DNA of 64,000 nucleotides. Origin: Candidatus Woesearchaeota archaeon (GTDB lineage: Archaea > Nanobdellota > Nanobdellia > Woesearchaeales > SKIA01). Under the pieces are notes generated by a model that did not search any database, was not told the origin of the DNA, and saw only the letters and a list, made by a program, of their open reading frames with translations. Below, in pieces: positions 1 through 64,000 of the stretch. The stretch covers positions 6,191 through 70,190 of the forward strand of contig JBJKRI010000008.1 of the NCBI GenBank assembly GCA_046704725.1, in the 5' to 3' direction. Within the stretch, counting starts at the first letter, position 1. The number at the start of each line of letters is the position of its first letter. The position numbers were made by a program, and so were the translations under genes.

Positions 1-1
1 A

Positions 2-556
2 GCGGCGGAACGGCGCGAGTTCGAGCACATGCGCGAACGCCTGGTGGAGCGCATGGATGCGCTCGACGAACAAGTGGATGAGGGAAAGCTGTCCGACGAT
101 GCACGCGAGGATGCACTTATCAAGGATTTCGGTAAGGACTGGCGCGAGACGCTCGTCAGCCTCAACGAGGTCATCCACACAGGGAAACGAGAAGCGTTCA
201 ACCATCACGCGCCGTTCGCGGCGGCCGTGGTGCTCGTCGTCGTGGGCCTTGCGGCGCTCGCCGGAGTGTTCGGGACGACCGTCGGATTCGCCACGCTCGA
301 CGGCGTGCACCACTATACGCTCGTGCAGAGCTATCCGGTGACCGTGCACGGTGAGGGGACGTTCGTGCTCTCGAAGATCAGCGGGAGCCCCGGGACCTAC
401 GCGATCGAGCTCCAGGACGTGAGCGGCACACATACAGTGGCCGAAGCGGACGCGAACGGCGTGACCTGCACCGGATGCGGGAATACCTACACCGGACCGG
501 CGACGATCGACGTGCAAGGCGCTCCCGCGGCGAGGATCGCCGTCCAAACAAGCTGA
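2..556 (+). CDS. Membrane-anchored hypothetical protein, probably 5'-truncated by the window edge
   Basis: Frame is open from nt 2 through the ATG at 29. One hydrophobic segment (FAAAVVLVVVGLAALAGVFG) is followed by a TVGFAT motif and a beta-rich domain with CxxC. Confidence 0.6.
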   Translation, partial: AAERREFEHMRERLVERMDALDEQVDEGKLSDDAREDALIKDFGKDWRETLVSLNEVIHTGKREAFNHHAPFAAAVVLVVVGLAALAGVFGTTVGFATLDGVHHYTLVQSYPVTVHGEGTFVLSKISGSPGTYAIELQDVSGTHTVAEADANGVTCTGCGNTYTGPATIDVQGAPAARIAVQTS

Positions 557-602
557 TTCAGGGTATTCTCGAATGCACAAAGCATATTAGACTGTATCAG
601 GA

Positions 603-2837
603 ATGCGATGCATGCGCATCGTGCCTCTCATGCGCGTATTGGCGGTCGCGCTCGCCGGGAGCGCTCTTGCGGCGCCGATACCCTTCGGGCCGTCCGAACC
701 GCATCCAGGACCGTCGAGCACTATGGTCTTCCACGATAACTTCGAGGAATACAACACCGTCGCGGACATGAAGGTCGCAAACGGCGGGAACTATGTCTTC
801 AACACCGCGGGCTACGACCACATCAGCGTCTGCACCGCATGCGGATACGGCGGAAGCACGACGAGCCGCACAGGAAAAGCGGCCGAGTGGTTCTGGCCGA
901 CATCCACGATAGAGCAGGACGAGATCATGGAAAAAGACAACTTCGCCTTTCCCGCCGCACCGAGCCAGGCTCCCGAATACTTCAGCTTCATGTACAGGAC
1001 ATCGCCGGGATTCGTGTACCACACCGTGAGCCCGCGAGTGGGCAAGAAACACTTCCTCCTCATACGGCCCGGGAGCCTGGGCGCCCGCATCACCAACTAC
1101 GGTTCGGGATGGTCGCTCATGCAGACCAACGGCGTGAAGATCGACCCGAACACCTACCACTTGAGCCTCGCGCCCCAACCTGGAGACCTGAACTTCTCGG
1201 CTTGGGGATTGCAGGTGGGTGATCGCGACGGATTCGAACGCCAAGTGCTCTCGGATGGGAACTGGCACCGATTCACGTACGAGCGAGTCCCAGAGACTGT
1301 GGACGCGGCCATGAACGGGAGCTACCTCGTCTGGATCGACGGGAACCTCGTGGCCAACTACAGCGACCTGGGAGACGGGGCGGGTCCCACCGCCATCGTA
1401 CAGATATTCGGGACCTTCAACGGCGGCTCCTCCCAGGACCAATATGAATGGTTCGACAACTTCTCCGCGTGGTACGGCCCATCGCAGCACGGATCCGGCG
1501 CGTCGACATCCTGCTCGGCGAACGCCGACTGCACGCTGAACATCTCGTGCGGCGGGACAAGCCCATTGCCATTGTGCGGCGCCTCGGACTGCTATTGCGG
1601 GAACGACAGCGACCTCGGCTTCACGCCGCTACCCGCGGACGTGAACCTCGACCACGCAGTCGATGTGCGTGATCTTATCGTGCTCGTGCATGCGCTCGGA
1701 TCCGGGACGTCGCGCGCCGACCTGAACAGGGACGGGAGGGTGGATATCTTCGACCTCGTGAGCGCGGCGCGCTCCCTCGCCTCGGGAGGCTACACGCCCG
1801 GAACGACACCGCCGCAAGCGCCGTCCAACGCGATAGCGACGCTCTCGGGAACGAACGCCTCCGGAGCCACATACGCCTTCTCGTGGGGCTCCGCGGCGGG
1901 CGCCACCGGATACCACGTGACCGCAGGCTACAACGACGGCTCGTGGAGCACGAGTACCGACGTCTCCAGCACATCCACGACGCTGTTCTTCCCCTACCAC
2001 GCCGACAACCAGTCAGCCAACGGATACGCGTGCGTGGCAGCGACCGACAGCGCCGGAACGAGCGGCACGAGCTGCAGCCCGGTGAGCGTACCCGCGCCGC
2101 CCACTAGTTCTGGAGGGAACACCTCGATGCCGCTCCTGTTCTCGGACGGATTCGAGAGCGGGAACCTCAGCGCGTGGGACGACATCTACAACCAAGCACT
2201 GTTCTCGGTGACAACAGCGATAGCGCACAACGGCACGCACGCCCTCAAGGTCGTGTTCCCCGCAGGAACAGCGGGCGGTTCGATGAGCAAGTTCATCCTG
2301 CCAGGATACACGCAGGTGGAAGCGAGCATGTGGGTGTACTATCCCAATAACTTCACGGGCGGATCGAAGCTCATGCTCTTCCATATCTCTAACACGTCGA
2401 GCCCGTGGAGCGCGTTCGGACGGGCGGGGGACTGCCCGAACGGGACCGATTTCGCCCTCTCGAACATCGTGAGCGGAGACATCCCGGGAGGAGGCATGAC
2501 ATTCTACACCTACTACGTTGGCGAGCCGAAAGAGCCGGACAACGTGACCTGCTGGGGAAGGTACGGGACAGGGGTCGCGCAATACTACTCGCCGCGGGAG
2601 ATCTACCGCGGGTCCTGGCACCACATAGAGTTCTACGAGAAACTCAACACGCCCGGCCAGAACAACAGCATACAACGCTTCTGGCTTGACGGCGTCCTCC
2701 AAGGAGAATGGAAGGGGGCGGTCTTCCGGACGATACCCGACCTGCTGAACACCGCCTTCACGATCGAGCTGTCCACGAGTGGAATCACGAGCACGCAGGT
2801 ATTTTACATCGACGATGTGAAGGTCTACGGCAGCTGA
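603..2837 (+). CDS. Secreted protein: jelly-roll domain, Cys-rich linker, dockerin-like domain, FN3/Ig-like domain, C-terminal polysaccharide-lyase-like (PL14-like) jelly roll
   Basis: Signal peptide (RVLAVALAGSALA). Paired EF-hand-like loops ADVNLDHAVDVRDL and ADLNRDGRVDIFDL. C-terminal FSDGFES...WHHIEFYEKLNTPG...FWLDG...FYIDDVKVY pattern. Confidence 0.7.
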   Translation: MRCMRIVPLMRVLAVALAGSALAAPIPFGPSEPHPGPSSTMVFHDNFEEYNTVADMKVANGGNYVFNTAGYDHISVCTACGYGGSTTSRTGKAAEWFWPTSTIEQDEIMEKDNFAFPAAPSQAPEYFSFMYRTSPGFVYHTVSPRVGKKHFLLIRPGSLGARITNYGSGWSLMQTNGVKIDPNTYHLSLAPQPGDLNFSAWGLQVGDRDGFERQVLSDGNWHRFTYERVPETVDAAMNGSYLVWIDGNLVANYSDLGDGAGPTAIVQIFGTFNGGSSQDQYEWFDNFSAWYGPSQHGSGASTSCSANADCTLNISCGGTSPLPLCGASDCYCGNDSDLGFTPLPADVNLDHAVDVRDLIVLVHALGSGTSRADLNRDGRVDIFDLVSAARSLASGGYTPGTTPPQAPSNAIATLSGTNASGATYAFSWGSAAGATGYHVTAGYNDGSWSTSTDVSSTSTTLFFPYHADNQSANGYACVAATDSAGTSGTSCSPVSVPAPPTSSGGNTSMPLLFSDGFESGNLSAWDDIYNQALFSVTTAIAHNGTHALKVVFPAGTAGGSMSKFILPGYTQVEASMWVYYPNNFTGGSKLMLFHISNTSSPWSAFGRAGDCPNGTDFALSNIVSGDIPGGGMTFYTYYVGEPKEPDNVTCWGRYGTGVAQYYSPREIYRGSWHHIEFYEKLNTPGQNNSIQRFWLDGVLQGEWKGAVFRTIPDLLNTAFTIELSTSGITSTQVFYIDDVKVYGS

Positions 2838-2846
2838 GAATAGCTA

Positions 2847-2852
2847 TTTATA
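2847..2852 (+). promoter_or_regulatory. Archaeal TATA box; equivalent boxes at 4980-4985 and 7096-7103 precede the next paralogues
   Basis: TTTATA/TTTTTATT located 22-24 nt upstream of each start codon, consistent with leaderless transcripts. Confidence 0.6.
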
Positions 2853-2873
2853 CTCCTATTCTTGAAGGGCGTC

Positions 2874-4967
2874 ATGCGCGCCGTCATGTGGGGGGTCGTC
2901 ATCATCTTGCTCGCATCGCTCGTCCTCGCGGGTGCGGGGGACGTGAACAATGACGGTGTGGTGAACGTGCAGGACCTGTTGTTTGTCGTGCAGAACATCC
3001 ATGCCGGTTCCTCCTTTAACACGGCCGCTGACGTGAACGGCGACGGTGTGGTGAACATCTTCGACCTCGTAGACGTCGCGCGCGATTTCGGGAAGACGTA
3101 TGGTTCCGTGCCGTTCTTCAGTGATGGTTTCGAGCATTACGCTCCGGGGACTGGTGGCTTGTCCAGCCTCACCACAACGTATGATCCGGCTGGGAGCGGT
3201 TTTTCTTGGGATCCGGGCAACAATAATCCTGGTGGTGTAGCGTCTGTTACGGTGACTGATGCGATCGCGCATTCGGGTAATCATAGTCTTGATTTCTTTT
3301 TTCCAGGCGGGGCGAACGGGTCTGACTCCTCCGCCGAGCAGCGTTTGTCTTTTGGGCGCAACCTCTCTGAGGTCTGGTTGAGCTATTACATCTACTTGCC
3401 TGATGGCACGCATGGACTGTGGAATCGTTTCGTGCACCGGTACGATCCGAACGGTCCGAACAATGACAAGTTCATCGATATTTGGGGCAGCCAGTACAGC
3501 GTGCTGAACGGCGGGGGGATCCTCATGGGCTTCAGTACGAACATGGGCTCGACCGGTGGTTGGATCGAGAGCAGTTGGGGATCTGACAATATCGTGTGCA
3601 CCGGGACCCAGATCGTGGATATCTACCCGAGTTGTGGTACGGGTGCTGGTTGGACTCCGCGTGGTTCGTGGCCGAACGGTTATCTCGGGCGTTGGTTGCA
3701 TGTGCAAGCGCATGTCAAGCTCGCGCATAATGTGACCGCTTCTGACGGCTCGATGTACTTAATCATCGATGGAACGGTGTTCAGCAACCGGACGGGCCTT
3801 GCCATGTCGGGTCGTGCGGGGTATGATTATCTTGCGAATGCGTATCTTTGGGGGTGGGCGAACAGCGGTTTCTCGAATGACACGCATGTCTTCGTGGATG
3901 ATTTCAAGATCTATGATACGAATCCTGGCTGGTTCGCCAGCGACACCACTCCCCCCGTCGTTTCTGGCGGTTATACGACCGGAAAGCTGTCAGCGGGGAT
4001 GACGAGCGCGACGCTCGCTGTCACGACGAACGAGAACGCAACATGCAGATACAGCACGACAGCCAATACCGCGTACGGCAGCATGACGAACACGTTCAGC
4101 ACGACCGGCGGCACGTCGCATTTCACGACGGTCTCCGGTCTGTCCGACGGGCAGAACTATATGTATTACGTCCGTTGCATGGATGTTTCTGGGAACGCTG
4201 ACTCTAGCGACTACGCGGTGAACTTCTTGGTAGCGAATCCGGCGAGCGCGTTGCATCCTCACGAGCCGGCCGGCATGACCGTCATCGGCGATGACAACGG
4301 GAGCGTGGCGCAAGCGAACGGACACGCTTTTGGCATCACCGCTTTCGGCGGCTGGACCGATCCGAGCAATGTCGTCAATTACACTGATCCGACGAATCCT
4401 GTGGGGAGCGGAAAGTCCGTCGAGTTCCATTGGTTATCCTCGATGAGCGGCGCGGCGAAATCGTTCGCATCGTTCACGCCCTACCACCAATTGTACGTCT
4501 CGTTCTGGGTGTACTATGTATACACCGGGACGGAATGGCAGAACGGGCAGAAGTTCTTCTACTTCGGGCTGCTCAACGGAGGAAGGCCCACCTACACGGA
4601 TTTCTACTTGGATCGTCCTGCAAGCTCGATTCCGGAGCCCATCCGCGTCGTCAATCAGAACGGTGGAGCAGTGAACCCGATGATCGATACCGCGTATTCG
4701 CCCCCGCAGGGCACGAATACCAAACCGCTGGTGATGAACCAGTGGATACACGTCGAGCTGCTCGCCACGGACGAGACGAATTCGAGCGCGAACGACGGTT
4801 CAGTCTATATGTGGGTTGATGGCAAACTCGCGGGCTATCTCGACAACGCTGATTGGGGGACCGGCGGCGGAAGCGGATTCGCAGGGATGGAATGGTACGC
4901 GCACGCGAACAGCGTTCCTGTCGACTCCATCTATCGGATTGGGGAGCTGTATATCGCTGGTAAATAG
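2874..4967 (+). CDS. Secreted dockerin + jelly roll (type A) + Ig-like + jelly roll (type B) protein
   Basis: ATG 2874 lies 22 nt after TTTATA (the ORF track starts at TTG 2862). Signal peptide, GDVNNDGVVNVQDL/ADVNGDGVVNIFDL dockerin duplication, YLWGWANSGF motif, and an Ig module shared with the next two genes. Confidence 0.75.
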   Translation: MRAVMWGVVIILLASLVLAGAGDVNNDGVVNVQDLLFVVQNIHAGSSFNTAADVNGDGVVNIFDLVDVARDFGKTYGSVPFFSDGFEHYAPGTGGLSSLTTTYDPAGSGFSWDPGNNNPGGVASVTVTDAIAHSGNHSLDFFFPGGANGSDSSAEQRLSFGRNLSEVWLSYYIYLPDGTHGLWNRFVHRYDPNGPNNDKFIDIWGSQYSVLNGGGILMGFSTNMGSTGGWIESSWGSDNIVCTGTQIVDIYPSCGTGAGWTPRGSWPNGYLGRWLHVQAHVKLAHNVTASDGSMYLIIDGTVFSNRTGLAMSGRAGYDYLANAYLWGWANSGFSNDTHVFVDDFKIYDTNPGWFASDTTPPVVSGGYTTGKLSAGMTSATLAVTTNENATCRYSTTANTAYGSMTNTFSTTGGTSHFTTVSGLSDGQNYMYYVRCMDVSGNADSSDYAVNFLVANPASALHPHEPAGMTVIGDDNGSVAQANGHAFGITAFGGWTDPSNVVNYTDPTNPVGSGKSVEFHWLSSMSGAAKSFASFTPYHQLYVSFWVYYVYTGTEWQNGQKFFYFGLLNGGRPTYTDFYLDRPASSIPEPIRVVNQNGGAVNPMIDTAYSPPQGTNTKPLVMNQWIHVELLATDETNSSANDGSVYMWVDGKLAGYLDNADWGTGGGSGFAGMEWYAHANSVPVDSIYRIGELYIAGK
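3030..3085 (+). repeat. 56-nt perfect direct repeat (second dockerin loop); second copy at 5168..5223
   Basis: Identical gacgtgaacggcgacggtgtggtgaacatcttcgacctcgtagacgtcgcgcgcga in both genes. Confidence 0.9.
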
Positions 4968-5008
4968 TCCTTAGAAACGTTTATATGGTTTGTTTCTAGG
5001 GTGGATTC

Positions 5009-7090
5009 GTGCGTGCTGCAATCGCTTTCGGAACGTTCTGTGCACTATTGCTTTGCGTGTCGATCGTCCTCGCGGGCGCGGGCGATGTGAACGGTGACGG
5101 CGTGGTGAACGTGCAGGACCTCCTGCTCGTGGTGCAGAACATCCACGCAGGAACCATCGGGAACGCCGACGTGAACGGCGACGGTGTGGTGAACATCTTC
5201 GACCTCGTAGACGTCGCGCGCGACTTCGGCAAGACGTACTCCACCCCCTCCTCGGGAGGCGCTCCGTCGTATTCCGACGGTTTCGAGAGCTACGCGCTCA
5301 ACACCACGCTTGACGCTACTTCCGCCACCGGCTTCTCCTGGAACGGCGGTTCCCCGAACGTGGTCGTGTCCGACCAGATCGCTCGCACCGGGAACAAGAG
5401 CCTCGAGTTCCTCTACCATGGCAAGCCTCCTGGCGGGGACGCCACGGCGGAGCAGCGTTTCACGTTCGCGCCCAACGCGTCGACCGCGCCGAGCGAGGTC
5501 TGGATGGAGTGGTACGTGTACTTCCCGAAGAATTTCGTGTATAGGACTGATGGCGTCGCGTTGAACAACAAGCTTTTCAACATTTGGGCCGAGACCTACT
5601 CTGCCTCGCCCAACTTTGATATGGAGTATCAGGGATCCACCAGCAGCATAAGTCCACATGTTAACATCTACACTAGTGGAGGACCGAACTCTGCCAACTT
5701 CCATTTCGATACGTATCAGATCTGGACGAATGATGCCTCTGTGGCGGGCGCGTGGCACCAGATTCGGCTATACATGCGGCTGGGAAATGGCAATACCGAC
5801 CTCGGCGCCATCGACGTCTGGTTCGATGGCAAGTTGGTCGTGCATTTACGCACGAACGAATTACCTTTCTATGATACCGCGCATAACTATTTCCGAAACG
5901 GCTATCTCATGGGATGGGCGAACACCGGCTTCACGAACGACACTGCCTTCTATATTGATGACCTAAAGGTCTACACGAGCGATCCCGGGTGGTTCGCGCC
6001 ACCGAACATCACGAGCAGCTCTCCGTCCGGAACGCTCAATGCAGGAACGACGAACACGACGCTGTCCGTCACGACCAACGAGAACGCGACGTGCAAGTAC
6101 AGCACGACAGCAGGAACCGCGTACAGCAGCATGGCAAGCACGTTCTCCACGACCGGAGGGACCGTGCATTCCACGTCGGTCTCCGGATTGACGGACGGGA
6201 ACAGCTACACGTACTACGTCCGTTGCGAGGACACCTCAGGCAATGCAGATACGAGCGACTATGGGGTGTCCTTCTCCGTCGCTTCCGCCTCCGCTTCGAC
6301 GTCATTGTATTCCGACGGTTTCGAATCCGACGCTGTCGGTTCCACCGTGACGGGGACCGGGAACCAGAACTTCATGTGGCTCGGAGGCGACGTGTCCATC
6401 CACGTATCGAACCTGCTCGCCCATTCCGGCAGCAACAGCCTCCGGCTGGAGTACAATCACTTCAGCACCGACCCGAGCACGTACTCCTCGAACGAGCAGC
6501 GGTTCAACTTCACACCGAGCAAGGAGGTGTGGTTCGAGTACTACATCTACTTCCCGAGCGGGAACGAAGGGCTCGGACTAAACCGGTACGTCCAGCGCGA
6601 CTCTCCGGACGGCATCAACAACAAGCTCTTCACGCTGTGGGCGGATAGCTACAGCGCCGACCCGCTCGTCGTGTACCAGACCTGGTCGAACGGCACGACG
6701 GGAAACAACTTCCTGAACTATGGGGGCACGGAAGCGGACCCGACCCATCCTGCTCTGGTGCTGTATCCGGACACGTCCGGTACCACCATCACGGGAACGT
6801 ACGGCAACCATTACATGTACGTCGGCGACGGCGTCAAGCGCGGGCAGTGGACACAGATGCGTTTCCACCTCAAGGTCGCGGACTACGGGCAGAAGAACGG
6901 TGAGGAGGAAGTGTGGGTGAACGGCAAACAGGTGCTCCAGACGTTGAACCTTCCGCTCTACGACCCGACGAACACCGCCAACTACTTCGCCCACGGGTAT
7001 CTGATGGGATGGGCGAACAGCGGTTTCAACGTGAACACGAGCGTCTTCATCGACGACTTCAAGCTCTATACGTCGAATCCAGGCTGGTAG
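5009..7090 (+). CDS. Secreted dockerin + jelly roll (A) + Ig-like + jelly roll (A) protein
   Basis: GTG start 24 nt after TTTATA. Dockerin duplication. Two copies of the YLMGWAN(T/S)GF...F(Y/I)IDD.K.Y...PGW domain. Confidence 0.75.
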   Translation: MRAAIAFGTFCALLLCVSIVLAGAGDVNGDGVVNVQDLLLVVQNIHAGTIGNADVNGDGVVNIFDLVDVARDFGKTYSTPSSGGAPSYSDGFESYALNTTLDATSATGFSWNGGSPNVVVSDQIARTGNKSLEFLYHGKPPGGDATAEQRFTFAPNASTAPSEVWMEWYVYFPKNFVYRTDGVALNNKLFNIWAETYSASPNFDMEYQGSTSSISPHVNIYTSGGPNSANFHFDTYQIWTNDASVAGAWHQIRLYMRLGNGNTDLGAIDVWFDGKLVVHLRTNELPFYDTAHNYFRNGYLMGWANTGFTNDTAFYIDDLKVYTSDPGWFAPPNITSSSPSGTLNAGTTNTTLSVTTNENATCKYSTTAGTAYSSMASTFSTTGGTVHSTSVSGLTDGNSYTYYVRCEDTSGNADTSDYGVSFSVASASASTSLYSDGFESDAVGSTVTGTGNQNFMWLGGDVSIHVSNLLAHSGSNSLRLEYNHFSTDPSTYSSNEQRFNFTPSKEVWFEYYIYFPSGNEGLGLNRYVQRDSPDGINNKLFTLWADSYSADPLVVYQTWSNGTTGNNFLNYGGTEADPTHPALVLYPDTSGTTITGTYGNHYMYVGDGVKRGQWTQMRFHLKVADYGQKNGEEEVWVNGKQVLQTLNLPLYDPTNTANYFAHGYLMGWANSGFNVNTSVFIDDFKLYTSNPGW
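5066..5151 (+). repeat. 86-nt perfect direct repeat (first dockerin loop); second copy at 7190..7275
   Basis: Base-by-base comparison of gtcctcgcgggc...catccacgcagg in both genes. Confidence 0.9.
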
Positions 7091-7126
7091 ATACGTTTTT
7101 ATTGTGTTTTCCGTAGATGCGTCTCG

Positions 7127-9214
7127 ATGCGTATCCGGTCTGGTCTGGTCGTCGGTGTCTTCCTGAGCGTGCTGCTCGTCTGCTCCGTGGTCCTCGCGGG
7201 CGCGGGCGATGTGAACGGTGACGGCGTGGTGAACGTGCAGGACCTCCTGCTCGTGGTGCAGAACATCCACGCAGGGAGCTCGTTCAATGCCGCGGCTGAC
7301 GTGAACGGTGATGGTGTCGTCAACATCTTCGACCTCGTGGATGTCGCCCGTGATTTCGGTAAAACATATTCCACTGGAAAAGGTTTTGCGGTTATTCCGT
7401 ATTTTTCCGATGGTTTCGAGAACGCAACGGTAGGCAGCCACATTAATGGACGGGGTGCGGACGGTTTCAGATGGGGTTCTTATGATGGCCATTGCGTCGT
7501 GAGCACGGCCATGGCTCATTCAGGCAATAAGTCGTTGTTGATCCAATACCCGGTAGCGGCGGCCGGAAGCGACAGCTTCGCAGAGCAGTACTTCGAGTTG
7601 GCGCCGAACGCTTCGACAGCGCCGAAGGAGGTCTGGATCGAGTGGTACGTCCACTTCCCGTCCAACTATGTATTCCGGTATACTGAGAGTCCCAATAACA
7701 ACAAGCTCTGGGCCATCTGGGCGGAGACGTATTCACACTCGCCGTTCGTGGACCTGGAATACCAGGGCACGTCCAGCAGCGTCAATCCCCTCGTGAACTA
7801 CTACACTGTATATCAAGGGTCGAGCACCAACAGGGGCGGCTCTTTCTTCGACCGGCGCCAGATATGGTCGGTGGATTCCGATGTGGCCGGCGAATGGCAC
7901 CAGATCCGGCTCCATCTGCGCCTCGGTGATGGCGGCGCTACGGACAATGGCGTCGCGGATATGTGGTTCGACGGTAACCGTATAGGCCACCTGCGCGGCA
8001 ATGACTCGCCCTTCTACGACACCACGAACAACTATTTCCGCAACGGCTACATCATGGGATGGGCGAACGCTGGGTTCTCGAATACGACCTCGTTCTACAT
8101 CGACGATTTCAAGGTCTACGCGAGCGATCCCGGGTGGTTCGCGCCACCGAATATCACGATCAGTTCACCCGCTGGGACTCTCAGTGCAGGAACGACGACC
8201 ACGACGCTCTCCGTGACGACGGACAAGAACGCGACATGCAGATACAGCACCACAGCGAACACCTCATATAGCAGCATGGCAAACACATTCTCCACGACCG
8301 GCGGGACGACTCACTCAGCCACCGTCTCCGGACTCGTCGGCGGGCAGTCCTACACGTATTACGTGCGGTGCGTGGACGCTTCTGGGAGTGCAGACACGAG
8401 CGATTACCCGATCATGTTCTCGGTCGCGGCTACGACCGGTCCATCAACGTTCCACGAGCCGGCCGGCATGACGACGATATTCAACATGACGGGGAACACG
8501 AAGGACTGGGACAGCACGGCGTACAACGGCTCCTCCATCATTTTCTACGGCAAGAACTGGGGGAATCCCGCGGAGGGGAGCACGGGCCCGTTCACGGGCA
8601 GGGTGAGCGTCGTGGACGACCCGGCAGCGCCGTACGGCAAAGCGGTACAGGTGTTATTCCCCAACGGAACCGGTGAAGGTTTCTCGGGACTGGCCGTACT
8701 CTCCTTCGGACAGCCGTACCGCAAGATGTATCTTCGCGCCACGTTCGAGTACAATCCCGACTGGCAACAGCACCCCTCGGGAACGACCAAGCTCTTCTAC
8801 TACGGCATCCCCGGCCATCTGAACGCGTTCTACCCGCAGATGCACGGGTCGAGCTGGAACATGCGATGGAGGGACCAGTACTCCGGTGCGAACGCGCTGA
8901 CCGCGGACCCGGACGTTCCGGCGTACTTTCCACCGGGAAGCTACCACACCCTCGAGATCTATCAGGTCGAGTCGCACAGCGGGGCCAGCGACGGCTCGAT
9001 GACGCTCTGGCTGGACGGCAAGAAGATAGATGTCTGGAAGGACCTGGCGATTGGCTCCCTTGTGAACCTCACACAACCCGTGTACAATTTCACCGGAGGA
9101 CAATTGCTGGATGGCGCGCAGCTCGGGACGTACTGGGGTGGTTCAGGAGGCTTCCACAAGACGCAGAACGACTGGATGCGCTGGGGGGACATCTTCATCG
9201 CCGGCTCGAACTGA
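7127..9214 (+). CDS. Secreted dockerin + jelly roll (A) + Ig-like + jelly roll (B) protein
   Basis: ATG about 24 nt after TTTTTATT. Same architecture as 2874..4967, with an HEPAGMT start of the type-B domain. Confidence 0.75.
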   Translation: MRIRSGLVVGVFLSVLLVCSVVLAGAGDVNGDGVVNVQDLLLVVQNIHAGSSFNAAADVNGDGVVNIFDLVDVARDFGKTYSTGKGFAVIPYFSDGFENATVGSHINGRGADGFRWGSYDGHCVVSTAMAHSGNKSLLIQYPVAAAGSDSFAEQYFELAPNASTAPKEVWIEWYVHFPSNYVFRYTESPNNNKLWAIWAETYSHSPFVDLEYQGTSSSVNPLVNYYTVYQGSSTNRGGSFFDRRQIWSVDSDVAGEWHQIRLHLRLGDGGATDNGVADMWFDGNRIGHLRGNDSPFYDTTNNYFRNGYIMGWANAGFSNTTSFYIDDFKVYASDPGWFAPPNITISSPAGTLSAGTTTTTLSVTTDKNATCRYSTTANTSYSSMANTFSTTGGTTHSATVSGLVGGQSYTYYVRCVDASGSADTSDYPIMFSVAATTGPSTFHEPAGMTTIFNMTGNTKDWDSTAYNGSSIIFYGKNWGNPAEGSTGPFTGRVSVVDDPAAPYGKAVQVLFPNGTGEGFSGLAVLSFGQPYRKMYLRATFEYNPDWQQHPSGTTKLFYYGIPGHLNAFYPQMHGSSWNMRWRDQYSGANALTADPDVPAYFPPGSYHTLEIYQVESHSGASDGSMTLWLDGKKIDVWKDLAIGSLVNLTQPVYNFTGGQLLDGAQLGTYWGGSGGFHKTQNDWMRWGDIFIAGSN

Positions 9215-9405
9215 ATATTCCGTGGCCCTTTTCATCGAGGCTCGCTCCCATGGAGACACTGGATTTCTCACGTATGATGATCGAGTTGTGGGAGGGGAGA
9301 ATCGTTTTGCTGCTGACTGCAGCGTTGCACAGGAAATCCCTGCGTGGAGCATCGTTTCCGATGTATGGAAGAAAACCGTAGTCTTTAAAAGGGATTGCTC
9401 GGGGT

Positions 9406-12400
9406 ATGAGGTCGGGTATGGGAGAGAGAAGGCTACTTCTCGGGGGGGCCGTAGGGCTCTTGTTCGCAGTCGTGATTCTCGTACTGCTCAGTGGCTTCCA
9501 CTGCACTGCCGGGACCCATACCTGCACGTTCTCCGGCATGCAGCAAGCGACCCCCCAAGAGCGGAGCGCTCTCTCCCATCGCCTCCATCTTCCCGTTTCG
9601 TCGTACACGATAGACCCGCTCACGAACGCGAGCACCGCCACCTTGACCGACGGCGGCAACACCGTCACCCTCGAGGATATCCCTGCGGGCGCAGAACCGT
9701 ACGTGCATTTCTCCCACAACGATCCTGCAGTGCGATCAGAGGTCATTAATGGTGTCCGGGCGCATCGGCAAGCAGCGACGATATCCCTGCGAGCGAACGG
9801 ACCGATACAGAGCATCGGTCAATGCGAGAACTTCGACGAAGAGCTAGAAAAGTGCGACGGCGTCTGGAAGGCAACGACGATCCCGTTCACGCAGAAAGGG
9901 GATGTCATCTCGTTCCACGTGGATGGATTCAGCGCCTACGCGGGCCTCTCGAAGCAAGGTCCGAGCTATGTTGGAGCGCAGAGCGCATCCCCGGTGGTCA
10001 CGCTCATCAGCCCGACGGACGGCCTGAACACGACCGACGGGAACACGACGTTCGAATCGAACGTGACCGACGACTACTACGTGGAGAACGCGACGCTCTA
10101 CACGAACAAGACCGGGACCTGGTCCCCCCACGAGACGCGATGGAACGGGGAGATCCCCTACAACGACTCAGGCCTGCTCGTGCTCTTGCACCTCAACAAC
10201 GAGAGCTTCGTCGGCGAGAACAGCACGCACGTCTATGACTGGTCGGGGAACGGCAACAACGGCACGGTGGACGGCAACACAGCACTCAACGCATCAGGGG
10301 AGTTCGGCAATGCCTACACCTTCTACGGCGGCGGAGCGGACCACATCGCGATGCCGGATGGGATGCTCGACTCGCTCAGCAAAGGGACTGTCAGCTTCTG
10401 GTTCCATCCGGGTGGCACGAGCCATTCCTACCAAGACATCTTCGGCACGCACGGTTCCAGCGGAGGAGCGATCGAGCTCGCCTATATGCCCGGGTCCGGC
10501 CAGACCATCTGGGAGAACGGCGGCACCGGAGGATGCACGGGAACGCCCATCTCGCAGTCCTGGTCCATCAGCAACCCGAACAAGTGGCACATGTACACCT
10601 TTGCGGTGAACGGCTCCGGGACGAAGATCTATCTCGATGGATCCTTGGTGTACTCGAACGCGTCTCTCACGTGCTTCTACAGCAATTTCTCGCAATCCGC
10701 GACGACCTACTACTCACTGGGGTGCGGAGCCACCACCACGCCGACTTGCTATAGCCCTGAGGTGTATGAAGGCAGTCTCGACGAGTTCTCGATCTGGAAC
10801 AGGAGGCTCAACAGTTCACAGATCGCCGCGCTGTACAACTACACCAAGACGTCGCTATCGCCGGCCTTCCAGAACGTATCCCTGACCCCCGGAAATTATT
10901 CCTGGAACGTGAGGGCCGAGGATAACGACACGAACATCGCGTGGGCCGCCAACAGGACGCTCAAGATACGGGCGCCGCCGACATACACCCCAGGGGTCAC
11001 GCTGCTCAGCCCGGCCGGGAGGAACTTCACGCTCGACCGGACGCTGACCTTCACCGCGAACGCGCAGAGCAATAGCACGCTGCGCTACGCGCAGCTCTAT
11101 GTATGGAACAGCACGGGCGGAACGGCCGTGAACGGGAACATCTGGGCGGGCAGCGACTCCGCAGGGGGGCTTGGGAAGACCTATCCCGACGGGACGGAGG
11201 TCAACTATACCGCTGTCGCGGCGGCGGACGGTGACGGCGTCGCGTTCGACGGCACGTACATCTGGTCCACACAGGAGGAGAACGGAGACGTCTCGCGCAC
11301 GGCGCTCAACGGTAGCACCACGATGTACCCGACCATACTGTACGCCGACCATCATATGCTCGCGGTCGGCAGCGGGACGGTCTGGGCGACGAACCCGACC
11401 CACGACGCCGTGACGAAGATATATCCCAACGGGAGCACGGTCAACTACACCGTCCCCGGACAACCAGGCGATATCGCATCGGATGGGACGGACATGTGGG
11501 TGACGTTCCCCGCGAACGACTCTGTAGCGAAGATCACGCCGAGCGGGACCGTCACGATGTACAACGGAACCGGCTCCGAACCGTTCGCAATCGCGTTCGA
11601 TGGCACGAACATGTGGGTCGCTTGCTACGGCGACCAGATCATCACGAAGGTCGCTCCGAACGGCACCATGACGAACTACAGCGGATCGGGATACAAAAAC
11701 ACCAACGGAGATCTTCCTGGAGCGATGGCGTTCGATGGCACGAATATGTGGACTGCGAACGGGCTCGGGCACTCTGTGACGCGGATCGCTCCCAACGGCT
11801 CGATGACGAACTACTCCCTAGGAACGCGCAGGGCGCAGGGGATCGCTTTCGACGGCGCGAATATGTGGGTGGCGGACGACGGCTCGAGCACGGTGACGCG
11901 CATCCTGCCGAACGGCTCGTACACGGACTTTCCGACCACCCTCCACCCGGAGACCGTCACCTTCGACGGCGCGCCGCTCGCGCCGCTCTACCACTACAAT
12001 CTCCTCTCCGGGAATACAGAGAACACGTCATTCAACTACACGTTCACCAAAGGCGGTACGTACACCTGGAACGTGAAGATGTGCGACCAGAACGGCATCT
12101 GCGAGTGGGGAACGAACAGGACCATCGCGGTAGACCCCCTCAAGACCATCGCTTTCGTGCAGGAAGCGGGGAATACCCTATATGCCTCTAGCAATCTCAG
12201 CTCGCAGACGTTCACGAGCGACGTGACGCCAGGAGACACGATCATCGCGATTGTGAGCTGGGACCCGAGCGGCGGCGGCTCGCAGAGCCTGAATATCACT
12301 GACGATCAGGGCGACACTTTCCAACAGGCGAGCGCTTCACCGCAAGTCAATCAATCGGCGTTCAGCCAGACCGCGACGCTGTTCTACGCGCTGAACGCGA

Positions 12401-15400
12401 CGGGTGGCCCGACAAATGTCACGGCGACCTTCGGGGCGCAGCGGTATTTCCGCTCTCTCACCATCCTCGAATACGCCAATGTCTCAACCACGAACGCGGA
12501 GGACGACTCCGTTAGCACCGCGAAGACCACGGGCGTGGTGAACCCTGGGACCCTGAACCCGACGCAGGAAGGGGATGTCGTGGTAGCGATGGGGGTTGCA
12601 GGGAATAACACGTTCACGCATCGTGAAGGATTTACCCTTCGCCGGCACGACAGCACGGATGAACTGGATGTTATCGATTCCATCCACAACACGTCATCAC
12701 CCATCCAGTCGTACTGGACGACGCCGAACAGCAGCTACGCGGCGATCGCAGGAGCCTTCAAGGCGCAGTCCTTCACATCCATAGCGACCCAGACCTGCGC
12801 TCCAGAGTGGTTCCAGTCCCTGAGAGTCACTGGGGTGCTCACCTGCGAGAACACGACGATCTCAGCGACATCCCTGGATATCACGTCCGGAGGGCGCCTC
12901 ATACTGCGAAACGCGACGCTCATCACCGGACAGAGCACGATCGACGGAAGCCTGACGGTACACAACAGCAAGAACAGCGTCTGGCAGAACAGCAACCTCA
13001 CCATCAACGGGAACTACACGCTCGACAACAGCACGCTCCACCTCAACGTGAGCACGAGCGGAGCATTCGGCATCACCGTGAACACGAGCGGGCACCTCAT
13101 CCTCGCGAACAACAGCAACATCACCAACGGCGGCGGTAGCGCGAGCTCGTACATCGTGGTGAACGGCACGCTCACAGCGACGGACAGCGTCCTGGAACAC
13201 CTCGGAACCAATTCCATCGCAGGAATCACGGGCAACGGAACGTACTCCTTCGAGCGCGCGAACATCTCTGGGAGTATGGATGCGAACGGGAAGCTCAATT
13301 TCCTCGACTCGACGCTCAACACCACGCTGAACACCGCGATGAAGCTCGAATCAGGGAGCGACGGGAGCGTCATCAACAACAGCAACGTGCAAGGTGCTAT
13401 CACAGTCCTCAGCCTATTGACCTCCAACACGAACATCACGAACTCCCGATTCTACGGGCTCGTCGGATGGAACACCGGCTCGAACCCGAACATCAAGTTC
13501 GACCACAACAACCTGACAGTGACAGGGAACGGCGGCATGCGCTCATACTCCGGCAGCGGACGGACGATGACGAACGTGCGCATCGACGTGATCGCAGGCA
13601 ACACCGGCGTACGGACGGGATTCCAGACGGACGACCTGGAGAACTTCACTATCGTCGGTGAAGGGAACGGCGTCGGGCCGGGGACGATGACCGGAGCGAA
13701 CTGGACGAACTTCGTCGTGAACATGACCGGAACGAACGATCCCGTGAACTTCGGAGGATGCACGGGCTGCACGCTGAAGAACTGGACGGTCATCGGCAAC
13801 GCGTCTGGACACGCGCTCATCACAGGGACGGGCGTGACCGACACGCGCTTGGACGATCTGAAGCTCGAGATGCACGCCGCGAACATGGTCGGCCTGAATG
13901 TCACAGACACGGAGAACGTGACCATAGAGAACGGAAGCATTACATCGAACAGCACCGGAGCGACGGGGATCAACTTCGTGGAGCAATCGACGAACCACTC
14001 CTCGTACACCCTCGTGAACACCACATTCCTCTCGCTCGACCAGAGCGGCTGCAGCGCAGCGACCAATTGCACCGCGACGGTGGAGTGGTTCGCGCGGGCC
14101 AACGTCACGGACAACCAGGGGGCGGACGTTTACGGCGCGTCGGTGAATATCACGAACGTGACAGGAAGCCTGGTCTCGAGCACGACGACAGACATGAGCG
14201 GGCTTTCCCCCTACGAAGCTGTGATCGCCTACACGCTGCATAACGGCGTCGAATCCACGCAGAACAATCACACGGTCAGCGCCAGTAAGAGTGGCTATTC
14301 CGGGAGCACATCGGTGAACGTCACCGGCACGACCACCGCCAACCTGACCATCACGCAGCCGGAGACGGTCTGCGTCAACGAGACAGGGGTGTGCTGGACG
14401 ACGATACAAGGAGCGATCGACAACGCCACGTCCGGGCAGACGGTCGTCATCACGGACAACCGGACGTACAACGAGAACCTGAGCACCAGTGTTCCGCTCA
14501 CCATAACGAGCAATGGCACAGAGATGCCGATGATATCGGATCAGGACGCGACAGCGATACAAGGGAACAATCTCACCATCGACCGCGTGCGCATAAACGT
14601 CACCGGCAGTGCTGCGAACATCTATGGTATTCAAGGAAGCAACAACACAGTGAGGAACACTGTCCTTTACGTCAATACCAGCGGTTCCGGGGTGGCAGCG
14701 ATATCAGGCCCATCCGGTCTTATCGATATCAATCATACCAACATCACTCTCGCTGGAACGGTCAACGGAGTCGTCGTCGGGAGCTATGGGAAGAACGGAT
14801 CATTACGTATCGACCATACAAGGATAACAGGAAGCACAGTGTACTTCTTGGGATTGTATTTCCAAGACGACGTAGACCTACGAAATACTTTCATTAACGG
14901 AACCGGTAGAGGCGTGCGGCGGTCCACCAACGGAAATACCCTCATGAGGAACATGACAATACTCACGAATGGAAATGCTATTTCGGCGGGATCGAATAGC
15001 GGACCGCTTACCGTTTGGAATAGCCTGCTGAACGCATCCGGAGGAAACGATGCCGCTTGGGTCTCCAACAGCACGAACATCTATAACTCCATCCTGGATG
15101 GTGGACTAAGCATCAAGACGTATGGGAAGAATGCTGGGCAGGGGATACGCGTCGTTAATAGCACCCTCTATTCAGGGGTCATCATTGAACCAGGTTCGGA
15201 CGGGACGATCTTCAACTTCACGATAGTCAATAGCAGCACGGCATCCATCGGTATCATGAACCACAACTGGACTGTGGGTAGCGCTGTGACTATGCAGAAG
15301 TATTTGCAGGTGCATATCAACGACACCGCAGGAATCAGCCTGTCCGGAGCATCGATTAGTGTGGCAGATATATATGGAAACACGCGTGGAACATACTCCA

Positions 15401-18400
15401 CGGGACCGACTGGCTGGATCGCAGAACAGAACATCACATACAAAACATACACCTCGAACGGGACTGCAATCAACAATGTCACCTACGATAACCATACCAT
15501 CACCGCATCCAAGCCGGGCTATTTCTCGAACAGCACGAGCGTGAACATGTCGTCCAACCAGGATGTGAACCTGACGCTCTACCCGCAGTCGTGCGGAACG
15601 CTGACATCCAGCCTCACGCTCGGCAGGAACCTCAGCGTGAACGGAAGCACGTGCCTGACCATCACGCAGCCAGGAATCACGCTCGACTGCAATGGCTACG
15701 GCATCATCGGGAATCAGGCGAGCGGCACGTATGGAATCCTCGTTCAAGGGGTCACAGGAGTCACACTCAAGGACTGCAACGTCTCGTATTTCGACTACGG
15801 CATCTATCTGAACAACACCAATTCCAGCCTGATCCAGAACGTCTCGGAATACAACAGCAATCACGACGGACTCGAACTCAACGATGCGAACAACAACACC
15901 GTAATCGGAGGGCATTTCGTCGAGAATAGCGCCGCGACCGGCTCGAACCGCATATACCTGACAGGAAACTCCCGGAACAATGTCATCGCCAACGTCACGC
16001 CATACGCGCACACAAACGGCAACCTCCTCCGCGTGGACAGCGGCTCGAGCGCAAACGCTTTCGAGAACGCGACGCTGAACAGCGGGTACGCGGGGCTCCA
16101 ATTCAACGAACCGAACATCAGTTTCGACAACGCCAGCACGTACAAGAGCGGGCCCATCTACTGGTATTCGAAAGGGAACTTCAAGACCGCCAACCGTTGC
16201 CCCGCATCGTTCGGCAACAAGACCGCGGGCATCCTCTATATGTCCGGTTGCAATGGGGCGCAGATACAGAACGTGACATTCAATGCGTCCTGCGATATCT
16301 ATGGGCTCTGGATCGACTCGATGGCCAACGCGACTATCACGAATATCAATGTTTCTGATTCTTGCTTCGGCCTGGCGAGGAACATACAATTGAATTCCGC
16401 CCAGAACACGACGATGGCCAATGTCGCGGATTCGGGCGGTAGCCTCTACATCGGCTCTGGAACATCGTCCTCGTATTTCAAGAACCTTTCCTTGAACAGC
16501 ATCTCACTGACCTCATCGAACAACGTCTTCAATAACATCACGCTTTCCGGGAACGGCGCGAATCAGAACGTCTACATAAGCAGCGGTTATAGCGCCTCCG
16601 CAGTCTTCGCGAACAGCACTTTCTCGCAGCAATACGCACCGTTACAGCTGGGGCGTTCATACGATAATATCACACTCACGAACGTATCGCTCAACAAGAG
16701 CAAGTTCGGCAGCTACTCCAACACCGGCATCACGTACGCGGGATGGTACCTCACTACCTTCGTGGAGGACACGCACGGCTTCCCGATCCCAGGCTTCACC
16801 GTGACAGCGAAGAACAGCAGCGGGGGCGTGGTCGGAACGGGCGTTACCGGCAGCAACGGACGGGCGATGATCCCTCTCACGCAGTACACGTGGAACGACT
16901 CGAACATCACGTACGCAGGGAACTACTCGATATCCGTCAGCAAGACAAATTTCACCACCGAGACGCAGAGCGTGAACATGACGAACAACACGCAGCTCAA
17001 CTTCACCTACACCGGACATGTCTGCGTGAACGAGACCGGGGTATGCTTCGGCACGGTACAGCCCGCCATCGACAATGCGACGGCCGGGCAGACCGTCGTC
17101 ATCACGGATAACGGGACATACGCGGAGACCGTCAATATCAGCAAGAACCTCACGCTCGCGAGCAACGGGACGGGGCTCCCCACAATCCTCGGGGATGACG
17201 TTTCCGCTGTCAATTTCGAGGGGCCTGCGACCGCTATCCTCGTGCGCAGGCTGAACATCAGCCTCGAAGGGAGTGCGGCCAATATCCATGCGATCGACGT
17301 CAACACCAATCAGGCGCTCAACCTCACCGATGTCGATATCTGGCTCAACGTCACCCGAAGCGGGGCCTACGCTATCCGCCACGGCGGAACGCCGGCCAAC
17401 AGCTATTTCGACCATCTCAATATCACTGCCGTCAACGCGACATGGATGTTCGGTGGATGGGACTCAGGGACCGGCGGCATCTTCATCAACAACAGCCGGT
17501 TCGTAGGACACTCGGGGATTGCCGTATCAGCTTATGTGATTGGTGGGATGTATAACACCTACGCGAATGTCACGAGTTACGGCTTCGGCACGCATCTCGC
17601 CCCCCATGCGAACATCACGAACGTGACCATCTACTCTCTCAGCGGGTCTCTCGCCTTGGGGGACTATGATACGGTCATCGATGCATATCTCAGCGCATCG
17701 TCCGGGTCAGCGCTAGCCCTTGGCAATTGGACGTATGCCCGGAATCTTACGCTCGTCGCTCCAGGCCATCACGCGATTTACTCGGTCACGGGCTACATGC
17801 CCGTCGTCGCCGACACGAACGTGGTCAGCGGCGATCTGTACATCAACTCCTACCAGACGAACCACACGCCACAGAACATCACGCTTGTCAACACGAGCAT
17901 CACGCCATCACTCGTGGTAGCGGACTTCTGCGACGCCAACGAGATCTGCGCCGGGTACCTGCAGAATTATCTCCACGTGCACGTGAACACGAGCGAACCG
18001 GTCACCAAGCACATCGGGATAGACAACCAGAGCTCGACGATATTCTCCCTGAAGAACTCGAGCACGGTCTCCATCAGCACGCGGGACGCCAACGACGTCA
18101 TCGTGGTCCTGGCGGCAGCGGAGAACGCCTCGGCGTTGGGAAGCACCACGCCGAACGTCTCGTCCATATCGGACACCGCGAACCTGACCTGGTTGAGACG
18201 CTCGAACGTGACCGTCAGCAATGTTGACGGAGAGGTGTGGTACGCGATTGCCCCGAACGTGCTCAACAATGATAGTATCAATGTCACGTTCAACATCTCT
18301 GGAACCGTCGACGATGCATCGCTCCTGGTAATCGCCGTCGCGAACGCGAGCACAACCTCGCCATGGGATTCTGACACCTCGCTCCCTGCTATCAACACCT

Positions 18401-21400
18401 CAACGACCGTCAGCATACCGAATGTGTCCGGCGTGTCGACAAGCAACGCAAACGACATGCTCCTCGGATTCCACTTTAGCGGAGGCGCGAGCGGGTCGGC
18501 AGTGTCGCACCAGTATGCCGGGAGCGGGTTCACGCTGATCAATGATTCCACGAACTATAACGGCTACAACAGTGTTGCCGCTTCGGCAGAGAACAAGACG
18601 GTGAACACCACGCAATCGAACATCTCGGTGTCTTTCGGGAACACGTCCGCGTCAGGCACGCGGTGGATCATGGTCGCTGACGCCTTGCGACAGGCGCCAG
18701 CGGCATCAAGCATATCCGGTGCGGCAGTCACGGTCACTGACAACGCCGGAACGGTCACGCAGACCAACACGACAGACTCGAACGGGGATATCCAGCGACA
18801 GAACGTCACGTACTACTACGGGGGGCAGGTGCTCGGGACGACAGTGAGAGACTACTACGACAACCACACCATCACCGCGTCGAAGGCCGGTTACTTCTCG
18901 AACAGCACGAGGGTGAACATGTCGAGCAACCAGTACGTGAACCTCACGCTTCGCCCGCAGGCGTGCGGGCCCATGACGACGAGCCTGACGCTCGACGCGA
19001 ACCTGAGCGCGAACGGGAGCACGTGCCTGACCATCACGCAGCCGGGAGTAACGTTGGACTGCAACGGATACAGCATCATCGGTAACGAGACTGCGAACAC
19101 GTACGGTGTGCTCGCCCAGAATGTTTCTGGAGTGACCGTCAAGAACTGTCAATTCCATAACTGGGGAGAGGCAATCTACGCGAACTACACCAACGACAGC
19201 TATTTCACCAACGACAGCGTGGGAGAGAATATCGGGAGTTTCCCGACATACTACGAGAACGGCGTGTACTTCTACGCCTCGCACGGGAACGTTCTCTCAG
19301 GAGGGAATTTCACCTACTCGGGTTCTCAAAGCTACTATTCGAGGATCATCCTCACTGGAAACTCGACGAACAACACGGTAGCGAACACCACGCTCTACAC
19401 GACCAGTGGGCGGCGCACCGTGAACATAGGATCCAATAGCGAGCAGAACCGTTTCGAGAACGTCTCACTCGAAGGTAACGATGAATATAATATTGGCAAT
19501 ACCAACAACAGCTTCGACAACGCCAGCACACATGACGGAGCGCCAATCCTCTATTATTCAAAGGGTAACTTCGAACCCGCGAACCAATGCCCCGCCACAC
19601 TCCATGATACCTATGCTGGATTGCTCTTCATGGATGGGTGTGACAATGTCCAAGTGAACAACATCACCATCAACGGCACTGCAGAGTACGTTGGTGTGGA
19701 GCTGCGGAACCTCAACAACGGCACTTTCACGAACATCAACGAGACGGGTATGGCTTATCTCACCGCAAGTGGGTTCTACCTGTCGTCCGGTGTGACCAAC
19801 AGCACGTTCAAGAATATCACGATGAATAAAGGGGCATTCTCCTTCGATTATTCGGACAACAATCTCGTGCAAGGCCTGACCTCGAGCGTGCTTGGGTACA
19901 CCGCTGCGCAAGGAAACATCGTGACAAACGGGACGTTCAGCTCCACCAACTGGATCGTGTACGCCACTTCAACTCCAACCGAAAATATCGTCGCGAATAG
20001 CACATTCAACCCCGCTGCACAGCCACTCTACGTGAATTCCAACTATGGGAACTACACCTTCACGAACGTCTCGCTCAACAAGAGCCAGTTCGGGACGTAT
20101 ACACGCACAGGAATCACATACGTCGGATGGTATATGATCGCTCAAGTAAACGATACGCACGGCTATCCCATACCTGGATTCACCGTGACTGCAAAGAACA
20201 GCACGGGAGGGACCGTCGGCGTAGGGAAGACTAACGCGGCTGGTCAGGCGTGGATTCCCCTCACGCAGTACTCCTGGAACAACTCCGTTATCAGTTATCA
20301 AGGGAACTATTCGGTATCCGTGAGCAAGTCGGCATTCTCCACACAGACGCAGTCCGTGAACATGACCAGCAACAAGCAGCTCAACTTCACCTTCCAGGGC
20401 CATGTCTGTGTTAACGAAACCGGAGTGTGCTTCGGGAGCATACAAGCAGCAATCAATAATGCTACTGCCGGTCAGACCGTCGTCATCACGGACAATGGTA
20501 CCTACAATGAAAACATTACCATTCCCGCCTCGCTCACCTTGACGAGCAACGGCACCGGATGGCCGACGATCGACGTGACTGGAGCGACGGCTATACAGCT
20601 CGGAACAGGGAGTTACGTCAACATCAGCAAACTCAACGTCAATGATTCCGGCAGTGCGTCCGCCATCTCGGCAATCAGGTCGCAACGCTTCGGGCGGGTG
20701 CATCTAACCGATCTGAACATATATGTGAATCTGACTGGTTCGGGAGCCACTGGGGGTATCGTCGAATCAAGCAATACAGGATCGTTCTCAACATCTATCA
20801 TATCAAAGGTGAATATCTCTGGCGCTGCGGCGGCTGGATTCGACACCGAGAACACTGGTGGAGGCTCTCACCGGGGGAACATCTCTGATGTCCGCGTCGA
20901 TGGAGATTTCACATATGGCATTTATTCTGCATACAACAATAACCTCACGCTCAATCGGGTCAGTGTCAATATCACAGGAAGCGGCAACGGTCTCTTTAAG
21001 GCTTCTTCTCGCATAAATAACAGCAATATCACCGTTACGAGTGGCCACGGCATCTATCTGGATTTTGGTGTGGTGAACAACACCCGGGTCACGACGACAA
21101 CAGGGACTGCGATTCAGGCACCACAATCGAATGATAATATCACAGTGCTGAACTCTATCATCAACTCCTCCAGCGTGGGCATTCTACTCGGCGCCTATTG
21201 GAACGGAGCGACGTACGTCCAATACCTCGCTGTGAACAACACGCAATTCTTCGCGAATCCTGCGATCCAGTTCTGGGAGGACGGACACGGTAACATCTCG
21301 CAATACGCGACGATAACCAACTCGACGCAGAACGGTTCGGGCCTCCAGACGGAGGATATAGCGATAGCGGGGTTGGGCAGTTCAGTGCCGTACGTCCACG

Positions 21401-24400
21401 CATCGCTGCAAAACCCGCTCGACGCGACAGTAGACAACGGCTCGAGCAGCCCGATAGGCGGCGCGACCGTGAGCGCGACGAACCTGCTCGGATCGCACGT
21501 CTTCTCGAAGAGCACAAGCGTCTCTGGTACGATCTCCACGCAGGACGTTCCGTACCTGCTCGTCGTGTACAATAGCTCGCGCACGAACACGACGCTTACC
21601 AACCACACAATCACCGCGTCCAAGCCGGGCTACTTCTCGAACAGCACGAGCGTAAATATGAGCGCGAATCGGAACGTCGTGCTCACGCTCTCGCAGCAGA
21701 GCTGCGGGCAGATGACGACGGACCTCACGCTCAATAACAGCCTTTCGATAGATGGCGCCACTTGCCTGACCATCACCCAGCCGGGGGTCACGCTGGACTG
21801 CAACGGATACAACATCACCGGCAACGACACCGGCGGGACGTCCGGAGTCCTCGTGCAAGGAGTGAACGACGTCACCATCAAGAACTGCAACGTCACCGGA
21901 TTCTACAACAGCGTGTACCTCAATAATTCGAACCAGAGCACCGTCCAGAACGTCACCACGAACAGCTATTCCTACTATGGTGTGTTCTTCAATGCCTCTC
22001 ACGAAAATACGATACGCAACAGCTCGCTCGCAGGCGGAGCGAGCCAACCGTCCGCACGCGTATATCTCGCGGGCAACTCCACGAACAACACGTTCGCGAA
22101 CGATTCGATGTCCGCTACGGACGGCATGAAATGGGCGTGGATCAATTCAGGGTCGAAATGGAACAGCTTCGAGAACGACACGTTCACCGGCAGTTCAGGA
22201 TATTTCAATATCAACGAACAGAACAACAGCTTCGACAACAAGAGCACAGTGAACGGCGGGTACCTGTACTATTTCACGGACGGCAACTTCAATCCAGCCA
22301 ATGTCTGCCCCCCCGCCTTTATGAACATGAACGCCGGATTCGTGTACATGTATGGCTGCTCTAATGTCCTCATCCGGAATATCACCCTCAACTCCTCTCC
22401 GACCTATAGAGGTCTGTGGATCCTCAACGAACAGAACGTGAATATCAGCCGGATTACCGTTACCGATCCGTATTCTTTCGACAGTCCTGTCTTCAGTGTC
22501 ACTGGTACCGGTGGGAACTTCACCGACAGCGATGGCGGGGTTGGCTATTTGTCCGTGAGCGCTTCGCATATGCGATTCGACGGCTTAAACGTCTCTGAGA
22601 TAGCCGCTGGCGAAGTGGACAATGACCGATTCAACCAATTCCGTATCTCGGGCGGCACCAACGCAATCATCGCTCTGTATTCGAACTTCACACTGACCAA
22701 CAGCACTATCGCTCAGAATATGAAGACAGTTGTGCCGAGCTACGGCGGCTACGGAGAGATCAACTTGACGAACGTCTCGCTCAATCAGAGCCAGTTCGGA
22801 TCGTACAATAAACCAGGGATCACCAACGTCGGGTGGTATCTCATCGCACAGGTGAATGACACGCACGGATATCCCATCTCCGGTTTCACTGTCACCGCAA
22901 AGAACAGCACCGGCGGGACGGTCGGCACGGCCACGACCGGAACGAACGGCCAGGCGTGGATTCCGCTCACGCAATACACGTGGAACAACAGCAACATCGC
23001 ATACAAGGGGAACTACACGATCTACGCGACCAAGTCAGGATTCGACAATGGATCTGCGACAGTGAACATGACGAACAACACGCAACTCAACTTCACGTTC
23101 AAGGGCCATGTCTGCGTGAACGAGACCGGATACTGCTTCGGCACCATACAGAACGCTATCAATAATGCTACTGCCGGTCAGACCGTCGTCATCACGGACA
23201 ACGGCACGTATACCGAGAGCTTCACGATCGCCAAGGACCTCACGCTCACGAGCAATGGTACCGGTGTCCCGACCATAAGCTCGCATGACGCCACCCTGGC
23301 CCATCTTGGAGCTTACGGCGGGTCCTACATCACCCTTCGAAGGCTCAACTTGAGCATCGATGGGAGCGCGAGCGGCCTGCGCGTTATCTCGTTCGATAAC
23401 ACCCCTGTCGTCAATCTGACCGACGTGAGCATCTGGGTGAATGACAGCGCCAACGACGCCAGCGCTCTGTATATCAACGGCGCCATGGGCGGTGGGAGCT
23501 ACTTCAACAATCTCAACGTGACCTATGCGTCCGGGGGGAATATGTGGAGCGGCTACGGAACGGCCGGAACGATATACATCAACCACAGCAGATGGATCGG
23601 GCCGGTCGGGCATGTTTGGGGAGCCGTGCAGATAGCGTCCATGGAGAACACCTTCATGAACGTGACGACGGGAAGCGCCTGGGGATTCGCCAATGGGTTC
23701 AAGACTGGTGCCAACCTCACCAACTTGACGCTCTACGGCAAGAATGATGTCATCCAGCTCGGAGATTACAATACGCTCACGGATTCCTATATCAACGCAA
23801 CGAGCGGGCATGGGCTCTATCCGAAGAATCATGATTATATCCAGAATGTGACTGCGGACGGAACGAGCTATGGCATAGACGCGTACCAGGGAGCCAATCA
23901 GACCGTCATCGCCGATTCCCGCATATACAATGGGCTACTCATCGACTCCTACGGATCTAATCAGCCTCCGACAAACATCACGTTTGTCAACACGACGCTC
24001 CCACCATCACAGATTAGAACGAACCTTTGCGGCGCGAACGAGATCTGCGCCGCATACTTGCAGAACTATCTCCAGGTGCAAGTCAGCGAGAGTGGAGGTT
24101 CAGGGATTCAAGGCGCGACAGTCAGCGTGACGGATAATGCCAGCAGGACTGTGGCGACAGCAACGACGAACGCGAGCGGAGACATACAAAAGCAGAACAT
24201 CACCTACTACTACGGCGGCCTTGTATTGGGGACGACGGAGAACAACTACTATGACAACCACACCATCACAGTATCTAAACCGGGTTACTATTCGAACTCC
24301 ACAACGGTCAATATGTCCTCCAACCAGAACCTGGTCATCACGCTCTCGGTCAATAGGCCTCCGGTCGTCAAGCAGTTGAGCGTCACGCCGAATCCCGCCG

Positions 24401-27400
24401 CGAACGGGACGACGGTGACAGTCTCCGCGAACATCACCGACAGCGACGGCATCGACACCGCGTCGGCGGAGCTCTATTATCCGAACGGCACGCTCTGGCA
24501 GAACCTCACGCTCTCCAATACGAGCGATATCTGGTCCAACACCTTCAACTCGCTGAACACCACGTATGGGAGCTACACCGTCACCATCTGGGCGAACGAC
24601 ACATACAACGCCGTCAACGGATCAGAAGGAACGACTTTCTTGACATACGTGAATCTGAGCAATCCAGCCATCATCATCGTGGACGGGTCCACGACGGATT
24701 GGCAGAACCTCTCGTTCGTCACGGACGCGACCCTTGTCGGGAATGGCTATGACATCAAGAACGTGAGCATCGCGCACAGCGCATCCTCCATCTACGCCGT
24801 CGTGAACACCGCCGCGACGCTGGCAGGGCAGTATTACATCTTGCTTGGAACGAACGGGACGGGAGCGTCCACGACGCCGACAGGAGAGACCGCTCCGTTC
24901 CCCATCAGCTACTACGTGCAAGCGAACAGCACAGGCTGTTCAGTGCGTGACCAGAGCGGCACATCGGTGGGCGGCTGCACGCGATCGATCAGCGGCGACA
25001 CGCTCGAGGTCGGCTTCGCACGCAGCCTGGTGGGTGCGAGCCTCAACACCACCATCAACGTCAGCGTGGAATCCGCGAACAGCAGCAGCCAGGATTACGC
25101 TCCTGACCTTCCGAGCTACATTGCATACACGCTCGAATATCCAGTGCTGGACGACGCGACCCTGAACGCAACAGGAACGAATTTCACGACCAGCTCCAAC
25201 CTAACTGCCTATGGAGTCAACGTGTCCGGAGCGACGACCACCATATTCGACTGGCGGAACAGGGGCAGCAGCCTCGCATCATTGTACTTCCCGTTCGACA
25301 CGAACGTGACGAGCAATAGCTCCGGCGCGATAAAGGACTATAGCAACCACGGCAATAACGGATGGCTGGGCGGAGGCACCGCCGGCGATGTCCCGCAATG
25401 GACCTCGAGCGGCGCGAGCGGAGGAGCCTACGTCTTCAACGGAATCAATGACTATATCACCACAACCGCGCAAACGAGCGGTCCCAACGTGTTCAGCCTC
25501 TCGCTCTGGTTCAAGACGAGCCACGCGGGCGGAAAGCTCATCGGCTTCGAGAACACCCAGACAGGCCTCGGGACCTCGTACGACCGTCATATCTACATGG
25601 GCGATACCGGAGTGCTGTATTTCGGGGTCTATCCCGGGAGCGCACAGCTCGTGAACACCACGGCGACCTACGCGGACGGGAACTGGCACTATGTGGTCGC
25701 GCAGATGAACGGCAGCGGCATGTTCTTGTACGTGGACGGGGTGCTCAAAGCCTCCCGATCGGACATCACCTCCGGTCAGAGCTATAGCGGCTATTGGAAG
25801 ATCGGCGGCGGGGCCCTGAACGGCTGGACCTATAAGCCTTCAGACCTGTTCTTCAACGGGACCATAGACGACGTCTCGGTGTATGCACGCGATCTGAGCG
25901 CGCAGCAGGTCGCCGCCCAGTACAATTCCGGCGCGCCACGTCACAACCTTACGGTCAGCCAAGAGCTCACTCCGAACGATCGATGGACCGTGGCCGTGAC
26001 GCCCAACAACGGGGTGCGCGACGGGCCCACAGCGTACACGAACATGCTGCAAGAGTCGGGGCAGACCGTCTGCATCAACGAGACCGGCTACTGCTTCACC
26101 ACGATTCAAGCGGCCGTAGACAACGCGACCGCCGGACAAACGGTCGTCATCACGGACAGCGCCACGTACGACGAGAATGTCACGGTCGGAAAGGATCTCA
26201 CCATCACGAGCAACGGGACGGGGTACCCACTCGTCTACTTCGCGAACGGGACTGCGATCGACGCGGGAACAAACAACGTCACGCTCAAGCGCCTCCACAT
26301 CCGAGTGAACGGGACGGCGAGCGGCATCGAAGCGGTGAAGATGGACTACGGGACCATCCGGAACGTCAAGTTCGACGGGAACATGGGGGCGAACAGCTAC
26401 GGCATCTATTGCGGCGCCCACGACGGGCTCATCAGCCTGACGGACGTGAACTTCACACCCTCGAACGTGACGAGCGCCATGGGCAAGTACTGCAGCTGGA
26501 TCCTGAACCGCGTCACCGTGAACGGCACGGTCACCGCGGACGCGATAGAGAAGAGCCAGGCGTACGATGCGAGCGTGCGGATCAAGAACTCCTACCTCAA
26601 CGCGACGCAGTACGCGGTCTACGGCAAGCCCACCAATTCCAGTATTAGCAACTCTACCTTGTACGCCAGCCAGTACAACGCCGCGGTCCTCGGGGTCAAT
26701 GCGTCCATCACGGAAAGCACCATAGAGTCCTTCGCGAGCACCGCGCTGTATGTGGGCAATAGCAGCAGCATCACGTTCTCCACGATCACCGGCGGTGGCG
26801 GGCATGCATCGATAAACACGAATGGCGAGAGCCATTGGGGCATCACGGTCTCCGACAGCAACCTAACCTATGTGGAGTACAACGACTTCACCTATGCCTA
26901 CAACCAGAACTTCACGTTCATCAACACGACGCTCAGCTCGAGCGGCACCCCCACCGTGCTGATGACCTGCACCGGAGGCGAGTGCTACGCCTATTTCGCG
27001 AACCACTACTCCCTGCACGTCAATGACACAAGCGGCAATGATATCTCGGGGGCGACAGTGACCATACACGACAGCACCGGCAGGCTCATCGGCAGATGGA
27101 CGACGGACGCGAACGGGAACATCCCGAACCAGAACCTCACCGACGCCCTCAAGAAGAACCTCTACGGGACGGCATCTACGGTGTCGTACTCCCCGTACGA
27201 TGTCTACGTGTACAAGAGCGGCTATGCGTCGAGCGAGACGTCCGTGGACATGTCGAGCAACCAGCAGGACACCGTGACCCTCACGCATCAGCTCAGCTGC
27301 ACGATGGTCGCATCGACGTCATGCACGAACGGCACCAAGTACCTGGGCGTGATGAACACGAGCGGCGGCTACGACAATGCGCACGCGCAATTATATCCGG

Positions 27401-30342
27401 ACGGCTGGTGGAACACTAGCTGGGCCTACCGGGAGGAGATCACGTTCGACAACAGCGCGAGCAGCACCAACCTCACGGACTTCCCCGTCATGGTCGTGCT
27501 CAATAGCAGCGACATCAACTACGCGCACGTCGCCACCGGCGGAACGGACCTCCGCTTCGTGGACGGTGACGGATATACGAGCATCCCGTACCAGATCGAG
27601 AAGTGGAACGCGAGCGGGAACAGCTATGTCTGGGTCAAAGTGCCGCAGATAGACGCCGGGAGCACGACGGACCACATCTGGATGTACTACGGGAACTCGA
27701 CAGTCAGTGACGCCCAGAACGCCTCCGCGGTCTGGTCCGACAGCTACGTCGGCGTCTGGCACCTGTCCTCGAACAGCTCGGCGAACGACTCGACGAGCTA
27801 CGGCAACAACGGCGCCGTGATCGGGAGCCCGACGAATACGACGGGAGAGATGGACGGCGCGCTCCACTTCGACGGGAGCGGACAGTACATCGACATCCCC
27901 AACGCGTCATCGCTCAACTTCGTGAACGCGTCGAACTACACCATCGGCGCGTGGGTCTATCCCGAGTGGACGGAGACCGCGAACCCCGACGCGATCGTCC
28001 AGCAACTGGACGGGACGGGCAGCGGACGCACCCACCTGTTCATCGACTTGTCGAACACCTACTGCACGACAGGAGCGACGAAGCAGTACATGACGTATGT
28101 GGGGAACACCGCGACGTGCAGCAACGTCTCGGCCGTGAACAACAGCTGGGCGTACGTGGCAGAGACCGTCGTCGAGAACGGGACGAACGATGTCGTGCGC
28201 TTCTACGTGAACGGCACGCTCGAGAAGACCACGAACGTGAACAGCGAGAGCAACCTCAACGGCTCGTGGCGCATCGGTAGGCACCGCACCTACACGACCT
28301 GGGACTTCGAAGGAAAGATCGACGAGGTCCGGATGTCCGACGTCCGCAGGAGCGGCGACTACATCAAGGCCGAGTATCTCGCCGGAACAGGACAGTTCGC
28401 GACGGTGGGATCGGAACAAGTGCCGTCGGACGGCATCACCTACAACAACAGCCTGTGCTGCTCTACGGACCAGAACGGCACGCTCGGCACGAGCTGCTCG
28501 AGCGGGGACCAGTTCCTCTCGCTCTATTCGACGGACAACTCCCACGTGCAGGAGACGAGCGTCGGCACATACACCGTGCCCGTCTGCATGAGCTTCTCGG
28601 CGGGTACGGTGAGCTGCAGCTACCAGACCGGCTCGTGCTCGCAGAATAGCAACTGCGTCCTTTCCATGGCCTCGGCGGACAACAGCCACATCGGCGCGTG
28701 CGGAGAATACAACATCAACGTGTGCTGCACCCTGCCGCCGACACTCACGAGCCTCTTGCTGAACGCTACCTCGACGCGGAACTGGACGACAGACGACTTC
28801 AACCTCTGGCCGCAGGGAGCGCAGGGGTACAGGACGATCATCTACGACTGGTATCTCAACGGCACGCCGTTCGCAATGCTCGACCTGTCGTTCGACACGA
28901 ATGTGAGCGTCGCGACGACCGGTGCGATCAAGGACTACAGCGGTAACGGCCACAACGCGACGCTCGGCGGAGGGACCGTGGCCCGGATGCCCACCTGGAA
29001 TGCGAGCGGCGCATCAGGAGGGGCATATCATTTCACGAACGGGACGTACATCGATGTGGGCGCCGTGGGCAACTACTCCCGCACCATCGTCTTCTGGCTC
29101 CACCCGGACACCGCAATCACCGCGACCTCTCCCACACGGCAACTGATCGAGCTCGGAAAACACGTCGCTGACGACTTGGGAGTCCTCATGGGAAGCTCGA
29201 CGAGCGCGCTCTCGAACGAGATTATCGAGGTGCGCAGCAGCGCAGGAAAGAGCGGTTGGTGCTCGAGCTCCGGCAGTATCTCGGCGGCCTGGCACCAGTT
29301 CGTCGCGGTGTGGAACGGTACGCGGTACGAGATATACGTGGATGGTGTGCGCAAGGACAATTGCTACCAGGGCACGTCGAGCATCATCAACGCGACCGAC
29401 GTCTGGGTCGGGAACTGGCAAAGCGCGCTGAGCAGCGCCTCTAGCGGATTCAACGGTTCCATCGATGACGTACAACTGTTCAACCGATCACTGTCCGCAT
29501 CGCAGATACAGAGCATGTACCACAGCGGCACACCATACATGCAGACGATGAAGAGCACCGAGCTCAGCGTGAACGACACGTGGTACGCGACAGGGACGCC
29601 GAACAATGGCTTCACTGACGGTCCGACGGTGACGAGCAACAGCATCACCATCGTTAACAACGCGCCGAACACGCCGACGTTGATGGAACCCGGGAACAAC
29701 ACGACAGTAACCACTGCGACACCGTACTTCAACTGGACCAACAGCACTGACCCCAACGGTGATGCGGTCCACTACGAGATCAATATCACAGCCCCATCGG
29801 GCTGCGCAGCGCTTCCCGTGCGCAACGTCACGCCGAGTGAATACACGAGCGTGGACACATTGTGCACGGACAAGTCCTACTACTGGTCGGTGCGGGCCTG
29901 CGACAACCTCCAGTACTGTAGCCCGTGGACGCCGGAATGGAACTTCACGGTGACGAGCGTGGTGAGCATCGACTTTGTCACCAACAACACGGACTTCGGA
30001 CAGATGGCGCCATCCACTGCTAGCGTCAACAATACTAACAGCACGCTCGACAACAGTCCCCTGCCGCTTGAGGTCAACAACACTGGGACGGTCGCGGTGA
30101 ACCTCACCATCAAGGCGCTCGGAGCGCTCTGGACGAACGAAGGCCTCAACACGACTTACTTCGAGTACGCGGACGAGAACAGCAGCGACTGGCAGAACGT
30201 CACGCTCAACTACACGAACCTGACGACGAACCTGAGCGTCGCGCACACGCGGCAGATCGAGATTAACATCACGGTCCCCGTGAACGAGCCGAACGGCGCG
30301 AAGCAGAGCACCCTAGAGGTGCTCGCAGGAGCGGCGCAATGA
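9406..30342 (+). CDS. Giant (6,978 aa) surface adhesin: Ig-like domains, 4 LamG/ConA domains, beta-propeller, repeated right-handed beta-helix (NosD/CASH-like) units, DUF2341-like domain, Cys-rich NxH repeats, FN3, C-terminal pilin/WxL-like domain
   Basis: Single uninterrupted 20.9-kb ORF with an N-terminal hydrophobic anchor (start at 9406 or 9418; TTTAAA at ~9384). AFDGxNMWV propeller blades, F.G.IDDV.(L/V)(F/Y)(N/A)R.LSA.QI LamG ends, WWNTSWAYREEITF...DLRF DUF2341 pattern, and very dense N-x-S/T sequons. Confidence 0.85.
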   Translation: MRSGMGERRLLLGGAVGLLFAVVILVLLSGFHCTAGTHTCTFSGMQQATPQERSALSHRLHLPVSSYTIDPLTNASTATLTDGGNTVTLEDIPAGAEPYVHFSHNDPAVRSEVINGVRAHRQAATISLRANGPIQSIGQCENFDEELEKCDGVWKATTIPFTQKGDVISFHVDGFSAYAGLSKQGPSYVGAQSASPVVTLISPTDGLNTTDGNTTFESNVTDDYYVENATLYTNKTGTWSPHETRWNGEIPYNDSGLLVLLHLNNESFVGENSTHVYDWSGNGNNGTVDGNTALNASGEFGNAYTFYGGGADHIAMPDGMLDSLSKGTVSFWFHPGGTSHSYQDIFGTHGSSGGAIELAYMPGSGQTIWENGGTGGCTGTPISQSWSISNPNKWHMYTFAVNGSGTKIYLDGSLVYSNASLTCFYSNFSQSATTYYSLGCGATTTPTCYSPEVYEGSLDEFSIWNRRLNSSQIAALYNYTKTSLSPAFQNVSLTPGNYSWNVRAEDNDTNIAWAANRTLKIRAPPTYTPGVTLLSPAGRNFTLDRTLTFTANAQSNSTLRYAQLYVWNSTGGTAVNGNIWAGSDSAGGLGKTYPDGTEVNYTAVAAADGDGVAFDGTYIWSTQEENGDVSRTALNGSTTMYPTILYADHHMLAVGSGTVWATNPTHDAVTKIYPNGSTVNYTVPGQPGDIASDGTDMWVTFPANDSVAKITPSGTVTMYNGTGSEPFAIAFDGTNMWVACYGDQIITKVAPNGTMTNYSGSGYKNTNGDLPGAMAFDGTNMWTANGLGHSVTRIAPNGSMTNYSLGTRRAQGIAFDGANMWVADDGSSTVTRILPNGSYTDFPTTLHPETVTFDGAPLAPLYHYNLLSGNTENTSFNYTFTKGGTYTWNVKMCDQNGICEWGTNRTIAVDPLKTIAFVQEAGNTLYASSNLSSQTFTSDVTPGDTIIAIVSWDPSGGGSQSLNITDDQGDTFQQASASPQVNQSAFSQTATLFYALNATGGPTNVTATFGAQRYFRSLTILEYANVSTTNAEDDSVSTAKTTGVVNPGTLNPTQEGDVVVAMGVAGNNTFTHREGFTLRRHDSTDELDVIDSIHNTSSPIQSYWTTPNSSYAAIAGAFKAQSFTSIATQTCAPEWFQSLRVTGVLTCENTTISATSLDITSGGRLILRNATLITGQSTIDGSLTVHNSKNSVWQNSNLTINGNYTLDNSTLHLNVSTSGAFGITVNTSGHLILANNSNITNGGGSASSYIVVNGTLTATDSVLEHLGTNSIAGITGNGTYSFERANISGSMDANGKLNFLDSTLNTTLNTAMKLESGSDGSVINNSNVQGAITVLSLLTSNTNITNSRFYGLVGWNTGSNPNIKFDHNNLTVTGNGGMRSYSGSGRTMTNVRIDVIAGNTGVRTGFQTDDLENFTIVGEGNGVGPGTMTGANWTNFVVNMTGTNDPVNFGGCTGCTLKNWTVIGNASGHALITGTGVTDTRLDDLKLEMHAANMVGLNVTDTENVTIENGSITSNSTGATGINFVEQSTNHSSYTLVNTTFLSLDQSGCSAATNCTATVEWFARANVTDNQGADVYGASVNITNVTGSLVSSTTTDMSGLSPYEAVIAYTLHNGVESTQNNHTVSASKSGYSGSTSVNVTGTTTANLTITQPETVCVNETGVCWTTIQGAIDNATSGQTVVITDNRTYNENLSTSVPLTITSNGTEMPMISDQDATAIQGNNLTIDRVRINVTGSAANIYGIQGSNNTVRNTVLYVNTSGSGVAAISGPSGLIDINHTNITLAGTVNGVVVGSYGKNGSLRIDHTRITGSTVYFLGLYFQDDVDLRNTFINGTGRGVRRSTNGNTLMRNMTILTNGNAISAGSNSGPLTVWNSLLNASGGNDAAWVSNSTNIYNSILDGGLSIKTYGKNAGQGIRVVNSTLYSGVIIEPGSDGTIFNFTIVNSSTASIGIMNHNWTVGSAVTMQKYLQVHINDTAGISLSGASISVADIYGNTRGTYSTGPTGWIAEQNITYKTYTSNGTAINNVTYDNHTITASKPGYFSNSTSVNMSSNQDVNLTLYPQSCGTLTSSLTLGRNLSVNGSTCLTITQPGITLDCNGYGIIGNQASGTYGILVQGVTGVTLKDCNVSYFDYGIYLNNTNSSLIQNVSEYNSNHDGLELNDANNNTVIGGHFVENSAATGSNRIYLTGNSRNNVIANVTPYAHTNGNLLRVDSGSSANAFENATLNSGYAGLQFNEPNISFDNASTYKSGPIYWYSKGNFKTANRCPASFGNKTAGILYMSGCNGAQIQNVTFNASCDIYGLWIDSMANATITNINVSDSCFGLARNIQLNSAQNTTMANVADSGGSLYIGSGTSSSYFKNLSLNSISLTSSNNVFNNITLSGNGANQNVYISSGYSASAVFANSTFSQQYAPLQLGRSYDNITLTNVSLNKSKFGSYSNTGITYAGWYLTTFVEDTHGFPIPGFTVTAKNSSGGVVGTGVTGSNGRAMIPLTQYTWNDSNITYAGNYSISVSKTNFTTETQSVNMTNNTQLNFTYTGHVCVNETGVCFGTVQPAIDNATAGQTVVITDNGTYAETVNISKNLTLASNGTGLPTILGDDVSAVNFEGPATAILVRRLNISLEGSAANIHAIDVNTNQALNLTDVDIWLNVTRSGAYAIRHGGTPANSYFDHLNITAVNATWMFGGWDSGTGGIFINNSRFVGHSGIAVSAYVIGGMYNTYANVTSYGFGTHLAPHANITNVTIYSLSGSLALGDYDTVIDAYLSASSGSALALGNWTYARNLTLVAPGHHAIYSVTGYMPVVADTNVVSGDLYINSYQTNHTPQNITLVNTSITPSLVVADFCDANEICAGYLQNYLHVHVNTSEPVTKHIGIDNQSSTIFSLKNSSTVSISTRDANDVIVVLAAAENASALGSTTPNVSSISDTANLTWLRRSNVTVSNVDGEVWYAIAPNVLNNDSINVTFNISGTVDDASLLVIAVANASTTSPWDSDTSLPAINTSTTVSIPNVSGVSTSNANDMLLGFHFSGGASGSAVSHQYAGSGFTLINDSTNYNGYNSVAASAENKTVNTTQSNISVSFGNTSASGTRWIMVADALRQAPAASSISGAAVTVTDNAGTVTQTNTTDSNGDIQRQNVTYYYGGQVLGTTVRDYYDNHTITASKAGYFSNSTRVNMSSNQYVNLTLRPQACGPMTTSLTLDANLSANGSTCLTITQPGVTLDCNGYSIIGNETANTYGVLAQNVSGVTVKNCQFHNWGEAIYANYTNDSYFTNDSVGENIGSFPTYYENGVYFYASHGNVLSGGNFTYSGSQSYYSRIILTGNSTNNTVANTTLYTTSGRRTVNIGSNSEQNRFENVSLEGNDEYNIGNTNNSFDNASTHDGAPILYYSKGNFEPANQCPATLHDTYAGLLFMDGCDNVQVNNITINGTAEYVGVELRNLNNGTFTNINETGMAYLTASGFYLSSGVTNSTFKNITMNKGAFSFDYSDNNLVQGLTSSVLGYTAAQGNIVTNGTFSSTNWIVYATSTPTENIVANSTFNPAAQPLYVNSNYGNYTFTNVSLNKSQFGTYTRTGITYVGWYMIAQVNDTHGYPIPGFTVTAKNSTGGTVGVGKTNAAGQAWIPLTQYSWNNSVISYQGNYSVSVSKSAFSTQTQSVNMTSNKQLNFTFQGHVCVNETGVCFGSIQAAINNATAGQTVVITDNGTYNENITIPASLTLTSNGTGWPTIDVTGATAIQLGTGSYVNISKLNVNDSGSASAISAIRSQRFGRVHLTDLNIYVNLTGSGATGGIVESSNTGSFSTSIISKVNISGAAAAGFDTENTGGGSHRGNISDVRVDGDFTYGIYSAYNNNLTLNRVSVNITGSGNGLFKASSRINNSNITVTSGHGIYLDFGVVNNTRVTTTTGTAIQAPQSNDNITVLNSIINSSSVGILLGAYWNGATYVQYLAVNNTQFFANPAIQFWEDGHGNISQYATITNSTQNGSGLQTEDIAIAGLGSSVPYVHASLQNPLDATVDNGSSSPIGGATVSATNLLGSHVFSKSTSVSGTISTQDVPYLLVVYNSSRTNTTLTNHTITASKPGYFSNSTSVNMSANRNVVLTLSQQSCGQMTTDLTLNNSLSIDGATCLTITQPGVTLDCNGYNITGNDTGGTSGVLVQGVNDVTIKNCNVTGFYNSVYLNNSNQSTVQNVTTNSYSYYGVFFNASHENTIRNSSLAGGASQPSARVYLAGNSTNNTFANDSMSATDGMKWAWINSGSKWNSFENDTFTGSSGYFNINEQNNSFDNKSTVNGGYLYYFTDGNFNPANVCPPAFMNMNAGFVYMYGCSNVLIRNITLNSSPTYRGLWILNEQNVNISRITVTDPYSFDSPVFSVTGTGGNFTDSDGGVGYLSVSASHMRFDGLNVSEIAAGEVDNDRFNQFRISGGTNAIIALYSNFTLTNSTIAQNMKTVVPSYGGYGEINLTNVSLNQSQFGSYNKPGITNVGWYLIAQVNDTHGYPISGFTVTAKNSTGGTVGTATTGTNGQAWIPLTQYTWNNSNIAYKGNYTIYATKSGFDNGSATVNMTNNTQLNFTFKGHVCVNETGYCFGTIQNAINNATAGQTVVITDNGTYTESFTIAKDLTLTSNGTGVPTISSHDATLAHLGAYGGSYITLRRLNLSIDGSASGLRVISFDNTPVVNLTDVSIWVNDSANDASALYINGAMGGGSYFNNLNVTYASGGNMWSGYGTAGTIYINHSRWIGPVGHVWGAVQIASMENTFMNVTTGSAWGFANGFKTGANLTNLTLYGKNDVIQLGDYNTLTDSYINATSGHGLYPKNHDYIQNVTADGTSYGIDAYQGANQTVIADSRIYNGLLIDSYGSNQPPTNITFVNTTLPPSQIRTNLCGANEICAAYLQNYLQVQVSESGGSGIQGATVSVTDNASRTVATATTNASGDIQKQNITYYYGGLVLGTTENNYYDNHTITVSKPGYYSNSTTVNMSSNQNLVITLSVNRPPVVKQLSVTPNPAANGTTVTVSANITDSDGIDTASAELYYPNGTLWQNLTLSNTSDIWSNTFNSLNTTYGSYTVTIWANDTYNAVNGSEGTTFLTYVNLSNPAIIIVDGSTTDWQNLSFVTDATLVGNGYDIKNVSIAHSASSIYAVVNTAATLAGQYYILLGTNGTGASTTPTGETAPFPISYYVQANSTGCSVRDQSGTSVGGCTRSISGDTLEVGFARSLVGASLNTTINVSVESANSSSQDYAPDLPSYIAYTLEYPVLDDATLNATGTNFTTSSNLTAYGVNVSGATTTIFDWRNRGSSLASLYFPFDTNVTSNSSGAIKDYSNHGNNGWLGGGTAGDVPQWTSSGASGGAYVFNGINDYITTTAQTSGPNVFSLSLWFKTSHAGGKLIGFENTQTGLGTSYDRHIYMGDTGVLYFGVYPGSAQLVNTTATYADGNWHYVVAQMNGSGMFLYVDGVLKASRSDITSGQSYSGYWKIGGGALNGWTYKPSDLFFNGTIDDVSVYARDLSAQQVAAQYNSGAPRHNLTVSQELTPNDRWTVAVTPNNGVRDGPTAYTNMLQESGQTVCINETGYCFTTIQAAVDNATAGQTVVITDSATYDENVTVGKDLTITSNGTGYPLVYFANGTAIDAGTNNVTLKRLHIRVNGTASGIEAVKMDYGTIRNVKFDGNMGANSYGIYCGAHDGLISLTDVNFTPSNVTSAMGKYCSWILNRVTVNGTVTADAIEKSQAYDASVRIKNSYLNATQYAVYGKPTNSSISNSTLYASQYNAAVLGVNASITESTIESFASTALYVGNSSSITFSTITGGGGHASINTNGESHWGITVSDSNLTYVEYNDFTYAYNQNFTFINTTLSSSGTPTVLMTCTGGECYAYFANHYSLHVNDTSGNDISGATVTIHDSTGRLIGRWTTDANGNIPNQNLTDALKKNLYGTASTVSYSPYDVYVYKSGYASSETSVDMSSNQQDTVTLTHQLSCTMVASTSCTNGTKYLGVMNTSGGYDNAHAQLYPDGWWNTSWAYREEITFDNSASSTNLTDFPVMVVLNSSDINYAHVATGGTDLRFVDGDGYTSIPYQIEKWNASGNSYVWVKVPQIDAGSTTDHIWMYYGNSTVSDAQNASAVWSDSYVGVWHLSSNSSANDSTSYGNNGAVIGSPTNTTGEMDGALHFDGSGQYIDIPNASSLNFVNASNYTIGAWVYPEWTETANPDAIVQQLDGTGSGRTHLFIDLSNTYCTTGATKQYMTYVGNTATCSNVSAVNNSWAYVAETVVENGTNDVVRFYVNGTLEKTTNVNSESNLNGSWRIGRHRTYTTWDFEGKIDEVRMSDVRRSGDYIKAEYLAGTGQFATVGSEQVPSDGITYNNSLCCSTDQNGTLGTSCSSGDQFLSLYSTDNSHVQETSVGTYTVPVCMSFSAGTVSCSYQTGSCSQNSNCVLSMASADNSHIGACGEYNINVCCTLPPTLTSLLLNATSTRNWTTDDFNLWPQGAQGYRTIIYDWYLNGTPFAMLDLSFDTNVSVATTGAIKDYSGNGHNATLGGGTVARMPTWNASGASGGAYHFTNGTYIDVGAVGNYSRTIVFWLHPDTAITATSPTRQLIELGKHVADDLGVLMGSSTSALSNEIIEVRSSAGKSGWCSSSGSISAAWHQFVAVWNGTRYEIYVDGVRKDNCYQGTSSIINATDVWVGNWQSALSSASSGFNGSIDDVQLFNRSLSASQIQSMYHSGTPYMQTMKSTELSVNDTWYATGTPNNGFTDGPTVTSNSITIVNNAPNTPTLMEPGNNTTVTTATPYFNWTNSTDPNGDAVHYEINITAPSGCAALPVRNVTPSEYTSVDTLCTDKSYYWSVRACDNLQYCSPWTPEWNFTVTSVVSIDFVTNNTDFGQMAPSTASVNNTNSTLDNSPLPLEVNNTGTVAVNLTIKALGALWTNEGLNTTYFEYADENSSDWQNVTLNYTNLTTNLSVAHTRQIEINITVPVNEPNGAKQSTLEVLAGAAQ
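14368..26170 (+). repeat. Internal repeat framework of the giant gene: five VC(V/I)NETG.C...Q.A(I/V).NAT.GQTVVITD blocks at 14368, 17020, 20404, 23110, 26068; NHTIT.SK.GY blocks at 15490, 18862, 21601, 24256
   Basis: Read from translation and DNA. 44 nt are identical between 20452..20495 and 23158..23201. Confidence 0.85.
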
Positions 30343-31478
30343 GACTCTCCATCACGCTCTTGGTGCTGCTGTTTGCTGTTCCCGCCGTGACGGCGTTCGG
30401 CATCAGCCCCGCGACATATAGCATGCTGGGCACGGGAACGAGCAACTATACCCTACGCATCCTCAATCCGCAGCACGAGAGCATGCAACTGCAGATTATC
30501 GGCGTCGGCCAGGCGGCGCAGTTCCTGCACCCATCCAAGAAGTACGTCAATCTGGCCTCCTCAATCACGGAGATCGACGTGCCCGTCTCGCTCGTGGTGC
30601 CCGCATCCCAGTTGCCGGGCGAGTACTCCGGCGCGCTCATTGTCGAACAACTGCCATCGAGCGTCCAAGGCAAAGGATTCGTGAGCGCCGTTGCTGCGGT
30701 GCAGCAACGTGTCAATGTGCGTGTGCCTGCGGACGGGAAGTTCGTGGATGCGCACATCCTGACGTCCGTGGGTTCGACGCAGGGAACGCAGGTCGTGACA
30801 GTCGCGGTGCAGAACATCGGCACGGAGAACATCTCACACCTTACTTCGCACACGGATATCCGCGACCCATCCAACCAGCTCGTGGCGAGCATGAGCACGA
30901 AACAGGTCTCCTTGGCTGTGGGTGCGGACAAGAGCCTTTCCGGGCAATGGCATCCGCGCCTTCCGGGGACCTATACGGTGACCGCGACGGTCACCTACGA
31001 CAATCGGTCGTACACGACGAACAGGACTATCCAGGTCGGCACGCTCGACGTGCGCGTCGGCACGCCGGTCTTCGGGAACTTCTCTTTGGGCAGTCCGGTA
31101 CGCATCGACACGCCGCTCACCAGCGAATGGAACCAGCGATTGTCCAGCGTGACAGGGACGATTGTCATGGACGGTCCGGGAGGGTACCACACATCGTTTC
31201 CCACGCTCTCGACGGACCTGCCGCCCGACGGCGACGGCACGCTCATCGGCTACTGGAACGGCGCGGGGGCTCCTGCGGGGCAATACAACATGACGTTGCA
31301 GGTGCATTTCGCCGACCAGACGCGCAACGAGACATACCGTGTGGGCGTGGGCGTGGACTGGATACGGATCGAGCAGGGAGGGCAGGCGTCTTTTGCGACT
31401 ATCCTCTTGGCGCTCGCGGCGTTGCTCGTTCTCGTGGCTGCTTACTTCGCGCAAAGGTATATAAGGCGGCGTCCATGA
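30339..31478 (+). CDS. Secreted multi-Ig protein with C-terminal TM, DUF916/PapD-chaperone-like
   Basis: ATGA overlap with the giant gene stop. Signal peptide then FGISP...LRILNP, LPGEYSG..., and a C-terminal hydrophobic helix followed by RRRP. Paralogue of 32875..34014. Confidence 0.6.
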   Translation: MRLSITLLVLLFAVPAVTAFGISPATYSMLGTGTSNYTLRILNPQHESMQLQIIGVGQAAQFLHPSKKYVNLASSITEIDVPVSLVVPASQLPGEYSGALIVEQLPSSVQGKGFVSAVAAVQQRVNVRVPADGKFVDAHILTSVGSTQGTQVVTVAVQNIGTENISHLTSHTDIRDPSNQLVASMSTKQVSLAVGADKSLSGQWHPRLPGTYTVTATVTYDNRSYTTNRTIQVGTLDVRVGTPVFGNFSLGSPVRIDTPLTSEWNQRLSSVTGTIVMDGPGGYHTSFPTLSTDLPPDGDGTLIGYWNGAGAPAGQYNMTLQVHFADQTRNETYRVGVGVDWIRIEQGGQASFATILLALAALLVLVAAYFAQRYIRRRP

Positions 31479-31497
31479 AACCGGACGGGGCTATCTC

Positions 31498-31875
31498 ATG
31501 CCGGAACGAAAGAAGACTATCCATCTGGTGATATTGTATGTCATCGTCATCGCGCTCGCGGTGTACGTGCTGTCAGGACAGAACGCTGCGCATCAGGCGG
31601 TCCCGACGAATTCGAGCAATATGTCGTGGGTCTGTCTCAAGCAGGAGTGCGCCTCCTCGGTGCCTGGCGGGACCGTGTGGGCACAGCAGAACTGCGGTCT
31701 CGTCAATACGACGAACGGCTCTGTCGAGGCGTGCAGGGTGACCATCAACGGCCAGACGCAGCTCGTGCGAAAAGACGCGCTGAATCTTTCGGTCATCCGG
31801 CAGTGCACGGAGTACCGCTGCCTCGAGGACGTGCAGGTCCGGCACGTCAACTACACGCTTCCAGGCGCGCAATAG
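31498..31875 (+). CDS. Small membrane-anchored Cys-rich hypothetical protein
   Basis: N-terminal TM followed by six Cys in about 75 aa. Confidence 0.6.
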   Translation: MPERKKTIHLVILYVIVIALAVYVLSGQNAAHQAVPTNSSNMSWVCLKQECASSVPGGTVWAQQNCGLVNTTNGSVEACRVTINGQTQLVRKDALNLSVIRQCTEYRCLEDVQVRHVNYTLPGAQ

Positions 31876-31899
31876 GGCTTCACGCCGGGAACAGATATG

Positions 31900-31907
31900 T
31901 TTAAATA
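31900..31907 (+). promoter_or_regulatory. TATA box (TTTAAATA) for the 31943/32176 gene pair
   Basis: AT-rich box in the intergenic gap upstream of 31943. Confidence 0.5.
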
Positions 31908-31942
31908 GCAGTATAGAGAAAATCACTGGATAAGGATAACTC

Positions 31943-32161
31943 ATGGCAGCGGACATCAGCAATAATGCGGTGGCGGTCCTGCTGGTATTGGTGATTGTCG
32001 TGGCCGCGCTCGGCACTTGGGCGTTCCTCACGGCCTTCCAGCCGGTGTCGCAGGCAGCCCCGCAGGCGAGCAATGCGAACGTCCACTTGAGCATCTACCA
32101 CCAACCCGCTCCAGAGCAATCCAGCAGTCAGGCGTCAGTGGCGCTCAAGATCGCAACATAA
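31943..32161 (+). CDS. 72-aa membrane/secreted peptide with pilin-like N-terminus
   Basis: MAADISNNAVAVLLVLVIVV resembles MAEISNKTLALLVVAALVV of the next gene. Ends in two alternating strands (NANVHLSI, QASVALKI). Confidence 0.6.
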   Translation: MAADISNNAVAVLLVLVIVVAALGTWAFLTAFQPVSQAAPQASNANVHLSIYHQPAPEQSSSQASVALKIAT

Positions 32162-32175
32162 GGAGGTTCAATAGA

Positions 32176-32835
32176 ATGGCAGAAATCTCGAACAAGACCT
32201 TAGCGCTGCTCGTCGTGGCCGCGCTCGTGGTGGTCGTCGTGACCACCAGCATCCAGCTCAACAAGCTCAACACGCTCCAGTTCGGCCCGTCCGGCTTCGC
32301 AACCTCGGGCACCGGGCGCGTCAACCTGACGATCGCCTCGTCCCTGAACATCGAGGTCGACTCCAATAACAACACGATTGACTTCGGCACCTGTACGCCG
32401 GCAGCCACGCTCTCGCCGTGGATCGACAGCAACTCGAGCGTGTCGAACACGACGATTTGCAACGGCACCGCCGCGTCGGGCCGCCAGGGCATCCAGATCA
32501 ACAACATCGGCAACGTGAACGCGAACGTGACCGTCGTCGGCGAGTGTACGCCCGCGGCGCTCCTTCCGGAAGCGTCGGGCACCAGTAACCAGTTCCAGGT
32601 CTGGATCGCGAACTGCACGGGAGGCACCCAGAACCTGAACTCGTACACCTCGCTGTCCACCACGCCGATCATCGCGTGTGGGAACATGACGACGGGAACG
32701 TCCGGCGGCAACGGCAGCTTCTGGATGTACGCGCGCGTCAAGATCGACTCGGACACGCTGCCAGCACAGAGCTGTGGCGCGGTGCCGCACGACTCCGACC
32801 AGCTCACGTTCAGCGCGACATCGAACGTCGGCTAG
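32176..32835 (+). CDS. Secreted pilin/WxL-like beta-sandwich subunit (219 aa)
   Basis: ATG 32176 follows a strong AGGAGG SD (the ORF track start 32017 is too long). N-terminal TM, SGFAT motif, VNLTI...IDFG...INNIGNVNANVTV...QLTFSA pattern shared with the giant protein C-terminus. Confidence 0.65.
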   Translation: MAEISNKTLALLVVAALVVVVVTTSIQLNKLNTLQFGPSGFATSGTGRVNLTIASSLNIEVDSNNNTIDFGTCTPAATLSPWIDSNSSVSNTTICNGTAASGRQGIQINNIGNVNANVTVVGECTPAALLPEASGTSNQFQVWIANCTGGTQNLNSYTSLSTTPIIACGNMTTGTSGGNGSFWMYARVKIDSDTLPAQSCGAVPHDSDQLTFSATSNVG

Positions 32836-32844
32836 GCCGATATC

Positions 32845-32870
32845 TTTTTATTCTCTTTTCCGGGTTTTTT
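32845..32870 (+). terminator. T-rich tract (possible terminator; TTTTTATT may also be the TATA box of 32875)
   Basis: TTTTTATTCTCTTTTCCGGGTTTTTT directly after the TAG at 32833-32835 and 23 nt before the next ATG. Confidence 0.4.
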
Positions 32871-32874
32871 CCCT

Positions 32875-34014
32875 ATGCGGATAGCCCTCTTGCTTCTCTG
32901 CGCCCTGATGGCGCTCCCACTCGTCCATGCTATCGGCATCACGCCGCCGAGCGCGCATATCGATTTCACACCCAACCAACAGGGATCCTTCGATGTCCTG
33001 GTGATGAATTCTCGGCCGTTCAGCATCACCGCAGGAGTCAACATCACCGGGGACTTGGCTCGCTACTTCAACGCCACAGGACCGAAGATCGGTGCCCGCG
33101 GGAGCGCGACGTCGACGATCACATATAGTCTGCCGGCCGATATCGATCCCGGCCTGCATCGGCAGTTCATCTATTACACGGAGGACTTCTTCGACCCGAA
33201 CGCCGGCTCGTTCGCCGCCCGCACGAGCGTCGGACTGACTGTGGACGTCTGGAAGCCCTATCCTGGCAAGTACGCGAAGCTCACGCTCGAACCACGCAAC
33301 GTCCCGAAGGGACAGAAGACCGACGTGCATGTCACGATCGACAGCAAGGGGGACCAAGCCGTCACAGGAGATGTGAATCTCCGTATCCTGGACGCGTCGG
33401 GAGCGCTCATCGACTCGTACGTGGTGCCCGGATTCAGCGTCGGGGCGAACACGAACCGCGGACGCTACGTGCAGGTCAACAGCCAGGACTACAAGCCCGG
33501 CAAGTACACCGTGAAGGGCAGCTATGACTACGGGGCGGGCGTCGCCACGGACAGCAAGACGCTCAAGATCGGCGAACGGACGATCATCATCGACAACACG
33601 TCCACCGCCGTCTATCTCGACCAGCCCGTCAACAAGTTCACCGTGACCGTCGAGAGCATGTGGAACCAGCCCCTCGACGATGTGGCGGCCACCTTCGCTC
33701 TGGGGGCGCACACCGGCAAGACGCCGAGCGTCACGCTGCCCGCTTTCGGCTCGCAGCAGCTCGTCGGATACTGGGACACGGACAAGGCGCTCGCGCCCGG
33801 TAACGGCACAGTCCTTGTCACCGCCACCTTCCGGAACGGCACGCCCGTGTCGCGCACGTTCCCCATCACCATCTACAACCAGACGCCGCACCCCCAGAAG
33901 GAAGCGCCCGCGACGATCACCCTCGGACTGACCGACGTGCTGTTTGTCGCCCTGATGGTCCTGCTGCTCCTCGCGTTCGGCGGCTATCTCTGGCACATCC
34001 ACGCACGCTCATGA
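32875..34014 (+). CDS. Secreted multi-Ig protein with C-terminal TM, DUF916/PapD-chaperone-like (paralogue 2)
   Basis: Signal peptide, IGITPP...F.VLVMNS, PGKYTV motif, C-terminal TM. 379 aa, the same length as 30339..31478. Confidence 0.6.
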   Translation: MRIALLLLCALMALPLVHAIGITPPSAHIDFTPNQQGSFDVLVMNSRPFSITAGVNITGDLARYFNATGPKIGARGSATSTITYSLPADIDPGLHRQFIYYTEDFFDPNAGSFAARTSVGLTVDVWKPYPGKYAKLTLEPRNVPKGQKTDVHVTIDSKGDQAVTGDVNLRILDASGALIDSYVVPGFSVGANTNRGRYVQVNSQDYKPGKYTVKGSYDYGAGVATDSKTLKIGERTIIIDNTSTAVYLDQPVNKFTVTVESMWNQPLDDVAATFALGAHTGKTPSVTLPAFGSQQLVGYWDTDKALAPGNGTVLVTATFRNGTPVSRTFPITIYNQTPHPQKEAPATITLGLTDVLFVALMVLLLLAFGGYLWHIHARS

Positions 34015-34418
34015 AGAAGCGCTCTGTCATCATCCTGGCCATCGTCATCTTCCTCGTGACAGCATCGATCGTCTCGCTCGTGTACCAGTACGAGCAGGGA
34101 TACTTATTCTCGCACGTGCAGGAGATGCCGTACCTCTTCTACGTCAACCAGACGCCTGGCATAGACGTCCGGCACGACATCCTTCGCATGGGGCAGATCG
34201 CGTGGGGCGCCCGCACCACGCGTGAGGTGACCATCAGCGATCCAGGGGCGCACACAGTGCTCATCCGCGTCTTCGGCAAGGGGGCTGGCATCCTTTACGC
34301 CGATCCCTCGGAGCTCAACCTGACGAATGGCACGGCGAACGTCACCTTCATCGCCGAGGCCGCTCCAGACACTCCTTATGGACGCTATGACGGCGTGGTC
34401 CGCTTCTACTTCCATTGA
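34011..34418 (+). CDS. Small membrane-anchored beta-sandwich protein
   Basis: ATGA overlap with the upstream gene. N-terminal TM, LRMGQI..G...R.V.I and P..PYG.Y.G.V pattern. Confidence 0.6.
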   Translation: MKKRSVIILAIVIFLVTASIVSLVYQYEQGYLFSHVQEMPYLFYVNQTPGIDVRHDILRMGQIAWGARTTREVTISDPGAHTVLIRVFGKGAGILYADPSELNLTNGTANVTFIAEAAPDTPYGRYDGVVRFYFH

Positions 34419-34428
34419 TGTCATGTAT

Positions 34429-34482
34429 TGACTGAAAAATCAATATATGACCGAAATTCTTAAGAACTGACGTTTTCAGTCA
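34429..34482. promoter_or_regulatory. AT-rich promoter with operator-like repeats
   Basis: TGACTGAAAA (34429-34438) and its exact inverse TTTTCAGTCA (34473-34482), a third copy TGACCGAAAT (34448-34457), and the palindrome TTCTTAAGAA (34457-34466). Confidence 0.55.
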
Positions 34483-34488
34483 TTCATT

Positions 34489-34962
34489 GTGGAGCTGGGA
34501 GCGCTGCTGCGCCATCCGGGAGTGCGGGACGTCATCGAGACGGACAAGGCACTGTTCATCCTCACGGACGCGCCGAAGACGCTCCCGCCGATATATAGCG
34601 ACAGAGAGGTCGTGGCGCTTAGACCGGAGGAAGCCCTCGCGAGCGAACGGCTGCCGGAGCTGCTTTCTGGCATAAGCCATAAGAAGGGACGCCTCGCAGA
34701 ACGGTCCGGAATGCGCGGTTGGGAGCTCTACGAATTCGATCTTTCCGGATTGCCTGCGAGCGGAAAGCAATCCTTCGCCCACGCACTATACGGCACCGGC
34801 GGACGGGCGAGCGAGCTCGGACGCCTTGGCGGGCAGCGGCTCGGGCGCAGCGCGGTATTGGTCCCGCGCGGCAATGCCAGGACATTCGAGGAATGGCTCT
34901 CACACAAAGGGGCGCGATGGACGCGGAAGAGCGTCCTCGTGGAGGAGAAGGATGCGGCTTGA
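34489..34962 (+). CDS. Hypothetical protein (possible degenerate nucleotidyltransferase plus ferredoxin-like C-terminal domain)
   Basis: GTG start. C-terminal FDLSGL...K.SFAHALYG...LGG..LG..AVLVP...FEEWL pattern; the family assignment is from recollection and is weak. Confidence 0.45.
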   Translation: MELGALLRHPGVRDVIETDKALFILTDAPKTLPPIYSDREVVALRPEEALASERLPELLSGISHKKGRLAERSGMRGWELYEFDLSGLPASGKQSFAHALYGTGGRASELGRLGGQRLGRSAVLVPRGNARTFEEWLSHKGARWTRKSVLVEEKDAA

Positions 34963-37114
34963 TGACAGGACCGTCAAGGTCCTCTGGGTGGCGTTCATCA
35001 TCCTCGCGGCGGTCATCATGCTGCAGAACCTCATCATCCTGTTCGCCGTGCCGCCGCCCACAGCGACGCCGGCGGGCACCGCGACCGCGCGGGTCAACCT
35101 CTGCGTGGACAATCCCCCGCACTGGCTCAACCCAGTCTCGTGCGCTGACGCGCACGCGCTGCAGGCATACAGCTGCGACGTGAGCGCGATCGACAACGAC
35201 ACCGGACAGGTGATCGTCGGGTACAACGCGACGCTCATCAATGGGCCGAGCGCCGGCGCCCCCTTGTTCGAGAACATCTCGCGCAACGGAACGCTAAGCT
35301 TCAACGCGACGACCGGCCAGGTCGGCAACTACACGGTGTCCCTCGAGGCGACGGACAACGCAACGTGTCCCTTGTCGGGAAACACCACCTTCAATCTGAC
35401 CATCCTTCCCGGGACGGGGCCGCCGATCCTCATCAAACCAATACCCAATAGCACGTGGCAGAAGAACACCATCCTCATCCCGTACAACCTCAACGACTAT
35501 TTCGTGGATCCGGAAGGGGGGACGTTGCTGTTCAGGGCGGCGGGAAACACCAATATCAAGATATCCATCGCGGCCGACGGGACGGTGACCCTCCAGCCAG
35601 CGAACGGCTACTGCGGGCAGGAGATCGTCTTGTACACCGCGACGAACTCCGTAGGCTCGACGAACAGCAACTTCGTCACGCTCAACGTGACCTGCCCGCA
35701 GCAGAGCAGCAGCAGCGGAGGGAGCACCTCTTCCGGAGGCGGCGGTGGAGGCGGCGGATACGCCTTGCCGCAGGCCACCTGCTCGCAGAGCTACTACTGC
35801 TACCCCTGGGACACGTGCCAGTACACCAAGGCCGTGAGCGCGACGGGAGACAACTACACCGTGAACATCACCGGTGTGCAGGGAAGCCAAATCTACACCG
35901 TGGAGGGGCCGTTGCCGGTCAACACGAGCCTCTACTACACGGGCTACCAGTCACGCAAGTGCATCGATACCAACGAGTGCAAGCCCGGATACAATGTCTA
36001 TGTGCGCAACTGCAGCTACAAGCCGAGCTGCCATGACCATATCCAGAACCAGGACGAGACGGGTGTGGACTGCGGCGGCGTGTGCGGACCCTGCAACACC
36101 TGCACCGACGGAATCCAGGACGGCCAGGAGACTGGCGTTGATTGCGGCGGACCGTCGTGCAAGCCGTGCTACTCGTGCACGGACGGCAAGATGGATGGGA
36201 AAGAGCTCGGCGTGGACTGCGGCGGCCCGGACTGCCCCGCGTGCGCGACGTGCTTCGACGGCATACAGAACCAGGGAGAGACTGGCGTTGATTGCGGCGG
36301 GCCGTGCACGCCGTGCGCGCAGATGCAGACGCCGAAGGGGCAGAACGGCCTGACGCCCCTACAGGTCGCCTTGCTGTCGGCCATCGCGCTCTTGCTGCTC
36401 ATCATCGGAGCCACCGTGCTCTTGCGACGCGCGCTGCAGGCGTGGCTGTCCGCGCTCGCGCTGCGCTACAAGAAGCGCAACAGGGTCACGCTCATCGACG
36501 CGGATACCCGCGAATCCCTGCTCTCGGAGCTCGCGGCGCTCGAGCGGACCATCGACGGGCGCGAACCCCTGCCGCGGCAGGCAGCGATCGGCGGACTGTT
36601 ACGCAAATACCTGCACGCCGCGCTCGGTGTCGAGACCGAGGCAGATAGTCAGGTGGTGGACGCCGCACTGACCACGCAGCATGTCAGAGAGGACCTGCGG
36701 AGCATCCTCGCGTCGCTGTATAGGCGCGTGTTCCAGACGGAGTTCACGGACGCTGCGCTCCCGCTCACGTTCCTGCACGCGCTGTTGCATGAGATGCGGT
36801 TCATCGTCTATGAGACTGGCGTGACCACTCTGAGCGACGCGAAACGGATGCGGGACCAGGCAGCGTCTCTCCCGGCCGCGCCAGAGCGCGTCTCCTCCGA
36901 GGATGACATCTATTCCGCGCTCGGGCTTGGCGTCGAACGTCTCCGCTTCCGGCAGTTCCTGCTCTCCGAGCGGCTCTACGCGCAGATCGAAGCGGCGTAC
37001 GGGGCTGCGGGCGAGGCCTCGAAGCGCCGCGTGTATCCTGATGCGGTGCGCTTCAACCGCGAGATGGCCTTCGCGTCGCGGCAGAGCAAGCGTCTGATAG
37101 AACGGCTTCAATAA
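34952..37114 (+). CDS. Type I membrane protein: cadherin/He_PIG-like domains, S/G linker, four ETGVDCGG Cys repeats, TM, helical cytoplasmic tail (720 aa)
   Basis: ATG 34952 follows a GGAGG SD (the ORF track start 34826 is too long). DNDTG/DPEGG cadherin-like motifs and C.DG.Q...E.GVDCGG..C..C x4 at 36029-36316. Confidence 0.75.
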   Translation: MRLDDRTVKVLWVAFIILAAVIMLQNLIILFAVPPPTATPAGTATARVNLCVDNPPHWLNPVSCADAHALQAYSCDVSAIDNDTGQVIVGYNATLINGPSAGAPLFENISRNGTLSFNATTGQVGNYTVSLEATDNATCPLSGNTTFNLTILPGTGPPILIKPIPNSTWQKNTILIPYNLNDYFVDPEGGTLLFRAAGNTNIKISIAADGTVTLQPANGYCGQEIVLYTATNSVGSTNSNFVTLNVTCPQQSSSSGGSTSSGGGGGGGGYALPQATCSQSYYCYPWDTCQYTKAVSATGDNYTVNITGVQGSQIYTVEGPLPVNTSLYYTGYQSRKCIDTNECKPGYNVYVRNCSYKPSCHDHIQNQDETGVDCGGVCGPCNTCTDGIQDGQETGVDCGGPSCKPCYSCTDGKMDGKELGVDCGGPDCPACATCFDGIQNQGETGVDCGGPCTPCAQMQTPKGQNGLTPLQVALLSAIALLLLIIGATVLLRRALQAWLSALALRYKKRNRVTLIDADTRESLLSELAALERTIDGREPLPRQAAIGGLLRKYLHAALGVETEADSQVVDAALTTQHVREDLRSILASLYRRVFQTEFTDAALPLTFLHALLHEMRFIVYETGVTTLSDAKRMRDQAASLPAAPERVSSEDDIYSALGLGVERLRFRQFLLSERLYAQIEAAYGAAGEASKRRVYPDAVRFNREMAFASRQSKRLIERLQ

Positions 37115-37117
37115 GAT

Positions 37118-37187
37118 ACATAAGTTATGTTACTTAGCTAAATAATTTGTAGTACGTATATTAGATTAATGTAGTAACGTATATAAA
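37118..37187. promoter_or_regulatory. Very AT-rich promoter with inverted and direct repeats
   Basis: ACATAA-G-TTATGT (37118-37130), GTAGTACGTATAT (37149-37161) and GTAGTAACGTATAT (37171-37184), TATATAAA (37180-37187). Confidence 0.55.
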
Positions 37188-37202
37188 TAACCAATATTGT
37201 GG

Positions 37203-37328
37203 ATGACTGTGGGCCGTCTGCACATAGAGATACCTGAAGAGCTGCACAGGCGACTGAAGCTCCGGGCAGTGAAACAGGACACCTCCCTCAAGGATCTTGT
37301 CGTCGATCTCCTGGAGGAGGCCAAATGA
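37203..37328 (+). CDS. Ribbon-helix-helix (Arc/MetJ/ParG-like) mini-protein 1, 41 aa (not in the ORF track)
   Basis: MTVGRLHIEIPEELHRRLKLRAVKQDTSLKDLVVDLLEEAK: alternating beta-strand, P-x-x-L-H turn and two amphipathic helices. Confidence 0.8.
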   Translation: MTVGRLHIEIPEELHRRLKLRAVKQDTSLKDLVVDLLEEAK

Positions 37329-37444
37329 CTCGCGTCAATATCCCTCTGCCTGACGCGCTGCACAAGCGGCTCCGTATCAAGGCCGCCACAGAAGGGAAGA
37401 CGCTCAAGGAACTGGTCATCGGCATCCTGGAGGAGAGGGCATGA
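37325..37444 (+). CDS. Ribbon-helix-helix mini-protein 2, 39 aa (not in the ORF track)
   Basis: MTRVNIPLPDALHKRLRIKAATEGKTLKELVIGILEERA. ATGA overlaps on both sides, each preceded by GGAGG. Confidence 0.8.
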   Translation: MTRVNIPLPDALHKRLRIKAATEGKTLKELVIGILEERA

Positions 37445-40400
37445 AGCGCGCGGTCCTACTGGTACTGCTGCTGGCCATCCCGCTCGCCGCGGCGCAGCTG
37501 CCGACCACAGTGACTGTCAGCCCGTCGGCGAACGCGACGACGACAAGCACCCTGCAATGCCTGGTGAATGCCACCGGAGGAGGGGCGCTCACCGCGAACG
37601 TGACCTGGTACCTGAACGGCACGCTCCACGGAGCGGACGACCAGACACTCACATTGACGAGCGGCACGCAGAACGGAACCAATTCAACCGGCGATGTCAA
37701 GCCGTACGAGACAGTGAAGGGAGAGCTCTGGACGTGCCAGGCGACCGTCACGAACGGTACGGACACGAACATCACGAACAGCTCCGCGATCACCATCGAG
37801 GACAGCCCCCCGATCGTGACGTACCCCATCGTTCAGCAGAACGCGACAGAAGACCACCCGTTCGGACCGATCACCGCAACGGCGTACGATCCTGACGGCG
37901 ATCCGATAACCTGGATATCGCAAGACCAATCGAAGGGACAGTATTCGGGAACGCAACTGTTCACGATACAGTCCGACGGGACCATCAGCTTCACCGCGGA
38001 CCAGCCAGAGAACGGGAACCACAGCATGGCGCTCATCGCCACGGACGGGACCCTCTTCGGCGGTCGGGTGGTCGTCTTCGACCTGCTGCCGTTCGACGAC
38101 CCGCCGATCCTCTCAGACATCCAGAACCAGACGGCGAACGTCACCATCCCATTCAGCCTTATCGTCAACGCGTCGGATGAGGAGAACGACACCCTCGCGT
38201 ACAACATCAGCAGCGACATCCCATCGCTGAGCATCGCCCAAGTGGATAACACCCATGCGAATATCAGCTTCACTCCCACGTACGCGGAACTAGGGAACCA
38301 CACCGTGACGGTCACCGTCTACGAGACGAAGAACGAGAGCAAGAACGACACGAAGACCTTCGTGATCGATGTGTACTCGAACAACAGGCCTCCAGCCATC
38401 GACACGATACTGTACCAGAACACCAGCCAAGGCGGCGTCCTGAACCTCACAGTGAACGCCACGGACAACGACACGACAAACACGCTCAACTTCAGCGTGA
38501 TCGGGAACTGCCCGATCACGAACCCCTGGACGATCACGACACTGAGCACCAACCATTCCGACGCCATCGGACAGATCTATGTCGCGAACGTGACGAACGA
38601 CCAAGTCATCTGCCGAAACGTCACACTCATGGTCCGTGACTACGTGGGAACGACCCCGCTCACGAACGACACGCGAACGCTTGTGCTGAACATCACGAAC
38701 GTCAACGACCCGCCGACGGTCCACGAGCTCTCGGGATACGCGGGGAACACGGAATCGCAGCAGAACATGAGTAACCTGACGGCGAGCACGGGACTGCCAT
38801 TCGTCTACCACGTCAACGCCACAGACCCCGACACGCTGACCTACGAAGGAGAGGTGCTCAACTACAGCGACAACACCACGCTGTTCACGATCAACAACTC
38901 CACAGGCCTCATCAACTTCACGCCGAACCAGAGCGAGGTGGGAGACTATGCGATCAACATCACGGTGATGGACGACCAAGGACTGTGGGACAGCAGGAAC
39001 CTGACCCTGCACGTCGTGAACAATACCTTCCCGACACTGATCCCCGTACCGAACATGATGTGCCAAGAAGACGCGAACTGCAGCGTCTCGCTAGAGGCCT
39101 ACGACCCAGACCCGGGAGAGAACGAAACATTCACCGTCAGGAACGTGAACTACAGCACGAACAGCAACAGCACCGTCGACCCGACGTTCACGCTCATCAA
39201 GACCTCCTGGAACACCAGCACCGTCTGGAAGAACTTCACGAACAGCATGGTGGGCAACTACACCTACAATATCACCGTCTCGGACCATTACGGTGCGACC
39301 GACAGCCAATTATGGAACCTGACCGTGAACAACACGAACGACCCGCCCACCTATGACGAGAACTTCACGTTGCCTTCACCCATCGTGGCGATGCATCCGA
39401 TGACGCTCCTCGTGAACGCCTCGGACAAGGACTTCCTCAACGGGTTCGAGAACCTCACGCTGACCGTCCAGCTCAACGGACCGAACCCGAGCCTGCTCAA
39501 CGTGACGAAGCTGTCGAGCATGCAATGGAAGGTCGTGGCGGATCCCAGCACCGGCGATATCGGGCAGTACAACGCGTCGTTCGTTGTGACGGACATCGCG
39601 GGAGCGAACGCGACCAGGAACCTCAGCTTCACCGTCTACAACAAGAGCCGCCCACCCGTCATCCTGACAGTATATCCGTTCTGGAACTCCTCGACCAACC
39701 AGACGCAGCTCTCCTTCGCGAACGCGAGCCCGTTCTCGGGATCCACGAGCATCAACAGCAGCGAAGCGTCCACGCTCCGGCTGAACCTCACCTATATGGA
39801 TCCGGACACGGCGCTAGGGAACCTGACAGTGACATGGACAGGGGACAACAAGACGCTCAAGACCGTCGCGGGGACCTCGGACCCCGCGCTCACCCTCAAC
39901 TATGGGTATTTCGACGCGGGGACGCACATCTACAAGGTCAACGTCAGCGATAACCGTTACGAGAGCGATACCTTTCAATGGAACGTCACGGTGGCCAACG
40001 TGAACCGCGCACCCTATCTCGTGCACAACATCACCAACTTGACGATCAACCAGACGACGACCATCACGGATTACATGAACGCCTTCCTGGACCCCGATGA
40101 CGACCTCAACAGCAACGGTGTCCTCGACCCGAACGAGACCAATCACCTCACCTACACCTACTCGTCATCGCCGTACCTCAAGATATCGTTCATCTGGCCC
40201 AACACGACGCTCACGCCGCTCAAGACAGGGACAGCGCACATCGTGTACACCGCAACGGACTCTGGCGGACTGTCCGCGAAGAGCAACAACGTGACCTATA
40301 CGGTCATCATGCCGCCCCAGCAACAGCAACAGACGAGCTCATCGAGCAGCGGAGGCGGCGGCGGAGGAGGCGGGGCCAGCGTCTCGACACCCGTGCCCGT

Positions 40401-41082
40401 GCCGACCATATCAAGCCCGAACAGCATCCAGATACTCAGCCCGAGCCCCGTGACGATCTACTACAACCAGACCATCGCGGCGCCGCTTACGGTGCGCAAT
40501 CCCGGAGACACGACATTGTATGGGGTGAAACTGTCGGCCACGGCGGCCGTCAAGAACGTGACCTTCGCGTTCAGCACGGACCAGTACGCCACGCTCGCGC
40601 CGCACGAGGAGCACAACCTCACGCTCTACATCTCCAACTACCGGTCGTCAGGGACATACGAGGTGAAGGTCCTCGCCCAGGCAGACCAGCCAAAGGTGAA
40701 CGACAGCACACTCATCTACGTCAACAGCATCGAGAAAGGCAGCGAAGGGAGCGCGGTGCAGACGCGCGTGACGTTCGCCAAGGACCTGGTCGCCTCGAAC
40801 CCCGAGTGCATCGAGCTCAACACGCTGGTGAAAGAGGCGCAGCGCGCCGTGGACACGGGGCAGATACAGGAGGCGGACAAGCTGCTCAACGCGGTCATCA
40901 ACGGCTGCAGGTATCTCATCTCGACGAGCGGCGCGCGCCAGGAGACCCCCCAAGGGCTTGACCTGTCGTGGCTCGCGAACTTCCGCTACGCCAACGAAGT
41001 GCTCATCGGGCTTGTCGTGCTGCTCGGAGGGATCGCCGTGCTGCTCGTGATGCACTACCGAGAATCGACGCGAGAGGACTGA
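37441..41082 (+). CDS. Large cadherin/Ig-repeat membrane protein (1,213 aa) with C-terminal TM
   Basis: Signal peptide, repeated D.D.D...NDPP/NRPP cadherin-like linkers, SSSSSGGGGGGG linker, CARDB-like Ig domain, helical region and C-terminal TM. Confidence 0.8.
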   Translation: MKRAVLLVLLLAIPLAAAQLPTTVTVSPSANATTTSTLQCLVNATGGGALTANVTWYLNGTLHGADDQTLTLTSGTQNGTNSTGDVKPYETVKGELWTCQATVTNGTDTNITNSSAITIEDSPPIVTYPIVQQNATEDHPFGPITATAYDPDGDPITWISQDQSKGQYSGTQLFTIQSDGTISFTADQPENGNHSMALIATDGTLFGGRVVVFDLLPFDDPPILSDIQNQTANVTIPFSLIVNASDEENDTLAYNISSDIPSLSIAQVDNTHANISFTPTYAELGNHTVTVTVYETKNESKNDTKTFVIDVYSNNRPPAIDTILYQNTSQGGVLNLTVNATDNDTTNTLNFSVIGNCPITNPWTITTLSTNHSDAIGQIYVANVTNDQVICRNVTLMVRDYVGTTPLTNDTRTLVLNITNVNDPPTVHELSGYAGNTESQQNMSNLTASTGLPFVYHVNATDPDTLTYEGEVLNYSDNTTLFTINNSTGLINFTPNQSEVGDYAINITVMDDQGLWDSRNLTLHVVNNTFPTLIPVPNMMCQEDANCSVSLEAYDPDPGENETFTVRNVNYSTNSNSTVDPTFTLIKTSWNTSTVWKNFTNSMVGNYTYNITVSDHYGATDSQLWNLTVNNTNDPPTYDENFTLPSPIVAMHPMTLLVNASDKDFLNGFENLTLTVQLNGPNPSLLNVTKLSSMQWKVVADPSTGDIGQYNASFVVTDIAGANATRNLSFTVYNKSRPPVILTVYPFWNSSTNQTQLSFANASPFSGSTSINSSEASTLRLNLTYMDPDTALGNLTVTWTGDNKTLKTVAGTSDPALTLNYGYFDAGTHIYKVNVSDNRYESDTFQWNVTVANVNRAPYLVHNITNLTINQTTTITDYMNAFLDPDDDLNSNGVLDPNETNHLTYTYSSSPYLKISFIWPNTTLTPLKTGTAHIVYTATDSGGLSAKSNNVTYTVIMPPQQQQQTSSSSSGGGGGGGGASVSTPVPVPTISSPNSIQILSPSPVTIYYNQTIAAPLTVRNPGDTTLYGVKLSATAAVKNVTFAFSTDQYATLAPHEEHNLTLYISNYRSSGTYEVKVLAQADQPKVNDSTLIYVNSIEKGSEGSAVQTRVTFAKDLVASNPECIELNTLVKEAQRAVDTGQIQEADKLLNAVINGCRYLISTSGARQETPQGLDLSWLANFRYANEVLIGLVVLLGGIAVLLVMHYRESTRED

Positions 41083-41636
41083 GGCGACTGCACCTGCTTG
41101 TACAGCTCCTGCAACTCCTGCAGGTATTGCTTCTGCAGCGGAGCGCCCAGCTTCTGGAAGAGCTTGTGCGCCTTACGGTAGGCGGCACGGGCCTTCTCTA
41201 TATCCTTGCCCTTGGCCGCGGCGAAACCAGTCTGCAAGGCGTGCTCGATCGTCTCCTCCTCATAGGAGGCGAGCTCGTCGGCCAGATCGCGGAAACGACG
41301 CAGGACGTCCTTGAGCGCGTCCTGTGGGACGTCCTTGCCGCTGTACTCGAGAGCTGAAAGCTCGCCGAGCAGCTCGCGCGCGTCCTTGCGCTGCTCCTCC
41401 GAGAACGCGAGGAAATCATGGTCAATGTTCTCGAGCTCGTCGATGATCTCTTCGTAGGTGGGCTCGTATTGCTTCTCGAGCAGATCGAGGAAGAACTCCC
41501 TGACGAGCCGGTAGAACTCCTGCACATCTACGTAGGGCTTCTGCAGGTGATAATCGATCTTCTTGTGCGTGCGCTCGCGCAAGGCAGCGAGCCGAGCCTC
41601 ATGGGCGCGGCGCTTGGCCTCCTCACCTTTTTGCAT
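41055..41636 (-). CDS. Soluble helical protein resembling the cytoplasmic tail of 34952..37114 (BatD-tail/DUF4129-like)
   Basis: ATG 41636 lies 24 nt after a minus-strand TTATAAA (the ORF track starts at TTG 41654). RLVREFFLDLL...PTYEEIIDEL...LSALEY and KARAAYRKAHKLF motifs. Confidence 0.6.
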   Translation of the reverse strand: MQKGEEAKRRAHEARLAALRERTHKKIDYHLQKPYVDVQEFYRLVREFFLDLLEKQYEPTYEEIIDELENIDHDFLAFSEEQRKDARELLGELSALEYSGKDVPQDALKDVLRRFRDLADELASYEEETIEHALQTGFAAAKGKDIEKARAAYRKAHKLFQKLGAPLQKQYLQELQELYKQVQSPQSSRVDSR

Positions 41637-41659
41637 CGCTTCCCTCAGCCGCAAAGCAG

Positions 41660-41721
41660 TTTATAAGGGCTTCGCCATCGAAGGTCTTCCCTACAGAGTG
41701 AAGCCAATTCTTTATAAGGGC
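41660..41721. promoter_or_regulatory. Divergent promoter with duplicated TTTATAAGGGC (41660-41670 and 41711-41721)
   Basis: 11-nt direct repeat; each copy is about 24-25 nt from a divergent ATG (41636 minus, 41744 plus). Confidence 0.55.
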
Positions 41722-41743
41722 CGGTGCGGGGTTCGAGAGTGAG

Positions 41744-42766
41744 ATGGCAGGAGACGTGATGCTGCAGCAGAAGCCAGACCCGGGCTTCGAGAAGCTCGTC
41801 AGCCATTATCAGGAGAGATTCACCGCGCTGCGCCAGGAGATGGCGAAAGTCGTGGTGGGACAGGACGAGATCATCACCCAGCTCATGCTCGGGCTCATCG
41901 CGAACGGGCACGTCCTCGTGGAAGGCATCCCAGGGATCGCGAAGACATTGACGATCCGCGCGCTCGCTCGCGTCACGGGAGGGAACTTCTCGCGCGTCCA
42001 GTTCACTCCGGACCTCTTGCCGACAGACATCATTGGCATCACCGCCTACGAGGAAGGGCGCGGCTTCTACACGGTGAAAGGACCGGTCTTCAGCAACTTC
42101 ATCCTCGCCGACGAGATCAACAGGGCGCCGCCGAAAGTGCAAAGCGCACTGCTCGAGGCCATGCAGGAGAAGCAGGTCACCATCGGCAAGCAGACCTTCC
42201 CCCTGCCAAAGCCGTTCTTCGTCATGGCGACACAGAACCCCATCGAGAACCTCGGGACGTACCCGCTGCCCGAGGCGCAGGTGGACCGGTTCCTGCTCAA
42301 GCTCCTCATGACGTACCCCACGCCGCAAGACGAGATACGCATCATGCACCAGAACATGACGTTGCAGCGCTTCGAGGACTTTCCCATCAGGCCAGTCTTC
42401 AACCCGAACGAGATCCTCAAGGCGCAAGAGGACGTCAAACGCGTCTTCCTCGACGAGAAGATCGAGCAGTACATCGTCCGGCTCACGGACTGCACGCGAC
42501 ACCCGGACACGTACGACGTATCGCTCGGAAAGTACCTCGAGTACGGGGCGAGCCCGCGCGCGACCATCGCCTTGTTCATCAGCGCCAAAGCGCACGCGCT
42601 CATCAGCGGACGCGCGTACGTCACGCCGCACGACGTGAAGGTCGTCGCGCCCGATGTCCTCCGGCACCGTCTCCTGCTCAACTACGAGGGACAAGCAGAG
42701 GGTGTGAGCACGGACAAGGTGATTACGGAGATACTGGCGAAAGTCCCAATCGTGCCGACACAATGA
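41744..42766 (+). CDS. moxR: MoxR-family AAA+ ATPase
   Basis: GHVLVEGIPGIAKT Walker A, ILADEINRAPPKVQSALLEAMQE Walker B region, ATQNPIE..GTYPLPEAQVDRF. Confidence 0.95.
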   Translation: MAGDVMLQQKPDPGFEKLVSHYQERFTALRQEMAKVVVGQDEIITQLMLGLIANGHVLVEGIPGIAKTLTIRALARVTGGNFSRVQFTPDLLPTDIIGITAYEEGRGFYTVKGPVFSNFILADEINRAPPKVQSALLEAMQEKQVTIGKQTFPLPKPFFVMATQNPIENLGTYPLPEAQVDRFLLKLLMTYPTPQDEIRIMHQNMTLQRFEDFPIRPVFNPNEILKAQEDVKRVFLDEKIEQYIVRLTDCTRHPDTYDVSLGKYLEYGASPRATIALFISAKAHALISGRAYVTPHDVKVVAPDVLRHRLLLNYEGQAEGVSTDKVITEILAKVPIVPTQ

Positions 42767-43659
42767 TCAAGGAGTTCCATCCGTCCCTTCTGCCGCAGAT
42801 ACGGGAGCTCTCCATCAAGGCGAACAGGAAGTTCCTCGCTCGCACCTTGACAGGGAACTGGCTGTCGAGCCTCAAAGGGCGCGGCATGGAGTTCAGCGAT
42901 TACCGCGCGTACACGAGCGGGGACGACGCGAGCCTCATCGACTGGAAAGCCTCGCTTCGCGCACGAAAAATCCTCGTGAAAGAACTGACCGAGGAACGGA
43001 ACCTGAACGTGTATATCCTCCTGGATGTGTCTAACAGCATGCTCTACGGCAGCGGAGAACTGCTCAAGGCGGAGTTCGCGGCGGAGGTGGTGAGCAGCCT
43101 TTCATTCGCGGCGTTGCACGCGGGGGACGCGGTCGCGCTGGCGATGTGCGCCGACACGATGAAGCATTACCTCCGGCCGTCCATCGGCATGCGCCAGCAC
43201 AGCATCCTGCTCAACCTCATCGCGAACGGCGACAACTGGGGGGGAAAGTTCGACTTCGGAGCCGTCATGAACCAGCTCGTGAGCGTGACGCGCGGGCGAG
43301 GCGTCATCATCATCGTCTCCGACTTCCTCGGCATGGAGGACCGCTGGCGCGGATACCTCGAGAGCGCCTCGGGACGCTTCCAGATGATCGGCGTGTGCAT
43401 CAGGGACCCACGCGACCGTCGTCTTCCAAAGCACGCCGGGGAATACGTGCTCGAGGACCCGTACTCGGACGAGAAGATCGTCATAGACTGCGCCGTGTAC
43501 GCGGAGCCGTACCGACGCTACGTCGAGGACGAGGAGGAGCGCATCCGCAGCGCCTTCCGGCAGGTGCGCGGCGATGTCATCTTCCTGGAGGTCGGGACGG
43601 ATTTCGTGCGGCCATTGATGCGATTCTTCCACAAGCGGGAATTGCGGGTGGAGAACTGA
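42763..43659 (+). CDS. DUF58 family VWA-like protein
   Basis: G.GMEFSDYRAYTSGDDASLIDWKAS motif, DVSNSM MIDAS-like motif, overlap with the moxR stop. Confidence 0.9.
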   Translation: MIKEFHPSLLPQIRELSIKANRKFLARTLTGNWLSSLKGRGMEFSDYRAYTSGDDASLIDWKASLRARKILVKELTEERNLNVYILLDVSNSMLYGSGELLKAEFAAEVVSSLSFAALHAGDAVALAMCADTMKHYLRPSIGMRQHSILLNLIANGDNWGGKFDFGAVMNQLVSVTRGRGVIIIVSDFLGMEDRWRGYLESASGRFQMIGVCIRDPRDRRLPKHAGEYVLEDPYSDEKIVIDCAVYAEPYRRYVEDEEERIRSAFRQVRGDVIFLEVGTDFVRPLMRFFHKRELRVEN

Positions 43660-44621
43660 TGATCATCCTGCGATTCACGCACCCCGAGTTCCTCGTGCTC
43701 CTGGTGGCTGTGCCGCTGCTCATCATCACGCACTACCTGCTGTTCCGATTCACCAAGCGTCGCGGGATGCACTTCAGCAACTTCGAGACGTTGCGGCGCG
43801 TGACAGGGAAGAAGGTATTGACGAGGAACACCGGGCAGCTGGTGCTGCGCGTGCTCGCCATAGCCGCTATCATCCTCGCGTTGGCACAACCGAACATCCT
43901 GTACACCGGGACCGCGCAGAAGAGCGACTATGTGCTCGCCGTGGACACTTCAGGAAGCATGACCGCGAACGACCTGACGCCAAGCCGCTTCGAGGCCGCG
44001 CGCAGCGCCGCGCTCCGCTTCGTTGACGAGCTCAACGGCACGGCCAAGGTGGGCGTCATCGGCTTCTCGGGGACCGTGGAGGTCGGCCAGGTCCTGACGA
44101 GCGATATGGGGGCGGTGAAGGACGCGCTCCAGCAGATGGAGATACGCACCATCAGCGGGACGGATATCCCCGGAGCGATCATCACCGGTACGAACCTGCT
44201 GCTGGACAGCAATAAGGGACGTGTGCTGATACTGCTCACGGACGGTTCGAGCACGACGGGCGGATCGCAGGTGAATCCGGTGCAGAACGCGGTGGCCTAC
44301 GCGGAGAAACACGATGTGGTCATCCACACGATCGGTGTAGGGAAGATGGGGAGCGTGCCGACGGGCTACCTACCGAAGATCTACAACGTCACGGCCGTGT
44401 ACGACCCCACAACACTCGAGTACATCGCCAACCAGACCGGCGGAAAATACATCCCCGCGCAGAACTCCTCGGCATTGAGCGCGGCGTACGATCGGTTATT
44501 GTCCCACGGAGAGAGCACGTTGCGGGACCAGAGCCTCTCGCTCGGGAGCCTGCTCGTCGGGTTGTTGCTGCTGTTCATCGAATGGGGCCTCTCGAACACC
44601 CGCTGGCGCTTGCTGCCGTAA
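43659..44621 (+). CDS. BatA-like membrane VWA protein (320 aa)
   Basis: ATG overlaps the DUF58 stop (TGATG). F.HPEFLVLL N-terminus, LALAQP, DTSGSM MIDAS, LLTDG, C-terminal TM. Confidence 0.88.
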   Translation: MIILRFTHPEFLVLLVAVPLLIITHYLLFRFTKRRGMHFSNFETLRRVTGKKVLTRNTGQLVLRVLAIAAIILALAQPNILYTGTAQKSDYVLAVDTSGSMTANDLTPSRFEAARSAALRFVDELNGTAKVGVIGFSGTVEVGQVLTSDMGAVKDALQQMEIRTISGTDIPGAIITGTNLLLDSNKGRVLILLTDGSSTTGGSQVNPVQNAVAYAEKHDVVIHTIGVGKMGSVPTGYLPKIYNVTAVYDPTTLEYIANQTGGKYIPAQNSSALSAAYDRLLSHGESTLRDQSLSLGSLLVGLLLLFIEWGLSNTRWRLLP

Positions 44622-44652
44622 GACTGATAAGGGGGAGTTCCGCACCAGCCGC

Positions 44653-45075
44653 ATGGAGACAGTCTGGGTCATCCCTCTCGGCGTGGCGATCGCCGTGGCG
44701 TTCAGCCACACCACGAAATCCATCACGCACTACGTCCGCGAGGGAAAGTGGTCATGGCGGACGTTGCTCTGGGATACCGGCGGGATGCCGTCGAGCCACA
44801 GCGCGACAGTCACGGCGCTCGCCACCTCGGTGCTCCTCATCCAAGGGTTCTCCGTGGCCTTCTGGATCGCGCTGCTGTTCGCTCTGGTCGTCATCAGGGA
44901 CGCCTTCGGGGTGCGACGCAGCGTCTCGGACCAGGCGCACCTGCTCAACATCCTCACGAGCAGGATGAACATCGAGAAGAAGGTGAAGATCGTGCTCGGA
45001 CACACGCCATTGCAGGTCACGGCAGGCATGGCCGTCGGCGTCGGGGCGGCCTTGCTTTCGCAGCTCATCCTCTAA
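44653..45075 (+). CDS. Divergent PAP2 family protein (DUF212)
   Basis: TGGMPSSHSATV, VIRDAFGVRR and LGHTPLQV motifs. Confidence 0.9.
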   Translation: METVWVIPLGVAIAVAFSHTTKSITHYVREGKWSWRTLLWDTGGMPSSHSATVTALATSVLLIQGFSVAFWIALLFALVVIRDAFGVRRSVSDQAHLLNILTSRMNIEKKVKIVLGHTPLQVTAGMAVGVGAALLSQLIL

Positions 45076-45106
45076 GGTTTATAAGTGCGGAGGGGTTCCG
45101 AAGACT

Positions 45107-45195
45107 GCCTCCGTGGCTCAGTGGTAGAGCAGCTGCCTTGTACGTTCACGCCCAAGGAAAGCAGCAGGTCCCGCGTTCGAATCGCGGCGGGGGCT
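45107..45195 (+). tRNA. tRNA-Thr(UGU) with a 17-nt intron at 37/38 (45143..45159)
   Basis: GCCTCCG/CGGGGGC acceptor stem, GCTC/GAGC D stem, GCTGC/GCAGC anticodon stem, CT-TGT-A^A loop, TTCGAAT T loop, U discriminator, no encoded CCA. TTTATAAG box upstream. Confidence 0.88.
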
Positions 45196-45197
45196 TC

Positions 45198-45644
45198 CTA
45201 TCTCTCGGGGGAGACCCGCGGTCGCACAGTCCCGTACGGTGAGGCGGGGAACCAGACTGTGAAGTTGTTGTAGTAGTATGGGGATTCGCGGCCGTCGCGT
45301 TCGCAGACCGTGGCCTCGCTGAAGGCGAGGATGAAACCGCCCGCCGCGTATTGCTGGAAGACCCCGTCGCTTTCGGGCACCTGTGTCAGGTGATGGGTGC
45401 CGCCGCTGAAACCATAGTCGCGCCAGCCCCATTCGTTATCGATACCGAACGGGTCCTGTGCCATTGGCTTGACGTAGCAGTATGTCGGGACGTTCGTCCA
45501 GGCCTCCAAGGCGATCTGCTGGCCCTGCACGATGGGCATGACGCTCTGGATACGCGGCCGGTGATGCGGGCCCTCGATGTCATAACAGCCCGCAAGGAGC
45601 GCCGCTAGCCCTGCCGCAGCCCCGACGCGCGCCGTCCACCCCAT
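45198..45644 (-). CDS. Hypothetical lipoprotein
   Basis: Signal peptide ending in an LLAGC lipobox; no recognisable domain. Confidence 0.55.
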   Translation of the reverse strand: MGWTARVGAAAGLAALLAGCYDIEGPHHRPRIQSVMPIVQGQQIALEAWTNVPTYCYVKPMAQDPFGIDNEWGWRDYGFSGGTHHLTQVPESDGVFQQYAAGGFILAFSEATVCERDGRESPYYYNNFTVWFPASPYGTVRPRVSPER

Positions 45645-46621
45645 GCAGGGAGCATGCTTTCTTGGCTTTTATGGCTTTGCTCGAATGCCATGAGACAATG
45701 CAGGAGAGCGTTCGTCTCGGCCTTGTTCGGACGACGGTAATCCCCGTTCCTCAGGTCGGGACGATGGACGATCGTCTCCTCGCGGATGCGCTTGAGCACA
45801 CGTCGCCAGCCCACGTCCACGACAGGTATCGGCGTGTTGAACGTCCGCACGCCGTACGCGCGCCTCGCCGCGAGCTCGGCGATACGGAGCACGAAGACGT
45901 CAGCGTGGGTGAGCGCGACGAGCAGTTCCGTGGTCCTTGATGTTCTGGGCGGGTCGGGCCTGACATATCCGTTGTTGTCCACGAGTACGTACTGCTTGCG
46001 ATGCAGCCACGGCGGAGAACCCGAATCGTACGAGAACACATCGCCTCTATCCACCGCTGCCTCGATTGTCGCCGCAAAGCCACCCAAGGATGCTGATGGG
46101 ATGTTCTTCGCGATGATAGTGATATTTCCCCTGTGGGGCTTGAAGACGTCCAGGACGATGCCATCGGGTCCGGTGAAGCGATTCTTGTCCTTGGACTGCT
46201 CCTGGACCGCTCGTTTCAGCCAGCCCATGTCACGGGCCTCGGCGTCGATCACGTCGCTCGTATTGTAGAAATAGCGTTTCGCCCGTGAACCGATGATCGC
46301 GCCGACATAGCTGGCAGGAACCTCTCTTCCGCCGTCGTGGAGCGTGAGGCGAAGATGCTCCAATGGGGATTGCCGTTTGTCCCGGATGCGGCCGCCGGTG
46401 ATCGCGCTGCGGAAGATCCCCCGGTCAACGCCCGGGTACCTGCCTGAAGGATGGGCGAAGCGATACGGTATCGCGTGCAATCCATGCGAGAAATACGTGG
46501 CGACCTTCACGGCGAGTCCTTCCGCGTCGTCTGGAAACCCCTCGAACATGCCTTCTCGCTCGAGCTGCTCTTTTCGCTCGCGCATGCTGTCGATCAGGTA
46601 TTTCGGCGCTTCGCGTCCCAT
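45605..46621 (-). CDS. Hypothetical protein (338 aa)
   Basis: Longest ORF in the interval with plausible composition; no motif recognised. Confidence 0.55.
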   Translation of the reverse strand: MGREAPKYLIDSMRERKEQLEREGMFEGFPDDAEGLAVKVATYFSHGLHAIPYRFAHPSGRYPGVDRGIFRSAITGGRIRDKRQSPLEHLRLTLHDGGREVPASYVGAIIGSRAKRYFYNTSDVIDAEARDMGWLKRAVQEQSKDKNRFTGPDGIVLDVFKPHRGNITIIAKNIPSASLGGFAATIEAAVDRGDVFSYDSGSPPWLHRKQYVLVDNNGYVRPDPPRTSRTTELLVALTHADVFVLRIAELAARRAYGVRTFNTPIPVVDVGWRRVLKRIREETIVHRPDLRNGDYRRPNKAETNALLHCLMAFEQSHKSQESMLPAWGGRRASGLRQG

Positions 46622-46696
46622 GCGAGCGGGAATACGCCTGGCTTCTTAGTCCTATCGCGCGCAACATATTTAAACGGCGCTCTGCGGGGCAAGAGC

Positions 46697-47320
46697 GTGA
46701 ACATCACTTTTCTCGGGGCTCCTGGCAGCGGCAAGGGCACGCAGGGCACGCGCCTCGCGAAACGTCTGGGCATCCCGCACATCAGCACGGGAGACCTGCT
46801 CAGAGAGATCGCTGCTTCGGGCAGCGAGCTCGGAAAGGAGGTGGCTGCCATCATGGAGCGGGGAGACCTGGTCTCTGACGAGTTGCTCATGCGCGTGCTC
46901 AAGCAGCGCTTGGAGACCGCTGAGCACGCGAACGGATTCATCCTGGACGGCACGCCGCGCAACCTCGAGCAGGCGCGGCTCATAGAGGGGTTCGCGCCCA
47001 TCGACCACGCGATCCTCGTTGATGTGCCCGATAGCGTCGTGGAGAAGCGCATCGGCGCGCGGCGCGTCTGCCCCAAGGACCATCGCGAGTACAACCTGCT
47101 CTTCAATCCCCCCAAGGACGACGGCGTGTGCGACGACTGCGGAACGGCGCTCGTGCAGCGGCATGACGACACGCCCGAAGGCGTGGCGCACCGGCTCGAG
47201 GTCTATCACTCGCTCACCGAACCAGTCATCGCGTTCTACGAGGAGAAGGGCTGCTTGCTGCGCGTGGACGGCGACCGGCCCATAGAGGATGTCGCGGCGG
47301 ACATCAACGGACAGTTCTAG
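46697..47320 (+). CDS. adk: Adenylate kinase (bacterial/long type with Zn-binding LID)
   Basis: GTG 46697 lies about 23 nt after TATTTAAA. FLGAPGSGKGTQ P-loop, HISTGDLLR, GFILDG.PR, RRVCPKD...CDDCG LID. Confidence 0.95.
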   Translation: MNITFLGAPGSGKGTQGTRLAKRLGIPHISTGDLLREIAASGSELGKEVAAIMERGDLVSDELLMRVLKQRLETAEHANGFILDGTPRNLEQARLIEGFAPIDHAILVDVPDSVVEKRIGARRVCPKDHREYNLLFNPPKDDGVCDDCGTALVQRHDDTPEGVAHRLEVYHSLTEPVIAFYEEKGCLLRVDGDRPIEDVAADINGQF

Positions 47321-48243
47321 GATAGCCAGGCCGCCAGGCAGACGGTGGCGTAGCAGCCGGGACCGAGCGTGAGATGCACAGTGACGGTGTCGCCGTCGCG
47401 CTCTAGGCGTTTCTTGCGGATATCCATGCGTAGGGCGCGCAGCTCGCCTTCTTGGGTGAGGTGCGGCAGCGCCGTGATGCGGAAGTCCTGCATGCGCAGT
47501 CCCGCCTCGTCGAGGAGCGGGATGTACTGTTGTTCCCAGTCGCCGAGCGGCTGCGCAGCACCTGGAAGCGGCACCTGCAGGTCGGGCAGCTCTTTTGGGA
47601 AACGCAGCGTGCCGTGCCGCCATTTCGCTGTGTGCATAGAGCCGTGCTCGGCCACCCACGCCGAGACCGCCCGGTTCCACAGCCAGGACTGGACGGCGTG
47701 CAGGTACAAGAGCAGGATGCGCTGGTTGGCATGTTGAAGCGCCCGCAACGCCGAGGAAACGTCTTCCACAGGCTGTCCAGTGATTGTTGCGGCGACAGTC
47801 TTGTAGTCCTTCTTGAGCAATGCGAGCCCGAGCTCGACGTTATGCTCGGAGAAGCGCTGGTCACCGAAGTAGTTCGGGACGGCGACGTCGTGCACCCCTT
47901 TGACCTCGCGTGCGACAATCGTGAAGCGGTTCGCCTCGAGCTCGCCGAGATGGAGCGGTTCGTCCGTGAAACCGGCATGCTCGAGCGCGATGCCTTCGGG
48001 GGCGGATAGCTCCTTGGGAGCTGTGATGTATTGGCTTGTCACGGCGCGCTTGTCCTTGAGCCCGGCGTACCGGATGGCTCTTTGGGGCAGTCCGTTGCGG
48101 GACGCTAACCGCTGGACGAGCTCGGTCGTGGTCATATCGCGCTTTGTCGCGCGGTAGACGACGTATTTTCCCACGTCTTTCCAGATCCTAGACGGTGCTT
48201 CCTCCACACGGAAATCCTCGGGTTCGGTCTTGATTTTCACCAC
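47317..48243 (-). CDS. truD: tRNA pseudouridine(13) synthase TruD
   Basis: K..PEDFRVEE, AGLKDKRAVTSQ (catalytic Asp), PNYFGDQRF, and C-terminal L.PGCYATV. Confidence 0.92.
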   Translation of the reverse strand: MVKIKTEPEDFRVEEAPSRIWKDVGKYVVYRATKRDMTTTELVQRLASRNGLPQRAIRYAGLKDKRAVTSQYITAPKELSAPEGIALEHAGFTDEPLHLGELEANRFTIVAREVKGVHDVAVPNYFGDQRFSEHNVELGLALLKKDYKTVAATITGQPVEDVSSALRALQHANQRILLLYLHAVQSWLWNRAVSAWVAEHGSMHTAKWRHGTLRFPKELPDLQVPLPGAAQPLGDWEQQYIPLLDEAGLRMQDFRITALPHLTQEGELRALRMDIRKKRLERDGDTVTVHLTLGPGCYATVCLAAWLS

Positions 48244-48345
48244 GGAGATGCGAAGAACGGCAGCTATTTAAGTAGCCATCGCGAACCTTATTCGGTGGAG
48301 CCGAACCAATCTTTATATACACTTTCGTATAATAGTATACTTCCT

Positions 48346-49053
48346 ATGACGCGTTCCTGCGACATGCACGTGCACACGGTCTACTCGCACGACTGCAGCA
48401 CGCCCCTGCTCGCCCTCAAGCACCTGGCACGAAAACACGACCTAATCGTCGCTATCACCGACCACAACCAGATCGGCGGCTCGCTCGCGGCAAGCGCACT
48501 GGGCATGGACGTGATACCAGCCATAGAGGTCACGACCAAGCGGCTCAAGGACTTCCTCGTCTACTTCCACGACCAGGACAACCTCATCGACTTCTACGAC
48601 CGCTACGTACGGCCAGCAAAAGACCCTGGCATTATCTGGGGGAGCAGAACCACGCTCAGCGAGCACGAGCTGCTCGACGCCGCACGGCACTATGACAGCA
48701 TGGTCAGCCTCGCGCACCCCTACTGCCCCGTGCCCAAGCGCAGCGCACACCTACCCCTCGACATGCTCGAACGCCTCGACGGAATCGAGGTCATGAACTT
48801 CGCGATGAGCCCGCGCGCGAACCTACGGGCGGCGACGCTCTGCGACGACCTGCGGAAGATACACACGGCGGGATCGGACAGCCACCATCCCGACACCTTC
48901 GGCATGGTGCTCACGCGGGCGGACGGCGAGACTCCCTCGGAATTCCTCTCGAACGTCCGGAAAGGGAACTCCATGATCGTGGGCATGCCGCGGCGCACGC
49001 GCGACGTCGTGGACAAGGTCCGGCAGTTCGTCAGCTACAAGATGTCGAACTGA
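48346..49053 (+). CDS. PHP-domain metal-dependent phosphoesterase
   Basis: DMHVHTVYSHD, ITDHN, LAHPY and GSDSHH motifs. ATG 48346 is preferred over the ORF track start. Confidence 0.88.
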   Translation: MTRSCDMHVHTVYSHDCSTPLLALKHLARKHDLIVAITDHNQIGGSLAASALGMDVIPAIEVTTKRLKDFLVYFHDQDNLIDFYDRYVRPAKDPGIIWGSRTTLSEHELLDAARHYDSMVSLAHPYCPVPKRSAHLPLDMLERLDGIEVMNFAMSPRANLRAATLCDDLRKIHTAGSDSHHPDTFGMVLTRADGETPSEFLSNVRKGNSMIVGMPRRTRDVVDKVRQFVSYKMSN

Positions 49054-49096
49054 AATCAAGCGACAGCAATAAAAGCCACTGCATTGTGGCACGCGT

Positions 49097-50290
49097 ATGG
49101 ATATCAAGGAGAGCGCCGTCAGGCTGCACGAACGCCACCAAGGAAAGCTCGGGACGACGACGCTCGTGCCCCTGAAGACGCGCCGCGACCTGTCGCTCGC
49201 GTACACGCCAGGCGTGGCCGAGCCGTGCCTGCGCATCGCCAAAGACAAGAGCCTCGCCTATGACTATACTCTGAAAGGGCGGACGGTCGCTGTAGTGACG
49301 GACGGAAGCGCAGTCCTCGGCCTGGGGAACATCGGCCCGGAAGCGAGCCTGCCAGTCATGGAAGGCAAGTGCGCGCTCCTCAAGGAATTCGCCGGCGTGG
49401 ACGCCGTGCCCATCGCGCTCTCCACACAGGACCCTGACGCCATCATCGAGACCGTCGAACGCCTCGCGCCGACGTTCGGCGCGATCATCCTCGAGGACAT
49501 CAGCGCGCCGCGCTGCTTCACCATCGAGAAGGAGCTCAAGAAACGCCTGGACATCCCGGTCTTCCACGACGACCAGCACGGCACGGCAATCGTCGTGGCA
49601 GCCGCGCTGCGCAACGCGCTGAAAGTGGTGGGAAAGCGCTTCTCGGACGTACGCATCGTCATCAACGGCGCGGGAGCGGCGGCACAAGCCATCACGCGCA
49701 TCCTCTGCGGAGGAGTCTGCCCGAACGTCATCCTCGTTGACCGCACCGGAGCCATCTACAATGGAAGGGAGAAGCTCGATGAGCACAAGCGAGCCATCGC
49801 GAGAAAGACGAACCCCGAACGACGCAAAGGAAAGCTGTCGGACGTCATCGAAGACGCCGACGTCTTCATCGGCGTATCCGCGCCCAACGTGCTCACGAAA
49901 GAGATGGTGGAGCGCATGGCGGACAACCCCATCGTCTTCGCGCTCGCAAACCCCGACCCCGAGATCGATCCCGCCCAGGCCGCGGCCGCCGGGGCGGCGG
50001 TCATCGCGACAGGACGGAGTGACCACCCGAACCAGATCAACAATGTATTGGCATTCCCGGGAATCATGCGCGGTGCATTGCAGGTGCGCGCGACATCCAT
50101 CACCGAAGGCATGAAGCAGGCGGCGGTGGACGCGATCGCATCGCTCGTGGAGCCCACGACTGATCGCATCGTGCCAGACCCGTTCGACGCCCGCGTCGCG
50201 CCAGCCGTGGCCAAAGCCGTGGCGAAGGCCGCGAAAGAAGACGGTGTGGACCGGGCCCGGGGGGATTCGAACCCCCGACCTACAGCTTAG
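49097..50290 (+). CDS. NAD(P)-dependent malic enzyme (short form)
   Basis: LSLAYTPGVAEPC, VTDGSAVLGLGNIGPEASLPVMEGK, FHDDQHGTA, INGAGAA, FALANPDPEI, NQINNVLAFPG. Confidence 0.95.
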   Translation: MDIKESAVRLHERHQGKLGTTTLVPLKTRRDLSLAYTPGVAEPCLRIAKDKSLAYDYTLKGRTVAVVTDGSAVLGLGNIGPEASLPVMEGKCALLKEFAGVDAVPIALSTQDPDAIIETVERLAPTFGAIILEDISAPRCFTIEKELKKRLDIPVFHDDQHGTAIVVAAALRNALKVVGKRFSDVRIVINGAGAAAQAITRILCGGVCPNVILVDRTGAIYNGREKLDEHKRAIARKTNPERRKGKLSDVIEDADVFIGVSAPNVLTKEMVERMADNPIVFALANPDPEIDPAQAAAAGAAVIATGRSDHPNQINNVLAFPGIMRGALQVRATSITEGMKQAAVDAIASLVEPTTDRIVPDPFDARVAPAVAKAVAKAAKEDGVDRARGDSNPRPTA

Positions 50291-50355
50291 GAGGCTTTAG
50301 CGGAGAAGCCTGCTATCGGTTCCCTGTCGCTCCATCCAGACTGAGCTACGGGCCC
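50252..50355 (-). tRNA. tRNA-Arg(CCU) with a 29-nt non-canonical intron at 28/29 (50297..50325)
   Basis: GGGCCCG/CGGGCCC acceptor stem, GCTC/GAGC D stem. Removing AGGGAACCGATAGCAGGCTTCTCCGCTAA restores ACAGC-CT-CCT-AA-GCTGT. Central helix AGCG/CGCT flanked by 3-nt bulges AC^A and AA^A. Confidence 0.9.
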
Positions 50356-51281
50356 AACAACGCCAGCAATTCGTTTGCTCGACGCCTCTTATCGGGATGT
50401 GCGAGCGGAAAGGTCCTTAAAAAGGTTCGTATAGCATCGTGGCGCCGAATCTGCAAATCCCAAGTCACTGACACTGTATCCGTGGTCGGCGACTTCGCGA
50501 CGCGGCAGTGCGGTTTGTACGCGTGCACCTCATATGCCTTGAGCAGTTCTCGCAATCTCATGATGAATTCCTCATCCTTGGATGTGAAATCGACGAAGTG
50601 CTGTCGGCAGTGAAACGGATCTTTCGGTAATGTGCCGTCCGCGTCGACGAGACCGGCGAAGTACCAAGGAAAAAGTGCAGGATGTTTTTCGATGAGATCA
50701 AGGATTCGCAAACGATGTTTTCTTCCCTGCGCAAAACCAAAAATGTGGTGGAAATACTCGTTGAGCGCTTTGCTCCCGACTGCAAGAACATGCTTTGGCT
50801 TGGTGCAGAGCGCTCCCTGAGATGCACGGTGAATTCCCCTGATTCCGAAGAGCTCGTGGCAGAGGTCATCCATGAGAAGCATTTGCGATTCGTATTCATC
50901 CACGAATGCGATGCGTTTCTTGTTACGCTCGCAGCATCCATCGCCTTGCATATACCTGATAAAATACGCCAGTTTCGGGGTAAGAACAAACGGCAAGCGC
51001 ACCTCCTTCCAACGATAGAAGAATAGCACATCCAGGGATTGAAGGTCCGAAACCAGACCTGGAACCTTCCTGTGAAGCGTTTTTATAACGAACAGCGGGT
51101 ATCGCTTCCTCCGCATGTATCTGTTTATGGTCTGCCCTGATATTCCTATCTCGTTAGCCGAAAGAGGGTGCGCAAGCAGTGATTCGTTGACCCGCTCGCA
51201 GGGGACCTTGATGGTCATCCGATCGGGGAGTCGGAGGATCACGTCCGGGATGGCGATTCGGGGCTCCGAAGGGAATATCAC
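50346..51281 (-). CDS. Free-standing double-motif LAGLIDADG endonuclease-like protein with N-terminal HTH-like segment
   Basis: Motifs LAYFIRYMQGDG and YFAGLVDADG. 43-47% GC in two sampled 60-nt lines versus 63% in a line of the neighbouring malic enzyme gene. Stop codon is tRNA nt 8-10. Start codon is uncertain. Confidence 0.85.
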   Translation of the reverse strand: MIFPSEPRIAIPDVILRLPDRMTIKVPCERVNESLLAHPLSANEIGISGQTINRYMRRKRYPLFVIKTLHRKVPGLVSDLQSLDVLFFYRWKEVRLPFVLTPKLAYFIRYMQGDGCCERNKKRIAFVDEYESQMLLMDDLCHELFGIRGIHRASQGALCTKPKHVLAVGSKALNEYFHHIFGFAQGRKHRLRILDLIEKHPALFPWYFAGLVDADGTLPKDPFHCRQHFVDFTSKDEEFIMRLRELLKAYEVHAYKPHCRVAKSPTTDTVSVTWDLQIRRHDAIRTFLRTFPLAHPDKRRRANELLALLGP

Positions 51282-51385
51282 CTACTTTAGATTTCTTCAA
51301 TCCGTATTAAGCGCGGTGCTGGAGGCTGTCCAGTGCGATTTTTAAAAGGGAATGGTTTTTAAGAAGGCGCAGCGCCCTTACGAGA

Positions 51386-52369
51386 ATGAAGAAAGGCCTG
51401 TTGCTTGTCGCAGGACTCCTCGTCGGCGCCGCACTGCTCATCGGCGTCTTCTTCACGTTCCCGTTCAAGGACCTGCTCACGCTCCTGCTCGGCCTGCGGC
51501 TGCGCTATATCTTCTTGTACCTCATCGTGAGCTTCGGCATCTTCTTGCTCCTCGTGCTGCGCTGGCACGTCATCTGCAGGAGCCACGGACTGCGCATTCC
51601 GTGGTGGCACCTGGTCGGCTACCGCTATGTCGGGCACGCGATCAGCTTCATCACGCCAGGACCCAAAGTAGGCGGCGAGCCCGCGCGAGCCGCGCTCATG
51701 AAACGCGACGACGTGAAACTGACCGTCGCGTTCAGCACCGTCATCGCCGACAAGACCATCGAACTCACGAGCTTCGGGCTCATGTTCGTGTTCGCCCTCG
51801 GATTCGCGCTGTTCACGCTCGACCTCTCGTTCCCCATAGAAGCCGGACTCGGGACCGCGTGCCTGATCGTGCTGGTCGTGATCAGCTACGGATTCATCGA
51901 GATGGCGCGCGGACGCGACCCCGTCATGCGACTGTTCCGCCTCCTGCGGCTGCACAAGATCAAGTGGCTGCGCCGCTACGAGAAAGAACTACGCGATTTC
52001 GAGAAGAACATCCACGGATTCTACGGCGACAACAAGAAAGCGTTCTGGCTCGCGCAAGGAGTGAGCGCGCTCGCCTGGACAGCGTCGCTGCTCGAGTATC
52101 GGCTGTTGCTGCTCGCGCTGGGATTCACGGCGAGCTTCGCGCAGATATTCGTCATCTACAGCGTGGTCGGAGCGGCGTACACCCTGCCGGTACCGCTCGC
52201 GCTCGGGACGCTCGAAGCCTCGGAAGCGAGCGTGTTCTCCGCGCTCGACTTCCCAGCGGCGGCCGGAGCGGCATTGGCGCTCATCACGCGGGCGCGCGAC
52301 CTGCTCTGGACGCTCGTCGGTTTCGTGCTCATGGGCTATTACCGGATGGGATTCGGGGGAAAGAAGTGA
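51386..52369 (+). CDS. UPF0104/lysylphosphatidylglycerol-synthase-TM family (flippase-like) membrane protein
   Basis: Multiple TM helices; LRW..I, FITPGPKVGGEP.R, STV.ADK, P.PLALGTLEA and ITRARDL motifs. Confidence 0.85.
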   Translation: MKKGLLLVAGLLVGAALLIGVFFTFPFKDLLTLLLGLRLRYIFLYLIVSFGIFLLLVLRWHVICRSHGLRIPWWHLVGYRYVGHAISFITPGPKVGGEPARAALMKRDDVKLTVAFSTVIADKTIELTSFGLMFVFALGFALFTLDLSFPIEAGLGTACLIVLVVISYGFIEMARGRDPVMRLFRLLRLHKIKWLRRYEKELRDFEKNIHGFYGDNKKAFWLAQGVSALAWTASLLEYRLLLLALGFTASFAQIFVIYSVVGAAYTLPVPLALGTLEASEASVFSALDFPAAAGAALALITRARDLLWTLVGFVLMGYYRMGFGGKK

Positions 52370-53457
52370 CAGGGGCTCTGAGGCTTTCCGACGCCTCGAA
52401 GAGAGTCATCAAAAAATGCATGTTCCCTGATGGGATGTACGCGGGGGCCACGCACTTCAAGGACTTGTGGGCACGCGACGCACTGTACGCGAGCTGGGGC
52501 GCATTGGCCGTCGATGAGACGCAGCCCGTGCTGCACACGCTCCAGACGCTCGAGAAACACCAGAAGGACGGCCAGATACCGCTGCGCGTGGGACGTAAGT
52601 CCGAACTCGCCATCTTCTTGGGACTGCCGTCGTCCAAAGGAGCGGTCTACAAGAACGACAAGACCGCGGACCCCGCGCTGGACCCGAACTCTTTGTACGT
52701 CATCACCGCAGAACGCTACACGGACGCCACCGGCAAGAGCGCGGTATCTGCAAAGAGCATTGAACAGGCGATGGAATGGCTCGCAAACCAAGACACGGAC
52801 AATGACTCGCTGCTCGAGGAAGGGTCATACGCCTCATGGGATGATTGCCTCAAGAAACGCGGCGCGAGCATCTACAACAACGCGTGCTACTACGGTGCGC
52901 TGCGGGCAGCGGCAAAACTGACGGGGAACGCGACGTACATTAAGACTGCCAAGAAGGTCCGGAAGGCAGCGAACGAAGTCTTGTGGAACGGTTCGTCGTA
53001 CGACAGCTGGAAAGGACGCCATATCCTGGACGTGGCGGGGAACCTGCTCGCCATCGAGTACGGCATGACAAACGCGACGCAGACGAACAGCATCTTGTCA
53101 TCCATCGCGAAAGACATGGAGGCGTCGGGAGACGCGCTGCCGCGCACGAACTACCCCGCCTATCCGTGGACGGACGTGTACTTCCCCTTCTACCTCGTGG
53201 GGATGGGGGATTACCACAACAACGGGCCGTACTGGACGTGGATCGCCGCCCTGGACGCGAAGGAGCGATTGACGCATGGCGATGCCGCACAAGGGGAGAA
53301 GGAGCTGCAGACGTTGGGCGCTTGGGTGAACAAGACAGGCGTCATCGAGCTGTACAGCGCCCCCGAGAAACCGCTCCATCGATTGTTCTACAGCAGCGAG
53401 ACGGACTTCACCTGGGGCGCGGGGATGATACTCTACGCTACAACGGATCGTCCTTGA
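52366..53457 (+). CDS. Six-hairpin glycoside hydrolase (amylo-alpha-1,6-glucosidase/invertase-like), 363 aa
   Basis: GTG overlaps the upstream TGA. AG..HF..LWARDALY, DTDNDSLLEE, SWDD, YNNACYY, YHNNGPYWTWI and FTWGAG motifs. Confidence 0.75.
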   Translation: MTGALRLSDASKRVIKKCMFPDGMYAGATHFKDLWARDALYASWGALAVDETQPVLHTLQTLEKHQKDGQIPLRVGRKSELAIFLGLPSSKGAVYKNDKTADPALDPNSLYVITAERYTDATGKSAVSAKSIEQAMEWLANQDTDNDSLLEEGSYASWDDCLKKRGASIYNNACYYGALRAAAKLTGNATYIKTAKKVRKAANEVLWNGSSYDSWKGRHILDVAGNLLAIEYGMTNATQTNSILSSIAKDMEASGDALPRTNYPAYPWTDVYFPFYLVGMGDYHNNGPYWTWIAALDAKERLTHGDAAQGEKELQTLGAWVNKTGVIELYSAPEKPLHRLFYSSETDFTWGAGMILYATTDRP

Positions 53458-53971
53458 GATGCAAGAGATAGCCGAGGCGCTGGACGACTATCGTCAGGAC
53501 GAACACCACGGCGATGGCGATGAGCACCCCGAGCCAATCCGACAGCCAGAGCGGGATAGTGACAAGCGCCGCCATGAGAAGGAAATCCACCTGGTCCCAG
53601 AAGAACAATGACTTTCCCGGAGCGATGCCGAGCTGGCGCTTGACCGCGCTCTCCAAGGCGTCGCCGAACAATGCGGCGTACGCCATGAGCGTCCCCAAGA
53701 GGACGGAGAACAAGCCGTAATCGATGAGCGCGAAGGACGTGAAGCCCGCGCCGAACAGCGCCTGCTGCGCCCAGAAGGCAAGAGTACCGGTGATTGTGCC
53801 AGCGAGCAGGCCGCGCCAAGTCTTGTGGCCGCCGAGCAAACGCTTCCCGCGCACCTTCAGTCCAAGATCGATGGGACTGGAGAGGAACGGGATGCGACGA
53901 ACGAAGACAGGGGTCATGTTGGCGATATAGGCGGGGATGAAGAAATAGAGCGGAGAGAGCACATCGATCAT
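53438..53971 (-). CDS. carS: CDP-archaeol synthase (CDP-2,3-bis-O-geranylgeranyl-sn-glycerol synthase, DUF46)
   Basis: PAYIANMTP, PIDLG...G.RLLG.HKTWRG, GDALESAVKRQLGI.PG....FWDQVDF. ATG 53971 overlaps the gatE stop. Confidence 0.9.
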   Translation of the reverse strand: MIDVLSPLYFFIPAYIANMTPVFVRRIPFLSSPIDLGLKVRGKRLLGGHKTWRGLLAGTITGTLAFWAQQALFGAGFTSFALIDYGLFSVLLGTLMAYAALFGDALESAVKRQLGIAPGKSLFFWDQVDFLLMAALVTIPLWLSDWLGVLIAIAVVFVLTIVVQRLGYLLHLKDDPL

Positions 53972-55788
53972 CGCATCGCCTTCCGCAAGGCCTCGGAGAC
54001 CTTCTTGCCGTCCGCCTTGCCACCCAAACGCTTCATGGCATCGCCCATCAACGCGCCGAACGGCGCCTTGGGATCGGCCGCGATCGCTTCTTGCACCGCT
54101 TCGTCGATATCCGCGTCGCTCGCGGCCGCGAAACGCTGCCAATCGATTGTCCCTTCCTTGCTGTAAGAGAGAAGGATATCTTCAACCGCATCCTTGCTGA
54201 CCGCCCCCTCGGCGAGATGCTCAAGCACTGCGGGAGCGATCACGTCGATATCGATGGTCACGCCGTGACGGCGACGCAGCTCTTTCTCCTTGATCGCGAG
54301 CACATCAGCGACGATAGAAGCGGGGAGCTTCTTGGCCCACTGCTCGAAGAGCTCCATGCGGCCCGCGCGAAGCAGCTGCGACGTCAAGTCCTCGGAGATG
54401 CCGTGCTCCTTGGAAAGACGCGGAATACGCTCGGACAAGAGCTCGGGCAAGTCCACCTCGATGCCGTCGATGCGGAACGAGCGCACGTCCGTCTCGGGAT
54501 ACATGCGCGCCGCGCCAGGCATGGGGCGCAGGTACGTGGTGGTGCCGTCATCGTTGGCCTTGCGCACCTCGGATGGCACTCCATTGAGCAATTGCTTAAT
54601 ACGAACAGGTACGGGGGCAGTCCAATCACTCTCTTTCTTGCTCAGAGAGAGTAATATCTGAGCGCGAGTCTTGTTACCAATGACGAAGCAGAAACCATCG
54701 TTCTCCGCAAGATGCATGCATGCGCGCACAGCATCCCAGCTCTGAATCCCATATTTCTTCGGGTCTTCTGCGTCGTGGATGATGCCCCCAAAACCCCATG
54801 CTTTTGCCACTCCTGCCACATCTGTACCAAAACGATAGCCTGAGAAGAGTTCGCGGCCGAAAAGACCTTTTAATCCAGGGAGCCGAAGAGCTACCGCTTC
54901 GCCAGTTTGTAGCGCCTCCTGAATCCATTTCTCTGTGCTGTCGATAACCTCGCTGATGGTCTGCGCGACGGTAGCGTCCACATCGAAGGCGATATCTTCC
55001 TTGGAAAGCGCGATGAGGGATTGCTGGCGCAAGACCTCGTTCTGCGCGATGAGCGGCATGTTGTCGAGGTCCTGCACGCCCTTGATCTCGACACGCGAGC
55101 CGCTCGCGATACTGATGTTCACGTCCTGGCGGATGCTGCCCAGGCCGCGGACGACGCGACCGGTGCTGCGCAAGACCATCCCGATCTGCGCCGCGGTCCG
55201 CTGCAGGTGCTCTGGGTTCTTGATATCGGGAGCGGTGGTGATCTCCAGCAACGGGATGCCGAGGCGGGAGAGATTGTAGACGTCCTTGTCCTCGCCGCGA
55301 GAGACGATCTTCGCGGCGTCCTCCTCCAAGCAAAGGCGTTCGACGCGGACGTCGTCGAGGGTTCCGTCGAGCGCGACGAGCATCGTGCGTTGGAACGCGC
55401 TCGTGTTCGAGCCGTCCACGACGACCTTGCGCATGACGTGCACCTCGTCGACGAGCTGCATGCCCAACAATCCGGACACCATGACCGCGGTCTCCGTGCT
55501 GTGCGTGTCGGGCTGGCTGACAGGCTCCTCGTCGAGCTCGACAAGGCACGTCGTGTCCTCATAGCCCTGATAAGTGAAGCGCTTGCTCTTCTGCTGCTCG
55601 TGCGCAGCCGCCACGTCTATCGCGCCGGACTCTCCCTCGGAAGCGCGCAGGCCGCGCATGACCATGAAGTCCGGCTCGTCCTCGCGCACCAAAGCAGGGC
55701 ACGCGCAGAACAGCTTGTTTCCAGCGAGCTGCTGGTGGATCTCGAGACCGGCCTTGAATCCGAGCGCGGCGTAGTCAGGAGCGGTCAT
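53968..55788 (-). CDS. gatE: Glutamyl-tRNA(Gln) amidotransferase subunit E
   Basis: LGFKAGLEIHQQL..NKLFC, CLVELDEEP, MRKVVVDGSNTSAFQRT, LSRLGIPLLEI, GLGSIRQDVNISI, RPMPGAARMYPETD. Start set at ATG 55788. Confidence 0.95.
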   Translation of the reverse strand: MTAPDYAALGFKAGLEIHQQLAGNKLFCACPALVREDEPDFMVMRGLRASEGESGAIDVAAAHEQQKSKRFTYQGYEDTTCLVELDEEPVSQPDTHSTETAVMVSGLLGMQLVDEVHVMRKVVVDGSNTSAFQRTMLVALDGTLDDVRVERLCLEEDAAKIVSRGEDKDVYNLSRLGIPLLEITTAPDIKNPEHLQRTAAQIGMVLRSTGRVVRGLGSIRQDVNISIASGSRVEIKGVQDLDNMPLIAQNEVLRQQSLIALSKEDIAFDVDATVAQTISEVIDSTEKWIQEALQTGEAVALRLPGLKGLFGRELFSGYRFGTDVAGVAKAWGFGGIIHDAEDPKKYGIQSWDAVRACMHLAENDGFCFVIGNKTRAQILLSLSKKESDWTAPVPVRIKQLLNGVPSEVRKANDDGTTTYLRPMPGAARMYPETDVRSFRIDGIEVDLPELLSERIPRLSKEHGISEDLTSQLLRAGRMELFEQWAKKLPASIVADVLAIKEKELRRRHGVTIDIDVIAPAVLEHLAEGAVSKDAVEDILLSYSKEGTIDWQRFAAASDADIDEAVQEAIAADPKAPFGALMGDAMKRLGGKADGKKVSEALRKAMR

Positions 55789-57040
55789 AGGCCTGCTCCT
55801 CGATGCGCGGCACCGCGTCCCCGTAGTCCTTCTCCAGTCCCTCCCGCGCATCCTCCTTGCGCGACAAGAGCCAAGCGAGCTTGACGAACACCGTCTCCGG
55901 GGAGAGGGCCGAGTCATGGCCGAGCACGCCAGCGTCCTGCAAGCGGCGTCCGGCGCCGTAGACCTGGAGGCTCACGCGTCCGTTGATGCATTGCGTGGTC
56001 ATGACGACCGGCATCTTCTCCGCGAGCCTCTGGATGACCGCGAAGTTCTTCTCGTTCAGTTTCGTGTGCTCGTCGGTCGCGTTGATTGGCGCGTGGCCAA
56101 GACCGGTACCCATGATGAGCAGGCCGTCGAACGATTCGTAGCAAGAGAGCTCCTCGGGGAAGAGATTGGGATGCATGTAGGCCATGCCGACCTTGAGGTC
56201 CTCGTTGAACAGCCTGAGGGAGAAGCTTCCCGACGGGCGGGGCGGCTCCCACAGGACCTCCACCTTCTCGTCGGTGACGCGAGCGACCTGCGGGATGTTC
56301 ACCGGAGCGAAGGCGTCGCGCCGCGAGCTATGGTTCTTGCGCACGTTCGTGCCCTTCATGACCGCGATGGGACTGTCGCCGCTTCCCTCGTGCATCGCGA
56401 CGAACACGCCCGGAAGCTTCGCCGAGACGATGAAACGCGCCGCGCCGAGCAGGTTGGTGGCCGCGTCGGACGAGCCGCGGTCGCTCGAGCGTTGGCTGCC
56501 CACGATGACGACCGGCAGGTCGAGTCCCTGCAAGGCGTAGTGCAACGCCGCGGCGGTGTAATGCAATGTGTCGGTGCCCTGCGTGATGATGATGCCGGCC
56601 AGGTCCTCTTTCCGTGCTTCGGAGACAGCCTTGGCGAGGATATTGTACTGGGCGAAGCGCATGTCGTCGGACGACATGGCAGCGATGAAATCCGCCTCGC
56701 ACTGCGCGACGGACTGCAGCTCGGGATACATGGCGAGCAGCTCGTCGGGAGTGATGCGGCTGCTGGTGCCGCCAGTCGTGTAATCGACCTTGCTCGCTAT
56801 GGTGCCTCCCGTGTGGAGGATGCGGATGCGGGGGAGCTTCGCGTCCTTGGCGACGGCGCGTTTCTTGGCGGCCGGGCGCTGCTCTTTCGGCAGCGCTTCT
56901 GTCTTATCGATGTTGCGCTCGTCGATACCGACGTTATAGCCATTATCGAGCTTAAGGACCACGCCCTCGCCCTGCAGGACGATCCCTTCGAAAACAAGGC
57001 CGTTCTTGGTCGTGATACGGACGTGCGAACCGGGCTCCAT
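55775..57040 (-). CDS. gatD: Glutamyl-tRNA(Gln) amidotransferase subunit D
   Basis: KLDNGYNVGI N-terminal domain, HTGGTIASKVDY.TG, QGTDTLHYT, GSQRSSDRGSSD, HSSRRDAF. Confidence 0.95.
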   Translation of the reverse strand: MEPGSHVRITTKNGLVFEGIVLQGEGVVLKLDNGYNVGIDERNIDKTEALPKEQRPAAKKRAVAKDAKLPRIRILHTGGTIASKVDYTTGGTSSRITPDELLAMYPELQSVAQCEADFIAAMSSDDMRFAQYNILAKAVSEARKEDLAGIIITQGTDTLHYTAAALHYALQGLDLPVVIVGSQRSSDRGSSDAATNLLGAARFIVSAKLPGVFVAMHEGSGDSPIAVMKGTNVRKNHSSRRDAFAPVNIPQVARVTDEKVEVLWEPPRPSGSFSLRLFNEDLKVGMAYMHPNLFPEELSCYESFDGLLIMGTGLGHAPINATDEHTKLNEKNFAVIQRLAEKMPVVMTTQCINGRVSLQVYGAGRRLQDAGVLGHDSALSPETVFVKLAWLLSRKEDAREGLEKDYGDAVPRIEEQAYDRS

Positions 57041-57087
57041 AGGGTGGGAAGAATGATAGAGATATAAAAAGCGTTCGCGCCGAAAGC

Positions 57088-57426
57088 CTACTTGGAGCGC
57101 TTTTTGGCGGTCTTTCTGGGGCGCTTGGCGGCCTTCTTGGAAGAACGCTTCGTCGCTCTCTTCCGAACAGCCTTCTTGGCCGCGCGCTTGGGAGCCTTCT
57201 TCGCGACCTTCTTGCGGGAAGCCGCTTTCTTGGCCGGACGCTTGGTGGTGCGCTTCTTCGCCGCTTTCCTCGCGCGCTTGGTGACCGAGACCGTCTTGCC
57301 CTTCACCGACTTCGCCTTCTTGCTCTTGCTCTTCTTGCGCAACGCGACCGCTGCCGCTGTGACAGCGCCCGCCGCTGCCGCTGCCGCGACACCGATCTTG
57401 ACCTTCTTCTTGGTGGACTTCTTCAT
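57088..57426 (-). CDS. Lys/Arg/Ala-rich histone H1-like protein with an N-terminal hydrophobic segment (112 aa)
   Basis: ATG 57426 follows a CAGGTGA SD. IGVAAAAAAGAVTAAAVAL followed by KKAA/KRAA/KKVAKKAP repeats. Confidence 0.7.
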   Translation of the reverse strand: MKKSTKKKVKIGVAAAAAAGAVTAAAVALRKKSKSKKAKSVKGKTVSVTKRARKAAKKRTTKRPAKKAASRKKVAKKAPKRAAKKAVRKRATKRSSKKAAKRPRKTAKKRSK

Positions 57427-57502
57427 CAGGGAATCACCTGTGATTGATGTCGTTTCCAAGCGCGCACGCTATTTAAAACTGCGTATCCCGATCGTAAGAT
57501 TA

Positions 57503-58117
57503 TCAATCTCTCGTTACTGATCGAGCGCCTCTCGGGAGCAGAGAACGGGCGCGCGTGAGTGCGGCCGCTGTAGGCGGGAAACCGAAACGCTCACGGAAAC
57601 GGCGTTCGAAGGGACCTTTCCCGTTGATGATATCGAGCAGTGCCTGATGTCCGTGCATCTCTTCCAGGAGCCGGCAGGCATCCACTGCAGCTGAATAGAA
57701 CCCTGGAGCGTCTTCGTCATGAAGATCCACCGATGGAACCATGATCTCTCTCGGGTCGAACTGCCCTGCCGCGAGCATCGCGATGCCTTCGCGGAACCAT
57801 TTTGGGAGCGTCTGTCGGGCGATGCGATCCGTGAAGAGGTGCGCGAGCTCATGCTTGAGCAGCGCGAAGTAGAACCGCTCGTCCGCGGGATGCAGACCCT
57901 CATCGTGTATGACCTGCAGCCGCAGGAGATAGACATCCAGTGGAGCCTCGCACCAACCGACCTGCCAATGCGAGGACGCCCTCCCGAGAAGAGCGTCCAT
58001 CATCGCGCGGTCCTCCACTATATGGACGTGTGGGAGCTGGTCACGCCAGTCCAAACTGAAGAACGAGCGTAGCTCATCGATTGCTTTCGGGATCGCGATC
58101 TCCAACCAAGCGTCCAT
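57503..58117 (-). CDS. Peptidase MA-like zinc metallopeptidase
   Basis: HELAH followed by LPKWFREGIA. Confidence 0.75.
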   Translation of the reverse strand: MDAWLEIAIPKAIDELRSFFSLDWRDQLPHVHIVEDRAMMDALLGRASSHWQVGWCEAPLDVYLLRLQVIHDEGLHPADERFYFALLKHELAHLFTDRIARQTLPKWFREGIAMLAAGQFDPREIMVPSVDLHDEDAPGFYSAAVDACRLLEEMHGHQALLDIINGKGPFERRFRERFGFPPTAAALTRARSLLPRGARSVTRD

Positions 58118-58147
58118 GATGAATGGGTTATACGGATGTAGATAACC

Positions 58148-60736
58148 TTATCCGTAATAGCTTGGCTTGCTCTTGAGCTCCTCGGCGCGCGCGGTGCGGA
58201 ACGAATCGCGCATCTCCTCGTAGGCGTGCTGGATCTCCTCGGTAACAGAGGGCTTGACCTTGTCAAGAGCCTTGTCGAAGAACTCCATCGCGATGCGGTC
58301 GGATGTCGGGTCCGCGCGGATCGCCATGATCGCTGCTTCCCTGACGAGCGCCTCGATATCGGCGCCGACGAAGCCTTCGGTCTTCTCTATGAGCGTTGCC
58401 ATGTCCACGTCTTTTGAGAGGGTGACGCCGCGCATGTGGATCTCGAGGATCTTCTTGCGCGCGTCCTTGTCGGGGACGGGGACGAGCACGATGCGGTCGA
58501 ATCGGCCGGGACGCAGCAATGCAGGGTCGATCATGTCCGGCCGGTTGGTCGCGCCGATGACCACGATATCCGTGAGTTCCTGCAGGCCGTCGATCTCCGT
58601 GAGGAGCTGGTTGACGACGCGCTCGGTCACATGGCTGTCGCCGCTGCCGCCGCGCTTGGGCGCCAAAGAATCGATCTCGTCGAAGAAGATGATGCTCGGC
58701 GACGCCTGGCGCGCCTTCTGGAAGATCTGGCGCACGGCCTTCTCGCTCTCGCCCACCCACTTGCTGAGCAGCTCGGGACCCTTGACGAGGATGAAGTTCG
58801 CGCGCGACTGGTTCGCGATGGCTTTCGCGAGCATGGTCTTTCCCGTGCCGGGAGCGCCGTACAAGAGCACGCCCTTGGGAGGCTTGATGCCCATGCGACT
58901 GAAGACCTCGCGGTTGTTGAGCGGCCACTCGACCGCCTCGATGAGCTCCTGGCGCACGTCGTCAAGACCGCCCACGTCGTCCCAGGTGACGTTCGGCGCC
59001 TCGATGAGGACCTCTCGCAACGCGCTGGGACGTACGGTCTTGAGCGCCTCGAGGAAATCGTCTTGCGTGATACGGAGCTTCTCGAGCACTTCCGGCGGTA
59101 TCGGCTCGTCCTCCTTGAGGTCGAGGTTCGGCAAGAGACGGCGGAGCACGATCATCGCGCTCTCGCGCGTCAATGCAGCAAGGTCAGCGCCGACGAAACC
59201 GTGCGTGATATCGGCGATCTCACTGAGCATCTCCTCGCGGGAGCGCTCGCGCGCCTTCTCGTTCACGTCGTGCAGGAAATCGCCTGGCAGCTTCTCAAGC
59301 GCCTTTTTCAGGTCGGAGGCGGCCTCGCTGACAGCCTCTTCAAGGACGGTCTTGGCCTCGCTGCCGCTGAGCTTCTGCGCGTTCTTCTCGATTGCGGAGG
59401 CGAGCTGCTGGCGCGCGCCGCCCTTGGCGAGCAATTCTCGTGCGTGGCGCACGTCCTTGAGCTCTCCGGGATTCTCGCCGCTCTTGACGAGCCGCTCCTC
59501 GAGCGTCTTGAGTCGTGAGACGAGCTCGTCCACGAAGACCTTGCTCCGGTAGGCGACAAGGGGCATGTTGCGGCTGTGGATCTTGAGGATGTTGAGGCGT
59601 CCTTCCTTTCGGGGAACGCCGATCTCGATCTCGCGGTCGAAGCGTCCCGGACGACGCAGCGCGGGGTCGAGCTGGTTGGGGATGTTCGTCGCTGCGATGA
59701 CCACGACCTTGCCACGGCTCTTCAGGCCGTCCATGAGGGCGAGCAATTGCGCGACGACGCGTCTTTCGACCTCTCCCTTGGATTCCTCGCGCTTGGAGGC
59801 GATGGCGTCTATCTCATCGATGAAGATGATGGACGGAGCGTTCTTCTCGGCGTCCTCGAACTTCTTGCGGAGGTTCTCCTCGGACTGGCCGTAGTACTTG
59901 CTCATGATCTCCGGACCGTTGATGAGGATGAAGTTGCTGTTGGTCTCGGAGGCGACCGCTTTTGCGAGCAAGGTCTTTCCCGTGCCCGGCGGACCGTGCA
60001 GGAGGACTCCCTTGGGGGGCTCGATGCCCAATCGCTCGAAGATCTCCGGGTACTTGAGGGGCAGCTCGATCATCTCGCGGACCTTCTTGACCTCGTCGTC
60101 GAGACCGCCGATGTCCTCGTAGGTGACCTCGGGCAGGCCCTTCTCCTCGACCTCGACGGCCTCTGGATTGAACTCGACCTCGGTGTTCTCGGTGATGATG
60201 ACGGCTCCCTTGGGCTCCGCCTTGGCCACGACGAACTTGAGGTCGCCGAGACCGAAGCCGACCATGTTCTCATCGAGCATGTTGAAGACCTCGTCGAAGA
60301 ACGGGGAGCCGCTCATCGTCGAGCGGCGGCGACGCGTGCCGCCGAGGCTGACGACATCGCCCTGCATAACAGCGCGGCCGAGCAGGCCCTGCTTGAAGAT
60401 GATGGGGGACGCGCGGATCATGATGCCCTTTCTCGCGGGCGCGATGACCACTTTCTGCGCCTCCTGGACGGTGGCTTTCCTCACGGAGACCATCTCGCCG
60501 ATGCTGGTGCGCGCGTTGCGGCGGAGCAGTCCGTCAAGACGGATGATGTTGAGGCCGATGTCGCCGGGGTAGGCGCGGTCGGCGATGCCGACGGTGAGGC
60601 GCTCGCCCTTGATCTCGACGATGTCGCCCGGACGCACCTCTATCTGGTGCATATAGCTGGAATCGATGCGGACGATGCCCTTGTTGACGTCGTCTTGGAT
60701 GGCCTCTGCGACTTTGAGCTTGATCTCCTTGGTCAT
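58148..60736 (-). CDS. cdc48: CDC48/VCP family AAA+ ATPase with an ~100-aa helical insert in D1
   Basis: N-domain [18 protein letters not shown], two Walker A motifs ([16 protein letters not shown]), FIDEID/FFDEID Walker [11 protein letters not shown] and [10 protein letters not shown]. Confidence 0.95.
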
Positions 60737-60799
60737 GCGTTCGGAGCGAGAGCGTTATCCTTTAAAAAGATTCTTCTTGTCGACTTCAAGTCAACAGCC

Positions 60800-61261
60800 C
60801 TATTTCTTGCTCTTCTCATCCTTCTTGCCCTGCTTGGCCGAGACGGACTTGACCTGCTTGGGCTCTTGGACGCGCACGCGCGGCAGGTTGAAGGGAGGCG
60901 GAAGGCTCAGCTCGCGGCTGAGCATGAGCGCCTGGACGTGGCAGCGGTTGAGGATATTGTTCATGACCTCCTCGAGCACCTTGGGCGGGAAGTCATGCTT
61001 GTCCTTCCAACGCTTGAGCGTGGACTCGGTGATATCCTCGGAGAAGAGCATGGTGATATCGCCCAGAAGCTCCATCTCCGCGATCTTGGGCTGATACTCG
61101 ACGCCGAAAGTGAATGTGAAACGCAAGGCCTTTGGACCGTTCGCGATAGTGACGCCCTCGACATCCGTGGGCTCGCACTTCCGATTCACGGTGATATTCC
61201 CCTTGACGGGAGCATGCTTTATCGCTGAAACCTTGTTGAAATTGAAACCGATGACTGCCAT
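60800..61261 (-). CDS. Conserved-looking hypothetical protein (possible SecB-like fold)
   Basis: IGFNFNKV.A...F.F.FGVEYQP.IA.M.L.G.I...L..C.VQAL.LSRELSLPPP pattern; the fold is inferred. Confidence 0.55.
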   Translation of the reverse strand: MAVIGFNFNKVSAIKHAPVKGNITVNRKCEPTDVEGVTIANGPKALRFTFTFGVEYQPKIAEMELLGDITMLFSEDITESTLKRWKDKHDFPPKVLEEVMNNILNRCHVQALMLSRELSLPPPFNLPRVRVQEPKQVKSVSAKQGKKDEKSKK

Positions 61262-61303
61262 TGATGATTCCTCCTGAATAGGTGCGACACTCCTCCGTCC
61301 TTC

Positions 61304-61894
61304 TTAAGGTTTATCCTGCAATTGGGGGTGCTTTGTGCGGAACGCAGGAGGCAGGTACCCGTCAGGCATGCGAATCCGGTGCCCGTACTGCTGCACTGGC
61401 CCGATCGGCGCGAGACTGACCGTACGATCAATCGGCGATGCGAACGTGCAGATCATACTCTCTCGCTCTTTCACGATGTCCACCGCCAGACCGCCCACGG
61501 CTACGAGTTCGAGGAACGGCATGTCCGCGACGAAACGGATGGTGTTGCGACCGAGGGAGGTCGGAATCCGGATCTCCGGCACCCCCATCCAACCTGTGAG
61601 GCGCTCGAGACGCGGCCGGCGCCACCGACGCGGAACAGGGTTGTATGCCGGATGCAAACGGTATATCGGCCGCGCGATCCCCTTCACGCCCTGAGGCAGC
61701 CGCGTATTCCGCACACTGGTCAAGACCACATCCTCCACCTCGAGCATGAACTCCTGGAAGTCACGCAGATCATCGACCTTTCCATAGAACGGCCCAGCAT
61801 CAGGATTGAAGATGCTCGGTCCGAAAGAATACAACGGCGATAGGTTCTCATGGAACCGATGGGTGACTTTCATGGATGGGTGAAACCACTTCAC
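61304..61894 (-). CDS. Hypothetical protein (196 aa)
   Basis: ORF fills the gap between neighbours; no motif recognised. Confidence 0.5.
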   Translation of the reverse strand: MKWFHPSMKVTHRFHENLSPLYSFGPSIFNPDAGPFYGKVDDLRDFQEFMLEVEDVVLTSVRNTRLPQGVKGIARPIYRLHPAYNPVPRRWRRPRLERLTGWMGVPEIRIPTSLGRNTIRFVADMPFLELVAVGGLAVDIVKERESMICTFASPIDRTVSLAPIGPVQQYGHRIRMPDGYLPPAFRTKHPQLQDKP

Positions 61895-62748
61895 TATTTA
61901 GTATCGACTGCCGAAAGAACGGTGTACATGTCGTCTAGCGCAGCGATGATGGACGGTTCGTGGGTGATGACGATCGTCTCGGCGTTGCGCGTGTTCGCGT
62001 TCGCGGTCGGGTTGTAGCTGCCGAAGATCGCCGTATCGTCGTCGATGACGAAGGCCTTGAGATGCATGACACCAGGGATGTCCGGGGTCGCGACGGGGAT
62101 GCCGGAAGCGACGAGCGCCTTATACTCAGAACCGCGACCGTTGGCGTTCTGGGGCTCGATGACGCCGCGCACGTCCACGCCCCGCGCCTCTTTCTGGCGG
62201 AGCGTCAGTCCTATCGCGTCGCTCGTGAACGAGAACGTCATGAAACGGATGGAGCTGTCGGCTTTCTCCAACGCGGCCACGACGTGCTCCTCGCACGCAT
62301 CGCGCGGACAGAACAGGACGGTCATTGAACGGTTGTTGAGCATCCAGGTCTTCGGGTGGCTGCCGGAGCCATCATGCTGGAGGAAGGCGTACTCGGCGCT
62401 GAGCGCTCTGGCGAGCGTGGCCGAATGGAAACGGACGACGATGTTCGCGTTCTTCTCCAACCCGTTGGACGTGGGGTTCGCCGTGCCCACGACAGCGTCG
62501 GTGCCGTTGAAGCACCACTTGTCGTGCATGTACTCGGCCACACGGATGGGGGTCCCGACGCCGTGAAAGTTACGATGGTCCACGAGCATGCCCGGCCGGC
62601 TCCAATTGGCGTCAGCGTCGAAGAAGGCGCACGTCGCGAAACCGTCATAGGCCGCCGTGCACGACGGGCAGGTGAAGACCTGCACGGCGCCCTGCTCGCT
62701 GACGGTGCACGCGCCGAGAAGCAAGAGGATGAGGATGAAGGTGCGCAT
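61894..62748 (-). CDS. Secreted/lipoprotein phospholipase D-superfamily protein (nuclease-like)
   Basis: LLLLGAC lipobox, MHDKW...GTANPT and MHLKAFVIDD....GSYNPT HKD motifs, IRFMTFSFT. Confidence 0.85.
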   Translation of the reverse strand: MRTFILILLLLGACTVSEQGAVQVFTCPSCTAAYDGFATCAFFDADANWSRPGMLVDHRNFHGVGTPIRVAEYMHDKWCFNGTDAVVGTANPTSNGLEKNANIVVRFHSATLARALSAEYAFLQHDGSGSHPKTWMLNNRSMTVLFCPRDACEEHVVAALEKADSSIRFMTFSFTSDAIGLTLRQKEARGVDVRGVIEPQNANGRGSEYKALVASGIPVATPDIPGVMHLKAFVIDDDTAIFGSYNPTANANTRNAETIVITHEPSIIAALDDMYTVLSAVDTK

Positions 62749-62826
62749 GGAGGGTCGTTGTGCGCCAACCTTTACTGCTGTTCACGCTCTGGAACCGGAA
62801 AACACCATCTCCGAAGGGAACACAGC

Positions 62827-63315
62827 TCACTTGGAGAGTGGATTGTCCGTGGGGCAGATGCCTTCAAGGGTCTTCTTCACGCAGATACCGTCACAGCACA
62901 TCTTGACGGTGTGGTTCTCCCGTGTATCTGTCGGACCGAGCGGGATTGTGCGGGCGAAATCGGTGTAGGGGCACGAGCCGATGCAATCCGGCGTGAGGTT
63001 CTGCACGTCGGTCTGGAACCTGCCGTCCACGAAAGCGGTGCAGCTCTGCGGAATCGCGTGGTACTGGAGTATGAGACTGACGTACGCGACGTCCGTGTAG
63101 GGTGCGTTGCACGTGAACGAGGTGTTGTCGAAGGTCGGGGTGCCGAGGGTGAAGGCGCCCTTGGTCACGCTCGGGCTGTCAAGGCCGATGCCCTGCTGCT
63201 GGGCGAGCACCTCGTTGGAGGCGTACTTCGCGCCCGAGCTCACGACGAAGAATAATACAGAGCCCATGAGCAGCGCGGCCATGGCGATGATGAAGAACAG
63301 CACACGATAGTTCAT
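62827..63315 (-). CDS. Membrane-anchored Cys-rich hypothetical protein
   Basis: N-terminal TM followed by several Cys, including KMCCDGIC. Confidence 0.55.
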   Translation of the reverse strand: MNYRVLFFIIAMAALLMGSVLFFVVSSGAKYASNEVLAQQQGIGLDSPSVTKGAFTLGTPTFDNTSFTCNAPYTDVAYVSLILQYHAIPQSCTAFVDGRFQTDVQNLTPDCIGSCPYTDFARTIPLGPTDTRENHTVKMCCDGICVKKTLEGICPTDNPLSK

Positions 63316-63722
63316 AGCCCGTATCTGACGTCCCCGTACGCGTCGGCGAGCGCGGACAAGAAGCGCGCTTCGGGCGTGTCGGGGACATACACCTCTGCAT
63401 CCTCACCGGCGACCTCTTTCAAATAGGTTTCTATCTCGCTCGCGGTGAGCGAGGACAGTAGCAAGTCAGTGGAAACGTCCTCGTCCTCTGTGTAGGCTTT
63501 GAGACGCAGGGCGGCCGCCTCGTCGCGAGAGCCGCACACCAGGCCGTCCGGCGCGCGCGATACCTCGACGCGACCGTTGAGAGCGTCCCGGAGCAGGAGT
63601 TCGGCAGCTCGCGTGTTGCCTGTGCGCTCCGGAGCGTCGGACAAGACGATCTTCTCGCCCGCGCGGATGTCGCCGCGCTCGCGCAATTCCCGACGGAAAC
63701 GGCGCAACAGGGCATTGCTCAT
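63312..63722 (-). CDS. Hypothetical protein, possibly a degenerate TtuA/Ctu1-like PP-loop remnant
   Basis: RRFRREL...I..GEKIVL start and LL..LT..EI..Y...FL..L...YGD.RYGL end resemble the TtuA skeleton but lack SGGKDS and CxxC. Confidence 0.4.
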   Translation of the reverse strand: MSNALLRRFRRELRERGDIRAGEKIVLSDAPERTGNTRAAELLLRDALNGRVEVSRAPDGLVCGSRDEAAALRLKAYTEDEDVSTDLLLSSLTASEIETYLKEVAGEDAEVYVPDTPEARFLSALADAYGDVRYGL

Positions 63723-64000
63723 CGCGGATCCCTCGCCCGGCGCACGAGCGCCTGCTTGACCGTGTCGGTGGCGTACGCCTGCAGACGCTGGGCTGGCGAC
63801 TCGTTATCGCCGTGCTCGGCGAATGTCACGCGGATCGTGCTCACCGCCCAACCGATCGCTGCGGCCATGAACGGCCCTGTTCCTCGCTCTCCGCCGCAAC
63901 CGAACCAGTGCTGGAAAGCCTCCCATGCCGGGATGTACTGCGGCTTCCACTCGAGCGTGGTCTTGCGCCAGGCATGCCAGGCGTCCTGCACGCATTGCGG
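63719..64000 (-). CDS. Hypothetical protein, probably truncated by the window edge
   Basis: Minus frame is open to nt 64000; the stop overlaps the start of 63312..63722 (ATGA). Confidence 0.4.
   Translation of the reverse strand, partial: PQCVQDAWHAWRKTTLEWKPQYIPAWEAFQHWFGCGGERGTGPFMAAAIGWAVSTIRVTFAEHGDNESPAQRLQAYATDTVKQALVRRARDPR

Follow-up and report, generated by a model that had tools for sequence, protein, structure and literature searches.

Tandem dockerin proteins with paired polysaccharide lyase-like jelly rolls point to a minimal, non-cellulosomal cohesin–dockerin surface display in a woesearchaeotal archaeon

Introduction

In bacterial cellulosomes, such as those of Acetivibrio thermocellus and Pseudobacteroides cellulosolvens, dockerins and cohesins act as plug and socket, few cohesins are contested by many dockerin proteins, and cohesin–dockerin pairs are usually species-specific. 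Cellulosomes are further marked by multi-cohesin scaffoldins, CBM3 modules, GH cellulases, and anchoring through SLH domains or sortase links. The archaeal modules described for Archaeoglobus fulgidus and ANME archaea, and in the survey of Peer et al. (2009), are non-cellulosomal. They comprise type-I-like dockerins with two calcium loops and single-cohesin proteins, lack a large scaffoldin, carry cargo unrelated to cellulose, and have a presumed part in surface building or cell–cell contact (PMC9012536). We found no paper on a cohesin–dockerin system of this type in DPANN archaea.

Here we analyze such a system in a member of the Woesearchaeota. It resembles the archaeal modules in all of these respects, but differs from them in its host, a DPANN archaeon with a 1.18-Mb genome; in its cargo, which consists almost exclusively of double PF14099-type jelly rolls, whereas substrate-binding proteins are the common cargo in ANME; and in the position of five dockerins at the extreme N-terminus, right after the predicted signal peptide. 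With the cellulosome it shares the plug-and-socket principle and the excess of dockerins over cohesins, but it has no multi-cohesin scaffoldin, CBM3 or GH cellulases, and its anchors are transmembrane helices.

Results

The analyzed window is a stretch of 64,000 nucleotides, for which a preliminary description had proposed a four-gene tandem array at positions 603–9214. Four open reading frames (g1–g4, encoding 744, 701, 693 and 695 amino acids) lie in tandem on the forward strand exactly there, although the array extends upstream, with two further dockerin genes directly preceding the window on the same contig. At the DNA level the repeat period across the array is 2.05–2.15 kb. All four proteins combine a predicted signal peptide, a two-loop dockerin, an Ig/Fn3-like spacer, and two beta-jelly-roll domains; their N-terminal hydrophobic segment could also be an uncleaved anchor instead of a signal peptide. 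In g1 (603–2837), the signal peptide is followed by an N-terminal jelly roll, a Cys-rich linker, an internal dockerin, an Fn3-like domain and a divergent C-terminal jelly roll. The other three genes have the dockerin directly behind the signal peptide, followed by two jelly rolls of families termed A and B that flank an Ig-like spacer, in the order A–B in g2 (2862–4967), A–A in g3 (5009–7090) and A–B in g4 (7127–9214). The spacer of g2 (NENATCRYST...YYVRC, 3948–4217) shows sub-threshold matches to Pur_ac_phosph_N and DUF7800 and is 65–71% identical to its paralogues; the spacers of g3 and g4 span 6014–6304 and 8162–8434, respectively. Another member of the array is a dockerin protein with a beta-helix (pectate-lyase fold). 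The array is adjoined by a gene encoding a giant adhesin-like protein of 6978 amino acids.

At least three of the genes had been described as possessing their own TATA box, and a TATA-like box was found for all four. Genome-wide, TATA-like hexamers peak at −31 to −27, and the boxes of g1–g4 keep this typical distance, being located 27–31 nt ahead of a plausible start: ATATTA at 584–589, 28 nt 5′ of ATG 612 (g1); TATTTATA at 2845–2852, 27 nt 5′ of ATG 2874 (g2); TTTATA at 4980–4985, 29 nt 5′ of GTG 5009 (g3); and TTTTTATT at 7096–7103, 29–31 nt 5′ of ATG 7127 (g4). ATG 612 and ATG 2874 are likely the true starts of g1 and g2.

The dockerins of g1 (1629–1793; 24.2 bits), g2 (2931–3104; 40.2 bits), g3 (5075–5242; 35.0 bits) and g4 (7199–7372; 42.4 bits) all exceeded the Pfam Dockerin_1 gathering score of 22.9 bits. 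Each contains two 12-residue loops of the pattern D-x-N/D-x-D-x-x-x-D/N-x-x-D, 27–30 residues apart (DVNLDHAVDVRD and DLNRDGRVDIFD in g1), which bears out the duplicated calcium-binding, dockerin-like motif noted earlier for each gene. Solved dockerins were the best PDB sequence matches of an array dockerin (g3; 2y3n_B, from a cellulosome, E 1.7e-7). Isolated EF-hands were ruled out by the duplicated F-hand loops together with the above-cut-off Dockerin_1 scores in all four proteins. The genome encodes 11 dockerin proteins, and both calcium loops are intact in every one of them. Its five N-terminal dockerins are 85–95% identical at the protein and 77–87% at the DNA level, whereas the adjacent jelly rolls share just 24–57% protein identity. 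This difference is consistent with selection for a common partner.

As the preliminary description had stated, no cohesin is present within the window. A search of the genome revealed two cohesin genes elsewhere that scored above the Pfam cut-off (48.7 and 36.9 bits). Both encode a single cohesin and appear from their hydrophobic segments to be membrane-anchored: one protein of 183 amino acids has an N-terminal transmembrane anchor, and the other, of 834 amino acids, carries a distal cohesin on an Ig-domain stalk with a C-terminal transmembrane helix. The two proteins matched the solved cohesins 3l8q, 2y3n_A and 1tyj, with the cellulosomal 2y3n_A and 3l8q being the best PDB matches of the longer one. 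Neither a multi-cohesin scaffoldin nor cellulase or CBM cargo was found in the genome. In Methanosarcina acetivorans, one of the control genomes, cohesin and dockerin both exceeded the cut-off.

A genus-specific cohesin profile detected exactly two cohesin genes each in the species G000, G003 and G004; it found no cohesin in G001 or G002. Dockerins numbered 11, 9 and 4 in the former and 0 and 1 in the latter, and cohesins and dockerins thus occur together in three of the five species of the genus. On one 13-kb contig of G003, a cohesin gene is located between dockerin genes; the cohesin genes of the genome studied here are not next to dockerin genes. The relatives G015 and G040 have dockerins and no cohesin.

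BLAST of the domain pieces reproduced the jelly-roll combinations proposed before, namely a distinct pair in g1, A+B in g2, A+A in g3 and A+B in g4. The A domains span 3102–3947 (g2), 5243–6013 and 6305–7087 (g3), and 7391–8161 (g4), and the B domains 4218–4964 (g2, starting with HPHEPAGMT) and 8435–9211 (g4). Pfam family PF14099 (Polysacc_lyase) was above cut-off in g3 (61.9 bits in two stretches; 45.9 bits for the first A domain, covering profile positions 18–209 of 210) and g4 (45.5 bits, A domain), and PL14 (PF21294) in g3 (second A domain, 33 bits versus a cut-off of 27); both families stayed below cut-off in g1 and g2. The A domain of g4 and the first A domain of g3 share 57% identity, and the second A domain of g3 is 66% identical to a paralogue on contig C3. 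In profile comparisons, B matched A with 97.4% probability (E 1e-11; g4 B domain by hhalign), and the C-terminal jelly roll of g1 (2103–2834, with an LNTPG motif) was an A-family homologue with 99.4% (E 4.9e-22). Judged by these profiles, both jelly-roll families and the C-terminal domain of g1 are mutually homologous members of the PF14099 superfamily. The N-terminal jelly roll of g1 (residues 39–295; 717–1487) scored 19.4 bits for PF14099, below cut-off, aligned to the A family with just 87% probability over 72 residues, and has its sole paralogue on contig C2 (C2_10113, BLAST E 2.6e-21). All ten PF14099 matches of the genome fall in dockerin proteins or their array neighbour.

The A family comprises 957 representative clusters with a near-invariant polar set (R101, K110, Y119, Y221, N227 and D239), which is retained by the A copies of g2, g3 and g4. 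In the canonical A copies, E-Q-R, R, N-N-K and Y are strictly conserved among approximately 50 distant homologues; the g2 domain keeps EQR, R101, NDK, Y119, Y221 and N227. The C-terminal jelly roll of g1 has lost most of the conserved polar residues, and the set is lost likewise in the C3a copy.

The preliminary description had called the jelly rolls polysaccharide lyase-like, and the Pfam matches agree with the structural models on this point. AF2 predicted beta-sandwiches for the first A domain of g3 (pLDDT 88) and the B domain of g4 (pLDDT 75, pTM 0.81). The top Foldseek matches were PL36, X122, PL14 and Cip1 for A, and PL36, Cip1, X122, PL20 and PL14 for B; these are matches at the fold level, with TM scores of 0.5–0.66 and 9–18% identity. 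The lyases among the best matches were PL36 Aly36B, PL14 vAL-1 (Chlorella virus) and AkAly30 (Aplysia), and PL20, the PL36 and PL14 enzymes having E values of 2e-10 to 3e-7. Cip1 (Hypocrea jecorina) and X122 (Teredinibacter turnerae) were as near as these lyases, and further matches included legume lectins, sialidase CBMs, and the lectin domains of staphylococcal Aap and SasG.

Each of these neighbours shares certain features with the array domains. PF14099 contains heparinase I (PL13) and the glucuronan lyase TrGL (PL20, 2zzj), and is matched near full length by g3 and g4; the A-family profile also matched 2zzj (E 0.004) and Cip1, and a bacterial homologue is named "heparin lyase I family protein" by NCBI. 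The calcium "grip" residues (DxFE ... D239) are retained in the A family as in TrGL and Cip1 (PMC3764139). However, identity to the solved PF14099 enzymes is just 12–14%, catalytic residues could not be mapped, and unlike these enzymes the array proteins bear two such domains plus a dockerin. With PL36 and PL14 the domains share a conserved Lys on a central strand, the only recognizable part of the Lys...Arg...Tyr-x-Tyr constellation in the A alignment; neither the Arg nor the Tyr-x-Tyr that belong to the PL36/PL14 center (PMC8286568) is evident in A or B, and the PL14 Pfam match covers just generic "W...DG" strands. Cip1 and X122 resemble the array domains in fold neighbourhood, in the N-terminal "SDDFESG" calcium-site motif, in a conserved Arg-centered patch on the concave face, and in being joined to other modules in secreted proteins, which are CBMs or redox modules there and dockerins here.

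Discussion

The absence of a scaffoldin and the presence of single-cohesin anchors together with 11 dockerin proteins indicate surface display, not a cellulosome. The term "cellulosome-like" in the preliminary description therefore does not hold in the strict sense, and the system appears to be a minimal non-cellulosomal cohesin–dockerin surface display. The array proteins are probably sugar-binding or sugar-cutting modules clipped onto the surface of the archaeon. We lean, with some caution, towards a full explanation that joins a tether to the organism's own cohesins with lyase-superfamily cargo in a swappable glycan-binding and glycan-opening coat.

Possible, though rather doubtful, is that the same tether holds non-catalytic, lectin-type adhesins for a partner's surface glycan or protein. 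The close structural neighbours Cip1 and X122 gave negative results in lyase, hydrolase and binding assays (PMC3764139, PMC10916295), and this interpretation would also suit the Foldseek matches to legume lectins, sialidase CBMs and Aap/SasG, the polar residues lost from the g1 C-terminal and C3a copies, the giant adhesin-like gene next to the array, and the genome's lack of the uronate-processing families GH88 and GH105. The strict conservation of E-Q-R, R, N-N-K and Y in the A copies, however, is more active-site-like than lectin-like; the Pfam family has heparinase I and glucuronan lyase at its core, and a protein of pectate-lyase fold belongs to the same array.

The tether itself could be read differently. 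Eleven dockerins face just two self cohesins, and they might plug into the cohesins of a methanogen- or ANME-type host, with the array encoding host-docking effectors; M. acetivorans has both modules, and ANME archaea possess numerous proteins with cohesins or dockerins, for which a role in cell–cell interaction is assumed (PMC9012536). Nevertheless, the joint presence or absence of both modules within the genus, the G003 cohesin gene flanked by dockerin genes, the species-specificity usual for such pairs, and the lack of a known host make this very improbable. That the proteins are free secreted enzymes, with the dockerin-like module as a calcium stabilizer or vestige and the cohesins serving otherwise, is also quite improbable. 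Non-cellulosomal dockerins with no known partner are common according to Peer et al. (2009), as cited in PMC9012536 and PMC10066038, and the relatives G015 and G040 have dockerins and lack a cohesin. Yet no part of the paralogues is better conserved than the dockerin, dockerins co-occur with cohesins across the genus, and a vestige would not retain both calcium loops in all 11 copies.

According to the favored explanation, a tether to the archaeon's own cohesins, the g1–g4 products would be exported via Sec, and their dockerins would then bind, in a calcium-dependent manner, one of the two membrane-anchored single-cohesin proteins on the cell's own surface. The cargo would be two jelly rolls of the PF14099 (heparinase I/glucuronan lyase) superfamily, one on either side of an Ig-like spacer, that recognize a polysaccharide, most likely one containing uronic acid. 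Canonical A copies, which retain the conserved residues (Glu-Gln-Arg, Arg, Asn-Asn-Lys and Tyr), probably cleave the polymer by beta-elimination, while divergent copies, such as the C-terminal domain of g1 and perhaps B, may act as binding or specificity modules. Since each gene has its own promoter, a varying mix of the 11 dockerin proteins could be loaded onto the two kinds of anchors. The organism had previously been regarded as a probable symbiont, in keeping with its identity as a small-genome DPANN archaeon. The outcome would be a swappable glycan-binding and glycan-opening coat on a DPANN cell that has no unsaturated-uronate hydrolase, and this coat may serve not to feed the cell but to attach to, or breach, the envelope or biofilm matrix of a partner.

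Domain architecture and probable promoters of the array genes

The four tandem genes g1 to g4 (window 603–2837, 2862–4967, 5009–7090, and 7127–9214) lie on the same strand (+) within window 603–9214, encode proteins of 744, 701, 693, and 695 amino acids, and are separated by gaps of 24–41 nt. Their layouts were established by BLAST searches of domain pieces against all ORFs in the genome. The g1 protein comprises an N-terminal jelly roll (N'), a cysteine-rich linker, an internal dockerin, an Fn3-like domain, and a C-terminal jelly roll (C'). The other three proteins begin with the dockerin, followed by a jelly roll of type A, an Ig-like spacer, and a second jelly roll, which is of type B in g2 and g4 and of type A in g3. 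These searches bore out the jelly-roll combinations that the preliminary description had named (a distinct pair, A+B, A+A, and A+B). The g2–g4 unit repeats at the DNA level with a period of 2.05–2.15 kb, and conservation is highest in its dockerin and spacer segments. The linker of g1 (window 1488–1622), between the first jelly roll and the dockerin, consists of 45 residues with eight cysteines, and a paralogue on contig C6 of the same genome shows a weak Dickkopf_N-like match at the equivalent place.

The N-termini of all four proteins carry a short basic stretch and then a hydrophobic run, which in g2–g4 ends with VLAGAG immediately before the first calcium loop. We infer that these segments are putative Sec signal peptides, with cleavage judged by eye. 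TATA-like hexamers were found 27–31 nt upstream of the start codons ATG 612 (g1), ATG 2874 (g2), GTG 5009 (g3), and ATG 7127 (g4), so that all four genes, and not just the at least three suggested initially, have a TATA-like element of their own. In a scan of 734 long ORFs from this genome, hexamers of this type showed a sharp peak at positions −31 to −27 relative to the start codon, which is the signature of leaderless archaeal transcripts. Because the hexamers of g1–g4 fall at this genome-wide peak distance, each array gene probably has a separate promoter. Judged from the sequence, g1 and g2 probably start a few codons past the first possible start codon.

Just before g1, window 29–556 encodes a small protein that spans the membrane with a single helix and has a charged, helical N-terminus as well as a beta-rich outer part of ~95 residues. 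It was considered as a hidden cohesin and rejected, because it had no Pfam match and was missed by the genome-wide cohesin searches. A 6978-aa adhesin-like protein is encoded downstream of the array, and the region as a whole resembles an island of surface-interaction genes. Elsewhere in the window, two tRNA genes of 89 nt (45107–45195, + strand) and 104 nt (50252–50355, − strand) were matched by Rfam and missed by ARAGORN; both probably carry introns.

Dockerins of the array and the genome

All four array proteins scored above the gathering cut-off of Dockerin_1 (PF00404; 22.9 bits) with 24.2 (g1), 40.2 (g2), 35.0 (g3), and 42.4 bits (g4), and the matches span profile positions 1–2 to 49–52 of 57. 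A dockerin is defined here by two duplicated segments, each with a calcium loop (D/N at positions 1, 3, 5, 9, and 12) and a subsequent helix. Each gene encodes two such 12-residue loops of the form D-x-N/D-x-D-x-x-x-D/N-x-x-D, 27–30 residues apart, and the best solved-structure matches were cellulosomal dockerins. The duplicated dockerin motif proposed for each gene is thus supported by both the Pfam scores and two intact loops, and the alternative that the motifs are isolated EF-hands fails.

The genome encodes 11 dockerins in total. Two of them are encoded just upstream of the window on contig C8: a protein at the contig edge (C8 3–968) combines a dockerin with a B domain, and in a 905-aa protein a right-handed beta-helix accompanies the dockerin and B. 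One further dockerin protein consists of the dockerin only (131 aa), and the remaining ones bear A-, N'-, or C'-type jelly rolls, with an additional F5/8 type C domain in one case. The Pfam content of all 11 proteins is restricted to PF14099/PL14-like, Beta_helix, F5/8-type C, and Ig-like domains, and all ten PF14099 matches of the genome sit in dockerin proteins or in an array neighbour.

The five N-terminal dockerins of the genome share 85–95% protein identity and 77–87% DNA identity, whereas the adjoining jelly rolls are merely 24–57% identical at the protein level. This difference suggests selection for binding to a single common partner. Recent gene conversion would also produce similar dockerins, but was rejected as their source since the DNA identity is lower than the protein identity; purifying selection fits this pattern better.

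Two observations concern the assembly around these genes. In the part of C8 just upstream of the window, two overlapping ORFs (1049–1558 and 1548–3335) resemble one frameshift-split gene, and could represent a pseudogene or an assembly error. One encodes a signal peptide and a beta-helix cap, the other two jelly-roll-like domains, and both are devoid of a dockerin. Furthermore, contig C5 breaks off (about 273100–273578) within a gene for a signal peptide and an A domain, and C8 begins (3–968) within the gene of the contig-edge dockerin–B protein. C5 and C8 may be neighbouring contigs that the repeated modules kept from being joined in the assembly.

Cohesin partners and their distribution among relatives

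No cohesin had been recognized in the window, and a search of the whole genome (1.18 Mb, 99.7% complete, 8 contigs) was suggested. A six-frame search with PF00963 (cut-off 24.1 bits) retrieved two cohesins, both outside the window, with 48.7 bits (C6:117142–119646) and 36.9 bits (C3:144407–144958). All other PF00963 matches in the genome were below the cut-off, including one inside an archaellin-like ORF. The larger cohesin protein (834 aa; C6) opens with an N-terminal hydrophobic segment and the cohesin at residues 45–185, continues through four Big_7 Ig domains, a Gly/Thr-rich linker, and another domain, and ends in a C-terminal transmembrane helix followed by a short tail. The smaller one (183 aa; C3) has an N-terminal hydrophobic anchor, a Ser/Thr-rich linker, and the cohesin at residues 55–170; a homologue search with this protein returned only itself. 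Both match solved cohesins, and cohesin-bearing partners are hence encoded in the same genome as the dockerins.

Among 41 related genomes, cohesins were detected in seven and dockerins in 12. Within the five species of the genus, the cohesin and dockerin counts were two and 11, two and nine, two and four, zero and zero, and zero and one, respectively. With a cohesin profile built from the genus, every one of the three positive species gave just one short and one long cohesin gene. In the congener G003, dockerin genes flank the cohesin gene on both sides on a contig of 13 kb, and the Ig-like spacer of the dockerin proteins recurs in the cohesin proteins of congeners. This spacer of ~90 aa (Ig/Fn3-like; NENATCRYST...YYVRC) occurs at window 3948–4217, 6014–6304, and 8162–8434, and also on the contigs of the congeners G003 (L022) and G004 (L023), which have a GC content of 46–49% compared to 60% in this genome. 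It shares 50–70% identity with modules of hundreds of secreted proteins from CPR, DPANN, and other MAGs that have nothing else in common, and looks like a widely shuffled module.

The cohesin gene adjoins the gene of EF-2 in G003 and G004, but not in this genome. According to EF-2, the nearest named relatives are Candidatus Woesearchaeota MAGs with 82–85% identity; the closest are CSBr16_197 and CSSed162cmB_258 (L026 and L027), whose names suggest brine and sediment samples. The habitat, if alkaline, would favour beta-elimination chemistry.

Fold and family of the jelly-roll domains

PF14099 (Polysacc_lyase; gathering threshold 29.9 bits) was matched above threshold by g3 (61.9 bits) and g4 (45.5 bits) and below it by g1 (19.4 bits) and g2 (16.2 bits). 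PL14 (PF21294) was above threshold in g3, and g1 and g2 gave weaker matches to the PF14099/PL14 families. Despite these low scores, g1 and g2 are tied to the A family by profile-profile comparisons (hhalign), which linked B to A with 97.4% probability (E = 1e-11, 208 columns) and C' of g1 to A with 99.4%. The likeness of N' to A was weak and limited to the last 72 residues.

Because matches to the strongly conserved Ig-like spacer dominated a homologue search with full-length g3, an exhaustive HMMER search was run with only the first g3 A domain; it yielded 957 clusters (50% identity) at E ≤ 1e-3, of which 516 reached E ≤ 1e-10. A-type matches numbered 11, five, and one in three species of the genus, and none were found in 36 other genera of the order; by this sequence measure, the A-type domain is a genus-specific expansion. 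The nearest homologues from outside were again proteins with a dockerin and PF14099, on an archaeal-looking MAG contig, and one bacterial homologue carries the name 'heparin lyase I family protein'. In an alignment of 49 A sequences, 36 of which matched PF14099, the residues F14, W33, G50, P95, R101, K110, Y119, W171, W193, Y221, G224, N227, and D239 are near-invariant and an E-Q-R motif is well kept. The polar set of the family is retained in the A copies of g2, g3, and g4 with the sole exception of R72Y in g4, and is mostly lost in C' of g1 and one paralogue on contig C3.

A PDB search with the single g3 sequence matched only dockerins. With the A-family profile, the PL20 glucuronan lyase 2zzj (E = 0.004) and Cip1 were found. 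The AlphaFold model of A (pLDDT 88, pTM 0.88) was closest in Foldseek to the PL36 alginate lyase Aly36B, X122 of Teredinibacter turnerae, the PL14 lyases vAL-1 and AkAly30, and Cip1, with TM-scores of 0.5–0.66; generic lectins ranked lower. The B model, of moderate confidence (pLDDT 75), had the same neighbours plus 2zzj. [quoted passage not shown] The initial suggestion of a PL14/PL7-like lyase fold is consistent with these results with regard to PL14, given the PF21294 match of g3 and the PL14 structural neighbours. A viral fold library returned chlorovirus PL14-like proteins and phage ConA-like tail proteins, but nothing specific. In addition, the N-terminal 'SDGFES' motif and Asp239 of A correspond to the structural calcium site seen in Cip1 and TrGL (PMC3764139).

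Catalytic potential and probable function of the proposed surface system

The modelled A and B jelly rolls are lyase-like, and lyase activity is putative, since their fold neighbourhood contains true lyases and also inactive proteins: lyase, hydrolase, and binding assays were negative for both Cip1 (PMC3764139) and X122 (PMC10916295). The catalytic centre of PL36 is formed by Lys143, Arg169, Tyr185, and Tyr187 (PMC8286568). When compared to it, the A family has only a recognizable conserved Lys on a central strand; the strands of the would-be Arg and Tyr-x-Tyr are variable, and PL14 and PL36 sequences fall outside the E-value limit of the A-family profile. The near-invariant R101, K110, Y119, and Y221 together with the E-Q-R motif form a candidate catalytic set. 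A genome search for GH88 and GH105, which process unsaturated uronates, found none. Although this is weak negative evidence, feeding therefore seems a less likely role than attachment to, or the opening of, the envelope or matrix of a partner.

The preliminary description had proposed a 'cellulosome-like or otherwise modular' surface complex. Candidate cohesin partners are encoded, but in contrast to bacterial cellulosomes the genome has no multi-cohesin scaffoldin (its two cohesin proteins contain one cohesin each), and neither cellulases nor hemicellulases nor cellulose-binding CBMs are among the Pfam domains of the 11 dockerin proteins. The system is not a cellulosome in the strict sense. 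The best-supported picture is a minimal non-cellulosomal cohesin–dockerin display system with predicted binding, where two membrane anchors would display as many as 11 secreted proteins in varying combination on the cell surface and the cargo would be lyase-fold jelly rolls. It is improbable that the array is an episymbiont kit for opening the host envelope, which would use swappable dockerin-clipped lyases against acidic archaeal or bacterial polymers, e.g., the glucuronate-containing methanochondroitin of Methanosarcina-type hosts, or whose dockerins would plug into host cohesins; either version would serve inter-species contact and not enzyme-complex assembly.

A survey by Peer et al. from 2009 reportedly covered non-cellulosomal cohesins and dockerins of archaea. 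Such modules are established for Archaeoglobus fulgidus and occur in many copies in ANME archaea (PMC9012536), and a survey of DPANN CAZymes listed few polysaccharide lyases and none like the array type (PMC8091004). One homologue is already annotated at NCBI as 'dockerin type I domain-containing protein [Candidatus Woesearchaeota archaeon]', and a full-text literature search for dockerin or cohesin jointly with DPANN or Woesearchaeota found incidental mentions only. Compared to the known archaeal systems, the double PF14099-type cargo and the dockerin at the extreme N-terminus are distinctive.

These findings bear on the ways in which DPANN archaea recognize, hold, and open their partners. 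The display system proposed here, with 11 dockerin proteins and two cohesin anchors, accounts for about 2% of the 1.18-Mb genome, and its cargo is almost entirely lyase-like jelly rolls. It offers a small defined set of testable surface parts, namely two sockets, dockerins of two or three sequence types, and jelly rolls of three types. Among the dockerin types are the N-terminal one shared by g2, g3, and g4, that of g1, and that of C8_3413. The 957 clusters of A homologues define a large uncharacterized branch of the PF14099 superfamily with a clear set of conserved residues, which is worth assaying. If active lyases are indeed tethered by cohesin and dockerin, the use of this plug-and-socket principle would extend to ultra-small archaea and to the attack on acidic glycans.

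Follow-up and report, generated by a model that had tools for sequence, protein, structure and literature searches.

Genes and signals at the locus

The window, a 64,000-nt stretch of DNA from a tiny symbiont-type Woesearchaeota, carries on its plus strand an ORF for a giant adhesin of 6978 aa (9406..30342). Its N-terminus is a hydrophobic signal or anchor, and Pfam assigned to its payload four Laminin_G_3 (ConA-like lectin) domains, along with right-handed β-helix, CarboxypepD_reg and DUF2341 domains. The adhesin gene is followed, on the same strand, by those for a membrane-anchored multi-Ig protein of 379 aa, f379A (30339..31478), and for p125 (31498..31875), a small N-terminally anchored Cys-rich protein, which comes after f379A here and in loci L001, L004 and L006. 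Next are the genes for a 72-aa protein, s72 (31943..32161), a pilin-like subunit of 219 aa, f219 (32176..32835), a second 379-aa protein, f379B (32875..34014), and p135 (34011..34418). The earlier note had described the giant gene and the first 379-aa gene as ATGA-coupled, and this overlap was found at 30339-30342; a second one joins f379B to p135 at 34011-34014.

The same note had given the 219-aa gene its own TATA-led unit. Direct reading of the plus strand placed the TATA-like box, TTTAAATA (31900..31907), 36 nt upstream of the s72 ORF rather than before the 219-aa gene, so that the TATA-led unit stands as one of s72 plus f219. The strong AGGAGG Shine-Dalgarno reported for the pilin gene is present at 32161..32166, 9 nt before its ATG (32176) and overlapping the s72 stop codon, and the T-tract reported after it corresponds to runs of T5, T4 and T6 (32845..32870) in the 39-nt spacer 3' of the gene, possibly a partial archaeal terminator.

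Farther downstream (34489..41082, plus strand) are conserved neighbours outside the core: a 157-aa protein, a membrane protein of ~720-762 aa in which Big_9 is combined with Cys-rich GVDCGG repeats, and a protein of 1213 aa that carries Big_9/He_PIG repeats and has a C-terminal TM. These genes are syntenic in close relatives and absent from the minimal locus L002.

The pilin-like family and its two relatives

The f219 protein, characterized by family alignment, modelling and Foldseek, belongs to a large, unnamed family of 2144 clusters, found in 159 of the 301 genomes of the phylum. It has a conserved N-terminal helix (6-33), a T-G-x-A-T segment (39-43), a strand motif G47-x-V-x-L-x-I53, and then a β-sandwich with a C-terminal strand at 210-216. 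The AF2 model (pLDDT 87) showed the N-terminal helix and the β-sandwich, and its best matches in the PDB were donor-strand pilins, as the earlier reading had anticipated. These made up 10 of the 23 top Foldseek matches, including CS20 (1.2e-3), the Pyrobaculum ABP (7ueg, 5e-3, probability 0.97), the PapG pilin domain, Csu, FimH, PapH, PapA, CanA and PapK, with weak scores throughout (E 1e-3 to 0.1, TM <=0.49). Pilin sequences conserve the strand motif [ST]-G-x-V-x-L-x-[IV] (G47 in 129 of 138), and its segment had no strand pairing in the AF2 monomer model. Because N-x-G-N-V, a motif of CARDB/ASH-type Ig domains that are complete, also occurs in the domain, its fold may not be an incomplete one.

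Within the same 138 sequences, conservation of the N-terminal helix goes well beyond that of an ordinary signal peptide (N6 in all 138, L9 in 129, S5 in 128, A16 and T24 in 126 each), hinting that it might be retained, or recognized by some partner. From the hydrophobic core to the putative cleavage site the distance is 18 residues, which is unusually long. The s72 protein matched the family profile at positions 1-53 (E=3.2e-6), and reading of its motifs showed the conserved N-terminal membrane helix and, after it, [ST]-G-x-V-x-L-x-[IV] twice, with a Pro-rich turn in between and no globular domain; it is a candidate both for anchoring in the membrane and for donating a strand at the base. This strand-only protein, part of the conserved core, had not been singled out in the earlier note.

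The giant adhesin ends in an attachment module (29938..30330, plus strand) homologous to the f219 globular domain. A likeness between the two had previously been noticed by eye, and it was upheld by BLASTP (E=9e-5, 30% identity over 80 aa, covering the paired blocks NFTVTSVVSIDF/NLTIASSLNIEV and LEVNNTGTVAVNLTI/IQINNIGNVNANVTV), by the profile of 138 family members, which matched the last ~135 aa at profile positions 48-203 (E=1.9e-8), and by a local hmmsearch (E=1.3e-11), in which STLEVLA aligned with the TITFTA end strand of the family. An Ig/FN3-like domain directly precedes the module, its last strand probably being ...WNFTV, where a weak Ig_Rha78A_N match ends; the HMM alignment of the module begins at the strand position (profile 47/48). 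The module would therefore lack a donor strand of its own only if WNFTV belongs, as the weak match suggests, to the preceding domain. The end-module is C-terminal on frames of 170-10022 aa in 70 of the 151 genomes of the order, and comparison of coordinates showed that in many cases these frames immediately precede an f379 gene with a DUF3324 match.

The 379-residue proteins and conservation of the cassette

The two 379-aa proteins had been called G(I)(S/T)P paralogues with C-terminal TMs. In agreement, they aligned at E=1e-7 with 25% identity over 318 aa, and both have a signal peptide followed by G-I-(S/T)-P, and a C-terminal TM. In the tree, the A and B paralogues formed separate supported clades, f379A falling among the upstream, adhesin-coupled ones (support 97/98); paralogy, this placement and the ATGA overlap mark it as adhesin-coupled and WxLIP-like, and f379B is its pilin-coupled counterpart. 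After its signal peptide, f379B has Ig domains at 20-127, 134-233 and 237-334 and a TM helix at 352-378, and its AF2 model (pLDDT 93) contained three Ig domains and the C-terminal membrane helix. Foldseek matched this model to Enterococcus WxLIP (9i25_C, 3.3e-9; 9i1y_A, 9e-9), and the family profile was collinear with EfmWxLIP1 (E=0.037). PF11797 (WxLIP_HBD, DUF3324) scored 19.9 bits against f379A, under the Pfam cut-off, and matched 6 of 31 family members (best 3.4e-8); matches occurred in 13 of 121 genomes, 4 of them above the cut-off, all in frames of 390-440 aa. The p135 protein starts with a TM and also has a short strand of alternating hydrophobic residues and a single Ig domain, which is homologous to f379 domain 1 (hhalign probability 96.6%, E=4.8e-10); p135 also matched the N-terminal half of f219 (probability 88%).

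The gene order 72aa - pilin - 379aa - 135aa recurs across ~29 genera. Among 29 loci from different genera, s72 is directly upstream of f219 in 27, f379 lies downstream of the pair in 20-21 and p135 comes next in 11, most of the other loci being cut by the locus end. The pilin-fold, WxLIP-likeness and co-conservation tests were each run and agreed with the earlier reading; together, these analyses established the homologies, folds, motifs and strong co-conservation of the cassette genes across Woesearchaeota genera.

Likeness to the WxL/Elr pilus and a proposed assembly

The bacterial WxL clusters cited in the earlier note have been shown to assemble a pilus through donor-strand exchange guided by a chaperone, and the Elr/WxL pilus has been described as confined to Bacillota (bioRxiv preprint, October 2026). 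ElrD, ElrA, ElrE and ElrB fill the same four roles as those proposed for the archaeal cassette, that of s72 being the role of ElrB. Neither a WxL domain (PF13731) nor DUF916 (PF06030) was detectable in the archaeal system, which is therefore WxL-like in organization and not a family member by Pfam criteria. The assembly system suggested earlier is partly supported, by the pilin-like fold, the WxLIP-like fold of the 379-aa proteins and the co-conservation of the genes.

For this cassette we infer assembly by donor-strand exchange and polymerization, with the adhesin at the tip. All parts would be exported through Sec, and a cut at the conserved G40-x-A42|T43 site would probably set f219 free, leaving an N-terminal strand G-x-V-x-L-x-I. 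The membrane-anchored three-Ig f379 proteins would serve as chaperones that complete the fold or as platforms for assembly, f379A for the adhesin and f379B for the pilin. The free pilin strand could then insert into the pilin-like C-terminal module of the giant lectin/β-helix adhesin and into further pilin copies, building a short fibre or stalk that carries the adhesin at its distal end; s72, having the pilin helix and two strand motifs and no acceptor domain, would supply the final strand and fasten the whole to the membrane.

We consider the chances evenly balanced that this is the locus of a Woesearchaeales apparatus for displaying an adhesin on the cell surface, organized like the chaperone-guided donor-strand WxL/Elr pilus of Gram-positive bacteria. 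The conserved cassette resembles, in archaeal form, the Gram-positive WxL pilus, and by it the 6978-residue sugar-binding adhesin is probably held on the cell surface.

Gene order and conservation of the cassette

The genes of the cassette lie on the plus strand, in a genome of 1.18 Mb distributed over 8 contigs and 99.7% complete. The gene for the giant adhesin (6978 aa; 9406-30342) overlaps by an ATGA with that for f379A (30339-31478), the adhesin-coupled one of two 379-aa multi-Ig proteins, and these are followed by the gene for p125 (31498-31875), a small anchored protein of 125 aa. Downstream come the ORF for s72 (31943-32161), a protein of 72 aa, and the genes for the 219-aa pilin-like protein f219 (32176-32835), for the pilin-coupled 379-aa protein f379B (32875-34014) and for the 135-aa protein p135 (34011-34418), which again overlaps its predecessor by an ATGA. 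The stretch 32176-34011, holding the f219 and f379B genes, is a single reading frame interrupted by one TAG. The earlier note had credited the f219 gene with its own TATA-led unit, a strong Shine-Dalgarno sequence and a T-tract. The latter two were found, as an AGGAGG read 9 nt ahead of the ATG and three T-runs after the stop codon, but the TATA-like box leads the s72 ORF and not f219 directly, so that the s72 and f219 genes are taken as one unit. The T-runs behind the f219 gene suggest that the subunit is made in excess of its partner.

HMMs of the five small families were run over four contigs with relatives and over 29 further loci from different genera. The s72 gene was directly upstream of the pilin gene in 27 of the 29 loci, a 379-type gene followed the pilin in 20-21 of them, and a 135-type gene came after the 379-type gene in 11; in most of the other loci the cassette is truncated by the end of the fetched stretch. 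Seven of the 29 carried a tandem pilin pair. The minimal locus, L002, contains just s72, f219, f379B and p135, flanked by unrelated housekeeping genes, and we therefore regard these four genes, in this order, as the core. Ahead of the core, the window, L001 and L006 have a second module, adhesin-f379A-p125, in which stop and start codons again overlap, and f379A-p125 was present in L004. The neighbourhood conservation that the earlier note had proposed to check was thus observed, with gene order fixed across about 29 genera. The small, anchored p125 has eight conserved cysteines and stood behind f379A in all four loci where it was seen; no relatives of it were detectable in the family libraries.

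Other genes surround the cassette. Two plus-strand genes are syntenic in close relatives and missing from L002. The first (approximately 34952-37114) encodes a membrane protein of about 720 aa that combines Big_9 and several Cys-rich 'GVDCGG..C' repeats with a long, helical tail in the cytoplasm, and the second (37441-41082) a 1213-aa protein of Big_9/He_PIG repeats whose C-terminus holds a transmembrane (TM) helix. Beyond a short minus-strand gene (41055-41654), which separates them from the cassette, genes for a MoxR AAA+ ATPase and a DUF58 protein begin (41744-43659 and onward, plus strand), joined in relatives by a BatA/VWA gene; the MoxR and DUF58 genes are arranged likewise beyond the cassette in L001, L003/L004 and L006, and they are possibly tied to the surface module or merely syntenic. 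Directly upstream of the giant gene, four tandem genes of about 700 aa each (603-9214, plus strand) each encode a type I dockerin, which occupies residues 345-385 of the first product and is close to the N-terminus in the other three; two of the four have polysaccharide-lyase domains. This arrangement suggests candidate cohesin-dockerin display of enzymes next to the adhesin.

The pilin-like family and the strand-only peptide

A word-indexed search with f219 returned only 13 relatives, and a profile search of 1.84 billion representatives returned 2144 clusters; the 150 clusters listed have lengths of 165-244 aa, nearly all of them about 195-245 aa. The profile matched 159 of 301 genomes of the phylum, usually 2-5 times per genome, and all these matches fell within the same order or class. 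When f219 and its 138-member alignment were compared with Pfam, NCBIfam and PDB sequences, no meaningful family was obtained. Single weak matches to DUF4402, StfE and SCPU hint at fimbrial folds; they are not significant, and these assignments were rejected.

The f219 model (pLDDT 87) comprises, in order, a helix at residues 6-33, a linker and a beta-sandwich. No strand pairing is seen for residues 34-58 in the model, and residues 51-60 are nonetheless confidently placed. The earlier note had suspected a filament subunit, and in agreement the best Foldseek matches in the PDB were donor-strand pilins (CS20, Pyrobaculum ABP, the PapG pilin domain, Csu, FimH, PapH, PapA, CanA and PapK), with weak scores (E 1e-3 to 0.1, TM-score no higher than 0.49); ABP chain 7ueg_A was matched with a probability of 0.97. 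No WxL chain was among the top 50 matches, and hhalign detected no relation between the f219 and f379 families.

The N-terminus is the most constrained part of the family. Across the 138 relatives it reads M-[DE]-[IV]-S-N-[KR]-[TAS]-L-A...G-G-T, with N6 invariant (138/138), and the helix is followed by T-G-x-A-T, in which G40 is kept in 134 and A42 in 106 sequences, and then by a strand motif, G47-x-V-x-L-x-I. The G-x-A could be a signal-peptidase I site, with cleavage before the following T, in which case the strand motif would be exposed at the mature N-terminus. Proteins of the s72 family consist of nothing more than an f219-type helix joined by a variable linker to two copies of [ST]-G-x-V-x-L-x-[IV], which are parted by a Pro-rich turn; s72 is thus a TM helix with two strand motifs and no domain, whose anchor is the N-terminal helix and not an LPxTG. 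None of the known signal types fits the N-terminal motif common to f219 and s72, which may be a dedicated sorting or processing signal. A SipW/TasA-type signal, prompted by the 'GGT' at the helix end, was unsupported by any model. The invariant Asn of [DE]-[IV]-S-N-[KR]-T-L-A sits in an N-x-T sequon on what is expected to be the cytoplasmic side (f219 residues 1-24, window 32176-32247; s72 residues 1-30).

The adhesin module and the 379-residue partner proteins

The end of the giant adhesin had been aligned by eye with f219, and this likeness is real: BLASTP with the last 200 aa gave E=9e-5, the profile of 138 f219 relatives matched the C-terminus at 1.9e-8 over profile positions 48-203, and a local hmmsearch gave 1.3e-11. 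In front of this module the giant carries four ConA-like lectin domains, beta-helix repeats and other beta-rich domains. The adhesin of L006 is no giant, being a 752-aa DUF285 protein, and ends in the same module. A profile built from three modules found one or two adhesin modules per genome in 70 of 151 genomes from the order, on open frames of 170 to 10022 aa, and in several genomes the module lay a few hundred bases upstream of the next gene's match to DUF3324 (PF11797). As read from these sequences, the adhesins are an invariant attachment module joined to a variable payload. When 35 module-bearing genomes were matched by hand between two genome lists, 30 of them also had a strong pilin match. 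The giant has WNFTV aligned to the strand motif, and a weak domain match ends exactly there, so this segment is probably the last strand of a preceding Ig/FN3-like domain in adhesins. If WNFTV belongs to the preceding domain, the adhesin module would accept a strand and would not donate one.

The two 379-aa proteins, described as paralogous in the earlier note, are indeed so (E 1e-7). With 31 relatives, the f379B model (pLDDT 93) showed three Ig domains and a TM helix at residues 352-378. Foldseek matched it to the Enterococcus faecium WxLIP over about 255 columns (9i25_C, 3.3e-9; 9i1y_A, 9e-9), structures of this protein bound to a WxL protein (9i25) and free (9i1y). Among similar-sized proteins WxLIP is the match of f379B, with low TM-scores (0.26-0.38), and many multi-Ig proteins score better. 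The f379 profile was collinear with EfmWxLIP1 over domains 1-2 at a marginal E of 0.037. The DUF3324 (WxLIP_HBD) model PF11797 scored 19.9 bits on f379A and 13.2 bits on f379B, where the cut-off is 28.9, and it matched 6 of 31 family members (best 3.4e-8) and 13 of 121 genomes of the order, 4 of them above the curated cut-off and always in f379-sized frames; the window's own genome-level match is f379A. In the tree, the upstream 379-type proteins formed a clade of 10 (support 97/98) apart from the downstream ones, and the two are therefore taken as old paralogues, each specialised for its own partner. The f379 relatives were taken from neighbours of pilin genes, and a word-indexed profile search added none; a relative 48% identical to f379B is labelled Candidatus Woesearchaeota. 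PapD_N is absent from the Pfam matches listed for the window's proteins and from those of the 31 f379 relatives, for which 25 of 53 families were listed; one of these relatives matched ASH. The small protein p135 is homologous to f379 domain 1 (hhalign probability 96.6%).

A possible archaeal donor-strand pilus

The closest parallel is offered by the WxL clusters of Bacilli. In Enterococcus faecalis the WxL cluster elrABCDE builds a pilus, in which the DUF916-DUF3324 protein ElrE, held by a TM helix at its C-terminus, is the chaperone and ElrB a strand-only terminator with an LPxTG anchor (bioRxiv 10.64898/2026.10.17.759780). The WxL/Elr and Csc/WxL clusters (PMC10599100) appear to share a four-part logic with the archaeal cassette, in which each role has an equivalent: the small pilin combines an N-terminal strand with an Ig-like domain; the large adhesins have a C-terminal pilin-type domain and a payload that varies (lectin, beta-helix or LRR); f379 is a multi-Ig chaperone-like protein with a C-terminal TM helix, a fold that matches WxLIP and a DUF3324-like middle domain; and s72, a tiny anchored strand-only protein, may be compared with ElrB. 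There are differences as well. The f379 proteins have three Ig domains, whereas the bacterial chaperone has two, and the archaeal partner is split into adhesin-coupled and pilin-coupled specialised paralogues; the archaeal anchor is an N-terminal TM helix instead of an LPxTG with sortase; one highly conserved N-terminal helix is common to pilin and anchor, and there is an extra protein, p135; and the archaeal host has no peptidoglycan.

The WxL/Elr system was defined by Pfam matches at gathering thresholds and found in Bacillota only (10.64898/2026.10.17.759780). The WxL domain (PF13731) was matched in the control Lactococcus lactis and in none of 121 genomes from the order, among them that of the window, and this Pfam domain had no match in the 138 f219 relatives. 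For DUF916 (WxLIP_PGBD, PF06030), no match in the 121 genomes was above the cut-off, and the weak ones lay in frames of 228-965 aa, none of them f379-sized. By the preprint's Pfam criteria the archaeal cassette is not a WxL/Elr member, with PF11797 borderline, and we therefore class it as a variant with another pilin family, a three-domain paired partner and a membrane-helix anchor. PF06030 also matched the control genomes Thermotoga maritima, Methanosarcina acetivorans and L. lactis, two of the three above the cut-off, suggesting that WxLIP-type domains may exist outside Bacillota and in other archaea; the preprint's operon-based screen would miss such domains.

With chaperone-usher pili (CS20, Csu, P and type 1) the cassette shares a tip-adhesin architecture of payload plus pilin domain, and the best structural matches of f219 are their pilins and the pilin domains of their two-domain adhesins. 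This likeness is at the fold level, with weak scores, and unlike these systems no usher, periplasm or PapD_N chaperone was noted. An archaeal parallel is the Sulfolobus thread filament of Saci_0406 with its cap Saci_0405, which is PibD-independent, Sec-exported, heavily N-glycosylated and joined by donor strands, and whose accessory protein donates a strand and cannot accept one; no sequence relation was found, and threads have no WxLIP-like partner or giant adhesin. We found no literature linking DPANN archaea to such a pilus system.

Our tentative reading is that Woesearchaeales and the sister orders of the class build a true donor-strand-exchange pilus. WxLIP-like membrane-tethered chaperones would prime pilins of a new family, hypervariable giant lectin adhesins would cap the pilus, and a strand-only membrane peptide would root it. 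The strongest rival, resting on the extreme conservation of the N-terminal helix in f219 and s72, is a static membrane-anchored docking complex and not a fibre. Here f219, s72 and p135 would keep their N-terminal helices and f379 its C-terminal one, these helices would pack in the membrane, and the Ig domains would provide a fixed base to which the homologous end-module of the adhesin binds in a one-to-one ratio. The common helix is rich in small residues (A15, A16, S20, G22, G23 and T24), every core protein has a membrane helix, and f219 may be a complete Ig domain; however, a static base does not readily account for the strand motif or for the strand-only s72, tandem pilin duplicates are common, the T-runs point to more subunit than partner, and the G-x-A site is conserved, so we consider this arrangement unlikely.

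Less probable again is a chaperone-free bundling pilus of the TasA/ABP type, in which f219 would polymerise by its own strand donation and f379 would be an AbpB/TapA-like initiator or anchor, the part proposed for this partner protein in the AbpA/AbpB and TasA/TapA systems, where it starts or anchors the filament. In the Pyrobaculum ABP locus the AbpA pilin (204 aa) precedes AbpB (410 aa, three beta-rich domains), and this order of a Sec-exported beta-rich pilin of about 200 aa and a three-domain protein of about 400 aa, also that of TasA/TapA, agrees with f219 and f379B, as does the match of f219 to ABP. Nevertheless, none of the 138 f219 alignment members matched the Pfam TasA-family models or the NCBIfam SipW-type signal model; f379 has a C-terminal TM helix and matches WxLIP, with TapA not among the 50 matches listed; adhesin-coupled and pilin-coupled paralogues are separate; and ABP loci have no separate adhesin bearing a pilin module. 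It is very doubtful that f219 and s72 are type IV pilin-like, with the helix as filament core and assembly by machinery encoded elsewhere: a most conserved N-terminal helix followed by a beta-sandwich is as in archaeal pilins, and a prepilin peptidase and five T2SSE-type ATPase matches occur on the genome's other contigs, but the f219 N-terminus has almost no leader and no [KR]-[GA] cleavage motif, TIGR02537 matched one of 138 sequences at E=0.093, no Pfam pilin model matched, none of about 35 loci holds an ATPase or platform gene, and the adhesin shares with f219 the globular domain alone. Equally remote is the notion of co-located surface glycoproteins with no joint assembly; Ig-like domains are ubiquitous and many similarity scores marginal, yet the strand motif and helix are specific and shared, the 379-type paralogues are specialised by partner, pilins accompany the adhesin module in 30 of the 35 hand-matched genomes, and the overlapping codons and fixed gene order, that is, the synteny, led us to set chance aside.

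DPANN archaea, Woesearchaeota among them, are believed to spend their lives in attachment to other cells. About half of the phylum's sampled genomes have the cassette, and its coupling of an invariant attachment module to adhesins that reach about 10000 residues makes it a leading candidate for the DPANN attachment device. The set of proteins is small and expressible (pilin, chaperone ectodomain and 72-aa peptide), which lets the mechanism be tested directly. WxL/Elr is the only described chaperone-guided donor-strand pilus outside Gram-negative bacteria (10.64898/2026.10.17.759780), and this Bacillota-only picture would be broadened by an archaeal system whose partner protein is WxLIP-like and related to DUF3324. 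If the proposed pilus is real, chaperone-guided strand exchange would be common to archaea and Gram-positive bacteria and not confined to Bacillota, and the main host- or surface-attachment organelle of a large uncultured DPANN group would have been identified.

What the first reader, a model, noticed from the sequence alone, without database searches (positions are those of the whole stretch)
50252..51346. Free-standing LAGLIDADG gene overlapping a tRNA-Arg that carries a non-canonical intron: candidate tRNA-intron homing module
Seen: a low-GC (43-47% in sampled lines vs ~63% next door) two-motif LAGLIDADG ORF ends with its TAG inside the first 10 nt of tRNA-Arg(CCU), on the same strand, and that tRNA has a 29-nt intron at 28/29. 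Established: LAGLIDADG enzymes cut long targets in alleles lacking the mobile insert; free-standing homing endonucleases spread with linked markers (phage T4 SegB acts in a tRNA gene cluster); short archaeal tRNA introns cannot encode their own endonuclease. Inference: the intron may destroy the target and protect the host allele while the adjacent gene cuts intron-less tRNA-Arg alleles, so both spread together. This would give archaeal tRNA introns a mobility mechanism.
Basis: partly seen in the sequence, partly recalled or inferred. Interest (0 to 1): 0.82.

Follow-up and report, generated by a model that had tools for sequence, protein, structure and literature searches.

The report
Homing-endonuclease gene docked on tRNA-Arg
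A selfish DNA-cutting-enzyme gene sits flush against the arginine tRNA(CCU) gene of this tiny archaeon, as its relatives do in every genome checked; the tRNA's odd mini-intron is a frequent but not obligatory companion, so this is a testable lead on how such introns arise.

Summary
Window 50252-50355 (-) is a tRNA-Arg(CCU) gene with a 29-nt bulge-helix-bulge intron at 28/29. Window 50346-51281 (-) is an intact two-motif LAGLIDADG gene, and its TAG stop is tRNA nt 8-10. About 33 homologous loci were recovered (Woesearchaeota, Iainarchaeota, metagenomes). Wherever flanking DNA was available, the gene's 3' end abuts a tRNA-Arg(CCU) gene. The gene is rare: 3 of 401 species genomes of the order. 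Three congeners have the same locus empty, with an intron-less tRNA. I read it as a free-standing homing endonuclease cassette specific for this tRNA locus. It carries its own promoter, plus a TATA box embedded in its last codons that probably re-supplies the displaced tRNA with a promoter.

- Introns at 27-31 are enriched beside the nuclease gene (15/24 versus 10/54, p = 2e-4).
- Two relative pairs show nuclease gene and intron present together or absent together.
- Elsewhere the anticodon arm alone is remodelled next to the gene.
- But 12 of 33 nuclease-linked tRNAs have no intron.
- The same intron is common in genomes without the nuclease gene.

The cleavage site is untested. I found no published description of this arrangement.

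The parts
50252..50355 (-). tRNA-Arg(CCU) gene, 104 nt with its intron; the only CCU isoacceptor in the genome
   Evidence: Rfam RF00005, 48.8 bits; manual parse and BHB scan; no second copy found
50326..50355 (-). 5' exon, tRNA nt 1-28. Nt 1-10 also encode the last two codons (Gly-Pro) and the TAG stop of the nuclease ORF
50297..50325 (-). 29-nt non-canonical BHB intron at 28/29 (AGGGAACCGAUAGCAGGCUUCUCCGCUAA)
   Evidence: BHB scan: central helix AGCG:CGCU, two 3-nt bulges, 5-bp inner helix. Homologous introns ending CCGCUA(A/G) occur at the same site in other loci
50252..50296 (-). 3' exon (tRNA nt 29-73 plus discriminator base); anticodon CCT at 50289-50291
50346..51281 (-). Free-standing monomeric two-domain LAGLIDADG homing-endonuclease-type gene, 311 aa, GTG start, stop codon inside the tRNA. 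Residues 1-95 form an extra helical, HTH-like N-terminal domain
   Evidence: ORF; PF14528; AF2 pLDDT 91.8 / pTM 0.89; Foldseek hits to PI-PfuI, I-Tsp061I, I-DmoI, I-SceI; the GTG start is supported by N-terminal alignment with homologues
50934..50966 (-). LAGLIDADG motif 1 (YFIRYMQGDGC, residues 106-116; catalytic Asp114)
   Evidence: Alignments A1 and A2: G113 invariant, D114 and G115 at least 90% conserved
50631..50663 (-). LAGLIDADG motif 2 (YFAGLVDADGT, residues 207-217; catalytic Asp215)
   Evidence: D213, D215, G216 and T217 invariant in 15 sequences
50417..50423 (-). TATA-like box TTTTTAA embedded in ORF codons Phe-Leu (TTT-TTA), 62-68 nt upstream of tRNA +1. Probable replacement promoter for the tRNA
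   Evidence: The box sits at -67 or -75 in nearly all forward-oriented family members. In this 60% GC genome TTA is 0.9% of Leu codons and TTT 10.6% of Phe codons
51305..51335 (-). The ORF's own promoter: upstream element CACTGGACA (51327-51335) and TATA-like TTAATA (51305-51310), 24 nt before the GTG, which implies a leaderless mRNA
   Evidence: Sequence. CACTGGACA is a genome-wide element upstream of TATA boxes: 26 copies against about 9 expected. It is also present upstream of homologues
51338..51347 (-). Resident TATA box (TTTTAAAAAT), by synteny the original tRNA promoter, now about 1 kb from the tRNA. It marks the left edge of the insertion
   Evidence: Congeners have the same double-TATA spacer between the LPG-synthase gene and the tRNA, with the tRNA 24-25 nt after this box

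Best explanation
The ORF is a free-standing LAGLIDADG homing endonuclease gene. Its family, found in DPANN archaea (Woesearchaeota, Iainarchaeota), lives at one address: flush against the tRNA-Arg(CCU) gene.

In this genome a roughly 1-kb single-gene cassette lies between the tRNA's original promoter and tRNA +1. The cassette carries:
- (i) its own promoter;
- (ii) an ORF that runs to the junction and borrows U8-A9-G10 of the tRNA as its stop codon;
- (iii) a TATA box written into its last conserved codons, which most likely re-promotes the essential tRNA.

Inferred, not shown: the enzyme cuts tRNA-Arg(CCU) genes that lack the cassette, and break repair copies the cassette in. Because the family tracks one isoacceptor across very different hosts, recognition probably includes the anticodon arm.

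The 28/29 mini-intron is an ordinary BHB intron, spliced by the host endonuclease. It is older and more widespread than the cassette. It is over-represented beside the cassette, most simply because an interrupted or remodelled anticodon arm is a cleavage-resistant allele, and because the cassette drags linked tRNA sequence along. It is a facultative companion, not a required partner.
For: Enzyme identity:
- PF14528 match.
- PDB sequence hits to PI-PfuI and I-Tsp061I.
- AF2 pLDDT 91.8, and Foldseek hits at E 1e-10 to 1e-6 to intein- and intron-encoded LAGLIDADG enzymes.
- Catalytic Asp114 at least 90% conserved and Asp215 invariant.

Address specificity:
- All homologous loci with flanking DNA abut a tRNA with anticodon CCU. 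There are 24 distinct loci at the tRNA 5' end on the same strand and 9 at its 3' end on the opposite strand.
- The host DNA ranges from 27% to 60% GC.

Selfish distribution:
- 3 of 401 species genomes of the order carry the gene, plus one partial copy.
- Only 3 non-self homologues turned up among 5.8e9 proteins by word search.
- ORF GC is about 51% against 60.5% for the genome.

Empty site:
- Congeners G002, G003 and G004 have PHP gene, intron-less tRNA-Arg(CCU), double TATA and LPG-synthase gene, with no ORF.

Movement relative to the tRNA body:
- The L010 and L044 nucleases are 71% identical but sit beside tRNAs only about 70% identical, with different introns.

Embedded promoter.

Link to the intron and anticodon arm:
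- 27-31 introns occur in 15/24 forward-oriented linked tRNAs versus 10/54 unlinked ones, Fisher p = 2e-4.
- In nuclease clade A, 9 of 11 members on the tree carry one. The partial G062 copy, not on the tree, also carries one.
- L072 and L084 have nucleases 95% identical. Their tRNAs are identical apart from one D-loop base, except for a wholly replaced anticodon arm plus a 12-nt intron.
- G323 (with the gene) versus its congener G356 (without): about 11 of 19 anticodon-arm positions differ, against about 5 of 56 elsewhere.
- G062 (gene and intron) versus same-family G235 (neither) have the same anticodon-arm exon sequence.

Splicing: the host tRNA-splicing endonuclease gene is present.
Against: - No cleavage, transcript or population data exist.
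- The target position is unresolved. One relative (L058/L046) has a 15-nt duplication of tRNA nt 1-15 bracketing the cassette. The junction is always exactly at a tRNA end. Both facts hint at a break near the D-loop or acceptor end rather than at 28/29.
- Acceptor and anticodon stems of linked tRNAs vary widely, so no single conserved 20-bp target is evident.
- The intron enrichment is not corrected for shared ancestry. The nuclease tree needs about 7 changes of intron state.
- The anticodon-arm remodelling argument rests on two pairs.
- The window's tRNA differs from its congeners' all along its length, not only in the anticodon arm.
- L048 has lost the motif-1 Asp, so some copies may be inactive.
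Confidence: 0.72

Rival explanations
1. Strict collaborative homing. The enzyme cleaves intron-less tRNA-Arg(CCU) genes exactly at the 28/29 intron insertion site. The intron is the immunity determinant. Intron and nuclease gene spread as one module, and this is how the mini-intron moves.
For: - Intron enrichment beside the gene: 15/24 vs 10/54; 9 of 11 in nuclease clade A.
- Joint presence or absence in G000 vs its congeners and in G062 vs G235.
- The two clade-A members without the 28/29 intron (L044, L045) have a divergent sequence at that site.
- The window tRNA with its intron is closest to that of G062, a nuclease-bearing genome of another family: 93% exon identity, against 83% to congeners.
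- Alleles with the intron but no nuclease gene could arise by short-tract conversion or by later loss of the gene.
- Published analogues exist: F-CphI with the psbA intron, and mobE with I-TevIII (PMC6083498, PMC2790892).
- The insertion at tRNA-Thr in Caldiarchaeum brought in a new 24/25 intron (PMC3293823).
Against: - 12 of 33 linked tRNAs have no intron and 6 have only a 37/38 intron.
- No reverse-oriented member has a 27-31 intron.
- Intron positions vary (27/28, 28/29, 29/30, 30/31).
- 10 of 54 unlinked genes carry the intron behind a native promoter at about -30, with no relic of the cassette.
- tRNA-Arg(UCU) of G021 has the same intron and no nuclease gene.
- Close nuclease relatives sit beside tRNAs with different introns (L010 vs L044).
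Confidence: 0.17
2. A domesticated LAGLIDADG protein, either a WhiA-like regulator or a maturase-like helper. It would serve expression or processing of the adjacent tRNA-Arg(CCU) rather than acting as a selfish nuclease.
For: - Strict adjacency to, and probable co-transcription with, one tRNA.
- An N-terminal HTH-like domain.
- WhiA appears among the fold hits.
- ORFs are intact in most loci.
Against: - Prevalence in the order is below 1%, and close relatives that keep the tRNA lack the gene.
- The catalytic Asp residues are retained.
- GC content is atypical for the host.
- The tRNAs function with or without introns and with or without the ORF.
- Some copies are decaying (L065 is frameshifted, L048 is D-to-A).
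Confidence: 0.07
3. A remnant of a larger integrative element (virus or plasmid) that used the tRNA-Arg gene as its attachment site, with the ORF being leftover cargo.
For: - tRNA genes are classical archaeal attachment sites.
- L058 has a 15-nt direct repeat of the tRNA 5' end.
- The malic-enzyme gene on the other side of the tRNA is also absent from the congeners' locus.
- Sugahara et al. interpreted their analogous insertion in this way.
Against: - No integrase or other element genes lie nearby in any locus.
- The insert is a single gene in all roughly 33 loci, with a base-exact junction.
- The malic-enzyme gene has host-like GC.
- The protein is a LAGLIDADG nuclease, not a recombinase.
Confidence: 0.04

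Closest known systems
Free-standing homing endonucleases of T-even phages (SegB in the T4 tRNA cluster, SegF/SegG, MobE): 'intronless homing'
   Same: The nuclease gene is not inside an intron or intein. It sits in a spacer next to a conserved gene that is presumably its target. It has a sporadic distribution, and spread by break repair with co-conversion of linked markers is expected (PMC2988022, PMC2790892).
   Different: Those are GIY-YIG or HNH enzymes in phage genomes. This one is a LAGLIDADG enzyme in a cellular archaeal chromosome. Its junction with a tRNA gene is base-exact, its stop codon lies inside the tRNA, and a replacement promoter is embedded in its coding sequence. Cleavage has not been shown.
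Collaborative / trans homing: F-CphI with the ORF-less psbA group I intron of cyanophage S-PM2; mobE with the defunct I-TevIII intron
   Same: A free-standing nuclease gene lies beside a gene that carries an ORF-less intron. The idea is that the intron interrupts the target and both are co-inherited (PMC6083498, PMC2790892, PMC3984707).
   Different: Here the intron is a 29-nt protein-spliced BHB intron, not a ribozyme. Co-occurrence is only statistical (15/24 vs 10/54). Many nuclease-linked tRNAs have no intron. It has not been shown that the intron site is the cleavage site.
Archaeal intron-encoded LAGLIDADG enzymes (I-DmoI, I-Tsp061I, I-PorI) and intein enzymes (PI-PfuI)
   Same: Same fold and monomeric two-motif architecture. 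Archaeal hosts. The BHB-intron world.
   Different: Those lie inside rRNA introns or inteins and are removed by splicing. This gene is outside the mature RNA and has an extra roughly 95-residue N-terminal domain. Sequence identity is only 13-20%.
Insertion at the tRNA-Thr(GGU) locus of Caldiarchaeum subterraneum (Sugahara et al. 2012, PMC3293823)
   Same: An ORF-bearing insertion abuts the tRNA on the same strand. [quoted passage not shown] The locus was polymorphic in the population.
   Different: The authors read the 813-bp ORF as a putative recombinase or plasmid relic. Whether it is a LAGLIDADG protein was not tested there or here. The tRNA and the phylum are different, and that insert has an additional 545-bp region.
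Fungal mitochondrial mobile ORF elements that insert at a gene's end and carry a replacement end
   Same: A nuclease ORF is fused in frame to host-gene sequence, and the element restores what it displaces. Here that is the promoter, and in L058 a copy of tRNA nt 1-15.
   Different: Those involve protein-coding hosts and C-terminal replacement. I cite them from my own knowledge and from an earlier scan note, not from a test here.

Membership tests
LAGLIDADG homing endonuclease (monomeric, double-motif) | Two LAGLIDADG motifs, each at the start of an alpha-beta-beta-alpha-beta-beta-alpha domain | tested here: met
   Motifs at residues 106-116 and 207-217. PF14528 at E 2.4e-9. AF2 model pLDDT 91.8. 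Foldseek hits to I-Tsp061I, I-DmoI, I-SceI, PI-PfuI and I-AniI at E 1e-10 to 1e-5
LAGLIDADG homing endonuclease (monomeric, double-motif) | Conserved acidic catalytic residue at the end of each motif | tested here: met
   D215 invariant and D114 at least 90% conserved in 15 diverse members. The exception is L048, with GAG in motif 1
LAGLIDADG homing endonuclease (monomeric, double-motif) | Site-specific double-strand cleavage of a long target | not testable with these tools
   Needs purified protein and DNA substrates
Free-standing homing endonuclease gene (intronless homing) | Not embedded in an intron or intein; a single-gene insertion relative to an empty allele | tested here: met
   The congeners' locus lacks only this ORF between the promoter and the tRNA. 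No intein or intron context
Free-standing homing endonuclease gene (intronless homing) | Sporadic, horizontally patchy distribution at one conserved genomic address | tested here: met
   3 of 401 genomes. All roughly 33 loci lie at tRNA-Arg(CCU). Found in Woesearchaeota and Iainarchaeota
Free-standing homing endonuclease gene (intronless homing) | Cleaves alleles lacking the gene; unidirectional co-conversion | not testable with these tools
   Only indirect evidence: anticodon-arm remodelling in linked tRNAs
Collaborative homing module (nuclease plus ORF-less intron) | Consistent co-occurrence of the nuclease gene with the intron | tested here: not met
   12 of 33 linked tRNAs have no intron and 6 have only a 37/38 intron. 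10 of 54 unlinked tRNAs have the 28/29 intron. There is enrichment, but no obligate link
Collaborative homing module (nuclease plus ORF-less intron) | The intron insertion site lies within the enzyme's recognition/cleavage site | tested here: inconclusive
   For: isoacceptor specificity and the anticodon-arm hot spot. Against: the 15-nt duplication in L058 and the junction always falling at a tRNA end
Archaeal BHB (protein-spliced) tRNA intron | Bulge-helix-bulge motif with a 4-bp central helix and 3-nt bulges; excision restores a canonical tRNA | tested here: met
   The motif is conserved with different intron bodies in L010, L011, L054, L083, G021 and others
Archaeal BHB (protein-spliced) tRNA intron | Host encodes a tRNA-splicing endonuclease; splicing observed | tested here: inconclusive
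   EndA domain PF01974 found at G000:C3:90975-91235, E 5.5e-31.
WhiA-like domesticated LAGLIDADG regulator | Loss of catalytic residues and lineage-wide vertical conservation | tested here: not met
   Catalytic Asp residues retained. Prevalence below 1% and absent from congeners

The most novel reading that the evidence does not exclude
Free-standing LAGLIDADG nucleases that target tRNA genes are a driving force behind the odd tRNA gene structures of DPANN archaea. By cutting the anticodon arm of intron-less tRNA-Arg(CCU) genes, they would select for alleles with non-canonical mini-introns or rewritten anticodon stems, and would spread those alleles by gene conversion with or without the nuclease gene itself. 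This would give protein-spliced archaeal tRNA introns a DNA-level mobility mechanism. It would also turn the Randau-Soll 'introns protect tRNA genes from mobile elements' idea into a concrete, assayable system.
Probability: 0.27. Interest if true: 0.85.

Novelty: new variant of a known kind. Interest (0 to 1): 0.66.

Why it matters
How archaeal tRNA introns are gained and moved, especially those at non-canonical positions, is a long-standing open question. So is whether they protect tRNA genes from mobile DNA. This locus offers a simple, assayable pair: one nuclease, with natural intron-less, intron-containing and stem-rewritten alleles of one tRNA gene.

Independently of the intron question, the cassette shows a neat way for a selfish gene to sit on an essential gene without splicing. 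It inserts outside the mature RNA, borrows the tRNA's stop codon, and writes a replacement promoter into its own codons.

Enzymes with long, tRNA-gene-specific targets could also be useful as reagents.

For annotation, these ORFs and their intron-bearing tRNAs are routinely missed or mis-called. ARAGORN failed on this tRNA, and the database gene model starts 21 codons late.

Tried and rejected
1. 'Operator that mimics the target'. A 10-nt exact copy of the spliced junction (GACAGCCTCC) lies upstream of the ORF at 51321-51330, with similar matches in L044 and L010. Rejected. CACTGGACA is a genome-wide element upstream of TATA boxes (26 copies), so only 6 nt of the match are left unexplained. 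The combined p over 9 loci is about 0.05.

2. Relic of the tRNA 5' end upstream of the window ORF, as in L058. None found.

3. Co-conversion of the whole tRNA in the window. The window tRNA is 83% identical to congeners' and 88-93% to some nuclease-linked ones. This is suggestive only. The sequence is short, and the congeners are themselves divergent (about 55% protein identity).

4. First control tally. G062 was counted as lacking the nuclease gene by whole-genome search, but it carries the gene's C-terminus at a contig end. The control was corrected to 10/54.

6. The P0002 locus could not be read (no DNA).

7. Literature searches found no description of LAGLIDADG genes flanking tRNA genes in archaea. 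This is absence of evidence, in an open-access library only.

8. Plain MFE folding of the pre-tRNA is uninformative (z = -1.3).
Full report
**What is there**

On the minus strand, window 50355..50252 is a tRNA gene (Rfam RF00005, 48.8 bits) with 29 extra nucleotides in the anticodon arm.
- ARAGORN in default mode finds no tRNA in the window. With introns allowed it mis-calls this one as Ala.
- By hand the gene reads acceptor GGGCCCG, D arm, A27-C28, insert, A29-G30-C31, loop CUCCUAA, GCUGU, T arm.
- I scanned for bulge-helix-bulge geometry: a 4-bp helix followed on each strand by a 3-nt bulge cut after its second base. The scan gives one solution that restores a normal tRNA. The central helix is AGCG:CGCU, the bulges are ACA and AAA, the inner helix has 5 bp, and the splice is at 28/29. 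The intron is 29 nt (window 50297-50325).
- It is the genome's only CCU isoacceptor. AGG codons are in use, so the gene must work.
- A tRNA-splicing endonuclease gene is present.

The ORF 50346..51281 (-) encodes 311 aa.
- It matches PF14528 and has two LAGLIDADG motifs.
- With a 15-sequence alignment it folds at pLDDT 91.8 / pTM 0.89.
- The model is a monomeric double LAGLIDADG domain. Its best structural matches are intein- and intron-encoded homing endonucleases: TliVMA, PI-PfuI, I-Tsp061I, I-DmoI, I-SceI and I-AniI (by sequence).
- The two catalytic aspartates are conserved across the family.
- Residues 1-95 form an extra helical domain with a weak HTH signal.
- The TAG stop is tRNA nt 8-10.
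- ORF GC is 50-52%, against 60-66% around it.

**The decisive comparative result**

The protein is rare. A word-indexed search of 5.8 billion proteins gave only three non-self relatives. A full HMM search gave 31 cluster representatives below E 1e-30.

I recovered DNA for about 33 distinct homologous loci:
- assemblies L010-L013;
- seven species genomes titled Woesearchaeota, Iainarchaeum or uncultured archaeon;
- 33 metagenome contigs;
- one more found by accident (G062).

Wherever flanking DNA exists, the ORF's 3' end abuts a tRNA with anticodon CCU. There are two arrangements:
- In 24 distinct loci the ORF runs into the tRNA's 5' end on the same strand and stops at whatever stop codon the tRNA offers. 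This is usually TAG at nt 8-10, and otherwise falls at nt 13-15, in the intron or in the anticodon loop.
- In 9 loci it abuts the tRNA's 3' end, with the tRNA on the other strand. On the protein tree this orientation arose at least twice. That is plausible because the acceptor stem reads the same from either end of the gene.

**Empty site**

Three genomes of the same genus have the same neighbourhood: PHP-domain gene, tRNA-Arg(CCU), a spacer of roughly 75 nt with two back-to-back TATA boxes, then the LPG-synthase gene. They have no ORF, and their tRNA is intron-less.
- In the window, the same double-TATA spacer is still next to the LPG-synthase gene. The ORF lies between the second TATA (51338-51347) and the tRNA.
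- Across the order, only 3 of 401 species genomes have an intact family member, plus the partial copy in G062.
- Rarity, odd GC, an empty site in relatives, a single-gene insert and a constant address in hosts from 27% to 60% GC together are the signature of a free-standing homing endonuclease gene.
- They argue against a housekeeping factor and against a relic of a larger integrated element. No integrase or other element genes lie nearby.

**How the cassette coexists with an essential tRNA**

The ORF has its own promoter. The element CACTGGACA (51327-51335) lies 16 nt upstream of TTAATA, which lies 24 nt upstream of the GTG.
- CACTGGACA turned out to be a genome-wide motif that sits 12-20 nt upstream of TATA boxes (26 copies, about 9 expected). 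It also precedes the homologues in other hosts.

A TATA-like box TTTTTAA lies inside the ORF's conserved (K/R)-F-L-K codons. It sits 67 nt (clade A) or about 75 nt (clade B) upstream of tRNA +1 in nearly all forward-oriented members.
- In this 60% GC genome it is spelled TTT-TTA.
- Genome-wide, TTA is 0.9% of Leu codons and TTT is 10.6% of Phe codons. This argues for selection at the DNA level.
- I infer that the cassette supplies the displaced tRNA with a promoter, giving a leader of about 40 nt. This is inferred, not shown.

**The intron question**

Among forward-oriented linked tRNAs, 15 of 24 have an intron at 27/28 to 30/31. Six linked tRNAs in total have only the canonical 37/38 intron, and 12 of the 33 have none. 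None of the 9 reverse-oriented ones has a 27-31 intron.

As a control I took 60 tRNA-Arg(CCU) genes from other genomes of the order.
- 54 were both parsable and free of the nuclease gene. I verified this by whole-genome profile search and by reading their upstream DNA.
- 10 of the 54 (19%) carry the same 28/29 intron, with the same ...CCGCUA(A/G) 3' end, behind an ordinary promoter at about -30.
- About 12 carry D-loop introns.
- A tRNA-Arg(UCU) in G021 also has the 28/29 intron and no nuclease gene.

So the intron is enriched next to the nuclease gene (15/24 vs 10/54, Fisher p = 2e-4; pattern-matched 10/16 vs 10/54, p = 0.001). In nuclease clade A, 9 of 11 members on the tree carry it. These counts are not corrected for shared ancestry. 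The intron is clearly neither necessary for the nuclease gene nor dependent on it.

**Indirect evidence on the target**

The only sequence that defines the CCU isoacceptor across such diverse hosts is the anticodon region, so recognition probably includes it. This is inference. Two pairs of close relatives support a hot spot there:
- L072 and L084 have 95%-identical nucleases and 89.5%-identical DNA. Their tRNAs differ at only one base outside the anticodon arm. The anticodon stem is completely different, and one of the two has a 12-nt 37/38 intron.
- G323 has the nuclease gene and no intron. It differs from its congener G356, which lacks the gene, at about 11 of 19 anticodon-arm positions but only about 5 of 56 elsewhere.

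Two further contrasts point the same way:
- G062 (nuclease gene plus 28/29 intron) and same-family G235 (neither) share the anticodon-arm exon sequence GCGACAGCCUCC.
- Congeners without the nuclease gene keep identical anticodon arms while other stems drift.

This fits selection for cleavage-resistant alleles, by intron or by stem rewriting, at a target in the anticodon arm.

Other facts point elsewhere:
- L058/L046 carries a 14/15-identical copy of tRNA nt 1-15 upstream of the cassette (p = 0.005), like the direct repeat in the Caldiarchaeum case.
- The cassette junction is always exactly at a tRNA end.
- Close nuclease relatives sit beside very different tRNAs (L010 vs L044).

Where the enzyme cuts therefore remains open.

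**Comparison with what is known**

Free-standing homing endonucleases and 'intronless' or 'collaborative' homing are established in phages (PMC2988022, PMC2790892, PMC6083498, PMC3984707). Archaeal LAGLIDADG enzymes are known from rRNA introns and inteins.
- The closest published observation is the polymorphic insertion at tRNA-Thr(GGU) of Caldiarchaeum subterraneum. There an ORF abuts the tRNA, is flanked by a repeat of the tRNA 5' part, and brought in a new 24/25 intron. The authors interpreted it as a plasmid or recombinase relic (PMC3293823).
- I found no paper describing LAGLIDADG genes docked on archaeal tRNA genes.
- Earlier notes of this scan describe the same theme in other genomes. 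I re-tested two of their claims here. The embedded promoter was confirmed. The 5'-end duplication was seen in one relative but not in this window.

**Verdict**

This is a tRNA-Arg(CCU)-specific free-standing homing endonuclease cassette (confidence about 0.7). The intron is a frequent, plausibly protective and sometimes co-inherited companion, not an obligate partner. Strict co-homing gets about 0.17.
- It is a new variant of a known kind of element.

Noticed in passing
own genome C5:231656-232517 (outside the window; locus L006): A second, distantly related LAGLIDADG gene (25% identity, split by a frameshift near C5:232215) starts about 110 nt downstream of a tRNA-Thr(CGU) that carries a canonical 21-nt intron. 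It is preceded by the same CACTGGACA promoter element. Both LAGLIDADG genes of this genome therefore flank tRNA genes.
   Followed up: partly
window 51327-51335 and 25 other sites in the genome: CACTGGACA occurs 26 times in the genome (about 9 expected). Most copies lie 12-20 nt upstream of a TATA-like box. It also precedes homologous nuclease genes in low-GC Woesearchaeota, often as the tandem CCACTGGTCACTGGACAT. It looks like a lineage-wide upstream promoter or regulator site.
   Followed up: partly
window 49097-50290 (+): The malic-enzyme gene lies between the PHP gene and the tRNA only in this genome; congeners have the PHP gene directly next to the tRNA. Its reading frame runs 39 nt into the tRNA 3' end on the opposite strand, so its last 13 codons are antisense tRNA. 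Both flanks of this tRNA have been rearranged.
   Followed up: partly
window 45107-45195 (+): A second intron-containing tRNA (Rfam 57.9 bits, about 17 extra nt in the anticodon loop). Default ARAGORN missed it, and with introns allowed labelled it Ser(tga). By eye the anticodon looks like UGU (Thr).
   Followed up: no
own genome C6:51032-51135: ARAGORN calls this Arg(cct) with an intron. By eye it has insertions in the D-loop and between the D and anticodon arms, and the anticodon loop reads CCCUGGA. It is probably a multi-intron tRNA-Gln(CUG). About a third of this genome's tRNA genes carry introns.
   Followed up: no
L058 2293-2307 (= L046, Woesearchaeota CG_4_10_14_0_2_um_filter_33_13): A 15-nt copy of tRNA nt 1-15 (GGGCCCGTGGCCTAG, against GGACCCGTGGCCTAG in the gene) lies about 100 nt upstream of the nuclease ORF start. 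[quoted passage not shown]
   Followed up: partly
L072 2219-2302 vs L084 448-519: Two metagenome loci have 95%-identical nucleases. Their tRNAs differ at one base outside the anticodon arm, but the anticodon stem-loop is completely exchanged and one has a 12-nt intron.
   Followed up: yes
L051 1878-1978; L053 1102-1210; C-terminal tails of P0010, P0032, P0033, P0037, P0041, P0050: More distant roughly 300-330-aa LAGLIDADG subfamilies (E 1e-23 to 1e-33 to this family's profile) also end inside tRNA genes. One example is a tRNA-Val(GAC) with an insert at the variable-loop/T-arm border. Several protein tails are translations of antisense tRNA 3' ends.
   Followed up: partly
window 51218-51281: The public protein cluster for this gene (P0001, 290 aa) starts at the internal ATG at 51218. 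Alignment with homologues and the promoter spacing favour the GTG at 51281 (311 aa).
   Followed up: partly
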